Below are positions 1 through 64,000 of a stretch of DNA of 64,000 bases, one piece after another (the stretch's first letter is position 1; each line of letters opens with the position of its first letter). The notes under the pieces were generated by a model. It was not told the origin of the DNA. It saw nothing but the letters and a program-made list of their open reading frames with translations, and searched no databases. The stretch covers positions 66,092,001 through 66,156,000 of the forward strand of contig OX638153.1 of assembly GCA_951804945.1 (NCBI GenBank). The letters run 5' to 3'. The translations under genes and the position numbers were made by a program. The DNA comes from Podarcis cretensis. Taxonomy: Eukaryota.

Positions 1-807
1 GTGAAATTGCGTAAAGTGGAGAGTACCTTCTAAAAAGCCTCTAAATCTTCCCTCCACCCCAATTCTCCAGCACTCACTCTCACTCTCTCTCCATACAATT
101 CTCTCTTCGACGCGAGTTTAAGCTCTGGGGCTGGCAGGAGGTAGGAGGATGCACTGGAACATGGCTGCTGCTGCGCTACCCCAGGTATCAGCCATTTGGC
201 GGAGAGGCTGAGCAGCCTACACAAAGCCCTGCTGTGCCTCCAGTCTCCCCAGGGTTTCTTCTGTGCTATCTGGTGTCCTCTTTGGGCTCCGGGGAGGGTT
301 TCTTTACAAGCGCCAAGAACTCTCCAGCTGACTCCCGCCATTTGAGTCTATTTATATTTATTTATATTCATTTATATGGGTCTATTTATCTATTTTTTGG
401 CACTGCACATATATGCAGTTGCACGCGAGTAGAACATGCGTAAGTGGGAGGATGTTTGTCCAGTTTCCAAAGCTCTTTATAGTGCTGTGGTACACAACTA
501 AGAGGCCTCAAAATGTCTGAGAGGCAAGTACTATTTTCCTGAGGATTTGTCCATGATGAATGAATACATGAAGAGAGCCTACACACCCATGCATGCATCA
601 TACTTGTGCTGGTCCCTGTTACCTCTGTGGATCAGCAATAATTGAAGGACTGGGAAAACTGAAACAATGCCTACGATCCCTGAAATGAAGGCCCTTCAAA
701 GAGCCTTTTCTCACATTGTTTTGTCAACCTTAAAAACATCTCGGTAAGTACATGCAAATACAATTTTTGAATGGTTATTTATGAGAGTTTCAATATTGAG
801 ATATATA

Positions 808-1236
808 CGGCCTAGGACCCTCGTACTTACGGGACCGCCTCTCCTGGTATGTCCCACAGAGGAATTTACGGTCTTCAAACAAAAACATCTTGAAGGTCCC
901 AGGCCACAGAGAGGTTAGGCTTGCCTCAACTAGAGCCAGGGCTTTTGTGGCTGTGGCTCCGATCTGCTGGAACACTCTGTTACAAGAGACTAGGGCCCTG
1001 CAGGACTTGACATCTTTCCGCAGGGCCTGCAAGACAGAGCTGTTCCACCAGGCCTTTGGCCAGGGCACAGCCTGACTCCCTCCTTTGGCAATCTTCACAG
1101 AACTCTAGCCCAATGGTTGCCATCAATTTGATTTGAATTAATTTTATAATGAAATGATTTTAGAATGTTGTATTATTTTATTGTTGTTAGCCGCCCTGAG
1201 CCCGGCTTCGGCTGGGGAGGGCGGGATATAAATAAA

Positions 1237-1281
<45 letters not shown>
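808..1281 (+). mobile_element. 5'-truncated L2-clade LINE 3' end with (TTA)n tail
   Basis: Encodes GPSYLRDRLSWYVPQRNLRSS...RAF..APICWN..FRRACKTELFHQAF (L2-type ORF2 C-terminus); 3' stem-loop; (TTA)n at about 1239-1281. Confidence 0.85.
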
Positions 1282-1282
<1 letters not shown>

Positions 1283-1426
1283 TGGAAATAACATACTGGA
1301 TTTCCCTAGTTCTGAAATAAACCAGTAAAACTTCTAAAGCCATCATCCCATAAAGGAAGAAAGCAAGAAGAAAGGTCAGAAACAATTGAAGTACACAGGT
1401 CTTAAAATATGGAAAGAACTACCTAC

Positions 1427-1557
1427 TCTGCCAGCTGCTACAAGGTTATCAATGCCAAGCAGGTCGTGCTGTAACTCTGTTAGCTTCTGGAAATTCTCCA
1501 AACGGATGAGACTGTTTTGAAGCTGTGATGTAATTTCTGTGATTTCTTTCAGTGCAT
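1427..1557 (-). CDS. FARP2: FARP2 exon 19 (end of DH, DH-PH linker)
   Basis: 131 nt, (N)[43 protein letters not shown]. Confidence 0.95.
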
Positions 1558-2039
1558 CTGCAGAAGGGAATTACAAAAGAAAAGGTCTACTCCAAACCAA
1601 CCAATCAGAGAAGCATGGATAAAAGTACAGGCCAAACTGAAGCAGTGTATGGACATTGCTTTTTTCCAAAAGGAAAAATGGAACGTTACATGTACTTATT
1701 TAAGAGAAGACGCAATCACAGAAATCTCCAAATGATTGGTAAGTGGACAGACTAGCCTAAACATACAAGACCATGCCATTTTAATTAGACCTACCCAAAC
1801 CTTCCAACAATGCTATGGTATCAACAGCTACTAGTCACAATGGCAGTATTTCCTGCAGTATCAGGGGCTGTATGCTGCTGAATGCCATATTTTGCAGAAG
1901 ATGGTGGAAAAGTAAGGAATGGAAGACAGAGATTTTGGAAGCAAGCATAGTATATAAGCCCAGGGACAGTAACAGAGATATGTGTAATAACTCTATTTTG
2001 ACTTCTGAGACTGTAACCCACATTTCTCAGCTGTCTTTA

Positions 2040-2085
<46 letters not shown>

Positions 2086-5000
2086 TACAGAGATCCTCAT
2101 GGTGGGCAGTTTTACTCATGTGCTGGGCTTTTTGTGCAGATTTCTTTGCTTACAACTTTCACTAGAACAACTCTTCTAAAGTTAAGGCTGAGACTGTTCC
2201 ATTATTCTTAATTGCTATAGTACTCAATTTCACAATAATTCCTAGGAGGCAGAATATGTGTCATTCACACATGTGAATGCCACATTTATGTTTGACAGTA
2301 ATGAGCTGGTCCAATTTCACACTTATCCATGATATCCAATTTTGCCCTGTATATTATATCTGCAGAATGCACACAGCCCCACCTATAAGAATTATGGCAG
2401 ATACTCTTCTCACTTGTATTTTAAATGGAGATGTATGATGCAAAGCCAATAAGGATGAGTTTATACTTTTATGTTCACAACTTAATTACTGCAATAGTCA
2501 AAGATAACACTTCCCACAGCATTCACATGACTCAGTATTTTCCAATGGAGACCGTTCACATGACTAAGTGCAAGTAAGATGATGGTGTGACTCAGTTCTT
2601 GGCTCAGTGTCACACTGTTCACAGAAAGTAGAACAAAATAATAGGTAGTCCCCCCACCCAACAGGTGGGTAGGGATGCCCACCAATCACTGGGCATCACC
2701 ATGACATTTGCCATACCAGGTCCTTGGGGATGTAGGACAATATATTTATTAAACACACACAAACAAAATTAAGTGATTTAACTTCAAAAGGAAAGTGTTT
2801 GGTCCCAATACAGTGGTACCTCGGGTTAAGAACTTAATTTGTTCTGGAGGTCCGTCCTTAACCTGAAACTGTTCTTAACCTGAGGTACCACTTTAGCTAA
2901 TGGGGCCTCCCGCTGCCGCTGCGCGATTTCTGTTCTCATCCTGAAGCAAAGTTCTTAACCCAAGGTACTATTTCTGGGTTAGCAGAGTCTGTAACCTGAA
3001 GCGTCTATAACCTAAAGCATCTGTACCACTGTACTTCCTTTAAACCCACAGCCTAAATTCAAGCTAGGATGCAAAAGAAGTTTCAAGTCATGGCTTGAAC
3101 TTGACTTCACCTGCTGTCATATATGCCTGGGAAAGGTTGACATAGGCTAGAGGTTAAAAATAACTGAAACCAGATGAACTAGTTTTGTAGCAAGACAGTG
3201 GTACCTCGGAAGTCATATGGAATCCATTCTGGAAGTCCATTCAACCTCCAAAACATTCGGATACCAAGGTGCAGCTTCCAATTGGCTGCAAGAAGCTCTT
3301 GCAGCCAATCAGAACCCGCGGAAGTCACATCAGACGTTTGGGTTCCAAAGATCATTCACAAACTGGGAACACTCACTTCCAGGTATGTGGCATTTGGGAG
3401 CCAAAACATTCGACTCGCAAAGCATTCAGGATCCAAGCTACGACTGTACTGTTTCTACCAAGACAACTGAATTTCTGTCAATCAGCAACATAAAATGAAA
3501 ATACAGAATGTGTCGAGTATTGGCATTGCAGATATTTGTCTGATCTGTCACTCACTCCTGCAGTCGGTGTAGTCCCGATGATCTGGCACGTAGTGTTTGC
3601 AAAGTCTCCCCAGGATCAGCTTGTAGTGCATTAACCTCTGGATGGGTTTCAGCAGGAAAGTGTTGAGTGGCAAGTAACACACCTTCTGGAGTTCGAACTC
3701 CTTATAAACCATTTCCAGTTTCTTTATGCGCTTAGTTGCTTTCTCTAACTCTGACAGGACTTCATCATGTTTCTTCAGGTAGGTGGTATATTCCTGTAGG
3801 ATCACAAAAGATGCGGCCATGAGTACAGGCTCTGGCAGCATTTACTTTCAGTTTCACATAATCACGGGCTGTCATTGCACACAAACCAAATCTTGTGGTT
3901 TAAAGCAAACTCTGTTACCCAAACAAGACACTTTCATGACCCAGAATTTGAAAGCAGCTTGTTTGAAACAGACTGGAATTTGTTTTAAACCACAATATCT
4001 GGCTCATAGGTAACAAATCAGGATTCTATGAAAATGGAAGTCAACACAGCTGAAGACCTCAGTCCAGTCATGCAGGAGCAGCAGGCTAGAAGGCGCATGC
4101 AAGAATTTCGCCTGGGCTCCTTCCTTGAGTACACATCGCTAAACAATGATTTAATGTTATATATTAATCAGCCCACTGAACATGAAGGAACACACAGATT
4201 CTTGGGAATTATTTCCCTACCTTTAGCATATGCATATTTTTCAGCAAGACATCACCAATCCGTTGATAATCTCCTTTCGTGGGAGCGTTGGAACGTCCCT
4301 CCCTGCAATGAGAGTGTGAGAAGATTGTGCTACTGCTCTTGGGAAATTGAATCTTACAATTATTTTCCAGTAGAAACTAAAGCATACTAACAATAACTAT
4401 ATTTCCAGTAGAAACTAAAGCATACTAACAGTAACTATAAAAGTAAAGAGTTCCAAAACTGTTTCCATTCATTTCTCAGCAAACTAACCATGTTTCCTGT
4501 TTCAATTTGTAGCCCAAATTGGAGTCTCAATAATCATTTTAAAAATGGAAGAAAGGGGTTAACACTGTATGCTATCAACTAAACTTCTCTGAAGTTTATA
4601 TGTATTTTGCAAAAATAGGCATGCCAGACCTGAAAATTTAAAACAAAGAAACCATATTTCTACTCCTTTTGACCAGAGTCAAATGTTTGCCTTCACAATG
4701 CTGTTAACACTTACCATAGTGCTAGCCGCTGTTCAAGCTCTTTCAGAAAACCTCTGTGAAATTCATAGATGGGGTCTATGTTTGAGAACAGCAAGGTCAT
4801 GAGACCTTCAGGCATGGCATTTTCCTTGACAACTGCACTGCGGAACCACTGCAGAGGAGAGATAAATAAGAAGCAGATGTTTGGCTTCCTGTTCTTGGTA
4901 TCAGCAATGTAAAAAGTATCAAAGAACCCAGAAAAACAACAACATGCAAACAAATTTCAACAATATCAAACAAGTCCTTTGGCAGCAGACACATACTCTA

Positions 5001-8000
5001 AACAAGATGCACAAGAGACGTTTTGCAAATATTTCATCCGGCAAATTCCAGTTTATAACCAATTTTACCCTGAGGCTAAGGGACTGCAATAACACACAAC
5101 TCACAATTTACACATACAACTATTAAAACAACTCTTTTTTAGGGAAAAGTGGGTTTAAATCACTTACTACAGTTAGGACTTCCAAGTCTTTTAAATAAGT
5201 TCGTTCAGTAGCAAGAATTTCTTTTGCAATGAAATAGGCTTTGTCTGCTGGGTACCTCTGAAAGATAAAAGCAAATCCCAAATAAATGAAACAGAAAATG
5301 TTTCTTATTAAGAAACCTTGGTGGAGCTATATAATAAGACCACTTTGACCATCCAGATGTGCCAATATAAAAGGAGAGCCAAAACCAAAGCCTCCTGCTC
5401 TAAATGGCTTTGAAGTATGTGGCTTTTTAAGGAAATATTTGAATCAACTATGCCCAATGTATTCTTCAGGTGAGGCAATAGGAATCCTTAACCTGAGATG
5501 TGAATATGAGTTTCATTAAGCCACACCCTGATCCTGATCTAGAGTTAGTTGCTTGAAACACACTGTTACCTGTGACCAAGCAGATACAGTAAGAACTAAC
5601 TGGCAGTGGTGCTAATTCACAGATGGGATACAACTGGTAGTGCACATTCCTGACATTGATGGTAACTGACATTCTCAACAGCACTGTCCCATACTGACAT
5701 CAAATCTATTTGGTACTGGCATGAAATATTCCCTTTCCTCTGCTATATGGGCAGGAGAATAGACTGCAGATACGGTGCTGATGCAAAAAGCATTTTCTCC
5801 CACCCCGCTATTTGGGTCATGCAACAACGACAACACTGATCCTCTAGGCTGTATGTGTCTGGACAGAGACATACTGCATCGAAAAGCTTCAACCTCGTTG
5901 TCACATTGAGCCTGATGGAAACAGAAACATGGGTACAGGAAGCCACAAATTTGCTTTTTAATACATCTCATCTAACCTCAGATAAGGCACCAAACCACAA
6001 CCTTGAGGTTTACTGTATTATTTTCAATAGAAAAAGTCCTAGATTAAGATTATGGAACATACTCCAAACACAAAAATGCCCAACCCCAAATTCCCAAATT
6101 CTTCTAAGTGTAAGATACAAAGTGGGAAGATAGAACTCCTAATTGTATGGTTAATTTCCCTCCTGCTTAGACATGCAAAATAAGGGTTTTGCCTTTCGTT
6201 CTAGTTAATTTCACGTTCACCAAGATTGATTCACCAGCATGATTCACCAGCAGTAATCAATATGGTTGTTAAATAAGATAAATTGTCTATGGGTTGAGCT
6301 GAGCTTGCTAAACAACAAAACCAGCTCATTCCCACCTGAAAAATGTGTTAAAGAGAAGGATGTTTTTGACAAGAAATAGTGGATTATTAGACTGCAGAAA
6401 AGCACTCAGAGAGTTGGAATTAATGTACTTTCTATAACTGTCTCTAATGTTTTACAGTACAACTATTCCCCACAAACAGAAAGGACAAAAATGGTGCTCT
6501 TGAGGTACAAAGAAGCATTTAGTTCATATCTCACTTTGAAACAGCTGGAACAAAGGATTGTTCCTTCTAGCAGTTTTACAGTAGCAAAGTGTCGTGTATT
6601 TATTTTAACACAGGTCAAGAAAAACCATTGTGTGGGAAGTTTAATAGTACACAAGTCAGTACAATAGCATAGCACTGGCAGATTTGCACATTGCTAATAT
6701 CTAAGGGCTTATGTACGCTTAACTTTTGCCATGCTCCTTCTATGCAGAGGTCCACACTTTAACGCTCTGTGTCCAAGTGGTTTATTTTGTTTTGTTTTGC
6801 CCCAAGCTTTCCCTGTGAAAACCTGTTTTTCAAAGTTTTCTGTGGATTGTGTTTCCTCTGATTGAAATTTAAAGAGTGGGTTTTTGCGGGGAAAGCTGTA
6901 GAGTAAAAACAAAAGGGGGGAGGGGGGCAACTCGGACACAGAAGTTTAAACCATGGACTGTGTGTGGAAAGAGTAGAGGAAAGGTAAATGTGAATAAGCC
7001 CCAACAAAGAAATCAGAAATTGAAGCAGAGGCTCATGAAACAAACAAACACAAATCACCCTCCTTGTCCTTGCCTTACCTTACGCCTTGCCTCATCCTCT
7101 TCTTCTATCCTGGCACCACCAACATCGCTCAGAACAGGACTCAAAAGAGGAGATGAGCCCTGGCCAGGTGTGTTCATATTCACATGAAACGAGGGGTTCA
7201 GAGTCATTGGACTCTTCATTACAAAGGAAGACAGCTGAGGACCTAAGTATCACATTAGGAAGGAAGTTGGGAGGAGAAAGAGGTTAAGAATTGGTTTTGC
7301 TTCAACAAAATACCACCAGGCACATCGCCAAATCCACATAACACTTGCAAGTAGTTGTCTCCCCTGGTTTGCTTAATTTTTTTTTTTTTTAAATGAGCCC
7401 ACAAATATTTTAAAGCAGTCTTTGAAAATGTTAGGTACAATTTCCTGGACGTCAAACTGGAATTAGCTAAGAATTTAGACTTTCGAACAAAAGCAACCTA
7501 CAACACCAACAATCCCATTCCCTCTGCTATGGCTAAACAGATCAAGACCACAATATACTGCTTCAACATACTCCTCTTGGAGATTTTCTTCCAGTAGCAC
7601 CTTAAAGACCAACTAGGTTAGTACTTGGTATGAGCTTTCGTGTGCATGCACACTTCTTCAGATACACTTCAGATGCACACGAAAGCTCATACCAAGTACT
7701 AACCTAGTTGGTCTTTAAGGTGCTACTGGAAGAAAATTTTTTTATTTTGTTTTGACTATGGCAGACCAACACGGCTACCTATCTGTAACTCCTCTTGGAG
7801 AGTTAGAGTTCTTACTACTTTCTGCAAACAGATCACAAGAGACACAGTGGCCCTGATAAACAGGGAATTGAAAGCAGGAGAACAAAAATGGGAAGGCTCC
7901 ATGTTTTCAGAGTTCAGCATACATTTGATTTCAGAAACTGTGTATGTATGGATAGGAAATATGAAACTAGAAATAGGGAGAATGCAGATTGCATGCCCTT

Positions 8001-9518
8001 CCTGACTTTGGAACCACATAGGAGCTTTTAAATAACTACCCATACTAAATACAACTTCCTCTACAGTCTTTAAACCATGTTGCATCACTAACTGGGTGGA
8101 GATAAGTTATTTCATTTGTCAAGTAATGTTTGAGGGTGTGTCCGGACAGCCGCGGCACAACGTAATTGTTACGTAGCAAGGAATGAAAAAGAAGCTTATC
8201 AAAACAATGTTTTAGCATTGTGACAATTACCAAGCTAGAGTAAATTTTCCATTTCTTGTAGCTTTTCTTTAGAGCAAGCAAGCTATTTCACAGAATACTG
8301 TTCTCTACAGAGAAGGTGTCTCAGTTTTAATGCAAGCCAATTCCATGATCAGTATCATGTAAGAATATCAGGCTGGATCAGGCTGAAGGCCCATCTAGTC
8401 CAGCACTCTTCTCACGGTGGCCAGCCAGTTGCTCACGAGAAGCCCACAAGAGGGACTTGAACACAGGAGCTTTGCACGAAATGGGAAATAAATGGCACAG
8501 ATCCGAACTGCAATGTTAAGCATTCTGGAGCCCTAGCATTGCGATTTGCTACCTAGAGCACAAAACTTCAAAATTAGGCTGTTCATCCCATTGTCCCTCA
8601 CTTTCAAAGCAAAACAGCTTCTCTACTTATGCATTTTGAAAGTTTCTTGCATTTGAATTATGGCTGACATTTTCCCTGTTATAATTAATATATATTATCA
8701 TTATTATTCCAATGCTAAAGCTGTTTTGGACAGGGTAATGCCAGAGGGGGCTCCTACGCTGACACCAGTAAGTGCTGCCCCAGATATGTCTGCCACTCCC
8801 ACTCCAAATTCCATTCTGTACAGCCTCAGAAAGACAGTATGAAGCTTTGTGCTCCGGCCAACATTTATTCTTGATTCCACTGTAAACAGCAAAAAAAAGT
8901 TCCACTGAACTGCCCCAAAATATCCACTCAAAGTGATATTAAGGCCCAGTAATAAACAGGCACATAATACTTTTCAACACTTATTTGAAGCGGGATTAAG
9001 AAATTGGAGGGCAGCCAGCTGCAAGGCTTCTGCTACAGTGCTACACTACTGAAAGGAACCGACTGCTCTCTCATTTGACTCAGGAAGCAAAGCCTTTTAA
9101 AAGTAATGAATGCCAAAAGAAAGGGGAGGCATTACGAAAAGGAGAGGAAGTTTAAGTGCATGCATTCCCACTGGTTAACTCAGGAAGCTAAACAGTGTTA
9201 CACTTAGGTCACCTGGAAGAGATTCAGAATATCAGGGAAGTTAACTATTAACATTCTTTGGCCAGTCTACTGTGTATTGTATCAGCTCATGCAGTCCCCT
9301 GCTCCTCCTCCTGACTTTTAGTATCGTATCTGTAAGATCCAGCGTATTTGTTGGCATTTGTTCCTTGCTGGGAAAGCAGTTTACGGGAAATCTGCTTGAA
9401 CGTACAAGTCAAATACAAGCAAGAAGCAGCTTGGACTTCCCCCAGAGTCTTTAGTATTTCATTTCCTTTCCAACAGAAACCGCTCCTCTTTAATGTTTTC
9501 TTTTTCTCTTTCTTTCTT

Positions 9519-9562
<44 letters not shown>

Positions 9563-12500
9563 TCTTAAAAAAACTCTATTTGAAAATGCTGCTCAGTTTC
9601 AAGGCTAATATCCTTTTCATTGTGTGTATATGAGATTGTGAGCAGAGGGCATCCAGTACATTATGACCACAATTGTAGAAACAACAGTGGGGGTGAAATC
9701 TTTCCTTAAAACACACTAAGTAAAGAAAGCTCTGCCAGTGTCTCACACTGCCCATTAGCAGCTTTGCATTTTAACAGGTATATGATAAAGGAATACTGCT
9801 ACAGCTTTTCTTTTCTTTTTTCTTTTCTGAAGATGAATTGCTTTTGCCCCACCTCTCATCTTCTGCAGGAAGCAAAAGAATTGAAGAGAATCATGGGAGT
9901 GGGGTGGGGTGAGATTAAAGATGGGAGTGGTTTTGAAACAATGCAAATCAGCATGATTTTTACGGTCAGTGACTATTAAAAGGCCTCCCATTATACATGG
10001 GAGTCAACAGACAACTTTGCAGCCTGCCTGACAACTGACTGGTTATTTAGAAGGGATGCCGCATCTACTTTTGATAGTATCATTTCACAAAGAGGGAAAA
10101 TGTGTGTTTAGAGTGTGAGTGAAAGTTGTGGATATGAAAAGCACATAAGGAACTTTAGAAGCAACTCTTTTGCCTTATAATTAGTGGTGCCTTTTGTGTG
10201 TGTCTGTAGATGAGCCTGTCTGACCATGTGTTAAACTGAACTTCCTTTGCCACTGAATCCAACTTCTGTGTTTCCAGAGAGGTCTGCACTTCGAAGCAGT
10301 AGTTTTATGTAGTTTTTCAGCTGCAGGTTTGTTTAATTTTAGATGAATGCAAATCATGTCACAGAAGTGGGACTAAAGCTGTAGAGAAGCTAATGCAATG
10401 CACAACACCTTCAATTTAACAGCAGTTAAAGGGTGTGTGTCCCCAAGTGTCTTTTGAAAATCTACATCCAACAAGCATTTCCTAATTTGAAAAATTAGAA
10501 GTCAAACTACTGCTAAGTAAACTGATTTTCTTGAAAGCAGGCGAGTTTCAGTAGTACCGAAGACAACTTACATTCTACATTTATTAATACATACATTAGT
10601 ACAGGTCACAATAATGCATAAAAATCCATTAGTACTTCCACCCCCACCCCTCATTCTATAGCAATCAGATGTTAAACTCCTCAAACTCTTATTTATGTAT
10701 ATTAAAAGTATGACTTCTACAAAAGGTTTGTAGCCATCAGCCTTTCTGTTGGACACTGATGCACTGACAAGTTGTATAAACACATTACAAGTTACAGTAA
10801 GCCAGGCTTTGTTTTTAAAAAGACGCTATACACTTAGCTGATATTAGTATGCATGCGATAAAATGGCAGCAGACACTATGGATACGATTTCACAATAGTT
10901 TCAGACCTGATCCTACTTATGTGAATGAATGAAGGCTAGAACCTTCAAAGAGTGCACAACTTAGCAAAAGTAGATTTGTGATTTATTCAAAACGACTTCG
11001 GAAAACCAAGCAAGTCCCCAATGTGCTTACACTATGGCTCCATAAATGATGTACCCAGTCTACTTGTCTCTGAAAACTGAGGGTTGGGTAGCTGTCTATT
11101 GCATATATACAATATCTTCTTTCAAAAAGAAACATGCCAGCTTCTCAAAAAATACAACAGGCTAGCATTCCAATCCCACACACGGTTTAATACCATTAAA
11201 AAAACCCCCAAAAATTGCAGATATGAAAAAATGACTCCTGAATATCCAAAGAGTCTGATTTTTAGGACATGTTATTTGCACTATTTTGAACAGAAATCTA
11301 TTTTCTACAAGCTGTTCAACCTTTTGACATGAGTAATCAAAATAGGATTCCATAACCCCTCTAAAACCGAATACCCCATTGAAAAAGACTCATTGCCATT
11401 ATTCCTCCTCTCCATGACCCTATTGTAAGAACAGAATTTGCTACTTCAAGCTGTAAATAAACCTTGATGCCGTAGCCCCTTCTTATAAGAGGCTGAGGCC
11501 TTTAAAGAAAAGCAATTCATTCTTTGCCTCATGTCTTCCCTTTCTATGACTGCTACAGGTATAGACAAGTACAAAAGAAGGAATTCATGGTTGCACAGAG
11601 ACAAAAGTAAATAGCATATCTGCAAGTGCCACACAGATACCAAGTAAGGAAACCCCCAGATCTTGATGTTTTTTTGCAAAAGAGAAAAAAGAAAAAGAAA
11701 AAAGAGGAATTGTAACATCTTCTGCTCTCACCCCTAAGTAGTATATGCTCACGAAGTGTTTGCACACTAGTAAACTGAAATAGCATTTTTACCCATGCCA
11801 TGTGTTCTAAGATGCATATTTTACTTACCTGCAATGGTAGTTAAAGAACTGGTTCTGTGCATTCATATTTACAGAACACAATTCTCTGTATGGTTCCATA
11901 GCACGATACCAAAAGCACACAGATACTCTCAAAGAGGTTATTAACACTCCCAAATAGCATTTTAAAATGGAACAATATTATAATGAGAAGGTAGGGTGCA
12001 TTTCCTTTCCCAAAATATGATGAACCTCTTTTATATTCTGTGTCTGAAAATAAAAAGGGCCCTTGATAATACGATTGTCATTACAGTACAGTTGCATCCA
12101 GTGCATCAGCTTTACTCCTAAGGATTAACCTTCTGAGGAATCATATTTCCAGGTAGTATAGTAAGCACTATTTAAATAAGAAGTTCTACCACTGTGTCAA
12201 TATACTGTTTCCTACATCAGGATGCATTTTACTTAAATTTGAACTGTCAGAAAAATGACCCTCTTCAACTACAAAACTGGTAGCTATATTTGGCTTGGGA
12301 ATCACTGATGGAAAGCAATGCTAATTCAAACTGAGGGCCAGTGCCTCCGAATAGCCAGTGGTGGGGAACTTGTGGCCCTCTGGATGTTGTTGGAATAAAA
12401 TTTCCAACCTTGGTCACTGACCATGATGGGAGCTCTAACTCCAACAATTTCTGGAGGAAAGCAGGTGCCCCAACCCCTACAAGTAGGCATTACCCGTATT

Positions 12501-15500
12501 ATGAATTATTGTAATCTGCCCTCAGTGACACCAGCACAGAGGAAAAAATGACTGACTATTTGAAGATATCAATATTGCTAGGAAAGAGGAAAATGTTAAT
12601 ACTGGTGTCAAAATTTCAGCCAACTGGGAATGTGCAGAGCTCACAACCGAGTGCCAACAGTGCTTGAATATCAAGTACTAAATAGCTGGACACAGGGCAC
12701 TTGAATGTGTGTTGTAGGAACTTTCTGTCTGTAGAATAGTACTAAAGTGTTACAGCCTGCTTTGTAAAAAAAAAAAAAGAAATGAGAAAGATATGAAAAT
12801 GTCAAAATTGTTGAAGAAATACTTTTTTTATAGCAAGTTTTGAGGATTTTTGATCCCAAATCCCAGGTGGTTTCTTGTATGTAAGGGGTCCAGCTGTATG
12901 TAGTTCACTGTGCAAATTAAAGAAATACTGTCAAACAAAAATGCTAATCAAGTATGGATAATGAAAGAGCAGCTTTAAACAAGAGAGACCATAAAATATT
13001 TGGATATGTAGAACACTTAATTTGCATAGGCTACTTAGATATTTCATGGCCTATCCCGTAAGTTAAATGTTGGTGAGCTTCACGGACTAATCTGCCTGAA
13101 ACAAGCTAAGTAGATTTTTACTTGTGTTTGTGTATATAGTTTATACTATAGATTTTCATAGAATATGTAAGACTAAAACAACTTATGATCATGGCCAGCT
13201 TGGTTTAAAGAAAGAACAGAGTAAAAATGGTTCAAGATAAATTCGCTGTTGTATTCCAGAATAAATCGTTGCATTATAAAGAGCTACTACACTTCTAAAG
13301 TAAGGCAGCCTTACAAAATAAAATAGTAAGCCTTTTTTAAAAACAAAACCGTTAATGAAAGGTAAAAGCAAATTTATCATTCATATCAAAGACTTCCTCA
13401 TTTTATTGCATAAACAATTTCAAATTAGTACAAATTTGTAGATATATCATCAATAATTTCAACAGAAAACAAAAAGTATAAAACAAACATCTGGAGTATA
13501 AAAATGATCATGATCAAAAAGTTGTAGTAAGAATTTCCAGTCCAATAAATGTATTTTTTTCCTGAATATGTATCAATTGTACTAAGAAACACATCATACT
13601 AAGGCACAAATCATTTGAAGCATAAAGCTTTACTATATGTATGTCCAGTATGTTCTGAACCTTTGCAGTCAGTTGCCAATACAGTTGCCAATACTGTATT
13701 TATTATGTGCTCCACATACTAAAGCTATGACTTGGCCCTAAATATGCCAAACTGTTTCTTATGATCTCACTCATACCAATTTTAAGAACTGATGAACCAT
13801 TGAAAATCAAATTCTTCATTAAGTGGATGAACCCCCTAAAATTTCACAAACAAAGAGTAAAATATTTAGCTGGAGCTGAAGTTAAGCGTGAAGAGCTGCA
13901 AAAAACTCACAATATTAATTTATTCAGCATGTGCATACAAGTATATATACTGCATTAATTGGTTGGGGAGTTGAATATTAAAGATAAGTGACCGCTGTGA
14001 GAATCAGTACTGAGACATTTGCAATGAAAGCCTAACCATTGCATGTAATACCTGAACGCTTAAGACTCGGCAAAATGACAATAATGGGAATGAATTACCA
14101 ACAGGTTTTTAATGAATGCTCTTCTAAAGGCATAACACACACACCATCCATAAGAATATATCTGATAGGAAATTCATTAGTCTTTTAAGGTTAGTAAACT
14201 GAATTTAAAAGTGAACCAGATTGCAAAATAAGCATGTCACTACTCAAGTCAAGTGGTAAATAATTATTAGAAAAAGAAATTGCTTTAATAGCAAATTATA
14301 TACTCAATTCTACAATGGATACAACATTATAAATTATGTGTGGACAGTTCTGCCAAAGCTTAACTGTATATGTTTGTCAATGCATATTCCATCAATCAAC
14401 TCATCCTTTATTTTTAATTGGGTCAAAATAAATATGTTTAAATGCAGAATGATTATAAACCTATAATAATGTCAGTTAAGAATGCTTTGAGTATATCTGA
14501 TTAAAATCTGAATATTTAATACTACATACCCATGTACCATAAAGTGCAGTCAAATACTTTATCAGTGTACAATGGAGCAAACTCACTTGCATGGATGTTT
14601 CTGCAACTATGAAAAAAGCTATTATGTACAGATTTTTGATTTTCCCTAATGTATCTTAATGTCAGAGGAACATTCACTTTGTGAATTTGCTCCCCACCTG
14701 CCTGTTGACCCCGAAGCAATCAGCTGCTACTTGCTATAATCTGCAACACACATGCACATTTATTTTAAAAACTGGAATTCTAGGCAAGTTTTTCTACCAA
14801 CAACCAGGTTTGTACTAAGAGAAGTGGGAAATGAGCAAAACAGTAAAAATAATAATAAAACTAGCAAAATTAACGATATCACAAGATATGACTAGGGTAA
14901 ACAAAAATGTTCATCTTCTGTAGCATAGATGGTTTAATACTGAACAAAACAGACTTGAACTATGACAAGTTTCTCAGAAGAAAGTAGAATACACTATGAG
15001 AACTAAGAAAGTGCAAGAGATCTCCCCATGGAGTATAATAAAAAAGGAAATCTTTCTACACACAAGCCCAAGGTCTTCCATGAGGTCTGCAATCAAGAGG
15101 CAGAGCAAATCTCTGGTTCCTTACAACTTCTAGATCAGCCATCCATTGTCCACATTCTGAATTCTTTAAAAAAAACCACCACACTACTGGAAACTAACCA
15201 GCTGATTCAACACATTTCTTTTCTGCTATGCATATCAGTCCCAACTTCAATGAACATAACCTTGTCAGTCCATAACTTCACAGCTTGGAGATAAACAGAA
15301 GCTGAGTATGGTATTGTGAAATTTATTTTTAACTATATTTCACTAAGAATAAATAACAAGTTCAGACTTACCTAAAAAGTTTGAGAGTTCAGGAACAATC
15401 TCATATTGGGAATGAAGGCAATTTAATGTGTGTAAAACAGAAAAACTATGATGTTGTTAAAAAATACTATTTAAATAAAAATGTTAGATGTTCATAGGGA

Positions 15501-18500
15501 AGTACCCTACAAGTACTTACAAAACAGAAGGGCATGGAATCCAAACAAATCCTGAATATTTTACTTAATTTCAAAACATACAACATATTTAAGAACAACA
15601 GCTACTAGAAAAGCCTCTGGGGAAGTTAACAGGCACATCTAGAAAATGCACCTGCATTTGACCAATCTTGTATTTAATTATGATAGTTTTGAATAAAATA
15701 TGGGTGTTGTGCAATGCTCCAAATGGAAAGGAAATGGTTGTTTGATTTTAGTAACTGAACTGATCTATTCAATAGGAAGCTTTAACAGGAAATTTGCTGT
15801 ACTGTGCCAAGAGTTCAGAAGTGGATTGCCATAGATATGTTGTTTCTGAGAAGAAATACAATTACCTCACCACACGACCTGGAAGCTGTACGCCGGCTCC
15901 CTCGGCCAATAAAGCGAGATGAGCGCCGCAACCCCCGAGTCCGTCACGACTAGACCTAATGGTCAGGGGTCCCTTTACCTTACTATTTACTAACCGAAGT
16001 TATTTGTACAATCTCAGCATGTACCACCAGTCATTGATCATGACCAATATCTACCGTATTTTTCGCTCTATAACACACACCCGACCATAACACGCACGTA
16101 GTTTTTAGAGGAGGAAAATCCATAGGCATGCCACCCGTAGGCATTTCCTCCATAACACGCACAGACATTTCCCCTTACTTTCTAGGAGGAAAAAAGTGAG
16201 TGTTATGGTGCAAAAAATACGGTAATTTTAGAACTCCTAGCCTGTATCAGCAAAGGTGCATGTATTCTTAACTTTAAAATCTTACTTAAGCAAAGTCCTT
16301 TCTGAATTATGGTTGGCAAAAGTGGGGGGAAAACCCTTTAATCTAGTAATATAACTTTATGGCATCACCAACATAGCTTTAGAATAAGCAAAGCAATACT
16401 TAAAATCCAAGTTAAATATAGAATATGAAAACCCAAGTTGCAGATATTCTCCACATACCCACATGAAGCACAATCTGGCCCTACAGAGTCCTGGTACTTC
16501 TCTGAAAACCTAGAGGGGCAGAGATGTCTGATTGTAAAAAAATCTGACATCTAAAGATTGCATTTCATGGTACAGTAAGCCAGCAACTTGTGCACATCCA
16601 GCTTTATGTGTTTTGCCAAAACAACAACAACAACACTTTTTTTAAAAATGGAAGGGATGTCCTGGGGAAAAGACTTTGGCAATGCCACCTGTGTTTGAAC
16701 CCAGTGTGTTTTGCCTTTATGTGATTTGGCTTCAGGCGCGATCCTTGGAACGTAACCCCCGGGTTAAGTTGCAGGTTTACTATATGTATTATTTAATGTG
16801 CTACTACCGCAACTAGTATAAATTCTTGATGATTTAACCATTTCAGGCACATGGAGCATATCACTGCAGGTATGATAAACTACTAGTGAAAGTGAATCTT
16901 GTATGGGAAAGACTCAGAACAAAAAGCAAACTAATTGGCAGCCCGAAGGCAATTGCTCCATTATGCTGAGCTGCACACTGATAAAATCAGTCTAATAAGA
17001 ATTTGGTCAGGAGGATTATGAAAGTGGTTTTTTAAAGTATGATAGGAAATCCACAGTGAAAACACAATTATCACAGAGTATACAAACCAGATGTGCCTGG
17101 TTCCCCACCACCACCACAGAAAATCTGGTGAAGTTCATATATTGCACAATCTTCCCTTTCACACAGGCATAATTAGGAAATTATAATGGAAAGATACACA
17201 AGCCTATTTAATTAACTCAAGATATAATCCTTTCAGACACAGCCCTAACAGTATTTTAGTTTATTTCCTGTACAAGGTTTGCTTTCCTGCTTTGCAACTC
17301 AAATACATTCTTCAATGTCTATCAGGAGACCTGAGAGAACCAGGTTTTGCCAACTCTCTTACCGCCATAAAATAGTCTTTCAATACCACTTGTATATTCA
17401 TAGTCTAACAATAATAAGATCATTTCCTTGAAGTAGTACCATCTTCAAATAAAAGCTCAAGCAAACCTTTCATATTGATTCAGTTAAGTTACAGCAGGGG
17501 TGAGGAATCTGTGGCCCTCCAGATGCTGTTCCACTCTATCTTCCAAGGCCAATAGCCATGCATGATGTGATTTGTAGCCCAACTGCATATGGAGGACCAC
17601 AGGTTCCCTATCCCTGTTATAGGCTTGTTTCTGCAGAGTAATGTGTTAAAATTCTAACAAAGCACCAACAAGGAAGCGCAAAATATGCCAATGGCCTTTC
17701 AAGACATTTACTGCTCATCAGCAGCGATGCTTTGTAGAGGGTCTGTTATTTGCAAAGTGTACCTAAGTTCAAAATTCAGTGATGCAGTGACCTTCACCAC
17801 AGATGGTTTAAACAATTGCTGGGTGATAAAAAATGCATAGTACAATACATTAGAAAAATCATAATGGCTAGTCTGCACCACTGACATCTACACTTCAAAG
17901 TAGCAACTAATTTATGATGGCTTGAGAAAAATTGGGATAAGGATTTTAAAAAAGGACATGAATTTGAAATCCAATCACTAGAATGAACCAGGTCAGAAAC
18001 AATCTACATTATCTTTTCTCTTTCAAAACCAGATTCCTGAAAGCATAAATTTACGTAATATCAACCAAAATATTAATGGCTTGTGTGTGTGTCTTCTGTT
18101 TTATCTTCCTGGGTGAGATTCTTAAGATTATTCTGAAAATCAAGAGTGAAATTCTCTCTAGTAGCCTCAGCAAAGGGGTTGTTGAAAAAGAGGTTTATGT
18201 CTAATGGGGCTGCAGTTTCTGAATCCCATGAGTCATCAGTGCTACTAGAGTCTTCTGTAGTGGTAGGTGGATAGCTCAGCTGTTCCAACTGGTCAATAAT
18301 GTCAGTGAACTGAAAAGCTGAACTTGACTCAGAGCGAACTGAATATGCTGGAAAATTCACCATTGAACTAGCTTCAGAGTGATTAGCAGAGCTATAAGTG
18401 TGCAAAAATGGCATACCATTTAATGTCAAATTGTTGAGAGAACTACTTTCAGAACGGTTGTTAATTAATGAACTAGTTTCAGAAGGACTCAGAAGACTTT

Positions 18501-21500
18501 GCATTCTGCTTGCCTGAGCTTTAACTTCAAACAATTCCGAGGTATCTGATGGCTGTTCATTCCCATTAAAATCACTCTCTCCTTCAAATTCAAACTCATG
18601 ATCCATGTTCATATCTACTGCTTCTATGGAGCACCTATCAGGACTTGACTGAGAAGACATCATATTTCTTTGCAGAATTTCTTTAGTTAAAGCAGGTGAC
18701 TCTGAGAGACAATTAGTTAGATCTGACTCCTGCAAATCTAAACCATCATACAAATAGGAAAATGCTTCAGAACCTCCAGCAAAAAAGGACATTTCTGCTG
18801 GATCATCATCAATGAACTCTTCTGAAACCTGAAGCTGGGAGCTAACCAGTTTTACAAGTGAGGCACCCCTACCTTGAGGCAGATGCTGTTTAGCAGCAAT
18901 GGCCATACCTGTGGTAAAGTCATCCACATAATTGTCATTTTTACAAGTAATCCTACCTTCTACTGCTACACCTAAACCACAGCTACTCTCAACATCAGTA
19001 CAAGTGGGAGTGCAGTTTTCTGCAACATTACAAAGCCCAACACCTTGGAATGACTGGAGTACTGGTGATCCAGGCTGCTGTATCACTTTCTTCCCAGTTT
19101 CTTCTGATGTCCCACTATTTGCTTCTGCGGCCAAGCTCCTTGTATGGGATATTCTGGGCTCCAAAAATAAAGGCTTGCTCTCTGTGAAAGTGGGCAAGCT
19201 GGCAATGTTTGTGGCTAACGCATTATCCGAATGAAAGGAGGCATATGTACATGCATTAGGCCCAGAGGTTCTTAATCCATCTGTAAATGAGGCACTCTGA
19301 GGAGAAAAACAAGAGAGGAAGCTATTAGACAATCTGTTTTAGGATACATCTAACCATGTCCACTTGATTTGACAGATAAACATGTTTATAAGTTCAAGAA
19401 TTTTACCGAGATGACTTGACTGTGAAGACTGTGGGACTCATCCTTGCCTGTTTTCAGTGTGAGAGACACTACCGCATGACAAAGGTGGGTGAATCGGTGC
19501 CCTCTGCTCTATCTATGGCATTTTAAATCTGGCTCAAGTGTTCAGTCATCCATGATTTGTATTAATTTTAGAAAAAAACATATTGTGCCAACTTTTTAAA
19601 GGTAACCATTTCATTGAGTCTTGAGCTTTGAAAGCCTGTTTCTTCAGATATGGTGGAAGGATACATGCATTATGTGACTATTAGACATAAAGGTAAAGGT
19701 AAAGGTACCCCTGCCCATATGGGCCAGTCTTGACAGACTCTGGGGTTATGCGCCCATCTCACTTAAGAGGCCAGGGGCCAGCGCTGTCCGGAGACACTTC
19801 CGGGTCACGTGGCCAGCGTGACCTATTAGACATAGGCAGATTGTATTGATCACTCACTGGTTTCTCTAGATTTTCATGTCTGTTTTGCATTCATTCCTTT
19901 ATTCTTTTATGTAGAAGTGGCCCTGTTTGGTCTTTATAAAATGGCAGAGGGAATTATTGTGAGGTGATGTATCTTTATTATATGAAATTGAGGATGAATG
20001 AACTCTTCATAGTATGACTAATGATGTTTTCCAGATATAATGTTCGGAGTAGATGAATGGAGAAAACTGGCCCTAGGTTTCTTACAGATAACTCTTCCTC
20101 TTAAGGTCTACATGAGAGTACTATGTTGGTTTAGAATTCTGGATTTGGGACCAGAGAAAGTTGATTCATTATATGACTGTGTTAACTGTAACAGTAATTA
20201 TGCATGAAATCTTGACACTCTGAAATGGCATCTATAGAAAAGTTTTTGCTATTGCAACAGTAAGGAGATTTATTTTCTATACACTGGTAAATCATATCGA
20301 TAATGAACTACAGCTCCTGGCTGATAAAGATATACGAATTATTTAGGACCAAATAGTGATCTGGATCCAAAGAACGGCGTTGTTCCATGTGCCCAAAAAA
20401 AGATTCATGCTTTTAGAACGGCGCCCCCATCCACCCATATATATTCCATGTAGCAAATTTCCTTTGCAAGTAGGTTTTATATGCAGTTTGCAATATGGCA
20501 CGGAGCTCTGCCATTCAAAAGAAAAAAGCTAAAAATTCCCCAGGCAAACACTCAGGAAAAATTGTTTTCCTGTACAAGCTGAAAAACTCTGAAGTTGATT
20601 CAACAGTACACACATATTTAACATTACTACCAGAATTGGGCAAGGCTGAACAGAGCAATGATTGAAAATATATATATAATTTTAAATGCAGACGTCATTC
20701 ATGCTTTAGAATGAAAAGGCTGAGTTTCATAATCTTTCTGATAATTCAAAACAGGTTAATATCAAGACTAACCTGTTTGGGTGTATCAGCATGCAAGGTG
20801 TGAGCAGACATTCTAGTTTTACTATGCCTCCTGTAAAGAAAGAATATGCTGTGATACCCTGATCACTTCATTAGCTATATACAGAAAGCAAATGGGGGGC
20901 CTACAGTAAGAAGCTATTCCTGAAGAATAACCTACTTCATAAGGCTGTTAGGTGTGATAAAGATTAATAGTAATAAATCAACGAGCCTCAGAATTTTGTC
21001 ATTCGTGGATAATTGTTTCTGTTAGACACAGTGACTGCAAATTATAACTTTAACTGGAGAAAGAGGAAAGCTGCAAAAATGTATTTCCATATTCTGTAAG
21101 TTTCAACACAAATATCTAAAATACAAATCCAGGATAGGTTACATTTTTAACATTCAAAAAAATGCTTAAAATGTTTATTCATGTGGTCCAGATGCTCAAG
21201 ATCTGGTACACCTCTCCAAACTCTCAATAGCCAATTTTGGGGTGTGCAGGGGGCTGCAGCATGGAAGAAGAATAGCCAGAAATCATCTCCCTCCCTGTTC
21301 TGCTGACCGATGCTTTTTGTCAGCAGAAGGGAAGCTCTGGATACCATCCGGTAAGTATAACAATGAGCAAATGCAAGATGGTTTACAACATTGGAACAAA
21401 AAAAGACTACATGTCTCCAGTTGGCACTATGTGAAGGAGAGTGAAGTTTAAGCCAACATATTTTCATGCCATTCAATCAAATCACTTTTCTGAATTTGAA

Positions 21501-24500
21501 ACATGTTAAATGGTTTGTCAATTTCAGCTCCTTCCTACTCAACATAATTCCCAGTGTCAAGTATCTAAGCATTTTAATTAATTAAATTTGAAATATAAAA
21601 AATGTCAAATAATACTTTAACAGTTTACAATCTCTAGGAAAAAAGGCCTTTCATTATTGTAGACTAGACTAAGGAAGTTACAAAATAAGAACATCAAAGA
21701 CTCTTTGCTTATATAAAAGAGCTTGTTACCTTTCATATGGGATTTTTTTCAACCCACTTTCTTTAACATAATCCACCAATTGTTTCTGTGTACGCCCACT
21801 GTGAAGAAATAAATGTGAATGTTACAAAAAAATATCCAGGAAAAGTACATGAAATTCTGGGCTTCTTGTACTCAAGAAATAAAGATCCTAAACCTTTAAT
21901 TTAAAAGGAATTACTTTCAAAGTTTTTCTTGGTTCCATTTTCTTGGATCAAAATGAACTGGGTTATATCATACCTGTATCTGAAGGATGACCCTCTGCTG
22001 AAAAAGACTGCTTTTGACTTTGGTTTTGGCTGATCAAACAGCCTGAAGAAAGTGTGATATTCAACACATATTTTCCAGAAGTTCTTGCACTCATCTCTAC
22101 TTCCCAAAAGAAACTCCAGAGTGTCTTGATATGGACCCTAGAAATGAAACACAATGGGACTTTATCATGCTACCTCTACTCATTTAAGGTTACAATGAGA
22201 AAATATTTAATAAAACTTTATTCAACAAAAATAGATGATAGAAGTGAAGAGAAAAACAAAAAATAACAACAAATAATATATATTCGAGACAAGGAGCTTC
22301 AGGAGTGAATATAATGGATTCGATTTTAAAATTGTAAATGGGGTAGAAAAACACAACTTACATTGTACAATGAAGGAAATGGGAATAAAGAAAAATGTAT
22401 TGCCTGTCTATAGAAGCCACCCAATAAAATCTTATTTCAAAGGGATTTGCAATCCATGTAACTGGGATGTCAATAATAATAGTAATTCCTATACCCGCAG
22501 GTCTCAGGGCAGTTCACAGGATAATGTCACAATATAAAAACACAGAATACATAATCAAAATAAAAACAAGAACAACCCAATAACCTCCCTCCATAAATAA
22601 CCTCCAGAGGTGAAATCAGAAGGATCAACATCACTCTCAATGGCTTAAATATCCCATCATTTTTTTCTGAGATGGCAATGAACATTAACTTTCTTGAACC
22701 AGTTATCTAGGGCACATCATGAAGCATCTTTCCAGCCCTGTGTAATAACTAATCAAGTGGCTACAAATTATACAGTTAACTGTTTACATATAAGATCCTC
22801 ATCTCCTTTCTCAAAAATAGACGAAATACATAGTCTAGGGTCCAGGGGCATATTTTTTAATATCTTGGTTCAATGTAGGTCTCGAGAACATGCTCTAGAG
22901 CAGTGGTTCCCAACTTTTACAAGTGTGAAGACCCCTTTTTAACTTTTTTCCCCTCAGATGCCCACATGGGCTCCTTTGAAAGTCAAGTCAGAATATAAAT
23001 AAACTTAAATAATAAATAAATTTTAGAAACACAAGAGAAATTCAGACTTTAATGAAATATGGGTTTTACTAACATGCTTTTATCGTAGTGCTATTACCTG
23101 TGAACCATGTATTCAGGCATTAACAGTACTGAATACTGCATGAACGTCATTTCATATTTAAGGCATGCTTGAAAATGTAGAAGTGACTTTATAATGGAAG
23201 TACTTACATGAACTTCTGGATGAAGCTTGATAAGGAATCGTTTTCTTTTGAAGCTTATTTTTCGGACTTTGGACCAGTTGAAAGTATTGATTTTTGTATT
23301 ACCCTGTGTTCAATTCAATATAAAATAACTGAGGTATATTATACATAGGATTTAAACAGAACATAAGTTATAGACTTATACTGTCAAACCTTTTTTCTAT
23401 CTAAATCATATCGTCTGGATCAGATAACTGATAATTTAAAACAACAAGACTGTTAAAAGAACCTCTAGTTCTGAAAGCAGCCCTCCCTGACCTTGCTACT
23501 CTGGCCTTTGACATTTGAGATAGGTCTTTTCAGGATCCACACTATTCCTGTGATTGCAACCTGTTTTAACTGTTTTTAATTCTGAAAGTTAAATTGTTGT
23601 AACCCGCCCTAGGACCTGCTGGTGAAAGGTGGTAACAGATTTATTAGAACTACTACTACATTTGGACTACAACTCCCATCAGCCCAAGCCAGCGTAATGA
23701 AGGCAATATTACAAACACTCCCATTAGTCTCAAAGAAGAAGCTGCTGCTGCAATGGTGCCCTACTAATCCCATCTGGGTTTGATGAAGAGTGCTGCTGCC
23801 ACAAAGGCATCTGCAAACATCACATTGTCTATTGGGACTGCAAAGACTGTCGTAGCAAAAATTTGGTAGCCATTTGCTCAGAATCAATTGCTACGTGCTC
23901 TAAAGCAGGCATATGGGTCTATCCTCTGAGTTTAAAGTCTTCTGTCTGCACTGCATAACTATAAAAAGTTTCTCACGTTAAATACTGCTTTCCTACCTGG
24001 AATACCAGTACGCCCATGTTTGATACAGCCAAATTAATTTTTGTTCCCTCACGGTCAGATGCCAGATGAAATCTCATGCCATACATCTCCAACTTCCGAG
24101 CTATTTCAAGCACTTGGAAATCTGATTCAGCTGGAGTTTGGCCCCTGTGTTACCAAAATTGAAAATATTATTAATTACTTATAACACTATCCAATGATAT
24201 GAAACAGGAAAAAATACTCTAATATAGTTCAACAAGTTTAATGAGATCATATCCATATTAGTAAGCAGTCACTAAGCTTCAGAGTTATTCAGGTTTACTG
24301 TGCCAGACAAAAAGAGAAAAACCAAATAGCATAAAAATGTGTTACAAATGGAAGAACACATGGCAATCTAGTTGAAGTCATAATCAAACTCAGAGACATT
24401 TAATTATTCTTTAAAACAAATGTATCCTTAATATGCCCTGTATTTCATAATTTTAAATGCAAAATGCTACGTATTCCATAATTTTGTAAAAGATACGCTA

Positions 24501-27500
24501 ACATCTAATCTCTCTTTGTTTGAAAACATGAGAGCAAGTCAGTAAGCAGGCAAGCCCAATTGGACCAAACAGCTTTGCAATGTTCAAGACAGATGCACTA
24601 CAATAGCATCAGTTGACTGTGTTTTTGTATATAGACAACTGGCTCCTGGTGGTTCTCACACCCACCCATTATCTCCAGTTGATAGGTGTCAATCCTTAAT
24701 AGCTGCGCTTAAGTCTGCCTTCTGAATGAGAATGATGGTATTATCCTAGTACAAGGGCAGATCCCCATTATGAATTTAAAGAATATCTAACACACATTCA
24801 AAGTGCATGATTTCATCCAAAGAATCCTGGGAACTGTAGTTTCCCCCTCACATAGCTACAATTCCCAGCACCTTTAACAAACTTTGATTCCCAGGATTCT
24901 TTGGGGGACATGATATGCTTTAAATGTGCACTGATTGTGTTTTAAATGTATGGTGTAGATGTGCCACAGTTGTGTGCAAGTGGTGTTAGGACCCTCTGCA
25001 ACATGCTAGGTCAATTCACTAACACCTTGGGTAGTAGCAGTCCTGAAAATGCAAACAGTCCTCCCAAGCTGTGGTTCCTCTGCCTGTTTAGGGATCAACA
25101 GTCACGGCTGTTACAGATTGCTTGTTGCCTTCTACTCCCCGTATCTCCTCCATCACACAAAAGTGGAGAAGGGGGCATGTAAGCCACAGGCTCATGCACA
25201 CAGATTATAGAGATATTTATTACAGATTTAAATGGTCAACATTTCTATGCTATTCTAGTGCCCAGAAGAATTCCCTGAATAAATGTTTGCCTAGAAAAAC
25301 TGATCAACGTTCTTAAATAACCTTTTACACCTACAGAAGATACTTTATTTCTGAAGTGAGAAAAACCAGTAATTATGCCAAATGATTTACCCTATGCAAG
25401 CAAATGTTTACAAGGGTAAAGCACAGTGAGTAATTATCTTCAGATGTTTTCAGTCTACTAAGCCTCACAGACTGGCCTGAAAACAATCTGGTCTAATTTT
25501 GTTATCTGCTAAGCAGATCAATCCGCTTAGCCATCCTACAACCAGTGAACAGCCAATTTACAGAATTTTCTCAACAATATATATATTCCTGCAGCTGTTT
25601 TTAGGATTTTTTGTTTTTTTAAAAAAAGTTCTGACCTTGCATGGACGATACTTCAACGTTATTGCAATATTCACCAATAAATTAGGGTCAAACTGACATA
25701 AATGTGGTAAGATACTGTACAGTACTTTGAAAAGGCCATTAGGCAGTGTTAATTGGCCAATTCTGCTGCTTTGAACTTGGATAACTTTACATTAATTTGT
25801 AAACTGCATAAGTGAACAAAGTATAATTGCTACATTGGCATTTATAAGGCTCAAGCAAGATTGAAAAGCATAGTTCCAATCATATACTTGCCAATGGCAG
25901 GCGAAATAGTGATGGAGTAGAGAACACTTTCAGAGAATTGGTAGAATGGAGGGGTAGTTAACCCCTCACATGTACACTAATTATATGTTGCAAATGCTGT
26001 CTCACTGGGTTACTTTCCCCTTAGTTAGGACTCATTTATGGTTTTGAAGCCTAGCCTTGTGGGGGATTTAATATCCAGTTTGTAGGAAAGAATCAGCACA
26101 CAGAGAACGCCACACACCTGCTGATTGCTCAACCTTTGCATTAGCACTGTAAGAGGAACATGAAGTTGGAAGCCTCCTGTTTACACAGAGAATTTTGCTG
26201 TGCTGTGTCCACAATAAAATATATTTTATGTTAAGCACAGAGAACAAAATACATTAAATTGCACTGATAATTGGATTAGGGTTTGTTTTCAATGACCATT
26301 ATGATAATGTAGCAGCCTCATACCCATTGTTTGGGAAATCTAAGAAACAAAAAAATCAGTGTAGTTTTGAAATATGTGTTTAAAATCAGTGCTATTTTGA
26401 AAGGTTTATTCCACCATCTTGATTCAAAATGATATCCTATTAAAGGAGAAAACATTGAGGAAAACATTATGCTTAAACCCTATGAAATTGGTTCTTCTTA
26501 AATTTCATTTCTATTCAATAAAGCTTCAAATACCATTGTAATAAAAGAGCAGATTAAATGATTATGTGGTCAGTTTCAGAGTCACACATCTAATAGACTA
26601 TACTGTACAATAAGGAAGAGTATTAAATAAATGCAACAATTCTATCCATCTAAGTCATTCTCTGAGTAGACCCACTGAAAATCAATGGACCAACACCAAA
26701 CTCCTACTTTGAGGGAAAGCTGCCCAGCTTATAGTCTTAACTTACAACTTCTGCTGCAAACCTACTCAGTGGAGTGAGATATATTTCACCTTTGGGATAA
26801 GACTCCACCCTGGAAAGTCTACCTGCCAATCAAGCATATACTGTACTGATTTGCTAGCACTTCCCCTTTCTGTTTCTGTACTCAAAAGCCCCATGGAGTA
26901 TGTATTGGACAACCTCGCATTTACATTACTTTTTAAAAATAGAACTTAGAAACAAGGTTTTCAAAAGAAAAGTGAGGCGAAGACTTCTGTCTTTTCCTTG
27001 ATTTTGTCACTGTCTAAGCAATCAAAAGAATATAAGATGTTTGTTTGCACTGAGCATGAACATGGTCAGAAATGTGGAACCTCTAAAAGCAACGTTTTTA
27101 AAGATTTGTAGTCCTGACATTTGTCAATGGATTCTTCTCAAATTTGGGCATATTATACCACTCTGCAAGTAAATTATAAGAGTCAAATTTCATGCCACAG
27201 ACAAATTTTCTTGCTTTTAGGACCAACAGGTCACCTAGCCAACACAACTAAATTCTCCTTCTAGCATTACTACGAAGGTATAGGTGAAATAACTTATGGT
27301 TAATGAGAGATATAGACAATCTTATTTTGTTATCAATAACAGCAACAAATAGTGCTATGTTGAATACCAGAAATTAAACATTCATTTACACTTACATGTG
27401 CTTCTTGTGAAATTCAAGTATTTTTCCTTGCAGTCTTTCTTGGTTTGGAAAGTACCGGTTGTTTTTAAGATGCTCTCGGTCCCCAGATTCATCAAAATCT

Positions 27501-30500
27501 CCTAACTCAGCTGTGATAGAAGAGAAAAATATATTTGAAAGAAAATATTGCTTCACTATTGCAATTGTTCCCTAAAGTTAGCAAATGGATCCTTGAAGGT
27601 ATCTTCATCTTACAATAACCATTGGTTCTCAATAGTATATATGGGATACGAATGACGAGATTTGGTACCCCTTTATAAAGTTTTGAAATGATCACTCTGA
27701 TGACTGGCACCCACCAGATTCACAAAATGGACTTTGGTAAGACCTAATAGACGGATCTGTTTCATGAGGGGAGGGGTGTTGGGAAAAGGGAAAATTCAGT
27801 GTTCCTGTGCTATCAGAATCAACATATGTGTGAGTAGTTAAGTTCCCAAGGAGATTCAACATAGGCACATTTAACTTTTTTAAAAAACTAAACTTCTAAA
27901 AGCAAGCTGATAAGACAGAAAAGGGGAACATTATTCAAAATGTATGAAGACTTACTGAAAGCATGATAAAAGATATTGAAACAGAATGTATGCCTCCTAT
28001 GTTTTCCCCCAATTTGTAAATGGTATTTATATTAGATTCAAAAGAGCCCAAGAAAGTCCAAGTAGATGCTTGCATTTAATGAGCAACACAAGTGCAAATC
28101 AATTATGTTAATCAAAAATGGCTTCTGGAAGCAACTATAACAGAAGCAGGAAACTAACCAGGGAAGCTGTTGTAACTGCTGGATGACAAAGAAGCAAAAT
28201 AATTACTGATGAAGGAAACTGTAGAGAAGCTGAATGGATTCTTTGCATCTGTGTGCACAATATATAAGTGACATTAGATACTAACACTGCAGAAGGTGAG
28301 AGATGAGGAGTGCTGCTGTATTGTCGTTGCAGGTAAGGCGTTCCTCAGCTAGATCTCTCTTGATTTGCAATGCAAATAGATACCTAAAGGGGGGGAAATC
28401 AATAGTATCATATTTTGTCCATTTTACTAGTTGTTTAGCAGCAGGAAATGAAAAATGGCCCATGCAGGAGTACTACAGGCCAGTTAGTAGCTGCATATAT
28501 GCACAATGCTGACACTGAAGGCAATGTCTGTGTGATAACTAAGAGTAGTAATATAGCATTGTCTCCTCCCCCCTCATACCGCCAACCTGCTTAGTGACAG
28601 CCATTTACTACTACCACATCAGATCACCAGCTGTTGCTAGCCAAGATATATGCTGTCACCAAGCAACATACAACTGCACTACCTCTAAGACTGGCAGGCT
28701 TTGTATCAAATGTGGCTAAGGCTTGTTCAAATGTGAGGTTCAGCTATAGCTCTTGCTACCATCACAACCCTCTCTACCTACTAGCTTCCCTGTGACTGAC
28801 TCATGTCCTGAAGAACCCCCCCCCCAAAAAAAGCTTTCTAGTTAAGCAACATATTTAAGTTTTTCAAAGTCTATTTTAATAATTTTGTAATGCTATTATT
28901 TCTTCAGGTACAATCCTCCACAGAGCATGATAGAACATGCATCCTCACCCATTTCCTATGACTTAGGAGAAACTATGAAATAGATACTTTTTCAAATATA
29001 GCAACATATCCAGTATACCCTGCAGCCATCAACGGCAGTCATTTAGGAAAGGAGGAGTGCAAACAACAGAAAACGGCAGCATGTAGTTTTAGCAGAAACT
29101 CAAAAATCACAACTGAACAGAAAAACTGACAAGCACAGAATCACTGATGGAAAGGTATGTAGGTGGGCTGAAGTAGACAATATAGGAAACACAAATGGCA
29201 CAATTCAGCAGAAAAACAGGTATGTAAGGGCTGGAGTTGAGTAGATCTGCAAGAGGAAGACTTCAATGAGACTCATTAAGAACACAGGAGACACCATTCA
29301 TATGTACTTTCAACTCAAAGCATGGACACAAGAGAACACAATCAAATGGCACAGCAAGTTGGGAACAGAATGAGAAATACCAGATAAACAATCCTGAAAT
29401 TCATAACATCCAAAGGCAACTAACAGAAATATGACTTGCTACCCTGAAGAACCAGTCCCAGTATTTGTAAACTACCATACCAGTGTAATCTTATAAATGT
29501 TTATTCAGAAGTAGTCCTGTTGTGTTTAATGGGCTTTACTCCGATGTAAATATGCACAGGTCAGGATAACAGCCTGAAACCACTGCACCAAGCAGCCAAA
29601 CAAGTTCTTTATCTCTTGAGACAATTTTTAAACATGGACATTTTGAACACATCCTTGGCTGTACACAGCTGTACACAGCTGAAGCAGCATCACTGCCACT
29701 TGATTAGATCAGGTAAAACTTGCTGTCATTCAAGGCCACACACACACATATCAACTCTGGCAGTGAATTCACAGGTCCTTTGAGTTAATTTATTAATCCT
29801 TCTTTCCTATTTCCATTGTAAATTTTTGTGGAATTAATAGTGCCACATTGTTTACCTGGTGTACTCCTCTTGCAGCTGACCAGGGTCAGGAGGGAAGAAC
29901 TTTACGGCTAGACGAAGCAATGCATTCTTTGGTCCTAAAATAAAACCAATGCATTCTATTAACTTTTACCTTTATAGTTGAAACACTGAATCTGAATACC
30001 AATTGCCAACTCTCAAACATGAGGTAATAGGAATTAGGTATTTATTGAATGGATCACGAACATTTCAACTTAAATACAGTAACTCTGAAGTATACCAACA
30101 TAATTCTGAAACATGGTTGTAATATACACCCAAAGCAAGTGATCTGAAATACAGGAGAGGAACCTATATTAGCTAAAGTGCCAGTGGTAGGTAGCTGTTG
30201 AAAACTACTAAATGGTGGAAGGAAAGGGATTAAAGGGATTATGGCGAAACTGGGAGCCAAAATAATACAAGAACATCAAAGAACAGTAAAATGGGCTGAA
30301 TGAATGTGGGAAGTTGGCATAATCAAAAACTGGAATAGGATCTCATGAAGCTCCTAAGGTGATCCAAATTCTAAGGAAATTGCAGCCAGAAAACAAATGT
30401 TGATCTGTGAAACAGGTGAATTCAGGTGAATTCTCTGTTAATTAAAGCATTTTAAAATGTTTTGTTTACTTTTGTTGTATTTTTATTTTTGATACAAGTC

Positions 30501-33500
30501 ATTTTATTATTGAAACAAAAAAGCAGGATGAAACTAATTAACAAAACCTTCTAAAAACAAAGCATTTGAATTGCTGAATGAGCCAGTGGGAATGTAATTT
30601 TGTAAAGCTGCTTTAAAAAAACTTCATTTTTTTGTGTTTTCCATATGAATGTTCTCCAATTCCATTGATTAAGTGAACCTGTGTGTCATGCAAAACAGAT
30701 TATCTTCATTTGCTTCAAATCTCTAGAACGGTCTTCCCCAACATAGTGACCTTCATATGTCTTGGACGAATATTCCTATCATCTTCACCATTGACCATGA
30801 TAGCTGGTAACGATGAGAGCTGTAGCCCAAAACTTCTGTAGGGTACCAGGATGTGGAAAGTCAGGCAATCATATTCTGGCTTAATAAAGTAGCATAGGCA
30901 TGAGCTGCATGCACCTTACCACAGTTAAAAGTATGCTCCAAAACCCTGGCTTATTGGGAGACATGAACCATAGTTCTCAGTTCAGACTTAACAGGAAGCT
31001 ACAGTTAACTCTGGCTTCCTGGATAGTTTCACGCTTGCACAAAGAGGCAGCAAAGGAGCTGCATGTGGGTACACACAGCTCATAGATATCCTGCCTTAAT
31101 CTTCCAAATGTGGCCATGTTAAGAATAGCACCAAAAAGTTGCTAGAATCCTAGAAAGAAACACTAATAGAAATAGTATATATACTTACTTCGTATTTGTT
31201 TAATTATAGGTTTCATAGGCTCAAGCCAAATCTGAACAAGGAAAAAAGGGCTTAGTAAATAATTAAGCAAACACTGCAGCAGTAAATAAAACCACACAGC
31301 TAAAATAATTCTAGCACCTGTAAACCAATACTTCCCTACACCCCCATTTCAGTTAAACAAATGTTTTAGCTAAAGGAATAAACCTCAAAATGTCTATACA
31401 TAGATAGTGAAAAATATAGTGGAAAAGGTAGCAGAAGGAAAGAAGTTTCCTGAGGCAAATGAAGGAAAAGCACTGAGTTCTAGTTATGGCAGAGCACCTT
31501 TCGGAAGGATCACAGGAAAATTCATTTACACTAATGCTTGTGCAACAGAGTCCCTTGCCCAAGAAACTTATGGCAACTCTTTCTGGAGGTTTCAGTGAGG
31601 AGACTGAATGAAATCTGCCCAAGATAATACAGCTAGAGGGCAAAGATTAGAATGAATGACTTGAAATTCCTTTCAAGTATATGAATGCATTTATTCATGC
31701 AAACTTCAAAAATAATGTCAAAGATATTTTTTTATCCACTGAGAAAAAAACTGGGTTTTTTTTGCAAAAGGTCTAGATAGAACTCTACATCTAAATATGC
31801 AAATTCTGCCATCAAATGAAGTACATCAGGCAAGTGTTGTTTGAGTACACTGAATGTCTAGATTCAATTCAATCTGGGTTCAGGCCTGGTTTCATGATTG
31901 AATCAGTCTTTGTCACCCTCAGAAGAGGGACGGCGAAAATGCAACGCTGTTACGATTACTTGATCTCTCAGTGGTTTTTGACCCCACTGACCATATCTTC
32001 CTACATCAACTGTTCAGGATCAGTATAGGAGGCAATGTATTACCGTAGCACTGTTCCTACCTATGTGGGTGAGTTCAGAGTGTAACAGTGGGACAACAAT
32101 GTTCTATGGCCTCCTGCACTTGTGTTATGTAATTCTGCAAGGCACAATTTGGTCCCCAGTGCTATTTAACATCTATATCTACTACACCTTAACATCTGGA
32201 TCTGGAAAGGCTGTGCAAGTCCTGGATCTATGCCTGAATGCAGTTGTGGACTGGATAAGGGCCAACAAACTAAGTTTGAAACCTGGTAAGAAAGAGGCTC
32301 TGTGGGTAGGTTCTTACATCCTGAAGATACTGCACTCCCTCTGAACAATCAGGTATGTAGTTTAGATAAACCTTTGTCATTAGAGGTCCAAGTGAATTCT
32401 GTGGCTAGCAGTGCCTTTCCCCAGTTATGGCAGTATATGGATTGGGATAGCCACTGTAGTCCATGCAACTTCACCAACACACAACATGTGCAATGGTGCA
32501 CTCCACCACGTGTCTAGTTGACTTCACATCAAGCCTTATGCCATTTATGTCATAGGTATTGTCAGGCCTGTTTCATTGCTCAAGGTTATATTACTTGATC
32601 CCAGTCATGGACTTCCTAAACAGCTTTGTTTGATCTACATTTTACTTTTATCCCTTGTAGCACAACATCTTGATTCTATGTCAAAAGATACAGTACAAAC
32701 GCTACACAGTAGAAATGAGATTCCAATTTATACAGCACTCCATTTCAACTCTAAAAATGCTAATCAAGTGGTTTGGTGTCTTTTCTTGAAACACCGTTCT
32801 TTTTGAATCATAGCAAAAACTAATAAAATTCATTGAAAAGGAACTAAACACTCAAATTAAGAGAGCTCCATAATAAGCAAAGTAGGTAGTGCTTGATTTA
32901 AAAATGGAAGGACCAAAAAAGAGCATTCAACACAACTGTGTAGGGTTATTATCTGAAACAACTGCAGCTGCATCACTAATGGTGCAGCTTTGCTTACCTG
33001 TAATATAATCCTCTTTCTCCTACATTAAAGGAATTTTTGTGCAAATTTAACCAGAGTAGAACTACCAAATGTCTTCCTTTAAAAACAAAGCTGAAAACAC
33101 ATCTATTTAAAGGTGTTTATATTCAGATAAAAATATATTACATACCCAATATGACTGCATGTTCTGGAATTCAATTCCAAAGTAGTCCGATTCAACCAAA
33201 TTCAACCGATTAAATACTTCTGTCATCAGTTTCTGGCCATAACATTTTGACTAGAAAAAATAAAATAAAGTGAAAATGTAAAGTTGAGTTTACTTGAAAA
33301 GTAATGGCTAAAGCTGGTTTCAAGGCTTAACCTGGAAACAAAAAGATAAAAATAGTTCATGCCAATTTAATGCTACTTCTGCACATATATCAACACAATG
33401 CATTAGAATTCTTCTTTCTTTGCCACTTCCATGTGGCCTGCATTCAAAAAAATGAACCACAACTGTTAAAATTTTCATGCCATATATAAATGCACAGCCT

Positions 33501-36500
33501 ATTAATATATACACTGTTCTGTAAAGTCTTAAAGGCAAGCTGAGAAACATTACGTGAACACATATCAAACATATCATACATATCAAAAAGACTGGGCAAT
33601 ATCCAATTAGTCAAAGTCAGAGTAAATGAGTATGGATATCACTCATTATCCAGTTCCAGGGGAACCTATAACAAGAAGAGGTTTCTCACCTCAGGCTATT
33701 TTAAAGGTTTTAGATCATCTTGGAGAAAATATATACTAGATTCTGACTATATACAGTGGTACCTCGCAAGACGAATGCCTTGAAAGATGGAAAACTCGCA
33801 AAACGAAAGAGTTTTTCGTTTTTTGAGTTGCTTCGCAAGACGGATTTCCCTATGGGCTTGCTTCGCAAGACGAAAAAGTCTTGCAAGTTTGTTTCCTTTG
33901 TCTTGCAAGTTTGTTTCCTTTTTCTTAAAACCGTGCATTCACTTCAAGGAGCAACTCATAGCACGCGGTGTGGTAGCCTTTTTTGAGGTTTTTGAAGACT
34001 TTGGTGATTTTTGAAGCTTTTCCAAAGTCCGTGCTTTGCAAGACGAAAAAATCGCAAGACGAAAAAAATCGCGGAACGAATTAATTTCGTCTTGCGAGGC
34101 ACCACTGTACAGAAGAAAGATCTCTCTTAAGTCAATATCTTAAGACCTTGGTCCTATCATCCACCTTCAATCCAATGCCTCTTTGAATTCAATGCTTTGT
34201 TTTGAAACAAGCTAAAAGTCAGTCAAAGACTGTGCTCCCTTGTGGAGATGTTTCTGAGTGCTATAGAGAAGCGGTTTCTTTCAAAATTTCAATGGCTGTT
34301 AACTGGAGTGAAAAACGTGTACAGCTCAGTTAAACTAAGGAACCTGGGAATATTTTTGTAACTTTCTCTCTTAAAAATGGATACTTTTTCAGGGGTGAGT
34401 GAGATAATCGCTCAATAATATATTAGAAACTCATTAAACCCAATACAAAACACTTTAAAGCCTTCACTTGATTAAAACTGATTTCATGATCCTCTAGCAC
34501 AGGCACGTCCAACAGGTAGATCGCAATCTACCGGTAGATCGCGGGGTGTTCCTGGTAGATCTCTGGTCCCTCAGGGATCTCCTTCCCCCAAAATAAAAAA
34601 ATTAAAAAGAATTTTAAAAAAGCTCAACCACTCTGGCTTCCTAAGAAAAGCTGAACAACTTTGCCTTTCCAAAAAAAGCTCAGCAACTTTTGCTTCCTAG
34701 CAAAAAAATTGGACCATCAGATTAAGGATTAAGGTCCACTATTTGACTGCGGATTCAGGACCCTCAGCTGTGTGTTTATATAATCAACTTTTTATTATGT
34801 TCTGTGTATATCACAATGCTTATTCAGTTCCATTCATTCATATATTCAGTTCCATTCATTCATTTGCTCCCTAAAAAAAAGCTCAACAACATTGATCCAT
34901 CAAACGACAATGGGTAGCTCACTGCCAGTTTTTTATACTGTGAGTAGAACGCAGTCTATTGGGAGTTGGACGTCCCTGCTCTAGCACACGTAATGACCTT
35001 GCTTGAACACAACACTAAGCTATGGTTTACCTGTGTGAGCTGGTCAAAATCTCAGGATTCCATAATCTCCATACTCTACTCTTCCAGCATAGCCACAAAA
35101 TCATCAGATCATTTTGCTTCAGTTTTCACTTAACCAGTTTAACATGTTGTACAAATATTAAACCATGGTCAATCTTAACTATAGTTAGCGAAACAAAGCA
35201 TCTTCAGAAATTATTGTTTGAAGTTTGCTTGGTTCAGAAAACCATTTTTACGATTGCCCATAGTTTGTCTGGCTTTGGATGTCACTACAACCTGTGGCTG
35301 ATCTGATGCTAAAACCTGCAATTTCCTCCACTAAGGAGTAAACCCTAATCAAACCAAAGTGGAGTCCCTTGTACACCTTCCAGCAACTCCTGCAGCCAAA
35401 ATAACTGCAACATCAACTGATGGGCACCATGATGTCTATCCCAACTCTTAGTAAACATTATTTATTAAAAAACTGCTTTTACATTTCTACAATATTGCAT
35501 CTTTTGCTTCATGTATATCAGTCTTTAATACTCTAAATGGAAAATGAAATGATTGTAAGTCATGTGAGTGAGGAATGAATCTTTAGCTTTGAAGAGAACA
35601 TTCTGCTAACAAGAACAATATGTTTGGAAGAAAGCCTGGCATTTCAACACCACAATAACAAAATGCCTGAGATACCTAAAAACCCAGGAACAGCACCTTA
35701 TCAGACTCCTGTGAAACAGTCCAGAACAGCACCCCAAGATCACCAGATATTTGATCACCAGTGTGACTATCTTTTCTCTGATCATGTGGCAATAGCCTGT
35801 GGTCACAATAATAGAGTAAAGGGGTGGGGGTGAAAACTGAGCAACTGGTCGCCAATAGCTGGGGGGGGGGTGGAGTATAAGTGCCTGGGCAGAAGACAGT
35901 ATATTTTGGCAAGAGAGGAGGCAAGAACTTTAACCTTCACCTGCCCCAGCATGGTATGTTTGATGCCATAGTCCTAATCCATTTTTTCCTTCATCTCTCC
36001 AGACTCCTAGACAAACCATGTATTAACAATTAATGCACAACAAAATTTTCAGTAATTTTTCCTAGCTCTTGCCTTCGTGATTTGATCAATAGTTTCATAA
36101 TGAGCAAGACACATCCTTTAATAGTCAACTGAAAAAATGTGCAACTCTCTAATATAAAAGATGATAGTGCAAATGTGAAAATGAATACTGACAGCTTTTT
36201 GGACTATTTGAAGTATCTCCAGTGTTTAGAGGGGGGGAATTGTCTTCAAATATAACAACCATTCAATTTTATTTTTAAAGTGTTATGATATTGTTCGAAG
36301 CTGCCTCTACAGACCACTTTTTACAGTAGAACAAGGGTGGGGAACTCTGGCCCACAAGGGGTCCAAGTTGGCACACAAGTCCATTTCCCCCAACCTACAC
36401 CCACCTGTCAATCAGCTGGCATTAACGAGTGATGTCAGCTGATGGACTGGGGGTGCAATTCAATCCTGCTGGGGGCAAAACATACCCCTTGCAACCAGCA

Positions 36501-39500
36501 GTTTTGAATCATTTGCTCATCAGCTGGTGAGCAGAGGATTCAATCCTACTGGGTGCTATTTTGTCCCACCCCCATGCATGCCCACCCACCTATCAGTCAC
36601 TGGATATCATCATGACATCAGACGATTTACAGATGGGTGGCCCCACCCATCAGCCAAAGATACCTAGCTCACCAACCAACAAAGTTTCTCCTCCCCTGCT
36701 GCAGAATATATATTTTAAATAGATTTCATAAGCCTAAGCTAGGAGAAAAGTGACTGACACAACATGTTCTATAGAACTGTGGTATATGTGCTGTTACTAA
36801 AAATGCCAAATGCTTATCTCTACCTAGACATATATAGGTATATGCATACATGTGTGACAGTGTATGTGTGTTGTGCATGTGTACACACACACAAGGATCT
36901 GAGTATTCATACAAACACCCTAGGATCTTTACTCAACAACCCTGCCAGCCTCCACCCCCCCTTTCCACTAGCTCAGACCTCTCCATACCTCCATGGCTTG
37001 TCTGAACCAGCTAACTACCACATCATCTGGATCCCTCCTCCTTGCTTCACCTGGGCCACTACCCTAATCACCTGCCTGCATCTCAATCCACTACTTCCCT
37101 CCTCACATCAACGGGACCTGTATCACCTGGACCTACATATATATCCTCTGGATACCTTCTCCTTTCCTCAACCACTCACTCAATGGCCCAACAGCTCATC
37201 ACTGTAGCTTGCAGTACCACCTGTCCGAGGCCAGTCAAACTATAGCATGACGACATGCTTATGAAATATATGTAAAGTGTGTGTGTATATATGTATTTTA
37301 AGTTGCTGAAGTTATTTATAACTACTGTACTGTGTTTTGAATTCTGCTGCTTTAGCTTCGCGAGAGATGTCTCAGCTGTTGTACACTGCTCCAAAGAGAT
37401 GCACTATTTTCCAACTATAATCGGAAGCAACCAAATTAAAAACAAACATGAAGAACTTCAAATGAAGGTTTTTGAACCCTGCAGAAGCACTGCTGAATAA
37501 AATAGTGATAGGCCTGCAGCCTTGCTTTTGCTGACAATGACTTTAGGGCAAAAGCACCCAAAAAACCACAATTAACACCATGACATTACAGTTGGGGGAC
37601 CCACAGGAGCAGTCAATAAAGAAATATAAAATTAAACAAATGAATTTGGGGGGTCTTGAGAAGCGTCAAATAAGTTTGGGGGCCATATACATAGCCATGG
37701 ATTTGTTACTCCTGGTTTAATGTCACATCTACTTGCATTCAAGCTACACAAAGCAAAATTCTGTACATTCTGTACTATGCAGTCTTGACAATGCAAAATT
37801 CCAAAACATTTATTAGGTCATAAATATTTCAATAGTAATATCCGAAACCTATGTTGCCAAGGTTTATTCATACAGTGCCACAATTGTATGATTACAACAT
37901 TATGATAGTACCACCCTTAACATTCCATAAATTCTACTTTCAACTAAGTAAGAAGAAACAAGATGTGCTTTTAAATTTCAAGCTCTCCAAAATCATTAGA
38001 ATAGAAGGTTTGTTAGGGCAGGGTTTTTTTTCCTTTATCCACCTGTGCATTTCATTTTTACTATACACTCTCATGGTACACCCTCATGAGAGCAGTTTCC
38101 ATCTTTCAGATAACAAATAATCAACCTACAGTTGTTAAAGATATGCTTTATCTTTAAGATATAGACTGGTCAAAATTAATTAATTCAAATCTTTATGAAT
38201 TCAAATGCAGCCTCTCTGGCTGTGTTACTTCCTTGGGCCTAGAACACAAACATACAGGCTCCAAAGCTGCTAACAGCCAAATTTCTTCCGGTCTGTAGAC
38301 GCTATATGCCCTTATATGTAGGAAGTGCTTTTATTCTAAAAAATGTTCAGGGGTACTCTCATTTTCCTACTCATATTGAAATATTGCCCCTCAATGAGGC
38401 CAAACTTAGATTCACAAAATGTTTATGGGTATGCGTTCTCCTGTGTCCCCCCAGAAAAAAGCACTGTATGTAGGCCCTATCTTAATTCTCGCAATAGCTT
38501 GTTTCTCCTTGGATGCTCCTCCATGATGTCGTTGCCTTTATTTATTGAAAAATATTCCTGACTCAATTCATTTTTAAATCAGATCTTGACTTTTTTTCAC
38601 AGCTAGCAGGCACCTTTCTCCTACCTCTCTTAATTCTGGGGTCTCTTTTCAGCTTCCCACACACAGCCTCCTGTCTTTTAAATTCAATCTGAAGAGTCTT
38701 CAGAAGCTACATTATTTTTAACATTCTACTCTAGTCAATTTCACACAGCAATTCACTCATTAGTCAGAATAAGGAGGTGGATGGAATTCAGGCAACAGGA
38801 AAGCAATATATCCATAATGGAGTGCCTTCTGAAGTAATGGCAAGGGCTTAACTGTTAAATCATACAGAATAACGGACAGATGTGTAATGACAACATGCTC
38901 GTGTACATTAACCGGTATCTAGTACTAAACATATGAAGATCTTTAAGACTTTTCCAAATGCATTCCAAGCATGGTTTGCATTCTTAAGCACTGACCCAAA
39001 TATATCAACAACTGTTATCTGTTATCGCTCTAATACTAGAGGAATGCAATGTAGGGCTTGCGAATAAGAATTCAATATGAACTAGCTGATTACATTCAAT
39101 CCAAACTTTGAACATCTTGAACGGGTTATCTTCCATCACTTGCCTTTTTAATTAACTGTATATTAATTATAAAAGGGACGCGGGTGGTGCTGTGGGTTAA
39201 ACCACAGAGCCTAAGACTTGCCGATCAGAAGGTTGGCGGTTTGAATCCCCACGATGGGGTGAGCTCCCAGAAATCTCTTGCCCTCCCCCAGAGCAGTTAC
39301 CCGGGCAACCTCCCACCTGAGGCAGCGAGGGAGGAGTTCCCTTGTATTGTTAATGGCCCTCTATGAACCATTGCTCTGTCCCAGCTCCTGTCAACCTAGC
39401 AATTCGAAAGCACCTCAAAAGTGCAAGTAGATAAATAGGTACCGCTCCAGCGGGAAGGTAAACGGTGTTTCCGTGCGCTGCTCTGGTTCGCCAGAAGCAG

Positions 39501-39932
39501 CTTAGTCATGCTGCCACATGACCCGGAAGTTGTACACTGGCTCCCTCGGCCAGTAAAGCGAGATGAGCACCGCAACCCCAGAGTCGGTCACGACTGGACC
39601 TAATGGTCAGGGGTCCCTTTACCTTTATATTAATTATGCCATTTCCGTCTAGTATATAGGTGGTATATTTCAAAATACATTTTCATTTATACACTATCAT
39701 TGTAAGCAAATTTTACTAAAATGGAAGTAGAAGGTTTCTACTAATTTCAATCACACTAGAACATAGCAGGAGTTTCTATTAAGTACTTTTAAACAAAAGC
39801 TGGATTGTACAGTGCCTTCCTAAGATATTACAGTAGTGTTAGAGAGAAGTTAGCCTTGACATTTCATGACTCTTCCAACAATCAATTTCATTATAGGGTT
39901 GGGATTTTGATGCCAAATAAATTCTGAATGCT

Positions 39933-39972
<40 letters not shown>

Positions 39973-42900
39973 CAAAACTCTCCCAGAACAGTCTCCGTCA
40001 GCAGCTATTCCCCAGATTACATGGGATGGAGAGATTATAAAGGAGATGAAGCAACAACTAAGAGGAAAGGTTGCATCATTGGGGCTTTTTAATTTAGAGA
40101 AAAGGCAAGTAAGAGATGATGTGATAGAAGTGTATACATGGAGAAAGTGGATGGAAAAGAAAATTTCTCCCTCTCTTGTAACACTAGAACTCACTGACAT
40201 CCAATGAAGCTGAATGCTGGAGGATTCAGGACAGAAAGTACTTCTTTACATACCACATAGTTAAACCATGGAATTCAGTGGCTCCTAGCTAAGATGGCTA
40301 TGCTCTGCTTCCACAGTCAGACACTGTCATGATTCTGAATACTAGTTGCTGGAAATCCCAGGAAGGGAGAGTGCTCTTGTTCTCGGGTCCTGCTTGAGGT
40401 TTTCCAACAGGCATCTGATCAGCCAGCGAGAGAACAGGATACTGGACAAAATGGGCCACTGACCTGATCCAGCAGGCTCTTATTATGTTCTTATTTTACA
40501 GTCAGACCAAATCACTGTATTTATTGTTCTGGGCAGGAAGGTAATGAATGTTCTCAATCTCACTCACTAGCCATTCCACCTGGCCATTAAAACAAGTATG
40601 TAACACTATGCAAGATTGGTACATGAACATTTTTCCTCTTTCTCTCATTTCTTTTTCTTTCCTATCTATAAGATTGTATGCCACTATTTTGAACTACATA
40701 CTATTTTGAGTGCACTTGCAGAAAAGTGGTATATTATTTATTTATTGAATTTATATACCAACCTTCATCTGAGGATCACAGTATAAAAATACAAAAATAT
40801 ATAACACAATAACGAAACAATATAAATGTAGTAGGTAAATGCATTTCATGATGCACCGATAATTAGGAAGTTCTGTGACCCTCTAAAAGCTCTGATTTGT
40901 ATCTGACTCTCATATTAAGATGATTAAAGCAGCTCTACTCATATGATTTTAGTCAGATACAATCCCCTTTTAGTCATTAAAAAACTGAAGCAAAATGTAA
41001 TTGAATTAGTGGTTGTCCTTTATTTTTAGAAATTAAATGTCTTCAATGAAACATAACAAGCAAGATTAAGTCAGAAGTATAGCAAAACTGTAAGGACGTG
41101 AACACACTTTCCTTCTCCAAGTTAAGAAGCATGACTATACACAAGCTGGACTTTCTGCACAGAGTTCAGTCAAAAACAATCTTCATTTGCTCTTTTAAAT
41201 ATTTGAATAATTATTTTAGTATTCTTCCTGACAAACTGAGGACATCAATATGACTAAAGAATAATTGTGACAAGTACGAGGAACACTGTTTCCAGTCACC
41301 TAAGCCCAGAAAACTATATGACTAGTTTTGCATGACCAAGAGACATGTTTCCTCAACAGCATCCCCCCTACAAAATCTCCTCTGAAACTGAAGGGAGTTT
41401 GATAAGCAGTTTGTGATACAGAATAAGCCTTATTCATACAATCGCAAAAATGATTTCCACTGGCATTTGAAGAAATAAATAATTCCAGGTTGTGTTAGCT
41501 CTACAAGCACTATTAGAGGTCACTTTAGGGTCACTATTAGAGAGTAATGATATAACTTAGGTTCAGTTGTACAAAGGGGGGGAAAGTCAGGAATTCCACT
41601 GGACATGCAGAGACCCCTGGGTAAACCCAAAGTACTTCTCTGGATTTCAGCTTCTGCCATCAAAATCACAACACTACAGTAGATACAATGATATAAAATC
41701 TTGATCGGGCTATTCCTGGCTTTTCACACAGAAGACTGAAGAGGTCACTGCCCACAAAACATTGTAGTTTGATACCATGTTAATAGCAGGTAAACATGTC
41801 CACAGGAAGATTGGAATACATCAGCAGCCTTATTTAAACAATCCATCTTGGCCTTGCAAGCTATGCTAGAAACTCTCAGAAAATCTTTAAAACGGGACCA
41901 GCACACAAGACATAATGCTAAGTGCTTTACTGCCCCAGTTTCTTCAAGCTTTTCAGATAAACTTCAAAATCTGAAGACAGTGTCACTCACACATTTATAT
42001 GTAATCCAAGAACATGCTGCAGACCCACTGAAATCTCATGAGAGAAAAATACATACATACAAATACATATGAACTACCTGGATACACCAGTTTACTCAGG
42101 AATTCAAGTCATCAAACAAGTCAGCTACATGACAGATGGATATAAGATGATGTTTCCACTCAGCAGTTCCAACAGCAGCTATTAAGTTAAACATTTCATT
42201 TTAAAGAGCAATTGCTTATTCTTCTATTCCCTTCTTACAGTAAACTCATTAAAGTGAAATTATCAGCTTCAAATTGTAGCCCTGCTCATATCTGCTGTTC
42301 ACAGACCAAACTGGTAGGTCCCAACATCATTGATCCCATTTTTATGATGCTGTGACATTTTGATGTTGTTTTATTCGGTTATAAGTCACAGTGATGCTAT
42401 TAGGCTAAACAGCAGGATAAAAATAATAGAAAGCAAGGACAAATATAATCCTGCAACTTTTGAGGATTATTTATATAATCCTTAATATAGCACAGATGTT
42501 GTGAATTTATTTTAGTGCTATGACAAACTCATATAGCTCTTCATAACTTTCAGTAATGTGGAATTACTATTTTAGCAGCGCTATAATTCATTTCTAGGTA
42601 GACAATGAAACAACTACAAAAATTACACCTGTACGTAACAAATTGGGAAGTACAGAACTCCAAGAAGGTGGAGTGTGTGTGAAACTATTTTGCATATTTT
42701 CATGCTAAACCTATGTGCATAGACTTTCCCCAAGGTGTTCTCACTAGGACTGCTAAAGGAAATGGGATGGCAAGTCCTTGACTTATGCAAGGTAAGAATT
42801 ATCTTAGAGTAGTGATGACATGGCATGGAGACAGGAGTTGCAAAAGTGCAGGGACAGAAATAGCTGGTGAGGAAAAGCAGTACATGCTAGGCTTAACATT

Positions 42901-45900
42901 TTGAGGAGCAAAACAAGGTAATAAAGTTTAACAAACATTTTCTTGTGCAATTTTACATTGTATAGCAATGTATTCTTATTTTCAGAAAAACAAAGAAGAT
43001 TCTTGTCCTGACCTTCACTGCTTGATGAATAACTTGAACTCTTAGTTCAGTTTCTGATGAGCTATTTAATCATTAAATCAGAATGGTAAAAGGGCAAGGT
43101 GCGGATTAGAAGGTACAACAGATGCATAAAAGGTATAGAAAAACTGCTAAGTGTAAAGCAAAACACATACCCTGCATCTTCCTGTTGAAGGACAGTGAGG
43201 GTATAGTACTTAGCATGATAACCAGCCAAGTCCTGGGATGGGGCAAGCAAACAGGCACTTCTTCAATAGGTTGGGCTTACAAAATTTGTCAACAAGAGTG
43301 CCTCACCAGTGGGGATGGAAGTAGGGTTGGGTGCTGGCTCAGCATCAATTCCTGGCTCAGCATCAGTTGCCTCCTCCCTTGAAGGAGACAGTGCCGGGGC
43401 TGACTCCACAGCAAGAGGGATCTGACTAGAGGTCCTGGTATCACAGGAGCGTAAAGCTCCTCTGCCAGACCACTTGGTCTCTCCCCTGGATGCAGCTCTC
43501 CAGTCCCTTGATTACTGGCCTCTGCTTGGGCTCAGACACTTTTTGGGGTTCACCTCGCCTATCCTACCAGGACCCTCCCCAGGGTTATCCAGCTTGAACT
43601 CCCTGAATTCCTCCCCTTTCTCCTCATAATCTAACCATCTCCATGACACTTCCAAGGACTATGTGTAAATTCTGGGTAAATGCAAATAATTAGAACAAGG
43701 AACTACTGTGTTACAGACTAGGAAGTGACAAAGGCTGGCACAATGTGGTCCACAAAACACCACCAAGGTCTCTACTGCCAGCAGGTTCTTAAGGGGCAGT
43801 GGTAACAGCAGCATCTTTTCTGAGATAGTGTCAATGTCAACTGAGTACAGAAACTGTTAATCTCAACCAGTGCTTTTTTTCTTTAAAAACAAACAAACTG
43901 TTTAGGGGTACTCTCATTTTCCTACTAATATTGAAATACTGTCCCTCAATGAAGCCAAACTTAGATTCACAAAATGTTTAGGGGTATGCATCCCCCAGAA
44001 AAAAAGCACTGATTTCAACTATGTTCTTTTTTTAAAATGATTAAATTTTCCATTTTAGCAATCCAATAAAAACCACATTAAAACATTCCAAATTATCATA
44101 CAATCAAAAAAGCTGAACAGTCATGCCAAATTATATATCTTTGGGTGACTTCCCATGCTCTGAAGTTCAGGGAGTGATGATCTAATATTGTACTGCATTC
44201 CTTAATTTGTCAAATAGTCCCAATAAACATTTCTGATGTTGATCCTTCATGATCTCAACTATGTTCTTATGAGGTCTGGACATTTATTACAACTAAAAAA
44301 TGAAAGTACTTAAATGTGAATTAGTAAAAGCAGTCTTTCCAGAAAAAAAGAAAAAAAGAAACCCTCCAGCAGCAGAAGGAAAGGGGAGAGAATGAGATGT
44401 AATAGTGCCAGAGCAAGTAATGCTTACTAAACTCAAAGCATGACTTCATGGTACTGCATGCCAGTTATGGAACAAAAAATAAAAGTGCAATTGCAGAGAA
44501 AAATGGAATGTGTTAAAGGTGCAAAGTATGGTTATTTCTTGGAGGAACAAAGGGGAAGGGTAACTGTTTTGACACAACATCACAGCCAGCCAATGGAAAG
44601 GGAAATGAGGCAATGAGGCAATGTCAGCAGTTGGGCACCACAAAGGTTTAGTGGATGTCAGGTTGAGACAGCTGAGGACAAGAAGTGGAATAGAAGGACA
44701 GAATATGCTGAAACAAATTACAGTTAGTTTGACTGACTGCAGATCATCATTTAACTTGAGCCTAGTTTGTTCAATAAACCATTGTTTAAATAAACCAGGG
44801 ATTAATACTGGCTTAACATGAGAAGCAGGCCAAAGAGCAGACAAGCTACTGGCCAATGTAGTTGCCAATTAGGGCACTATGTCTCTGTGCTAGATAACAA
44901 TTTTAGTTACCCCCAAACGACTCAAATATGTTCCACTGAAAAATCAGTTTTAAGGAAATGCCATTACCAGGAACAAATGAGTTCTTTTGTCAAGGAAGCA
45001 CAATTTAACACAACTAAACCAAGTGCTAGCTGAAGCCCAATTCTTGCTACTGGCTTGTAGTTCATGGGAGGTAAAACAGTTGTTCTCAAAAACGATTTCA
45101 AAAGAAAGTCAAGCCATTAACAAAATAACAGGCTTAACAATATAGCAGTCCAAATAACAGGGAGAATGGAAATTGAAAATTGTTTTTTTAAGAAGAACCT
45201 GTAATATCCACAGCCATGAATTATAGGTCTCTTCTAAGGACAGATAAAAATAAGCTCAAGGCAGTTAACTGGCCATATTTAGAGTATTCAGAGTCATGAC
45301 AAACATCTGGCAATGATTCTTTCTGGAATTTTGTCTATTTTTTTCCTACTCAACCAAGAAGGCACTGACTATCCTAACATCTTTTTGATTCTTGTAGCAC
45401 AGTATTTAAAGGGATCGGAAAGAGTTCATCCTCCCCCATTTTGCACATTTAAAGTGGTTAACACTTTCATAGCATACAGCTTCACGAAATAAAACAAATG
45501 CATTATGAAAGAATGACCAAAAGAAAAATCAGAATAAGGAAAAGATTGTCTCTGCCAGGGGGGAAAAACAACAACCTTTTGAGTTAAGTCTGTTTCCTTC
45601 TTTGGGAGCAGTATGGAATACTGGGCATTTGCCAGATGCTGTCCTAAAAACTGCTACATGCTGTATGCGCATATTGTCAAAAGTAACTTCACAGCACAAA
45701 CTCCTACAATGTGTTTACAAGTAGTCAGCTGATGAAATTATTTTAACATCTTTTTCTTTCCATCAGTCCTTCAAATCAACAAACCTTCTTTAGCCTAACT
45801 GCAGTTTTGTTTGTGTATTTATGCTTTTATATTTCCCTTTAGTTAGCAGCTGTTTTTTCCTGTATAACCACAGGAAATCACAGCCTCCTGTAAAAACTTC

Positions 45901-48123
45901 CAGATTACTTCCTGTATAGCTCAATAAACGTTCTGAGTTCCAAAAACAGTTCTTTATTTTAGACCTCAGAATGTAGTGAGTCATGGTCAACCATATAAAG
46001 ATTTGATTTTAAGTAAATCAAGACATAAAAATACTGATTTAAGACAACAAGAGCAAAGTGTGCCCCTTTTTATACCATGCCTGTTGAAGTGGCACATAAA
46101 CCACACATGATAAAATAATAGAATCTGACTTGTCTAACCCCAACTTAATGAAAGTTTGAAAGCAGGCCATTTTCACTTGTGGGATTCAGACCTTACATAG
46201 ATAACTTATTGCAACAAGCTGGGAAACCTTAAAATGACTCAAATACCAAACAGTAATTTAAGAAATCTAAAGAAAAAGTATCAGGCAATTATTTTAAAAA
46301 TAGCTAAAGAGAATATTCTAATATTCAATAGCTTTCAAAAGAATTTAAGAATTATTTTTCCACTCTCTTTGTGCAACTGGAAGATGTGCTCTGCAACTGG
46401 CTACGTGCATTAACTAACTGCACCCTGATGGCATGTTAATATATTTTGTTAAGCAGTCACAGGATACTTAAGTCACCTCTGGAAAATCCCTTCTAGAAAA
46501 TCCTCTCCCCTAGTTGTATGAAGGTGGATTACACTGAAATGCTCAAAGGAACATACTTGGTTTTCTTTTAATCAGGGTCAGTGATGGTCACAGCATCAGT
46601 TAGTGCAGGAGGAGAATTCACACAAAGCATAGTTACAGAACACAAAATAAAGTACTCACTCTATTACAGTGCATCTGAAAGTGTGGGCAACTAGTCTGTA
46701 TCAAGAAGTGGAAACATTATTTAGTATGATAGCCAATTCAAACAGCCTACACCAAATGCCACATTTGGGAAGCTCCAGTTGTGGGAAAATATGATTACAA
46801 GAGACACACATTCAAGATAAAATCTGTACTTCTTTGGCAATAAAACTATATATCAAGCTACATTAGATTTTCTTTCAGAAACTTTAAGCAAGAACTTCAT
46901 ATCTGAATTATGCAAGAAAATTTCACCTAGCAATGTTTTGAAGCATTGATGACTAAAGGAATTGTACAACCATTTGTAATGAAAACTACATTAGATTTTC
47001 TTTCAGAAACTTTAAGCAAGAACTTCCTATCTGAATTATGCAAGAAAATTTCACCTAGCAATGTTTTGAAGCATTTATGACTAAAGGAATTGTACAACCA
47101 TTTGTAATGAAAACGTATCCTACATTTATGAAGAAATACATTGCCTAAAAGTACCAGGGGTAAATGGTATAAAGCATTTCCCCCACTAATTGCTTAATGA
47201 TAATCTAGAATGATAATCTAGTTTTGCCTCTCTCCTCCAAGTGAAACTACAGAAAAGAATAATTTAGAACACTCCTAAACAGGTGCTTCAAAATTCTTGT
47301 TTTCTATCAATATGAGCACAGGCATGATTGGGGTGGGGTGGGCGGTGGGAACAGAAAAAGCCAATTTGGCCCTAGCCAAGGTGTACATTGGCGGTATCCT
47401 CAAGACTATCCTGTTTATCTATATATTTCTTCCTCCAGGTTTCACAATATTTAGACATTTTGGCTGGGGGCACTCCTTATCATTAGCCAAACACAGAAAA
47501 ATGGAAAAAACACTTCACTTCCCCCATTTGCTTCATATCATCCCTCCACCCCATTTAAGAACAGGGGCACTGACAATAAACCAGTCCTACAAAAAAACAG
47601 GACACCTGCTTATATGGCCACATACAGACTATATGGGGAGGTAAATACATTTTTACCATGGTGGTTTAACATTGTTTAAACTCCCACGTGTAATGGGGTT
47701 TTAGTGAGTGAAAATAAATTAATTAAACCATGTGTTTGATTTGATCTTGAGATTCTTATATTTGTAACATTACATGTTGTTCCTATATGCCTCAACAGAA
47801 TAGCTAAAGACCTTTTAGCCACATTAAGTGCATTTTCTATGATTCACTCCCTTTCTCAAATGAATCCCTTTTCCATGTTGCATACAGACAAAAATCCAAA
47901 GCTATACTGAAAGTTTTACCTCAATATCAAGTATCTCCACAGTGTTGTCCAAATGCTTTATCCTTATTTGTAGAGACCTCTCATGTATTTTAGCAGGTGT
48001 TGAGGCTATAGCAGAGGAGAGGTTCTGTCCTGGTTCCAGGGTGCTCACTCCAGAATTTTTCTGGACTCCCAAACGAGAACCTGGAGTCTGCAGCACTCTG
48101 TAAGTGCCTTCTATCTCGCCCAT
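1427..48123 (-). CDS. FARP2: FARP2 (FERM, ARH/RhoGEF and pleckstrin domain protein 2), spliced CDS span of exons 2-19; 3' exons lie outside the window
   Basis: Exons join in frame via GT-AG introns into [13 protein letters not shown]...FERM...FA...DH; N-terminus and FERM/DH peptides match recalled vertebrate FARP2. Confidence 0.97.
2041..2085. repeat. (TTA)n microsatellite
   Basis: About 14 TTA units. Confidence 0.95.
2811..3031 (+). mobile_element. Tc1/mariner (Tigger/pogo-like) MITE, family A
   Basis: TA-flanked CAGTGGTACC...GTACCACTG; closely similar to copies at 50963 and 57861; right TIR partly deleted. Confidence 0.88.
3196..3446. mobile_element. Tigger/pogo-like MITE, family B (degenerate)
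   Basis: Left end CAGTGGTACCTCGG, degenerate right end CCAAGCTACGACTG+TA; different internal sequence. Confidence 0.7.
3556..3793 (-). CDS. FARP2: FARP2 exon 18 (DH)
   Basis: 238 nt, [13 protein letters not shown]...[20 protein letters not shown]...DYTDCR; donor GTGAGT. Confidence 0.96.
4221..4302 (-). CDS. FARP2: FARP2 exon 17 (DH)
   Basis: 82 nt, [27 protein letters not shown]. Confidence 0.94.
4364..4439. repeat. 38-bp tandem duplication
   Basis: TTTCCAGTAGAAACTAAAGCATACTAACA(A/G)TAACTATA x2. Confidence 0.95.
4715..4848 (-). CDS. FARP2: FARP2 exon 16 (DH)
   Basis: 134 nt, [44 protein letters not shown](W). Confidence 0.96.
5168..5257 (-). CDS. FARP2: FARP2 exon 15 (start of DH domain)
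   Basis: 90 nt, [30 protein letters not shown]. Confidence 0.96.
5699..5911 (-). CDS. Candidate in-frame cassette exon in FARP2 intron 14 (71 aa)
   Basis: Acceptor tgtttctgtttccatcag, donor GAT|GTCAGT, 213 nt, phase 0/0, no stop codon. Confidence 0.45.
7079..7242 (-). CDS. FARP2: FARP2 exon 14
   Basis: 164 nt, (G)[18 protein letters not shown]...[28 protein letters not shown]; donor AAG|GTAAGG. Confidence 0.92.
7583..7787. mobile_element. Penelope-like element remnant with inverted pLTR
   Basis: 13-bp TSD ACTCCTCTTGGAG (7570-7582, 7788-7800); perfect 65-bp inverted repeat; hammerhead core; 3' end GCAGACCAACACGGCTACC resembles recalled reptile Penelope ends. Confidence 0.8.
7628..7665 (-). 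ncRNA. Minimal type I hammerhead ribozyme motif
   Basis: GUAU-CUGAAGA-A-GUGUGC-AU-GCACAC-GAAA-GCUC-AUAC: core boxes, stem II, 4-bp stem I, palindromic AGCU in place of helix III. Confidence 0.7.
8357..8470 (-). mobile_element. CR1 LINE 3'-end fragment
   Basis: Reverse-complement similarity to the 3' end of the CR1 at 40040-40492 (GCTGGATCAGG...GGCCCATCTAGTCCAGCA). Confidence 0.7.
9500..9560. repeat. (CTTT)n/(CT)n pyrimidine microsatellite
   Basis: Direct reading. Confidence 0.95.
10580..10620 (-). terminator. Putative intronic polyadenylation signal
   Basis: TGTACTAATGTATGTATTAATAAA: three UGUA motifs directly before AAUAAA (10580-10585), GU-containing sequence downstream. Confidence 0.45.
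15869..15981 (+). mobile_element. Sauria SINE 3' fragment
   Basis: Matches the 3' part of the copy at 39175; ends GGGGTCCCTTTACCTT. Confidence 0.88.
16054..16222. mobile_element. Tc1/mariner-type MITE with CCGTATTT ends
   Basis: TA|CCGTATTTTT...AAAAATACGG|TA; internal CATAACACGCAC repeats. Confidence 0.85.
17495..17616. mobile_element. hAT-like MITE (related degenerate copies near 12350-12480, 30720-30860, 54500-54610)
   Basis: CAGGGGTGAGGAATCTGTGGCCCTCCA ... TGGAGGACCACAGGTTCCCTATCCCTG imperfect terminal inverted repeats. Confidence 0.7.
18073..19043 (-). CDS. In-frame extension of exon 13: alternative terminal coding segment (322 aa, acidic and Ser-rich)
   Basis: Stop-free continuation of the exon-13 frame for about 970 nt in AT-rich DNA; part of the longest ORF in the window (419 aa); protein-like composition with repeated motifs. 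Confidence 0.8.
19044..19296 (-). CDS. FARP2: FARP2 exon 13 (linker), short form; exact donor uncertain
   Basis: Acceptor tttttctcctcag; [10 protein letters not shown]...PVLQSFQ(G); 253 nt ending at weak phase-1 donor AAG|GTGTTG, compatible with exon 14. Confidence 0.8.
19690..19822 (-). mobile_element. 5'-truncated Sauria SINE (different subfamily)
   Basis: (ACCTTT)n tail; 12-bp TSD CTATTAGACATA at 19678-19689 and 19823-19834. Confidence 0.88.
20773..20830 (-). CDS. FARP2: FARP2 exon 12
   Basis: 58 nt, [19 protein letters not shown]; donor CAG|GTTAGT. Confidence 0.93.
21730..21798 (-). CDS. FARP2: FARP2 exon 11 (FERM-adjacent)
   Basis: 69 nt, (S)[22 protein letters not shown](R). Confidence 0.95.
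21974..22137 (-). CDS. FARP2: FARP2 exon 10
   Basis: 164 nt, [34 protein letters not shown]...SRGSSFRY. Confidence 0.96.
23208..23303 (-). CDS. FARP2: FARP2 exon 9 (FERM F3)
   Basis: 96 nt, [32 protein letters not shown]. Confidence 0.95.
23997..24144 (-). CDS. FARP2: FARP2 exon 8
   Basis: 148 nt, [49 protein letters not shown]. Confidence 0.95.
27396..27510 (-). CDS. FARP2: FARP2 exon 7
   Basis: 115 nt, (S)[37 protein letters not shown]; donor GTAAGT. Confidence 0.95.
28130..28260 (+). mobile_element. Degraded CR1 ORF2 fragment next to the exon 6 donor
   Basis: Reads [10 protein letters not shown], resembling the CR1 'AEKLNxFFASVF' motif. Confidence 0.55.
28286..28383 (-). CDS. FARP2: FARP2 exon 6 (FERM F2)
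   Basis: 98 nt, [32 protein letters not shown]; donor T|GTTAGT. Confidence 0.95.
29856..29934 (-). CDS. FARP2: FARP2 exon 5
   Basis: 79 nt, (R)[25 protein letters not shown](R). Confidence 0.95.
31189..31231 (-). CDS. FARP2: FARP2 exon 4
   Basis: 43 nt, [14 protein letters not shown]; donor GTAAGT. Confidence 0.95.
31810..32470 (+). mobile_element. Degraded L2-clade LINE reverse-transcriptase fragment
   Basis: [47 protein letters not shown] across frameshifts. Confidence 0.8.
33146..33250 (-). CDS. FARP2: FARP2 exon 3 (FERM F1)
   Basis: 105 nt, [35 protein letters not shown]; AG/GT ends. Confidence 0.95.
33754..34107. mobile_element. Tigger/pogo-like MITE, family C
   Basis: TIR CAGTGGTACCTCGCAAGACGAA / TTCGTCTTGCGAGGCACCACTG, TA TSD, internal CGCAAGACG subrepeats. 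Confidence 0.9.
34500..34978. mobile_element. Non-autonomous hAT DNA transposon
   Basis: 14-bp TIR CAGGCACGTCCAAC / GTTGGACGTCCCTG; perfect 8-bp TSD CTCTAGCA. Confidence 0.9.
38323..38466 (+). mobile_element. hAT MITE, copy 1
   Basis: AGTGCTTTT...AAAAAAGCACTG; 8-bp TSD TATGTAGG; homologous to the 43868 copy. Confidence 0.88.
39175..39625 (+). mobile_element. Full-length Sauria SINE with about 100-nt internal insertion
   Basis: tRNA-like head GGGACGCGGGTGGTGCTGTGGGTTAAACC...GGTTTGAATCCC; ACCTTT tail; TSD TATATTAATTAT at 39159-39170 and 39626-39637. Confidence 0.92.
39938..39970. repeat. (AC)n microsatellite
   Basis: Direct reading. Confidence 0.95.
40040..40492 (+). mobile_element. CR1 LINE 3' end
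   Basis: [18 protein letters not shown]-like ORF2 end, 3'UTR and TTATGTTCTTA tail. Confidence 0.85.
43868..44011 (+). mobile_element. hAT MITE, copy 2
   Basis: TIR CAGTGCTTTTTTT / AAAAAAAGCACTG; TSD AT(C/T)TCAAC. Confidence 0.88.
46858..47113. repeat. 128-bp tandem duplication
   Basis: 46858-46985 and 46986-47113 differ at 2 positions. Confidence 0.95.
47920..48123 (-). CDS. FARP2: FARP2 exon 2 (first coding exon; 29 nt of 5'UTR up to acceptor at 48152)
   Basis: [15 protein letters not shown]...[11 protein letters not shown]; donor GAG|GTAAAA; acceptor ctctcttag. Confidence 0.96.
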
Positions 48124-50962
48124 TTTCCACCATCAAGCAACAATCCAATGAACTAAGAGAGAAAAATACAAATAATTTATTTTAATAACTTTCAAAGTCA
48201 GTACACCATGAATTTGTGCAAAAATATAACAACTAGCTGCTGCAAGTTGCTCTACAGCTCTGTGCACTCACTACCCACAACGAGATTTTGGGGGCAATTC
48301 CTCCTGTTCAGCATGCATGAGTGAGTAATGTAACAACTCCTCTGAACACTGAGATACAAAAATTAAGTTGGTACACATATTCATGATAGAATTCTGAATT
48401 CCAAATCCAGCTCAAGGAAGACACAACACAATAATCTCCCCTGAAGATTAAAACATCCAGATGAGAATTGGTGCATACATTCAGGACGTCACTCTGTATT
48501 TGGGGCTCAAACACCAAATCCATTTTCAAAGAAAGTTGTAAAATAGACTGAAATTCAATCTTTGAAGTAAGGATACTAGAATATTTTGCTTTACTAATTA
48601 CTTGTTGAGGATTTGAAGTTGGCAAGAGCCTCAGAGTTATGTCATCCCTCTCACTACTTCATCTTGGGACAAAACACAAACAAGTTAAGTGGGCTGTACA
48701 AGATGGATTTGAAAGTGGAACCTTCCTAAACCACCCCTGGATTGAAGTAGGGGCAAAGTGAGGAATCAGGGAGATTCAACCTGCCCATAATCCAGGATTA
48801 ATATGGGTGCAAGAATGATGCAGCAAGTGGGTACGTACTAAAGAGGGAAAGACAGAAACAAAAAAATCTAAAACAGACAAAACCTTCCATTTTTAGTAGT
48901 GAGGCTGCATAGCAACTCGAATAAATATATGGAACTGTCAAAGCATGAAACATATTCATTACAGCATACTGCATTTTGTGTTAGCTTATGCCAGATAGTA
49001 GCATAACAAGTTAATTATGCCATCTAAACAATTAGCCAATAACTCATGAATATGGCAGATTATGAGTACTTCCAAACCTCCCTCCCAATGAAACTCCCAT
49101 CTTCCAAGCTTAAGCCAATCAATATCAGAAACCCATAACATTTGCAAAGATTGCTCTGGGTATAGCTTTCCAGAATTGAAAGCCAAATATAAGCTCTCTC
49201 AACTGTGGCAAGTTTGCTACTTCACAGACAAAATCTCTAATTCTGCTTAATTTAGAAGACCAGTAGCTTGCAACAGGCAAGTGAGGAATGCCAGTTTTAG
49301 TTGTCCATTCAGTATAACTGAAACAATAGAACAGTGAGCATATTGTAACCAATTAATGCAGTGTGAGTTCTGAAGCAAGCAGTAATATACACTAGGTTGA
49401 TTCAGACACTGAGGTTTGTCCAGTCATAATTTCTGTGTTCAACAGTGAGCTATTTCTTGGTGCATGAGTAGAAAGGCACTTTCAGTAACTTATTTTTGTA
49501 AACCACTTAAAGGATTTTTTTTTACACTCAAGCATCATATAAATTCTGTTAAACAAACCAACAAAAGCATTTCCTTGCCTTTATTAGTTCCCTTCTTCCA
49601 GAGCTTTACTGATAGACATCCAACACTGCACAAGCAGACTTCCACTTATGCAACAGGACTTCCTCTTCTCTTCCCCCCTGAAGTCTCCCAAGAGCCCCCC
49701 AAAAACCCCTAGAGCAGATTTTGGGGCTGAACTGGGGACTACCCATTAAGTCCAGGTATATCTTCTGGGAACACTCTAGAGCAGGTGGGGGCAGGGGTCT
49801 ACAGGTTGTGTGTGGAGAAGTAGGAAAATCCTATTGCACAATCAGGCAGGCTTCTTTGGATGTAATCCATTAAGTCCAGGTCTATCTTCTGGAAACAACA
49901 GACACATTTATTTATTTGGACAAGGGGATTGCAAATGGAGTTGTGATGGGTGAGCTTTAGTGTCTCTTTTTCAAACAAATGTATTTTTAGTATGTGTATT
50001 TAACTACTACCTGCCCTAAACTTCCTAAGAAAGAACAGGCTAATACAACATTCCAAATCAATAGCTAGAATAGAATCAAAGTACTTTAGCTAAAATAAAC
50101 TGTTAGATATAAATAGCACGGTATGCTTGTAAATTTCCATCCTCAGAAAAGCTAAGTGTTAACTGTTGCTGCCCAAACCTCAGCAATAACTGACATAAAC
50201 CTTTTTGTGCCTGCCATGCATGAGACTTGGGGATAAGCAGCAGCACAAGAGGAGTACCCTAGATGAAAGATAACTTTTCAGGCATTGTATCAGAAATATG
50301 TGGCAAGACAGCAATTGTAAATGAAAATGCATTCTTTATCAACAACAGAAAGCCCAGAATGGGTTAAGATAAATATTAATCCTCATACCCTCCATTCAGG
50401 GGGGAAAACACAATTGTTGCAAAACATTATCAAACACAAAAAGTTATCAAAGGATACTGTAACAAATACTGTATACAGAATCTACTATTCCCCCAAGCTT
50501 ACAAGAAAAATCCATGTGTGTCGCTGATACAGCTGCAAATGCAAATTTGGACATACATAAGCTTTACCACAGCAGTGCTACCTAACTGAAGTCCCAAGTA
50601 TACAAATGATAAAAGACTCCAGCAAACCAAACCCACTCAATGGATGGAACAACACTAACTCCCCAATCCATAACCTTGAGGGGGTTAGAACTTCACAGAG
50701 ATGCCTTCCTACCAGCAAAGGGCTTCACTAGTCAGCGAGAAACCTCCTCCACAGAGGCTTCTGGCGCACCTGCTGAAAGCTCTGTGGGTGTAGTTCTACT
50801 GCTGGCAGTGTTCCTGCTGGCAGTAGCTGGCAATAGGCTCTGAAATGGGGCAGAGGTGGCCTTGGATCAACTGCATGAAGTCTACTACAATATAACTAAA
50901 TGTCTACAAGAGATATAATTTACTAGACTAAAATAACTTGGCAGAAAGGGGATTTCCAAGTA

Positions 50963-51204
50963 CAGTGGTACCTCGGGTTAAGTACTTAATTCGTTCCGGA
51001 GGTCCGTACTTAACCTGAAACTGTTCTTAACCTGAAGCACTACTTTAGCTAATGGGGCCTCCTGCAGCCGCCACGCCGCCAGAGTATGATTTCTGTTCTC
51101 ATCCTGAAGCAAAGTTCTTAACCCGAGGTGCTATTTGTGTGTTAGCGGAGTCTGTAACCTGAAGTGTATGTAACCTGAAGCATATGTAACCCGAGGTACC
51201 ACTG
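50963..51204 (+). mobile_element. Tigger/pogo-like MITE, family A
   Basis: TIR CAGTGGTACCTCGGGTTA / TAACCCGAGGTACCACTG, TA TSD. Confidence 0.92.
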
Positions 51205-51939
51205 TATCAGGCCATTTTGAGACACTTACAAGCCATACAGAGAATTGATCCAAACAGAATATTGACAAGATCAATGCAGCAAAACAGGAACTGGATCAGT
51301 ACACCTATCATCTTATACTATTAGATATTTATTTTTGCAATATTTTCCTTTTAATTCCATTTTCACACTATGAAACTAGATGCCAGAGAAGCTGCAGCCT
51401 GAACAATCCTTTCAGGAAGTTTCACATACTGCAGATTTTCAGGAAGACATCTCCATATAGCTACGACTTAACTCTGAAATTCACATGTAGAGAATCTAGT
51501 TAGTATAATGATTGCACACGTATTTATCATTGTGTGTCTGCACACTGGCCACAGCTGGAGTATAAATAATGGCGCACACAGTAAGGTACCAGGAGGTTTC
51601 ATGGGGAAGCTTGTACCAAGTCTGTAGGGTGGGGTCTGCGAGCATTATTTTTTTTGCAAAACTCCAAAGCATAAAGCACGTAGGCTCCTCATTAGAGCTA
51701 AACGCTATCAAAGGCTGGGTTGCATAAATAATTAGAAACAACTATGTGAGCATATGGCCACCTAATTACCGTCCTTTGAAAGTAGTGTGTAAGTAAGTAC
51801 TCTACAAGCCTTCTAGAAGTGGAGGGGGGGAGGAACCCTCAAGTATACCCTTTGAAACCAACGTCTTGGAAAAACTGACGTTATTTGCACCAAATCAACC
51901 ATAATGAGAGCAGCATGCGCCAGGTGGTGTTAAAAAAAA

Positions 51940-53130
51940 CGCGATCGGGGAGAAGAGCCGCGTCTCATATTTAGGAACAGAGCTCAAACTGGGACGGGAA
52001 GGCAACAAGAAGTTCTAAAAGCATGCAGAACTGCAACACACTTAAGGATGCCCTCCTGCGTATCTCAGAATTACACAGCCCACTTGTAACACACCAGGTT
52101 TGAGTCGGGCGAGGCAACCGGACAGCAGCCACCGAAAACCGTTCCTTCAAAGCCTCTCGGAAAGGGACTCTGCGCTGCTCGTCCTTGCCCTGCCGCGCCC
52201 CGCGGGGGATGAGGGACGCGGCCGTGTTTCTCTCCCGAGCAAAGGTCGTGTTTTCTGCCGCTGAATTCACGCCCCTCCCGCCCCCGACGGACTGACCTCC
52301 CCCTACCCCGCAGCTTCCGAGTCCCCTCGGGCCACGAAGCCGCCGAGAGAGGCTGGCGGCGGCAAACCGAAGCGGGAAAAGGGGGCTGCTGAGGTAGCGC
52401 CCCCCCCCACTCCAAGCAACTCCGAAGAGAGGGTAGGAGGCGCCCAGCCCCGACTTCGACGGCTCCCGGGCGAGGAATGCGCCCTTCCCTAGCTCGCTTC
52501 TTCTCCTCCCCTCCCCGCAGCCCCGCTCTCACCTCAGACCGACATCTCAGTCGACGACCGCACCGCGAGACGCAGCCGCCTCAGCTGCGCGCCCACTTCC
52601 CCGCTCTCGCGCGCCTCCTCGGCTTCCCTCCGCCCCCCCCCCCATCCAGCCCTCAGGAGGCCGGCGCCATCGCCGCCACCCCCTCGCGCCAGAAGCGCCT
52701 CTCTCATTGGCTGCCGCGGAGTTCCTCAGGCAGGGCTCCAACGGTCCTCTTCCGCGAGCCCCGAGTCAGCAGCCTCGGCGGTGGGCGGGACCTGCTTACT
52801 GGGCGGGGCTCTTCACTCCCGGCTACGGGTGGCTCGAAGGAAGAAAAGCGAGCGAGGCGCGGCGGCGGAGTTAACAGCCTTTACCGGAGGCTATTAAACT
52901 GCCACAGGCGCCACCATAATAAGGGCACTGAGGAGTAATGGGGCCAAGCGAAGGACCTCTCTCCTGACTGCCTCGGTCAGAGGCTGCCCCATAACCGCCT
53001 CCGCGCTCGACCCCACGGGAGCCCTTCTCCGGCCCAACTGCCATTTCTGTCCCCGCAACCACACCTCGCTCGTCAGTGCGAAGCTGGATCGGGTTGAACC
53101 GGTGAAAGCGACGAGATTTTCCTGCCAAGC
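51940..53130. promoter_or_regulatory. CpG-island promoter of FARP2
   Basis: Only strongly GC/CpG-rich segment of the window; GCAGCCAATGAG (NF-Y CCAAT, minus strand) around 52706-52710; GC boxes GGGCGGG at 52783 and 52801. Confidence 0.9.
52533..52650 (-). other. FARP2: Putative non-coding exon 1 of FARP2 (5' boundary approximate)
   Basis: Donor GAG|GTGAGA at 52533/52532 inside the CpG island, downstream of CCAAT and GC boxes. Confidence 0.7.
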
Positions 53131-54699
53131 TTCTTTACGTGTAAGGGAAAGTCACGGCAGCCACTCCCTAGATGCCTGAAGCTCTTGGGGATGTGGGGGG
53201 TGGGGGTGGGGGAGAATGAGGTGTAGAGTAAAACAAAACTAAACTAAACTAAAAAAAAACCAGACACGACGCCTCTCTTCGCAGCTGATGCAAAACAAAA
53301 CAAAAATAAAACTCGGGAAGTCTCAAACGTGTTTGTTGTAATGCATGGCCCACCCATACGTTCAAAAACTTGAGACGGCAAACGTATGTGAAGTTGCGCT
53401 TTTGTCTTTCACAACTGCGCACTCAAAGCCCAAGAGAAGTTGAAAAGCATTGGCAGTTTTTATGTAGCGTCAGTAGAGTTTTACACGCAACTTGCGGGAG
53501 GAATACAAAAACCGCTTTAAATTAAAATCGTGAACGTCATCGGAAATAATTGCCTTCCTTGATTAGATCAAGCAGGGTATGATGATCCTTATACCCAGTT
53601 TTCTTTCTCAGTATTTACAGGGGGTATAATGCTCCTGTAAATGGAAAATGCAAGGACCTTTCTGCACAATTATTTCATATTAAAAACGTGTTTGGCATGG
53701 GACAAATGACAGCATGGATCAGCCCTTCAATTTAGTTGTAGAGGAAGATTAAGAGGAGGAGTTTGTGGAACAAGTGGGTTTACAGGAGCCTAGCTTTGTA
53801 GTTTGATCCTAGGTAATGCATCAACCCATACCTAACTGATAAGCTAGGGAAAATAATACTTATCATTCAAAATAATGTGGAACATTCTTCCTGTTGTGGA
53901 TGACTATCCCTTTCCCCTAAGTGTCTCTGACAACATTTCCATAATCCTATTGCATAAGCAATATGTACTTTTCAAGGGTGGTGGCTTGATATATTTGTTT
54001 AAAGCTTGCTCTATATGTTCCTGATAGTGCTAAAGAGTTATTATCATGTTTTGAAGTGTGTTGCTCAATGTGTGTTGGGGAAGAAGGGACAGAAATCCCA
54101 GATCTAATGAAACAAGTGTGTATTGTACTATTTTTGTTCCTTTTCTGAAGAGGTACAATGATGTGCATTTTATCCAAACACTTAATATACAAAATTCTAT
54201 TAAAAGCTGGGCTCTTTTTTAAATCAGAGAAAAAACTTGGTGACCCATATTTACATATACATATACATATACAAATGGAAACAATCAGGTTCTATCAACA
54301 CACTTCAGATATGATGGCAAGATTGCCATCTTTCACATGTATTATGCAATAATAAGTCCAGACCAAGTAAGTTTGCAATTCAAATTATTCTTACAAGTGT
54401 ATCTTATTTTAATTGTTAATTAGCCAATAGGTACCCAAAAGCTTATATAAACCAATGCATGATGTTAACTTTTAGAGGCGTCTATCAGATGTTTAGGGCA
54501 GGTGTCCTCCATATATTTTAGTCTATAACATCTATCTTCCCTGACTTGGCTGTGGGAGATGAGGCCAGTGGAAGTGATAGTCCACAGCATCTGGAATGCA
54601 CCATACTGGTATCAGTGGGTTAGGGTGCCAAAAAGACAGTGAACAACTTCTAAAACAATAGATGGCTTTGTTTAGGGGTTTTCTCTTCTGCCAGTTTTG

Positions 54700-55450
54700 A
54701 CACACAACATAAAAGGACTGCTGAATCAAATCAAAGACCTGTCTAGTACAGCATCCTGTTTCCCACACTGGCCAACAAGATGCCTACAGGTAGCGCACAA
54801 GCAGGACATGAATAGCCCTCTAATGCTCTTGTTCTCATACAGCTTGTATTTATAACACGTAGTATCTAAACTTAGAGGAGATTGCTTATAGCTATCTATA
54901 TAGAACCATTACTATTATATCCACGGTCAGTGAGCCTTTCTTTGCCCATTTACAGGTATGGTTTGAATCCAAACTGCATCTGCAGCTGGACTGCAAAAAG
55001 GCTTGCTGAAATTACTGATCAGCTGTTCAGCGGTTACAGGGAGTCCTTTTGAATTATTAATTTTTGACAAGAGTTCTAGTCAAAGCCTTTTGAAAGTCCA
55101 AGTATATAATTTTTACCAAATTTCCCCTATCCACATGCTTGTGAAGACTCTCAAAGAGCTCTAAAAGGATAGTGAGGCAGAGCTTTGTAGAAGCCATGCC
55201 ATGTTGATTCTACAGCAAGTCTTACTATTAAGTATGATCAATAATTTTATCTTTAACTTCATAGAACCAACCTCTTTTAAACACTGGTGCCACATAGATT
55301 GCTTTCAGTTCTCTGTCATGGATGCCAAGCTTTGGAGCGAGTTACAGATTTTTGTTAGAAGATTGAGATTTTAATCCTTCAGTCTTTTTAGAATGCTCAG
55401 GTGGATTCCATCCAGATCCGGTGATTCGTTTTCATTCAAGGATCATAGGA
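54700..55450 (-). mobile_element. Degraded CR1 fragments (3'UTR at about 54700-54900, RT at about 55070-55450)
   Basis: Minus strand reads CLTILLELFESLHKHVDRGNLVKIIYLDFQKA; the UTR part resembles the 40xxx CR1 copy. Confidence 0.75.
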
Positions 55451-56974
55451 GTTCGGTGGTTGCATCAGATGGGATAATCCAGACTCACCCATATATCATT
55501 ACAGCTTCCATTTTTTAAAAAAAACAACAACCCTAAACTATCTAAACCTTTAACTTACAATAGAGTAAGGGAAAACATGCAAGCTCTGTTCTGTCCAATT
55601 GCTGAGTAAGACAATCTCACCTTAGCTCTCAGTGTCATTGCTAATGAATGTTAAAACACCAAGGTGCTTAAAACACTAAGGTGACATTTATTTTTAATTA
55701 TTTTCCTTGCCCAGAATGAATTATAATTCTAGTATCAATTTAAGTGCTTGCTCCCACCTCCCACATCAAATAAATGAGACTCTTTTGCCTGGCTTTGTGT
55801 CTGCATTTCCTGACTGATACAGCAGCTAATGTAGTAAACCTTCTTAAGTGTCAAGGTCACTGTCTAGGGCAGGCCTGCATAGCTTGGGACACACCTAGCC
55901 AAATGCAGCCTATTTGATATGTACTGTGGCCTGCCAGGTTTGATAATGTCCCCTGTTTTTGCAGTTGCATACTTTTTCAGGCCCCCGGTGGGTCACAGTA
56001 CATAAATTTAATGAGCTGTATTCAGCTTGGTGGGTCAACAATGTAGTGGGCCAAGTTTAATTTTACTTCAGTTTGTATCATGAGTTTAGTATCGTTCCTT
56101 TTAAAACTGAAGTTTAGGATCTAAATTGTATTAGTGGGTGGAAAGACAACAGCAACCATTAGAAAGTGAGGGAGGAACATGAACATTTGAGAGAAGCAGA
56201 ATTCCTTAGAAGTGCTAACACCCTGTCATTTGTGCTGTTTGAGAGAGACTGCCCTTTGGCCTTCTGCCCACATGAACCAATGTAGTTTTCTGAACTTAAA
56301 AGAGTATAATCAAAAATTACTGAGGTTTATGTTACTTGCACTCAAAATGTCCAATTTAGCATTTTCTAAGGACCCATGTGCAGATGTCCTACTTGTGGTG
56401 AAAGCTTCCTCTCCCCATCACAGCAGCTCTATGTTCTTGATGAATGGCCAAGAACAAAAGTCTAAATTTTGCACACCACGTGGTCCACCACCACATGGTC
56501 CACACTGAGGAAGGGTGTGGTGGTATTTAAAGCAACACCCTTGTGTGTCTCTGTCTGTCTGTCTGTCTGTCTGTCTAGCATGAGAGGGAAAGATTTATGC
56601 CCGAATTTGCTCAGTCTGTCTATGACTTGAGGACTCTTTGATACAGGGCACAGAGAATGAACTGAGGACCTATGGCACCCACACAACTGTGCTACTAACC
56701 ACAACAGCCTTCCGTGGCAAAGGTGCAATTGGCTAAAGTGGCAAGTGTTCACTCTGTATACAAGAAGCATCAGTGCTTGCAGTGGTTCTCTGTAGTTCTC
56801 AAGGTGCCATGGGGCAATCCCTTGCCAGCATTTGAATAATTTGCATATCAAGAAGTGCCACTCTTCCTTGTGTGAGGCAGAGGCTTGATGCCTGTACTCT
56901 CAGCTTGATGTTGGGATGTCTTCTGTCCTTTTTCAGTTTGCTTTGACCTGAGAGAGAAATATAAATAAAGAGAA

Positions 56975-57160
56975 ATATTAGAACCTGGGATCATTTAATG
57001 AAGCTGAATAATGGGAGATTCAGGACAGACAAGAGGAAGGATTTTTGCGCACAGTGTATTTTCTTAAAAAAACAACAGTGGAATTATCTACTGCAAGATG
57101 TAATCATGGCAACCCACTTTGATGGCTTTAGACAAATTCATAGAGGAAAAGGCTATCCGT
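56975..57160 (+). mobile_element. CR1 3' ORF fragment
   Basis: AATGAAGCTGAAT...GATTCAGGACAGA shared with the 40200 copy. Confidence 0.7.
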
Positions 57161-57860
57161 GATAGGTAGAACGAACCAACTCCTGCACACCCTAGTGGCA
57201 CAGCCAGTCTTACTAGCTTAAGCCTACCCCATTTCAGACAAGCTTGCAAATAAATGAATGGAAAATTTGTAGAAACCTCTGTAAACTTGTTGTTCCATTA
57301 GTCAGGGAGAAGTTTGCACAAGCAGAGCTGGGCAGGTCAAATTACTGAAGCTTGAATAACTAAAATTTTTGCAGGGCACCAGCAGCCACTGGTTTTTAAA
57401 AAAACAAGAAATATGTCTATTCTAAAAACAAGTTCCCATTCTTTGGAGCAGGGATGGGAAGCTCACAGGCTGCACCCTTGCTCCTCAGATACTGTATTTC
57501 TATATCTCACCCCCACATTGGCCTTTTAATAAAAACAAACATTGAAATCTATTTCTTGCCCATTCTTCATCCACACAGTCCTTGCTAGCTGATTTCGTCT
57601 CTGAATCAGGCACATCTTCCATTTAAAAAGGTTCTATCCTTTCTGTCTCTTGGGTGCCACCATTGATGTCACCTTCCACCATGAACACCAAATATCTCCC
57701 CCACTAGTCTTTCTCAAGGGAAGGGCTAGCAACAGAGAATGGGCTGGGTGGGTACCACTGTTGGAAGCTGTTCCAAGCCCCTGACAGCAGTGGTGGCCAG
57801 CAACTTTCCCACAATGAGCAGAGCTGTGTCTATTACATGGTGATGGACCATGGGGAAGTA

Positions 57861-58086
57861 CAGTGGTACCTCGGGTTACATATGCTTCAGGTTACAGACT
57901 CCACTAACCCAGAAATAGTACCTCGGGTTAAGAACTTTGCTTCAGGATGAGAACAGAAACTGTGCTCCAGTGGTGTGGCAGCAGCAGGAGGCCCCATTAG
58001 CTAAAGTGGTGCTTCAGGTTAAGAACAGTTTCAGGTTAAGAACGGACCTCCGGAACGAATTAAGTACTTAACCCGAGGTACCACTG
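57861..58086 (-). mobile_element. Tigger/pogo-like MITE, family A (inverted copy)
   Basis: Same TIRs and TA TSD; near reverse complement of the 50963 copy. Confidence 0.92.
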
Positions 58087-59154
58087 TATAGGGAGGCTAG
58101 AGAAAGGGAGACAGGCTGGCCAGCCCCCACAAAAAGGTTCCCCACACTTGTCACAATGACTCTCAAATCCATTATTACATCCCTTGCAACTTATTTCATA
58201 CTAGACCAAAGCAAAGGCTAAAATAAGGCTATTTTTACACAAGCTTGTAAAGAGTAGGATGGGACCACTTGAAAGCATCAGTGAGAAAATTAAGCAAATG
58301 CATAAATAAGAAGCTAGCACTGTAAAGGGAAGGGGTTTGGGAAGACTACAAGAAATGAAGGAACAAATTTAATTTTTAAAGATGTAAGAGATAGAAACAC
58401 CCCCTATATCATATACATACATCATATTATAGTTAACTGTAAATATAACTTGTTCTCTAAGCCTTTACTGTGCAAGTTAGCAACAGGGCCCATGTAAGAA
58501 GTTATTTTGAATTGTATTGTGTAGATACCAACAAGCCCTACCTACTTTTATTCGATGCCTCAAAAAGTATATGTATTTTATAGCAGCACATAATTATTTT
58601 CTTTTTAACCCTTTAAATATTGGGATCATATTTAGTTATATTGTTGATAAAATGACTATTATTGCAAACTAACTGATTTTAATTGTACTTACTGGTGATA
58701 AAACAGGTTTATTGTTTTAGCTAGCTCTTATAAGAAAAACGTCATTCTGCAAATATACTGCACTAAGCACAGATATATGTTGAAACGCATACATGCTCTG
58801 CAACGTCTCTTTCATCAATTTTGAAGTTCAAACGCCTTGTTACTTCCTAAAGAATAAGCTTACAGAATATGAAGCAAAGAAAACAAGGCAGAAAGACCCA
58901 CTCAAGTGATCAAAACAAAGCTAGCAAATAATGTATAAACAACTCTTGTTCAAAAGGAATAGACCAAACAGAAAGGGAGGAGCAGCAGCATTATATGTAA
59001 AGGATGTGTATATTGTGACGAGATCCAAGACCTGGAGCATGGAAGGCAAATTGATAGTAAATGCGTAAAACTTTTAGGAGAGGAAAACAGCGGTGACCTT
59101 ACTGTGGGTGTCTGCTATAGATAGACCTCCAAGCTAGACTGAAGACTTCAATGA

Positions 59155-59306
59155 TGTTGCTGTTGTTTAGCAGTTTAATCATGTCTGACTCTTCGTGACC
59201 CCATGGACCAGAGCACCTCAGGCACTCCTGTCTTCCACTGCCTCCCACAGTTTGGTCAAACTCATGCTGGTAGCTTTGAGAGCACTGTCCAACCATCTTG
59301 TCCTCT
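59155..59306 (-). mobile_element. RTE/BovB-type LINE 3' end nested in CR1
   Basis: GGTCCATGGGGTCACGAAGAGTCAGACATGA...AACAACA 3' terminus, as recalled for BovB-like elements. Confidence 0.8.
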
Positions 59307-59411
59307 TTCAAACATTCAAAAAGGAGAAATATTGTAGTCATGGGAGATTTCAACTACCCTGATATCTGCTAGAACTCAAACTCTGCTAATAAAGTAAGGG
59401 CCAACAGATTC

Positions 59412-59460
<49 letters not shown>

Positions 59461-59478
59461 TGTATATCGCCCTTCAGC
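59412..59478 (-). repeat. (TTA)n tract with a short LINE-like 3' stub
   Basis: About 16 TTA units followed by TTGTATATCGCCCTTC, similar to the reverse of the L2 3' end at about 1220. Confidence 0.75.
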
Positions 59479-60334
59479 TCCAGAAGGTGGAAGAAACAAC
59501 AAGGGGATCATATATCTTGAACCTGGTCCTCACCAAAAGGGAGGAACTGATGAAGTGGAAGTACTGGGAACCTTGGGAGGAAGTGGTTGTGTCCTCTTGT
59601 GTTTCATGATACACAAGCAAAGGAAAACTGAGTGTAGTCAGACATGCACTCTGGACTTCAAGAAGGTTGATTTCAAAAAGCTTAAGGAACTACTGGGTGA
59701 GATCCCATGGTCAGAAATAATAAAAGAGAAGGAAGTCCAAGATGGTTGGGAGTTTCTTAAAGATGAAATATTGAAGGCAAAAATGTAGACAATTTCAACA
59801 ATAAATAAAAGTGGGGTGCATCTAAAGAGCTGAGATTTAAGAATGGCATGTATAAGAAATGTAAGAAAGAGGAAATCACTGAGGAAGAGTATAAACGAGT
59901 AGCCAACAGTTGAAGGGTCAAGTAAGCCAAAGCTCACAATGAGCTTAGGCTTGCAAGAGGTTGTTCAACTATGTTAGGAGCAAGAGGAGGAACAAGCAAG
60001 TATGCAGTAGGTTCTCTGCGTGGAGAAAACTGAGAAAATTACTTTGTGATAACAGAATAAATGATGCAAAGAGGAAGCTGCAGCCAAGATAGGAAAAGAG
60101 GTGGTAAAGGAACACCTAGCTACTTTAAATGAATTCACATCTCTAGGGCCTGTTGAATTGCACCCAGGGGTATTAAAGGAGCTTGTGGGTGCAACTTCAG
60201 AGCCTCTGTCTATAATCTTTGAGATTTTTTGGAGAACAGGTGAGGTCCCTGCGACGCTCATCCAACAAAGTGTGGTATGTTGCTCATGTGAATGGGGGAC
60301 GTTGCAAACCAAATCTTTTTAAAATGTGATGATG

Positions 60335-60353
60335 TATCGCCCTCTTGTGGGAA
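60335..60353 (-). promoter_or_regulatory. Putative CTCF site
   Basis: CCCACAAGAGGGCGATA resembles the CTCF core consensus. Confidence 0.55.
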
Positions 60354-63300
60354 GGATTCCTGATTGCATGATACCAGAGGAATAAAACAGTATTTCACAT
60401 TTACTCAGTCCCACTCTACTCAATGAAGTTTACTCCCAAGTCCTACATACTGTACAGGTGTGCAGCTAAATTTGAGTTCTGGCACCAGTGTAAATTATAT
60501 TAGTTGGCATCTGTCTGTCTCAGGAGATAATGGAGGAGTGCGCCTTTGTGGGGGTGAAGTTGGAGAGCTACAGCGCTGGCTGTGGCTGTAGAGCTCAATA
60601 TGGGACAGATGTGTTTTGTTTCAACTGGGGCAGAAGAAAGGGTCCAGTTGTGCTGCTGCTGCTACTGTTTCAACTCTTATCCACTGTTCATATTCAGAGC
60701 TTGCACCATGCTGTGGGAGAACAAATCCAAAGTGGAAACTTCTAATTTTAAATCAAATTGTTGCATGCTAGCTATATATATTCAAATATTTGCTTCATCA
60801 CTTTACTTGGGCTCCCAAACTTGAAGCAGTAAATACAATGCAAGTTGTTTTTTTCTTATTGTTTTATCTCAAAACACTTGCCTTTTGCCTTCATTTTGTC
60901 CTGCTTACATTCTTATCTGCACGCAGCACACTGGCTCCAAGTTCAAATATATTAAATTGGCACAAAATTGTGCGAGTTGTTTTAGAATGTATGGGAAGGA
61001 GAGTCCTGTTATGAGAATAATACTAAGAACAGATAGCATAAGCTTACATGACCTTGAATGCAGTTAGTACTGCTAAACATATATATATATATTACCAGAT
61101 GGGAGAGGAAGGCAGATCCTCCAGCTGAATCTGAATTATTTGTATCCATTGTTCAAAGTACAAGCTACCAATGAGTTCAGATACTACTGCATCATTGGGT
61201 TGTACATAGGACACTGTTCAGCATACAAATATCAAAATTTCCAGAGAGAGAACTTACCTTTCTGTTGGAATGTGAAATGCACCAATACCTCAGTAGGTTC
61301 TCTCCTGGTTCATTTCCTTCCTTGCTCCATTGCATTAGGGCACGGTTAAGGAGATAATGAGAAAACTGGTCAATGTGTGAAAAATGAGCTCCTTGAAGCA
61401 GAAATACTGGGCAGAGCAGCAAACCTCAGCAATCCAGATTCACTTCATCTCTTATCACTGTAGCTGAATGGCATTGTGCCAAATGTACCCTTATGAATAG
61501 CTGTGTGGCACGTATATTTCCTAAACTTTCTGCTTGCACAAACAGGAAATTACCACGCCAGTGGCAGTGACAAGAGTTGGGGCCTCATATGAACATAAAC
61601 TCCCTAGGTGTCATGCATAAGCATTTCAACAGCATGATTATTTCTCCAGGAGCTTAGTCATACATTTATTTTGATCCCTCAGATTTCTACAACACCAGAA
61701 AAGTCCAGAAGCAAATTTACTGTTGCACGATAGGGTGCTTTTGCACAGTAATTGGGTTTTTTTTTTTTAAAGAACAAGGTTCACACACCACTGAGCGCAA
61801 CCTCTGTTGCTTCTTAGCTGGCATAATATAACCAGCTAATTAGAGGGCAGAGACAAACAGAAAAGGGAATGCCTGTTTTTATGAATGGGAAAGACTGAAG
61901 TTGCTTCTCATACACAAATATTTGTTGGTGTGGACAACTCCTGTCTCATTTTACTGGGATGAAAACAGGTTTAATAGCCAAATGTTCAAATGTGGACAAG
62001 TCCATACTCTCAGTTGAGTATAGGATTGTGGCCATAAGCAATTATTTATCCAACGACAGGAAAAAAAGATTCCACTGCTAAATTGCTTCCCCCTGTGACT
62101 ATTGTTTAAGCTCTAAAGAAAAGCCTGGAGCGAGTTTTTCCATTACTTAAAGGCTGGTAAATTTTTAAAAGGTTACCTCATCTGTAGCTAGATTAAACTA
62201 AACAAACTTTTAATCAACTAAAGAGAAACATGTTTAAACAAGGAGTCTCTCTAAACATTCTCTTTTCGCTCATTTGGTATAAGGGTCATGGAAAGAAAAT
62301 TCAATACTACAAAATGTAGGTAGGATTACTGTGAGGTTTAAGATTCTGCTCTTAATAATCCAGGTTTAAAAACATAATGCAGACTTTCACCCCTTTTGTT
62401 GATTCAATATATGGTTGGTAATTGCAGAGCTATTACTGTGGTTTATTTTAGATATCAACATTTCTGCAATGCTCAGCATTCTCTGCTGTTTGATATAACA
62501 ATCTATGAAGAAGTAATAAACATGTGTATGTGATAATGTAATTGCTGAACTAAAGTTCACAAATCAATTTTGATTTTATTTTTTTTGCAAAAACCCTTTG
62601 TTTCTTATATATCATATATTTAATTTATTCAGGCTGCAGTTTAGTGTATCTTATTTGGGATTAAGCCCCATGACATATACTGGGGCATACTTTTCAGGAA
62701 GCAGATACAGGATTGCCCTATAATTATTTTCTATAGTGAGATTCTGTACAATCGGAGTTCACTGAAATTCACAGCTTTGCCAATTCCCCCCCAACTTTTG
62801 ATAATTAAAAAATATTAAATTAGAAACTAAACACTTTTCAGATGAGATACTAAAAATTATAAATCCTCATAAATTTTGGTCAGGGTGCTTGAACAAGAAC
62901 AGATCTTTGAGGCAGGAAGATATAAAGGAACACTGATCAATGAACCACCTGCAGGATCTGAAATATTGGTCATATCAGCTACAGTTTAAACGCTCTGAAA
63001 AACTTGTTTTTCATTTGTGTTCCTTTAAGTCTCAAGCATCACAAAACATGCACCCTTTAATGGGCTGCCCGCTTAGGCAGATCCCCAGGTCTAGGGAAGG
63101 TAATTGAGAAAGGCTCCCATTCATTTCCATTTTAAGTTTGTCCTCGATACCTCCAGTGAAAGCTACCACCTTTATTTACTGTTAAAACGAGAGAGTGAGA
63201 GGGCTTGACTGCAGTAAAGGCAGGATGGGGAATCTGATTTGGCCGGTGGACCAGATCCTTATCCAAATTTGATGTCAATATCCTGATGTCACAATTCTAT

Positions 63301-63699
63301 TTTCTGCTGCTGTTGATTGCATCTTTGTTTCCTGCCTTTCAGTATTTTAAGCCCATGGGTGAAGCTGGAGCTTCTGACAGGGTCTCATGGCAGCTTACAG
63401 ATAAAAATAATACATTCTCCTTGTCAGACACCTTACTGTGTAGCCAGATTTGGGCCTTCTACCACCACTTGCAAAAAAAGCATGCAAATGCAACATAATA
63501 TACTGCAGCAGAGGGCCCAATCAACTTACGGTATAGTTGGCCCCCAAATTCCTGTTGGCATCCTTGCAAGTACTGATCACACCATTCTGAACATAAATGG
63601 ACCTTGGAATCTAGCAAGCTGGCATTTCACCGAATGCAAACATTTTAAATAGAACTGTGTCTCTCAACTTCAGATGTATCAACTGTGTCTTCTCAACTT

Positions 63700-64000
63700 C
63701 TCTTGTGAACCCAAGAGTCTGTTGGATCAGTCCAAAGGCCCATCTAGTCCAGTTCTAACTGCGGCAAACCATTAAGCGCACTTTCCCCTCCTGTGATTTC
63801 CAGCAACTGGTATTCAGAAGCATTACTGCATGACTGGGGAGGCAAAGCATAGCCATTGTCACTAGTAACCACTGATGGCCTGACACTCCATGAATTTGTC
63901 CCAATTCTCTTTTAAAGCCTTTCAAGTTGGTGATCATTACTGCTTCTTGCGAGAGTGTGCTCCACAGTTCAACCATGAGCTGCATGAAGTACTTTCTTTT
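63700..64000 (-). mobile_element. CR1 3' region (runs off the window edge)
   Basis: KYFMQLMVELWSTLSQEAVMITNLKGFKREL plus CR1-type 3'UTR. Confidence 0.85.

Follow-up and report, generated by a model that had tools for sequence, protein, structure and literature searches.

FARP2 and its FERM-only isoform

The window (the whole 64,000-nt stretch of DNA analysed) carries the gene FARP2 on its minus strand. The exons match the RhoGEF domain, FARP2 fits them better than FARP1 does, and a lacertid FARP2 matches at 99%. Thirteen coding exons were mapped, from position 48123 down to the exon beginning at 7242; this 13th coding exon is exon 14 if one non-coding exon lies in the GC-rich stretch near 52–54 kb. 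Intron 13, which hosts the insertion described below, is 11,799 nt long. The features of the locus are as follows (element positions are numbered from +1, the first base of the hammerhead; TSD, target site duplication).

18073..19041, minus strand: exon 13 read-through into intron 13, a 322-codon tail and a stop, giving a FERM-only FARP2 (~800 residues)
7788..7800: right TSD copy, 13 bp, a perfect repeat of the left copy
7673..7787, plus strand: direct arm, a pLTR/5' UTR piece (element positions ~+19 to +132), 93% identical over 118 nt to L061
7741..7746, minus strand: AAUAAA hexamer on the FARP2 sense strand, brought by the insertion; one of 11 such hexamers in intron 13
7583..7737: perfect inverted repeat of 65 bp (7583–7647 with 7673–7737), 100% complementary
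7665..7674: junction at which the arms meet head to head, marked by a short templated duplication of 8 nt; junctions vary among 30 copies
7628..7665, minus strand: minimal type I hammerhead motif, predicted cut 7632/7631; 6,322 exact copies genome-wide
7583..7668, minus strand: inverted arm, a pLTR/5' UTR piece (element positions ~-3 to +81), 96% identical over 84 nt to the L061 pLTRs
7570..7582: left TSD copy, 13 bp; the empty site of run X7 has the 13-mer once
7079..7242, minus strand: FARP2 exon 14 (13th coding exon; 3' end approximate)

A search with the read-through tail returned 142 matching proteins, the top one a wall-lizard protein at 100%. Among the best 120 of these 142, many are FERM-only forms of FARP2, 700–830 residues long, from ray, chimaera, coelacanth, frogs, squamates, birds and mouse. 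The FERM-only isoform invoked in a preliminary description of this DNA is thus real, its 322-codon exon 13 tail being conserved from cartilaginous fish to mouse. Because it is ancient and its stop lies ~10 kb upstream of the insertion, the isoform is independent of the latter. In turtles, birds and others, ~91% of the tail is also found within full-length FARP2 of 1,220–1,400 residues, which suggests an alternative splice donor. A search of a partial literature library found no paper on the FERM-only FARP2 isoform or its regulation, and this read-through is possibly more interesting than the insertion itself.

The insertion in intron 13

The insertion is 205 nt long (7583–7787) and sits between two perfect 13-bp direct repeats. 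Both copies of the repeat can be read, and the empty allele of a relative (run X7) keeps one, in agreement with the TSD reported in the preliminary description. The insertion holds no open reading frame and consists only of two 5' UTR pieces joined head to head. The sense strand of the element in the inverted arm is also the sense strand of FARP2. The direct arm does not contain the CUGAAGA core; it is antisense in the FARP2 pre-mRNA, lies upstream of the sense arm and displays 3 nt of microhomology to the target at its 3' end. The predicted cut precedes the 13th coding exon, whose first base is 7242, by 389 nt, and the insertion is ~340 nt from the splice acceptor.

The Penelope origin proposed earlier stands, as the two arms are 93–96% identical to the pLTR of a full-length element in the same genome. 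The insertion is pLTR-derived and 5'-truncated, with an adjacent inverted copy and a target duplication, as in insertions of EN+ Penelope-like elements (PLEs). Judged by these features, two 5'-truncated pLTR pieces of a Neptune-type PLE make it up, arranged head to head. The inverted 5'-truncated pLTR layout is described as typical of PLE insertions (PMC8557442, PMC3846280). Inverted-pLTR insertions of Pen2a_Av (PMC3846280) likewise consist of a 5'-truncated copy joined head to head and a target duplication, which is 13 bp in FARP2 and 8–10 bp in the rotifer examples of that paper.

The parent element

The full-length parent, L061, was traced by following the sequence past the direct arm to copies that run into a long open reading frame. 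It consists of a pLTR, RT, Cys finger, GIY-YIG and a second pLTR, with one frameshift in the reading frame. The RT is recognised by RVT_1 (E 3.9e-12) and the GIY-YIG domain scores 23.3 bits against a curated cut-off of 22.6. L061 has the RT followed by GIY-YIG (one frameshift), as expected of an EN+ PLE, and its reading frame is flanked by pLTRs that contain the hammerhead. A CX4CX2C finger upstream of the GIY-YIG motif fits the CX2-5CxxC finger that, located between RT and GIY-YIG, marks Neptune and Nematis (PMC8557442). The family is assigned as Neptune-type, its clade being set by the finger motif and the vertebrate host and not by an RT tree. L061 resembles the Neptune EN+ PLEs of PMC8557442 in the order of RT, Cys finger and GIY-YIG, in a pLTR with a TATA and an initiator-like motif, and in the presence of a hammerhead in the pLTR.

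Both arms of the FARP2 insertion map between the TATA plus initiator-like motif of the pLTR and the ATG, which follows the first base of the hammerhead motif by ~140 nt. In the pLTR (L061:3110–3145; L056–L058), the TATA motif is ~30 nt before the initiator-like motif, and the latter is directly ahead of the hammerhead. Of the 6,322 exact motifs in the genome, 2,516 extend 10 nt further into the promoter side, so most copies stop near the predicted start site; mutation and subfamily variants may contribute to this count. Numerous short copies terminate a few bases or less from the initiator-like motif, often with an extra G, and look as if they had been copied to a capped 5' end. The sequence at this spot is also similar to a splice acceptor.

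No paper on this lacertid PLE family or on the insertion was found in the partial literature library. The supplementary alignments of PMC4209133 and of a bioRxiv preprint may hold reptile motifs close to the FARP2 copy.

The hammerhead motif

The minus strand from 7665 to 7628 reads as claimed in the preliminary description: a CUGAAGA core, an extra A, stem II, GAAA, GCUC and a 4-bp stem I (GUAU/AUAC). The core and stem I of the minimal hammerhead proposed there are borne out, and stem II is not: given as 6 bp with a 2-nt loop, it folds as 5 bp with a 4-nt loop. The motif displays all the elements listed for minimal type I hammerheads of PLEs in PMC4209133, namely a CUGANGA and GAAA core, a UH site, helices I and II, an extra base before stem II, the G10.1–C11.1 pair and palindromic positions 15.2–16.2. 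Its core, the G-C base of stem II, the extra nucleotide and the palindromic AGCU are intact and identical to those of the parent element. Like the metazoan PLE motifs of Cervera and De la Pena (2014, PMC4209133), it has a 4-bp helix I, an extra base, a G-C pair at the base of stem II and a palindrome in place of helix III; helix II is 5–6 bp in the FARP2 motif and 7–8 bp in those hammerheads. According to the same source, minimal PLE hammerheads are mostly single motifs from truncated elements and are known in turtle and snakes, with opposite-strand pairs described as early as 2014; the lacertid family was not found in the part of its main text examined.

The 4-bp stem I is best read, by comparison with the parent, as the native stem of the family and not as damage in the FARP2 copy. 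A native 6-bp stem I shortened in the FARP2 copy, considered from the tandem junction in L025, was rejected: tandem junctions vary and the parent stem is likewise 4 bp. Stem II plus its loop (7640–7653) is a perfect 14-nt palindrome, at which two element RNAs could possibly pair, making it a candidate dimerisation handle in addition to the palindromic 4 nt of the cut site.

The folding energy of the 38-mer is ordinary (z -0.44; 61 of 200 shuffles are as stable). An Rfam scan of positions 6500–9000 with E up to 10 gave 14 matches, none from hammerhead families; the covariance models do not recognise this motif, which is of the minimal kind that does without helix III. The top-ranking matches, all miRNA-precursor models that stay under their gathering scores, reflect only the long hairpin. 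A relaxed minimal-hammerhead descriptor with stem checks finds a single match on both strands of the 64 kb, the motif at 7665–7628, and the exact 38-nt sequence occurs 6,322 times in the genome while its reversed control occurs 0 times. Being the sole descriptor match in 64 kb, located within the pLTR of a full-length PLE and present 6,322 times versus 0, the motif is not a product of chance.

Predicted folding and activity

Folded in the pre-mRNA orientation, the insertion forms one long hairpin (-141.6 kcal/mol; 0 of 200 shuffles are as stable). The 65-bp inverted repeat is predicted to bury the 3' strand of stem II, GAAA, the cut site and the 3' strand of stem I. The hammerhead-competent ensemble, modelled at the level of secondary structure with both stems imposed and no pairing allowed in the core, is predicted to lie 33.7 kcal/mol above the free ensemble for the whole insertion, 6.6 kcal/mol for the sense arm alone and 1.3 kcal/mol for the 38-mer alone. 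In growing transcripts, the long hairpin is predicted to be the best fold already as the cut site emerges. The relaxed descriptor finds no second motif, and so no dimer partner in cis, on either strand of the 64 kb. With a predicted penalty of this size and no partner in the 64 kb, the motif is predicted to have neither an accessible core nor a helix III in cis or via a tandem partner. The preliminary description had offered silencing as its fallback, and the 65-bp hairpin over the motif, the 4-bp stem I and the missing tandem partner within 64 kb agree with it. With the antisense arm absent (7583–7672, minus strand), the 5' UTR of the element is predicted to pair the 5' strand of the hammerhead with downstream sequence, and the native element RNA may hold its ribozyme off by default.

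Single minimal hammerheads are reported not to cleave in vitro, and dimers and trimers to cleave little (PMC4209133). A related system is Poseidon of the green anole (Frangieh et al. 2024, PMC11167929), also a lizard PLE with a hammerhead in its pLTR. Its hammerhead cut only when the element protein was added, and the site was not an end point of any RNA read. At the target, both strands were nicked by the protein and extended by copying from internal sites of the RNA, and such an internal RT start with both strands cut and extended fits the FARP2 arms, each of which ends at the target duplication. Poseidon belongs to another clade, however, and its open reading frame starts inside stem II, whereas the ATG of the lacertid element follows the motif at the distance given above.

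Intronic regulatory ribozymes, such as that of CPEB3 (PMC10274809) and the conserved amniote hammerheads (PMC7229834), resemble the FARP2 copy in that a sense-strand intronic motif is located upstream of an exon. They are deeply conserved, and CPEB3 is active alone, whereas the FARP2 copy is lineage-restricted, one of thousands, devoid of helix III and predicted to be sequestered. Fast intronic ribozymes lower splicing and slow ones have no effect (Fong 2009 as cited in PMC10274809). The CPEB3 ribozyme has 9,931 nt between itself and the exon, and a half-life of 2–3 min, to act (PMC10274809); in FARP2 the distance is 389 nt.

Sister copies in the genome

A genome search with the 205-nt insertion gave 1,004 candidates, and all 40 of the 40 scored match almost the full 205 nt at 90–100%. 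The head-to-head layout is common to the 30 copies that were fetched; junction, arm length and target duplication vary. Clustering of the inversion point in these 30 is biased by the query that selected them, and a second set was therefore chosen by the 3' part alone. In that set, an upstream inverted arm is present in 20 of 29 other copies and a complete or near-complete motif in 20 of 29. The two occur together, with the motif complete, in 13 copies, and the opposite arm covers the motif in all 13; seven of the 29 have an uncovered motif. The modal target duplication is 13 bp (11/29), and in 4/29 none was detected.

Short tandem arrays of a 182–187-nt unit also occur in the family. Locus L036 (1201–1832) contains 3.5 tandem units of 182 nt that are 100% identical, with a complete motif in each, plus an inverted copy. 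By its sequence, this array is retrozyme-like and constitutes a natural dimer construct of the family. The FARP2 insertion shares with non-LTR retrozymes (PMC7229834; 10.64898/2026.07.22.740005) a short non-coding PLE-derived sequence and a type I hammerhead. Retrozymes are tandem (10.64898/2026.07.22.740005), whereas the FARP2 copy is inverted with one motif, the tandems of 182–187 nt being elsewhere in the genome. The definition asks for two or more tandem units in a row that all carry a complete hammerhead; other loci, e.g. L036, have them and the FARP2 copy does not.

There are 60 copies that begin at the cut site, compared with 36 and 31 for the two adjacent positions, and C is replaced by T in 37 of these 60. 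The first 30 of the 60 comprise 10 point mutants, two microhomology joins and 18 truncations, with three pairs being the two arms of one insertion. The slight excess suggests no clear cleavage footprint, yet it is not zero. A missing footprint is no proof of inactivity, as cut RNAs may be degraded.

Age and distribution of the insertion

Contigs of eight runs, of 23 listed, were examined. The insertion is present in five of the eight, under three organism labels (three samples of organism A, organism B and organism C), with both junctions seen. The site is empty in the other three (organisms D, E and G), in each of which one contig spans it. In the empty allele of organism D (run X7), 7569 is followed directly by 7788, and the 13-mer is present once. 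The flanks of the empty-site runs differ from the window by ~1–1.6%. This pattern of filled and empty sites, combined with the low flank divergence, indicates that the insertion is recent and restricted to a small clade; the youth that had been read from its perfect TSD is confirmed by the precisely empty site in close relatives. With the site empty in three of eight runs, the motif is not an intronic regulatory ribozyme conserved at an orthologous position.

The insertion looks homozygous in all five carrier runs, although contigs drop rare alleles, so that fixation in organisms A–C is not implied. Apparent homozygosity across three organism labels fits drift; selection is also compatible with it. 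Summed contig depth over the insertion is ~ten thousand times that of the flank and is not a copy number. A high-copy repeat end at 8350–8420, ~570 nt from the insertion, coincides with a depth peak in four runs.

Probable origin of the insertion and its likely lack of effect on FARP2

The insertion is very probably a young, neutral by-product of an abundant Neptune-type PLE, with its hammerhead predicted to be switched off by its own hairpin. To form it, the element endonuclease would make a 13-nt staggered cut at the target, and each nicked strand would serve as primer for reverse transcription that starts within the 5' UTR of an element RNA. The cDNA copies would run to the 5' end of the RNA and then join via a short duplication. 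Nicking and extension of both strands would be the simplest origin for two arms that each end at the target duplication, by analogy with an element of the Poseidon clade, from which this two-primer model is borrowed. Self-priming on an antisense template is a published alternative, preferred in PMC3846280.

As the arms are head to head, a host polymerase coming from either side would read the antisense arm first, and the 65-bp duplex is therefore predicted to form before the 3' half of the hammerhead can fold. Even if freed from the duplex, a minimal hammerhead, which has no helix III, would cut only with the help of a second copy or of the element protein. Intron 13 would then be spliced normally, and the FARP2 isoform ratio would be set by the ancient exon 13 read-through upstream. 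With a motif that is one of >6,000 identical copies and is predicted to be locked in a hairpin, the insertion likely has no effect on FARP2, and a regulatory role of the hammerhead in this gene is unsupported. By itself, the insertion matters little, as thousands of equally ordinary ones exist. It is valuable as study material: this lizard Penelope family is very young, its parent is nearly intact, its minimal hammerhead recurs unchanged in thousands of copies, and close relatives offer both filled and empty alleles. This material suits two questions, namely whether minimal PLE hammerheads cut in vivo and whether unlocked sense-strand intronic copies are purged while hairpin-locked ones are tolerated.

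Even with no ribozyme at work, the AAUAAA and the long perfect duplex that the insertion adds ~340 nt from the acceptor could have an effect. ADAR editing or Microprocessor cutting of the 65-bp duplex, or AAUAAA-driven intronic polyadenylation, would give slightly less full-length mRNA. The perfect duplex does resemble miRNA-precursor models (below thresholds), and the hexamer is on the sense strand (7746–7741), close to the acceptor. However, it is one of 11 in the intron, its downstream elements lie inside the duplex, and nothing sets the FARP2 copy apart from thousands of sister hairpins, which makes such an effect unlikely.

A bolder reading, to which we give very little credence, is that head-to-head Penelope insertions are self-muzzling and that the FARP2 copy is a conditional ribozyme which, unlocked by editing, a helicase or the element protein, would cut the pre-mRNA and shift the ancient isoform balance in one wall-lizard lineage. 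If self-muzzling were true, thousands of ribozymes would be tolerated in introns, since the antisense arm would always precede the hammerhead in the host transcript.

Cutting of FARP2 pre-mRNA by the hammerhead, as a dimer in trans with another transcript of the family or helped by the element protein or a helicase, would shift output to the FERM-only form, as the preliminary description had proposed. The FERM-only isoform exists and the motif has kept the core, stem II G-C base, extra nucleotide and AGCU of the parent ribozyme; cleavage is protein-assisted in the anole element (PMC11167929) and an intronic ribozyme tunes splicing of CPEB3 (PMC10274809). Against this, the motif is predicted to be buried at a cost of 33.7 kcal/mol with the antisense arm transcribed first, the predicted penalty from misfolding is still 6.6 kcal/mol for the sense arm on its own, and no partner lies in cis within 64 kb. 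The 389 nt from cut to exon is short beside the 9,931 nt and 2–3 min half-life of CPEB3 (PMC10274809), and copies starting at the cut site are rare (60, with 36 and 31 for the adjacent bases, and T for C in 37 of the 60). Furthermore, the isoform is older than the insertion by hundreds of millions of years and ends ~10 kb upstream of it, and the insertion is missing in relatives. The proposal is highly improbable; were it true and FARP2 isoforms shifted by this copy, one would be looking at the beginning of exaptation of a transposon ribozyme, which is rarely caught.

Least probable of all is mobility of the whole 205-nt palindrome as one unit, be it a non-autonomous mini-element or a retrozyme: all 40 scored places match almost the whole unit and the family has short tandem arrays of a 182–187-nt unit, but junctions and arm lengths vary from copy to copy, as do tandem junctions, so that each copy was built anew, the same junction with both ends recurs in none of the 29 other loci compared, and the FARP2 copy, with its single motif and no tandem repeat, falls outside the definition of a retrozyme (10.64898/2026.07.22.740005); a fixed unit was rejected on the variation in junctions and arm lengths.

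At inversion junctions of sister copies (L047, L073, L079, L084 and L090), short stuttered repeats of the 5' end of the element are often present, pointing to repeated template jumps when two cDNA ends join.

What the first reader, a model, noticed from the sequence alone, without database searches (positions are those of the whole stretch)
18073..19296. Hidden alternative terminal exon: an 800-aa FERM-only, GEF-less FARP2 isoform
Seen: exon 13 (acceptor 19296) reads through its weak donor (AAG|GTGTTG, 19044) with no stop until 18075-18073. That is 407 codons, 322 of them in what would otherwise be intron 13. Exons 2-12 give 393 aa, so the product is 800 aa: FERM+FA plus an acidic, Ser-rich, probably disordered tail, with no DH/PH. 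A 322-codon open frame in AT-rich intron is very unlikely without selection, and it shows no TE features. Recalled knowledge: the paralogue FRMD7 is FERM-FA plus one large terminal exon starting after a similar ...KQ| junction, with no DH-PH. Inference: one locus makes both a GEF-domain protein and an FRMD7-like scaffold or dominant-negative competitor for FERM partners such as plexins.
Basis: partly seen in the sequence, partly recalled or inferred. Interest (0 to 1): 0.88.

Follow-up and report, generated by a model that had tools for sequence, protein, structure and literature searches.

The report
Conserved GEF-less FARP2 short isoform
In this wall-lizard FARP2 gene, roughly half of the transcripts ignore a weak splice site and read on through a 322-codon extension, giving an 800-residue protein that has the FERM membrane-binding domain and a conserved acidic tail but no GEF domain. 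The isoform is real and ancient, and it is already in the sequence databases, though I found no paper that studies it.

Summary
The frame on the minus strand from 19296 to 18076 is open for 407 codons, 322 of them past the canonical donor at 19044. The chance of that is about 2e-10. The gene is FARP2, with DH exons further downstream in the window.

The isoform is real:
- Stranded RNA-seq from a congener shows no depth in intron 12 outside a repeat.
- Depth past the donor, through the whole ORF and into a UTR, stays at about 50% of the exon-13 level.
- RNA assemblies branch at the donor into a spliced path and a read-through path.

The tail is under strong selection. Three blocks are as conserved from sharks to lizards as the FERM domain itself (0.83–0.84 against 0.81). 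The constitutive part of exon 13 is not (0.47). AlphaFold2 predicts the tail as mostly disordered, with two short helices on conserved blocks.

It is not hidden. UniProt/Ensembl already lists an 800-aa Podarcis muralis FARP2 that is 99% identical over the tail. Equivalent proteins of about 760–806 aa exist for mouse (D3Z4C0), opossum, birds, coelacanth, elephant shark and teleosts.

C. elegans frm-3a/frm-3b has the same gene architecture. Sequence homology to the FRMD7 tail was not shown. The scaffold or competitor role remains an inference.

The parts
47914..48123 (-).
   Evidence: tblastn of P0042/P0148 residues 1-70, 96% identity. Boundaries are approximate at the 3' side.
20773..33250 (-). 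Ten further FERM/FA coding exons: about 33250-33143, 31231-31190, 29932-29855, 28385-28284, 27517-27395, 24149-23997, 23306-23208, 22137-21976, 21833-21729, 20832-20773
   Evidence: Exon-by-exon tblastn with P0003, P0016, P0042 and P0148. Both ends of exon 12 are supported: 20773 by the splice joint, 20832 by loose ends.
19044..19296 (-). Exon 13, constitutive part (84 codons plus 1 base); poorly conserved linker
   Evidence: Acceptor joint 20773 to 19296 in 4 runs. Donor AAG|GTGTTG at 19044. Mean column conservation 0.47.
18076..19043 (-). Read-through extension of exon 13: 322 codons of acidic, Ser-rich, mostly disordered tail
   Evidence: Open frame. RNA depth 6.5-21 (X21) and 4.5-17.5 (X22), against 24 and 18 in the constitutive part. 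Read-through contig 17496-19071. 99% identical to P0042 residues 479-800.
18751..18840 (-). Conserved block A (...[26 protein letters not shown]...)
   Evidence: Mean conservation 0.83 across 18 gnathostomes; 13 columns at 90% or more.
18421..18570 (-). Conserved block B (...[34 protein letters not shown]...); contains predicted helix 1 (18490-18540)
   Evidence: Conservation 0.74. AlphaFold2 helix at residues 253-269, pLDDT about 63-66.
18172..18384 (-). Conserved block C (...[44 protein letters not shown]...W...NLFF.NP.); contains predicted helix 2 (18277-18309)
   Evidence: Conservation 0.84; 37 of 71 columns at 90% or more, from shark to lizard. AlphaFold2 helix at residues 330-340, pLDDT about 73.
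18073..18075 (-). Stop codon TAA of the short isoform
   Evidence: The end of the protein lies at a similar position in the orthologues.
16400..18072 (-). 3' UTR of the short isoform. It runs at least to about 17150, and some transcripts continue to 16400 or beyond.
   Evidence: Same-strand RNA depth of 3-21 throughout. Depth drops from 21.6 to 7.8 (X21) and from 13.9 to 7.9 (X22) near 17150. X3 contigs end at 17105.
17207..17265 (-). Candidate poly(A) signals: AATAAA at 17265-17260 and ATTAAA at 17212-17207
   Evidence: They lie just upstream of the depth drop. No poly(A)-tailed reads were seen, so use of these signals is inferred.
18873..18873 (-). Second phase-compatible donor AAG|GTAGGG (last exon base 18873), the site used in the 1106-aa snake FARP2 models
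   Evidence: No read evidence for its use here in the rows shown.
7079..7237 (-). Exon 14 (linker) of the canonical GEF isoform, joined to the 19044 donor
   Evidence: tblastn of P0148 residues 476-532. Contig loose ends at 19042 match its first bases.
1427..5260 (-). DH-domain exons of the canonical isoform (5260-5168, 4848-4714, 4301-4221, 3802-3554, 1555-1427). The gene runs off the window.
   Evidence: tblastn of P0148 and P0016. RhoGEF Pfam domain in P0016.

Best explanation
The window holds FARP2 of a Podarcis wall lizard on the minus strand. Exon 13 is a composite exon. When its weak 5' splice site (AAG|GTGTTG, 19044) is used, the transcript continues to exon 14 and the DH-PH-PH exons and encodes the canonical GEF of about 1048 aa. 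When the site is not used, the exon runs on for 322 more codons to a TAA at 18075-18073 and ends in a 3' UTR inside intron 13. That gives an 800-aa protein: FERM + FA + a 407-residue acidic, Ser-rich tail, with no GEF module. Shown here: both transcript forms exist at comparable levels, and the tail has been kept open and strongly conserved since the origin of jawed vertebrates. The tail is mostly disordered, with three invariant blocks and two short helices. Inferred: the 3' end is made by intronic polyadenylation, probably near 17150-17200, in competition with the weak donor. Also inferred: the protein goes to the same membranes and receptors as full-length FARP2 through FERM-FA, and its conserved tail modules recruit partners of their own. 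On that reading it has a GEF-independent scaffold function of its own, as C. elegans FRM-3A has, and is more than a passive dominant-negative.
For: ORF and chance estimate. Gene identity and both exon paths. RNA: stranded reads lie on one strand only. Intron 12 depth is 0 outside a repeat. Tail depth averages about 12.5 (X21) and 10.1 (X22), against 23.7 and 18.2 in constitutive exon 13. Contig depths are 79.7 for read-through against 165.4 for exon 13 in X3, and 5.4-9.4 against 18.8 in X1. A read-through contig spans 17496-19071. The spliced contig's loose end equals the exon-14 start. Transcript-sized contigs in other species carry the whole FERM+tail ORF: P0019, 802 aa on 2,701 nt; mouse P0080, 795 aa on 81 contigs of up to 6.5 kb. 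Exact product in a database: P0042, 800 aa, 99% identity. Selection: blocks A and C score 0.83-0.84, equal to FERM at 0.81, while constitutive exon 13 scores 0.47. Lizard-to-shark identity in block C is 51-55 of 71. Congener differences number 4 in 968 nt of the tail (3 synonymous) against 17 in 773 nt of the UTR, Fisher p = 7e-4. Disorder and helices. Architectural precedent with a proven GEF-independent function: frm-3a/b (PMC7260190).
Against: No poly(A)-tailed reads or clustered 3' ends were seen, and RNA depth continues at 3-14x to the edge of the laid stretch at 16400. Retention of a longer part of intron 13 in some molecules is therefore not excluded. The RNA runs come from congeners (1-2.5% divergent), not from the window's own individual. 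The list of differences is incomplete (28 rows were not shown), so the substitution-density test is indicative only. No protein-level evidence was available. The tail function has no support beyond conservation. The FERM-tail complex prediction gave no verdict.
Confidence: 0.88

Rival explanations
1. The conserved ORF serves mainly as an internal exon extension of a longer GEF-containing FARP2 of about 1250-1370 aa. A distal donor near the end of the tail would splice to the linker or DH exons, as in many bird, turtle, frog and lemur models. On this reading the 800-aa stop is incidental.
For: Long models carrying about 93% of the tail followed by DH-PH exist in many species, for example Caretta X1 at 1355 aa, Mauremys X4, Ciconia, Colinus, Eulemur X1 at 1294 aa, and frogs at 1220-1400 aa. 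Snake models of 1106 aa use an intermediate donor whose counterpart, AAG|GTAGGG, exists here at 18873.
Against: The exit point from the tail differs between clades. One ostrich model simply runs through the stop position, which looks like model-building. This window has no phase-1 GT after codon 351. The bird site reads ACT AGA GAG here, so block C cannot be joined in frame to exon 14. Models of about 800 aa ending at the same stop region are the commonest form, and cDNA-sized contigs carry them. No joint or loose end other than the one at 19042 was reported within the ORF among the rows shown.
Confidence: 0.07
2. The signal past the donor is a retained or detained intron with no protein product, and the open frame is tolerated but not translated.
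For: Depth continues beyond the likely poly(A) signals to at least 16400. No clustered transcript ends were detected.
Against: The neighbouring intron 12 has zero depth, so unspliced background is negligible. The chance of the open frame is 2e-10. The frame is open and up to 84% column-conserved across about 450 million years, with mostly synonymous change between congeners. Non-coding retention cannot explain that.
Confidence: 0.03
3. The tail is a separate gene nested in intron 13 with its own promoter. One pipeline annotates it as an 'uncharacterized serine-rich protein'. On this reading it is not part of FARP2.
For: Many database entries are tail-only ORFs of 250-540 aa, and one is named as an independent protein in Galeopterus.
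Against: Those entries come from short genomic or partial contigs. The frame enters through the exon-13 acceptor. The read-through contig overlaps constitutive exon 13 by 27 nt. Depth is continuous and on one strand, and the rows shown report no alternative 5' junctions within the ORF. Full FERM+tail ORFs sit on single cDNA-sized contigs in a skink, mouse and others.
Confidence: 0.02

Closest known systems
Annotated short FARP2 proteins: Podarcis muralis UniProt/Ensembl entry (P0042, 800 aa), mouse D3Z4C0 (795 aa), and others in dog, opossum, coelacanth, Callorhinchus and Astyanax
   Same: Identical architecture: FERM_N/M/C + FA + the same tail, with no DH/PH. P0042 is 99% identical over the 407 residues and has exactly the predicted length.
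   Different: Nothing structural. The window is a congener or allele with 4 amino-acid differences in this exon. These entries are automatic annotations, and I found no paper that describes them.
C. elegans frm-3 (FARP1/2 orthologue): isoforms FRM-3A and FRM-3B (PMC7260190)
   Same: One gene gives a FERM-FA protein with a domain-less C-terminal part (FRM-3A) and a FARP-type protein (FRM-3B). [quoted passage not shown] FERM-FA alone is necessary and sufficient for its synaptic role, and it recruits LIN-2/CASK.
   Different: Tail sequence similarity between worm and vertebrates was not tested, because no FRM-3 sequence was in hand. The shared architecture could be ancestral or convergent.
FRMD7 (vertebrate paralogue; X-linked infantile nystagmus gene)
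   Same: FERM + FA + a long C-terminal region without recognisable domains. It has 12 exons and 714 aa. FARP1 and FARP2 are its closest homologues, and it binds CASK.
   Different: FRMD7 has no DH-PH exons at all. [quoted passage not shown] No FRMD7-type protein appeared among the tail's relatives in an exhaustive phmmer search, or in the top 120 rows of two word-seeded searches. Tail homology is therefore not shown.
Composite terminal exons / intronic polyadenylation isoforms in general
   Same: A weak 5' splice site followed by an in-frame extension, a stop, a UTR and poly(A) signals inside the intron. This truncates the protein before its catalytic domains.
   Different: Most such extensions add a few unconserved residues. 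This one adds 322 codons, with blocks as conserved as the protein's main folded domain.

Membership tests
FARP2 gene (FERM, ARHGEF and pleckstrin domain protein 2) | FERM_N, FERM_M, FERM_C and FA domains encoded upstream on the same strand | tested here: met
   Exon-by-exon tblastn. Pfam domains on homologues P0003 and P0009, and precomputed for P0042.
FARP2 gene (FERM, ARHGEF and pleckstrin domain protein 2) | DH (RhoGEF) exons downstream on the same strand, joined to exon 13 | tested here: met
   P0148 and P0016 map to 7237-7079 and 5260-1427. The spliced contig's loose end matches exon 14. The PH exons lie beyond the window.
FARP2 gene (FERM, ARHGEF and pleckstrin domain protein 2) | Orthology to named FARP2 and not to FARP1 or FRMD7 | tested here: met
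   90-100% identity, exon by exon, to the Podarcis muralis and Zootoca entries named FARP2. No tree was built.
Alternative (composite) terminal exon made by intronic polyadenylation | Transcripts continue past the 5' splice site while neighbouring introns are cleanly removed | tested here: met
   intron 12 depth is 0. Tail depth is about 50% of exon 13. A read-through contig spans 17496-19071.
Alternative (composite) terminal exon made by intronic polyadenylation | Cleavage and polyadenylation site inside the intron | tested here: inconclusive
   AATAAA and ATTAAA lie at 17265-17207, and depth drops near 17150. No poly(A) reads or clustered ends were seen, and some depth continues to 16400.
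Alternative (composite) terminal exon made by intronic polyadenylation | The extension is coding and under purifying selection | tested here: met
FRMD7-like proteins | FERM + FA + a long domain-less C-terminus, with no DH/PH | tested here: met
   Architecture of P0042 and the window product, against the FRMD7 description in PMC3163398.
FRMD7-like proteins | Sequence homology of the C-terminal region to the FRMD7 C-terminal domain | tested here: not met
   phmmer of the tail against 1.84 billion representatives gave 18 hits. Seventeen carry FARP2-type sequence, and one (P0018) is an unrelated repeat protein. The profile search was saturated by FARP2, so weak similarity remains possible. No FRMD7 sequence could be obtained for a direct profile comparison.
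FRMD7-like proteins | Terminal exon starting at the homologous ...KQ| junction | not testable with these tools
frm-3a/frm-3b-type dual output of a FARP gene | The GEF isoform arises from a splice donor inside the last exon of the FERM-FA-only isoform | tested here: met
   Here. In the worm: (PMC7260190).
frm-3a/frm-3b-type dual output of a FARP gene | Tail homologous between worm and vertebrate | not tested
   No FRM-3A sequence was in hand.

The most novel reading that the evidence does not exclude
The FERM-FA-plus-tail product is an ancestral output of FARP genes with a function of its own, and not a by-product. The composite-exon architecture is shared with C. elegans frm-3a/b. FRMD7 would then be the paralogue that kept only this form. 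The three invariant tail blocks would be docking modules for as yet unknown partners, giving FARP2 a GEF-independent scaffold role that published FARP2 knock-outs and GEF-centred models have not separated out. Two truncated mammalian hits hint that the tail may have been lost in some mammals.
Probability: 0.3. Interest if true: 0.65.

Novelty: already known. Interest (0 to 1): 0.4.

Why it matters
FARP2 is treated in the literature as a Rac/Cdc42 GEF acting downstream of plexins. The reviews and papers I could search do not mention a GEF-less isoform. Yet in lizard RNA about half of the FARP2 transcripts encode a protein with no GEF module, and its tail carries blocks conserved since the origin of jawed vertebrates as strongly as the FERM domain. 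Experiments that delete early exons remove both proteins. Experiments that target the DH/PH exons, or use C-terminal antibodies, see only one. The short form could therefore explain GEF-independent FARP2 phenotypes, and it links FARP2 to what is known of FRM-3A and FRMD7 (FERM-FA scaffolds that bind CASK). For the genome scan itself this is a correct reading of a feature that annotation pipelines already capture.

Tried and rejected
- **Tail folding back on its own FERM domain (C-ERMAD-like):** Complex prediction of P0042 48-365 with 540-800 gave no verdict, score 0.00. This is no evidence either way.
- **Known domain in the tail:** Pfam on the ORF and on 27 tail homologues gave only sub-threshold chance hits. 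The tail profile against all PDB sequences gave 0 hits at E up to 10. The ESM Atlas gave no usable hit.
- **Calpastatin-like helix:** P0018 has 7 repeats resembling block C, and one of them overlaps a Pfam Calpain_inhib match. No tail member matches that family and no calpastatin chain was hit. I dropped it as a weak lead.
- **FRMD7, FARP1 or invertebrate tails:** the profile search was saturated by FARP2 entries in its 120 rows, because the length window followed the alignment columns. No FRMD7 sequence could be obtained, so no direct comparison was made.
- **Orthologous DNA for dN/dS:** I used protein conservation and congener read differences instead.
- **Structured RNA in or near the exon:** Rfam on 16000-21000 found nothing.
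- **Earlier notes of this scan:** none for this place.
- **Joined model:** The 800-aa product rests on exon-by-exon matches to database proteins.
- **P0013 and P0017:** these two short hits look primate-like to me. I did not look up their source or analyse them further.


Full report
**The observation.** On the minus strand, 19296-18076 translates to 407 sense codons followed by TAA at 18075-18073. This is by far the longest open frame in any of the six frames of the window: 421 codons stop-to-stop, against 185 for the next. With the base composition of intron 13, a stop is expected every 15 codons or so. The chance of 322 open codons is then 2.3e-10, or about 3e-5 expected in the whole window. 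The tail is acidic (pI 4.06) and 14.6% serine. It has no Pfam domain.

**The gene.** Exon-by-exon tblastn with database proteins places 11 coding exons of a FERM-FA protein upstream, from 48123 to 20773. A linker exon (7237-7079) and DH-domain exons (5260-1427) lie downstream on the same strand. The best matches are proteins named FARP2 from lacertid lizards. The canonical junction in the Zootoca model...SFQG|PQLSS..., corresponds to the donor AAG|GTGTTG (last exon base 19044) and the acceptor at 7237. All statements about the product rest on these per-exon matches.

**Is it already annotated?** Yes. An exhaustive phmmer search of the 407-residue ORF found 18 cluster representatives. A word-seeded search with names found more than 150.
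- P0042 is the UniProt/Ensembl entry 'FERM, ARH/RhoGEF and pleckstrin domain protein 2' of Podarcis muralis. It is 800 aa long, and its residues 394-800 match the window ORF at 99%, with 4 differences.
- FERM+FA+tail proteins of about 760-806 aa are listed for skinks, monitor lizard, snakes, tuatara, many birds, mouse (D3Z4C0, 795 aa), hamster, chinchilla, dog, bats, opossum, coelacanth, elephant shark (800 aa), a stingray (803 aa), sturgeon, bichir and teleosts. Frogs have versions of about 710 aa.
- Several sit on contigs of 2.4-8 kb, which can only be spliced cDNA. Examples are P0019, 802 aa on 2,701 nt, and the mouse protein on 81 contigs.

**RNA evidence.** I laid two stranded raw RNA-seq runs (X21, X22) and two RNA assemblies (X3, X1) on 16400-20900.
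- All the runs are from congeners. The differences in the X21/X22 reads reproduce the four P0042 residues, so those runs match P. muralis.
- All reads over the gene lie in one orientation.
- Intron 12 has depth 0, apart from a repeat at about 19690-19820.
- The exon 12 to exon 13 joint is seen in all four runs.
- Depth in constitutive exon 13 is 23.7 (X21) and 18.2 (X22). Across the extension it averages about 12.5 and 10.1. It continues into the region downstream of the stop.
- In the assemblies the graph branches at 19042-19071. One path has a loose end that is the reverse complement of the exon-14 start. The other is a 1,579-nt contig running 17496-19071. Depths are 79.7 against 165.4 in X3, and 5.4-9.4 against 18.8 in X1.
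- So about 30-55% of FARP2 transcripts in these samples read through the donor.
- Depth falls near 17150, just downstream of AATAAA (17265-17260) and ATTAAA (17212-17207). However, no poly(A) reads or clustered ends were reported, and some depth reaches 16400. The exact 3' end is not settled.

**Selection.** I aligned 18 short-form proteins, from shark to lizard. The constitutive part of exon 13 is poorly conserved: mean majority fraction 0.47, with 1 column at 90% or more. The extension contains three blocks that match or approach the FERM-FA region (0.81):

| Block | Window coordinates | Conservation |
|---|---|---|
| A | 18840-18751 | 0.83 |
| B | 18570-18421 | 0.74 |
| C | 18384-18172 | 0.84 (37 of 71 columns at 90% or more) |

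Between lizard and cartilaginous fishes, 51-55 of the 71 block-C residues are identical. Between the window and the congener reads, the extension has 4 differences in 968 nt (3 synonymous). The UTR has 17 in 773 nt (p = 7e-4). The constitutive part has 3 differences, all non-synonymous. That list was truncated by the tool, so the test is indicative only. A formal dN/dS was not possible because orthologous DNA could not be fetched.

**Structure.** AlphaFold2 with a 27-sequence alignment gives a mean pLDDT of 47.7. It predicts no fold and only two short helices, at residues 253-269 and 330-340 of the ORF. Both lie on conserved blocks. The tail is best described as an intrinsically disordered region that carries conserved linear modules.

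**Other splice options.**
- Many models of 1220-1400 aa in birds, turtles, frogs and a lemur leave the tail near its end and continue into the linker or DH exons. The exit point differs between clades, and some models are plainly forced.
- This window has no phase-compatible GT after codon 351. The bird site reads ACT AGA GAG here. A long GEF form that includes block C is therefore not available here by that route.
- A donor AAG|GTAGGG at 18873 corresponds to the one used in the 1106-aa snake models. The rows shown give no sign that it is used.

**Comparison with known systems.**
- C. elegans frm-3, the FARP1/2 orthologue, makes FRM-3A (FERM-FA plus a C-terminal part without a recognisable domain) and FRM-3B. 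[quoted passage not shown] FERM-FA is necessary and sufficient for GABA-A receptor clustering, and it recruits LIN-2/CASK (PMC7260190). That is the same gene logic as here.
- FRMD7 has 12 exons and 714 residues.
- No FRMD7-type protein turned up among the tail's sequence relatives, and I could not obtain an FRMD7 sequence for a profile comparison. Tail homology is therefore not shown.
- I found no paper describing a GEF-less vertebrate FARP2 isoform. The library does not cover all journals.

**Mechanism.**
- Shown: two mRNA forms arise from one locus, decided at the weak donor of exon 13. The short form encodes FERM-FA plus a conserved disordered tail and lacks DH-PH.
- Inferred: competition between U1 recognition of GTGTTG and cleavage/polyadenylation within the first 2-3 kb of intron 13.
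- Inferred: the short protein is targeted through FERM-FA to the same membrane sites and receptors as full-length FARP2.
- Inferred: the tail blocks bind separate partners. The depth of conservation argues for a positive function of the tail, and not mere competition. A FERM-FA stump would be enough for competition.

**Leads that failed.** A FERM-tail complex prediction gave no verdict. A resemblance of block C to repeats in a calpastatin-like protein (P0018) was not backed by Pfam or PDB profile searches. Rfam found nothing in the region.

**Verdict.** The feature is a genuine, major and ancient isoform. It is already present in public annotation, including the exact 800-aa protein in the sister species, so it is not a discovery of this scan. 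What remains open, and moderately interesting, is its function, its relation to FRMD7 and FRM-3A, and its apparent absence from the FARP2 literature.

Noticed in passing
window 19694-19822 (intron 12), second copy 39505-39627: A dispersed repeat of about 130 nt, flanked by a direct duplication (TATTAGACATA). It has very high RNA depth on both strands, with loose ends on both sides, so it is carried in many unrelated transcripts. A 77%-identical copy lies elsewhere in the window. There is no Rfam match. It is probably a squamate SINE.
   Followed up: partly
P0018 (1824 aa), against window 18172-18330: A repeat protein with seven copies of a motif (...FSDALDQLEQQLG...TREDA...WDEQ) that resembles tail block C. 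One copy coincides with a Pfam Calpain_inhib match. No FARP2 tail matches that family, and no calpastatin chain was hit by the tail profile. The similarity is unexplained.
   Followed up: partly
P0013 (138 aa) and P0017 (196 aa), hits: Two short ORFs with mammal-type exon-13 sequence end early inside the extension. P0017 stops before block A. P0013 stops soon after block A, following a stretch unlike the other tails. This hints that the tail frame is broken in some mammals. They look primate-like to me from memory, so I did not look up their source or search further.
   Followed up: no
window 18873, 18909, 18957 (minus strand): Three further phase-compatible GT donors inside the extension have a better consensus match (7 of 9) than the canonical donor (6 of 9). 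The one at 18873 corresponds to the donor used in the 1106-aa snake FARP2 models, which would add 57 residues to the GEF isoform. No read evidence for its use appeared in the rows shown.
   Followed up: partly
Bird models P0050, P0055, P0058: Several bird gene models fuse a septin-type GTPase domain to the FARP2 FERM+tail protein. These are probably read-through mis-annotations with the neighbouring gene. They show how pipelines handle the short form inconsistently.
   Followed up: no
window about 17105-17120: A short GGT/ACC microsatellite whose length differs between the window and the congener contig (loose end CACCACC... at 17105 in X3). It coincides with the end of the assembled UTR contig, so that contig end may be an assembly break and not a transcript end.
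   Followed up: no
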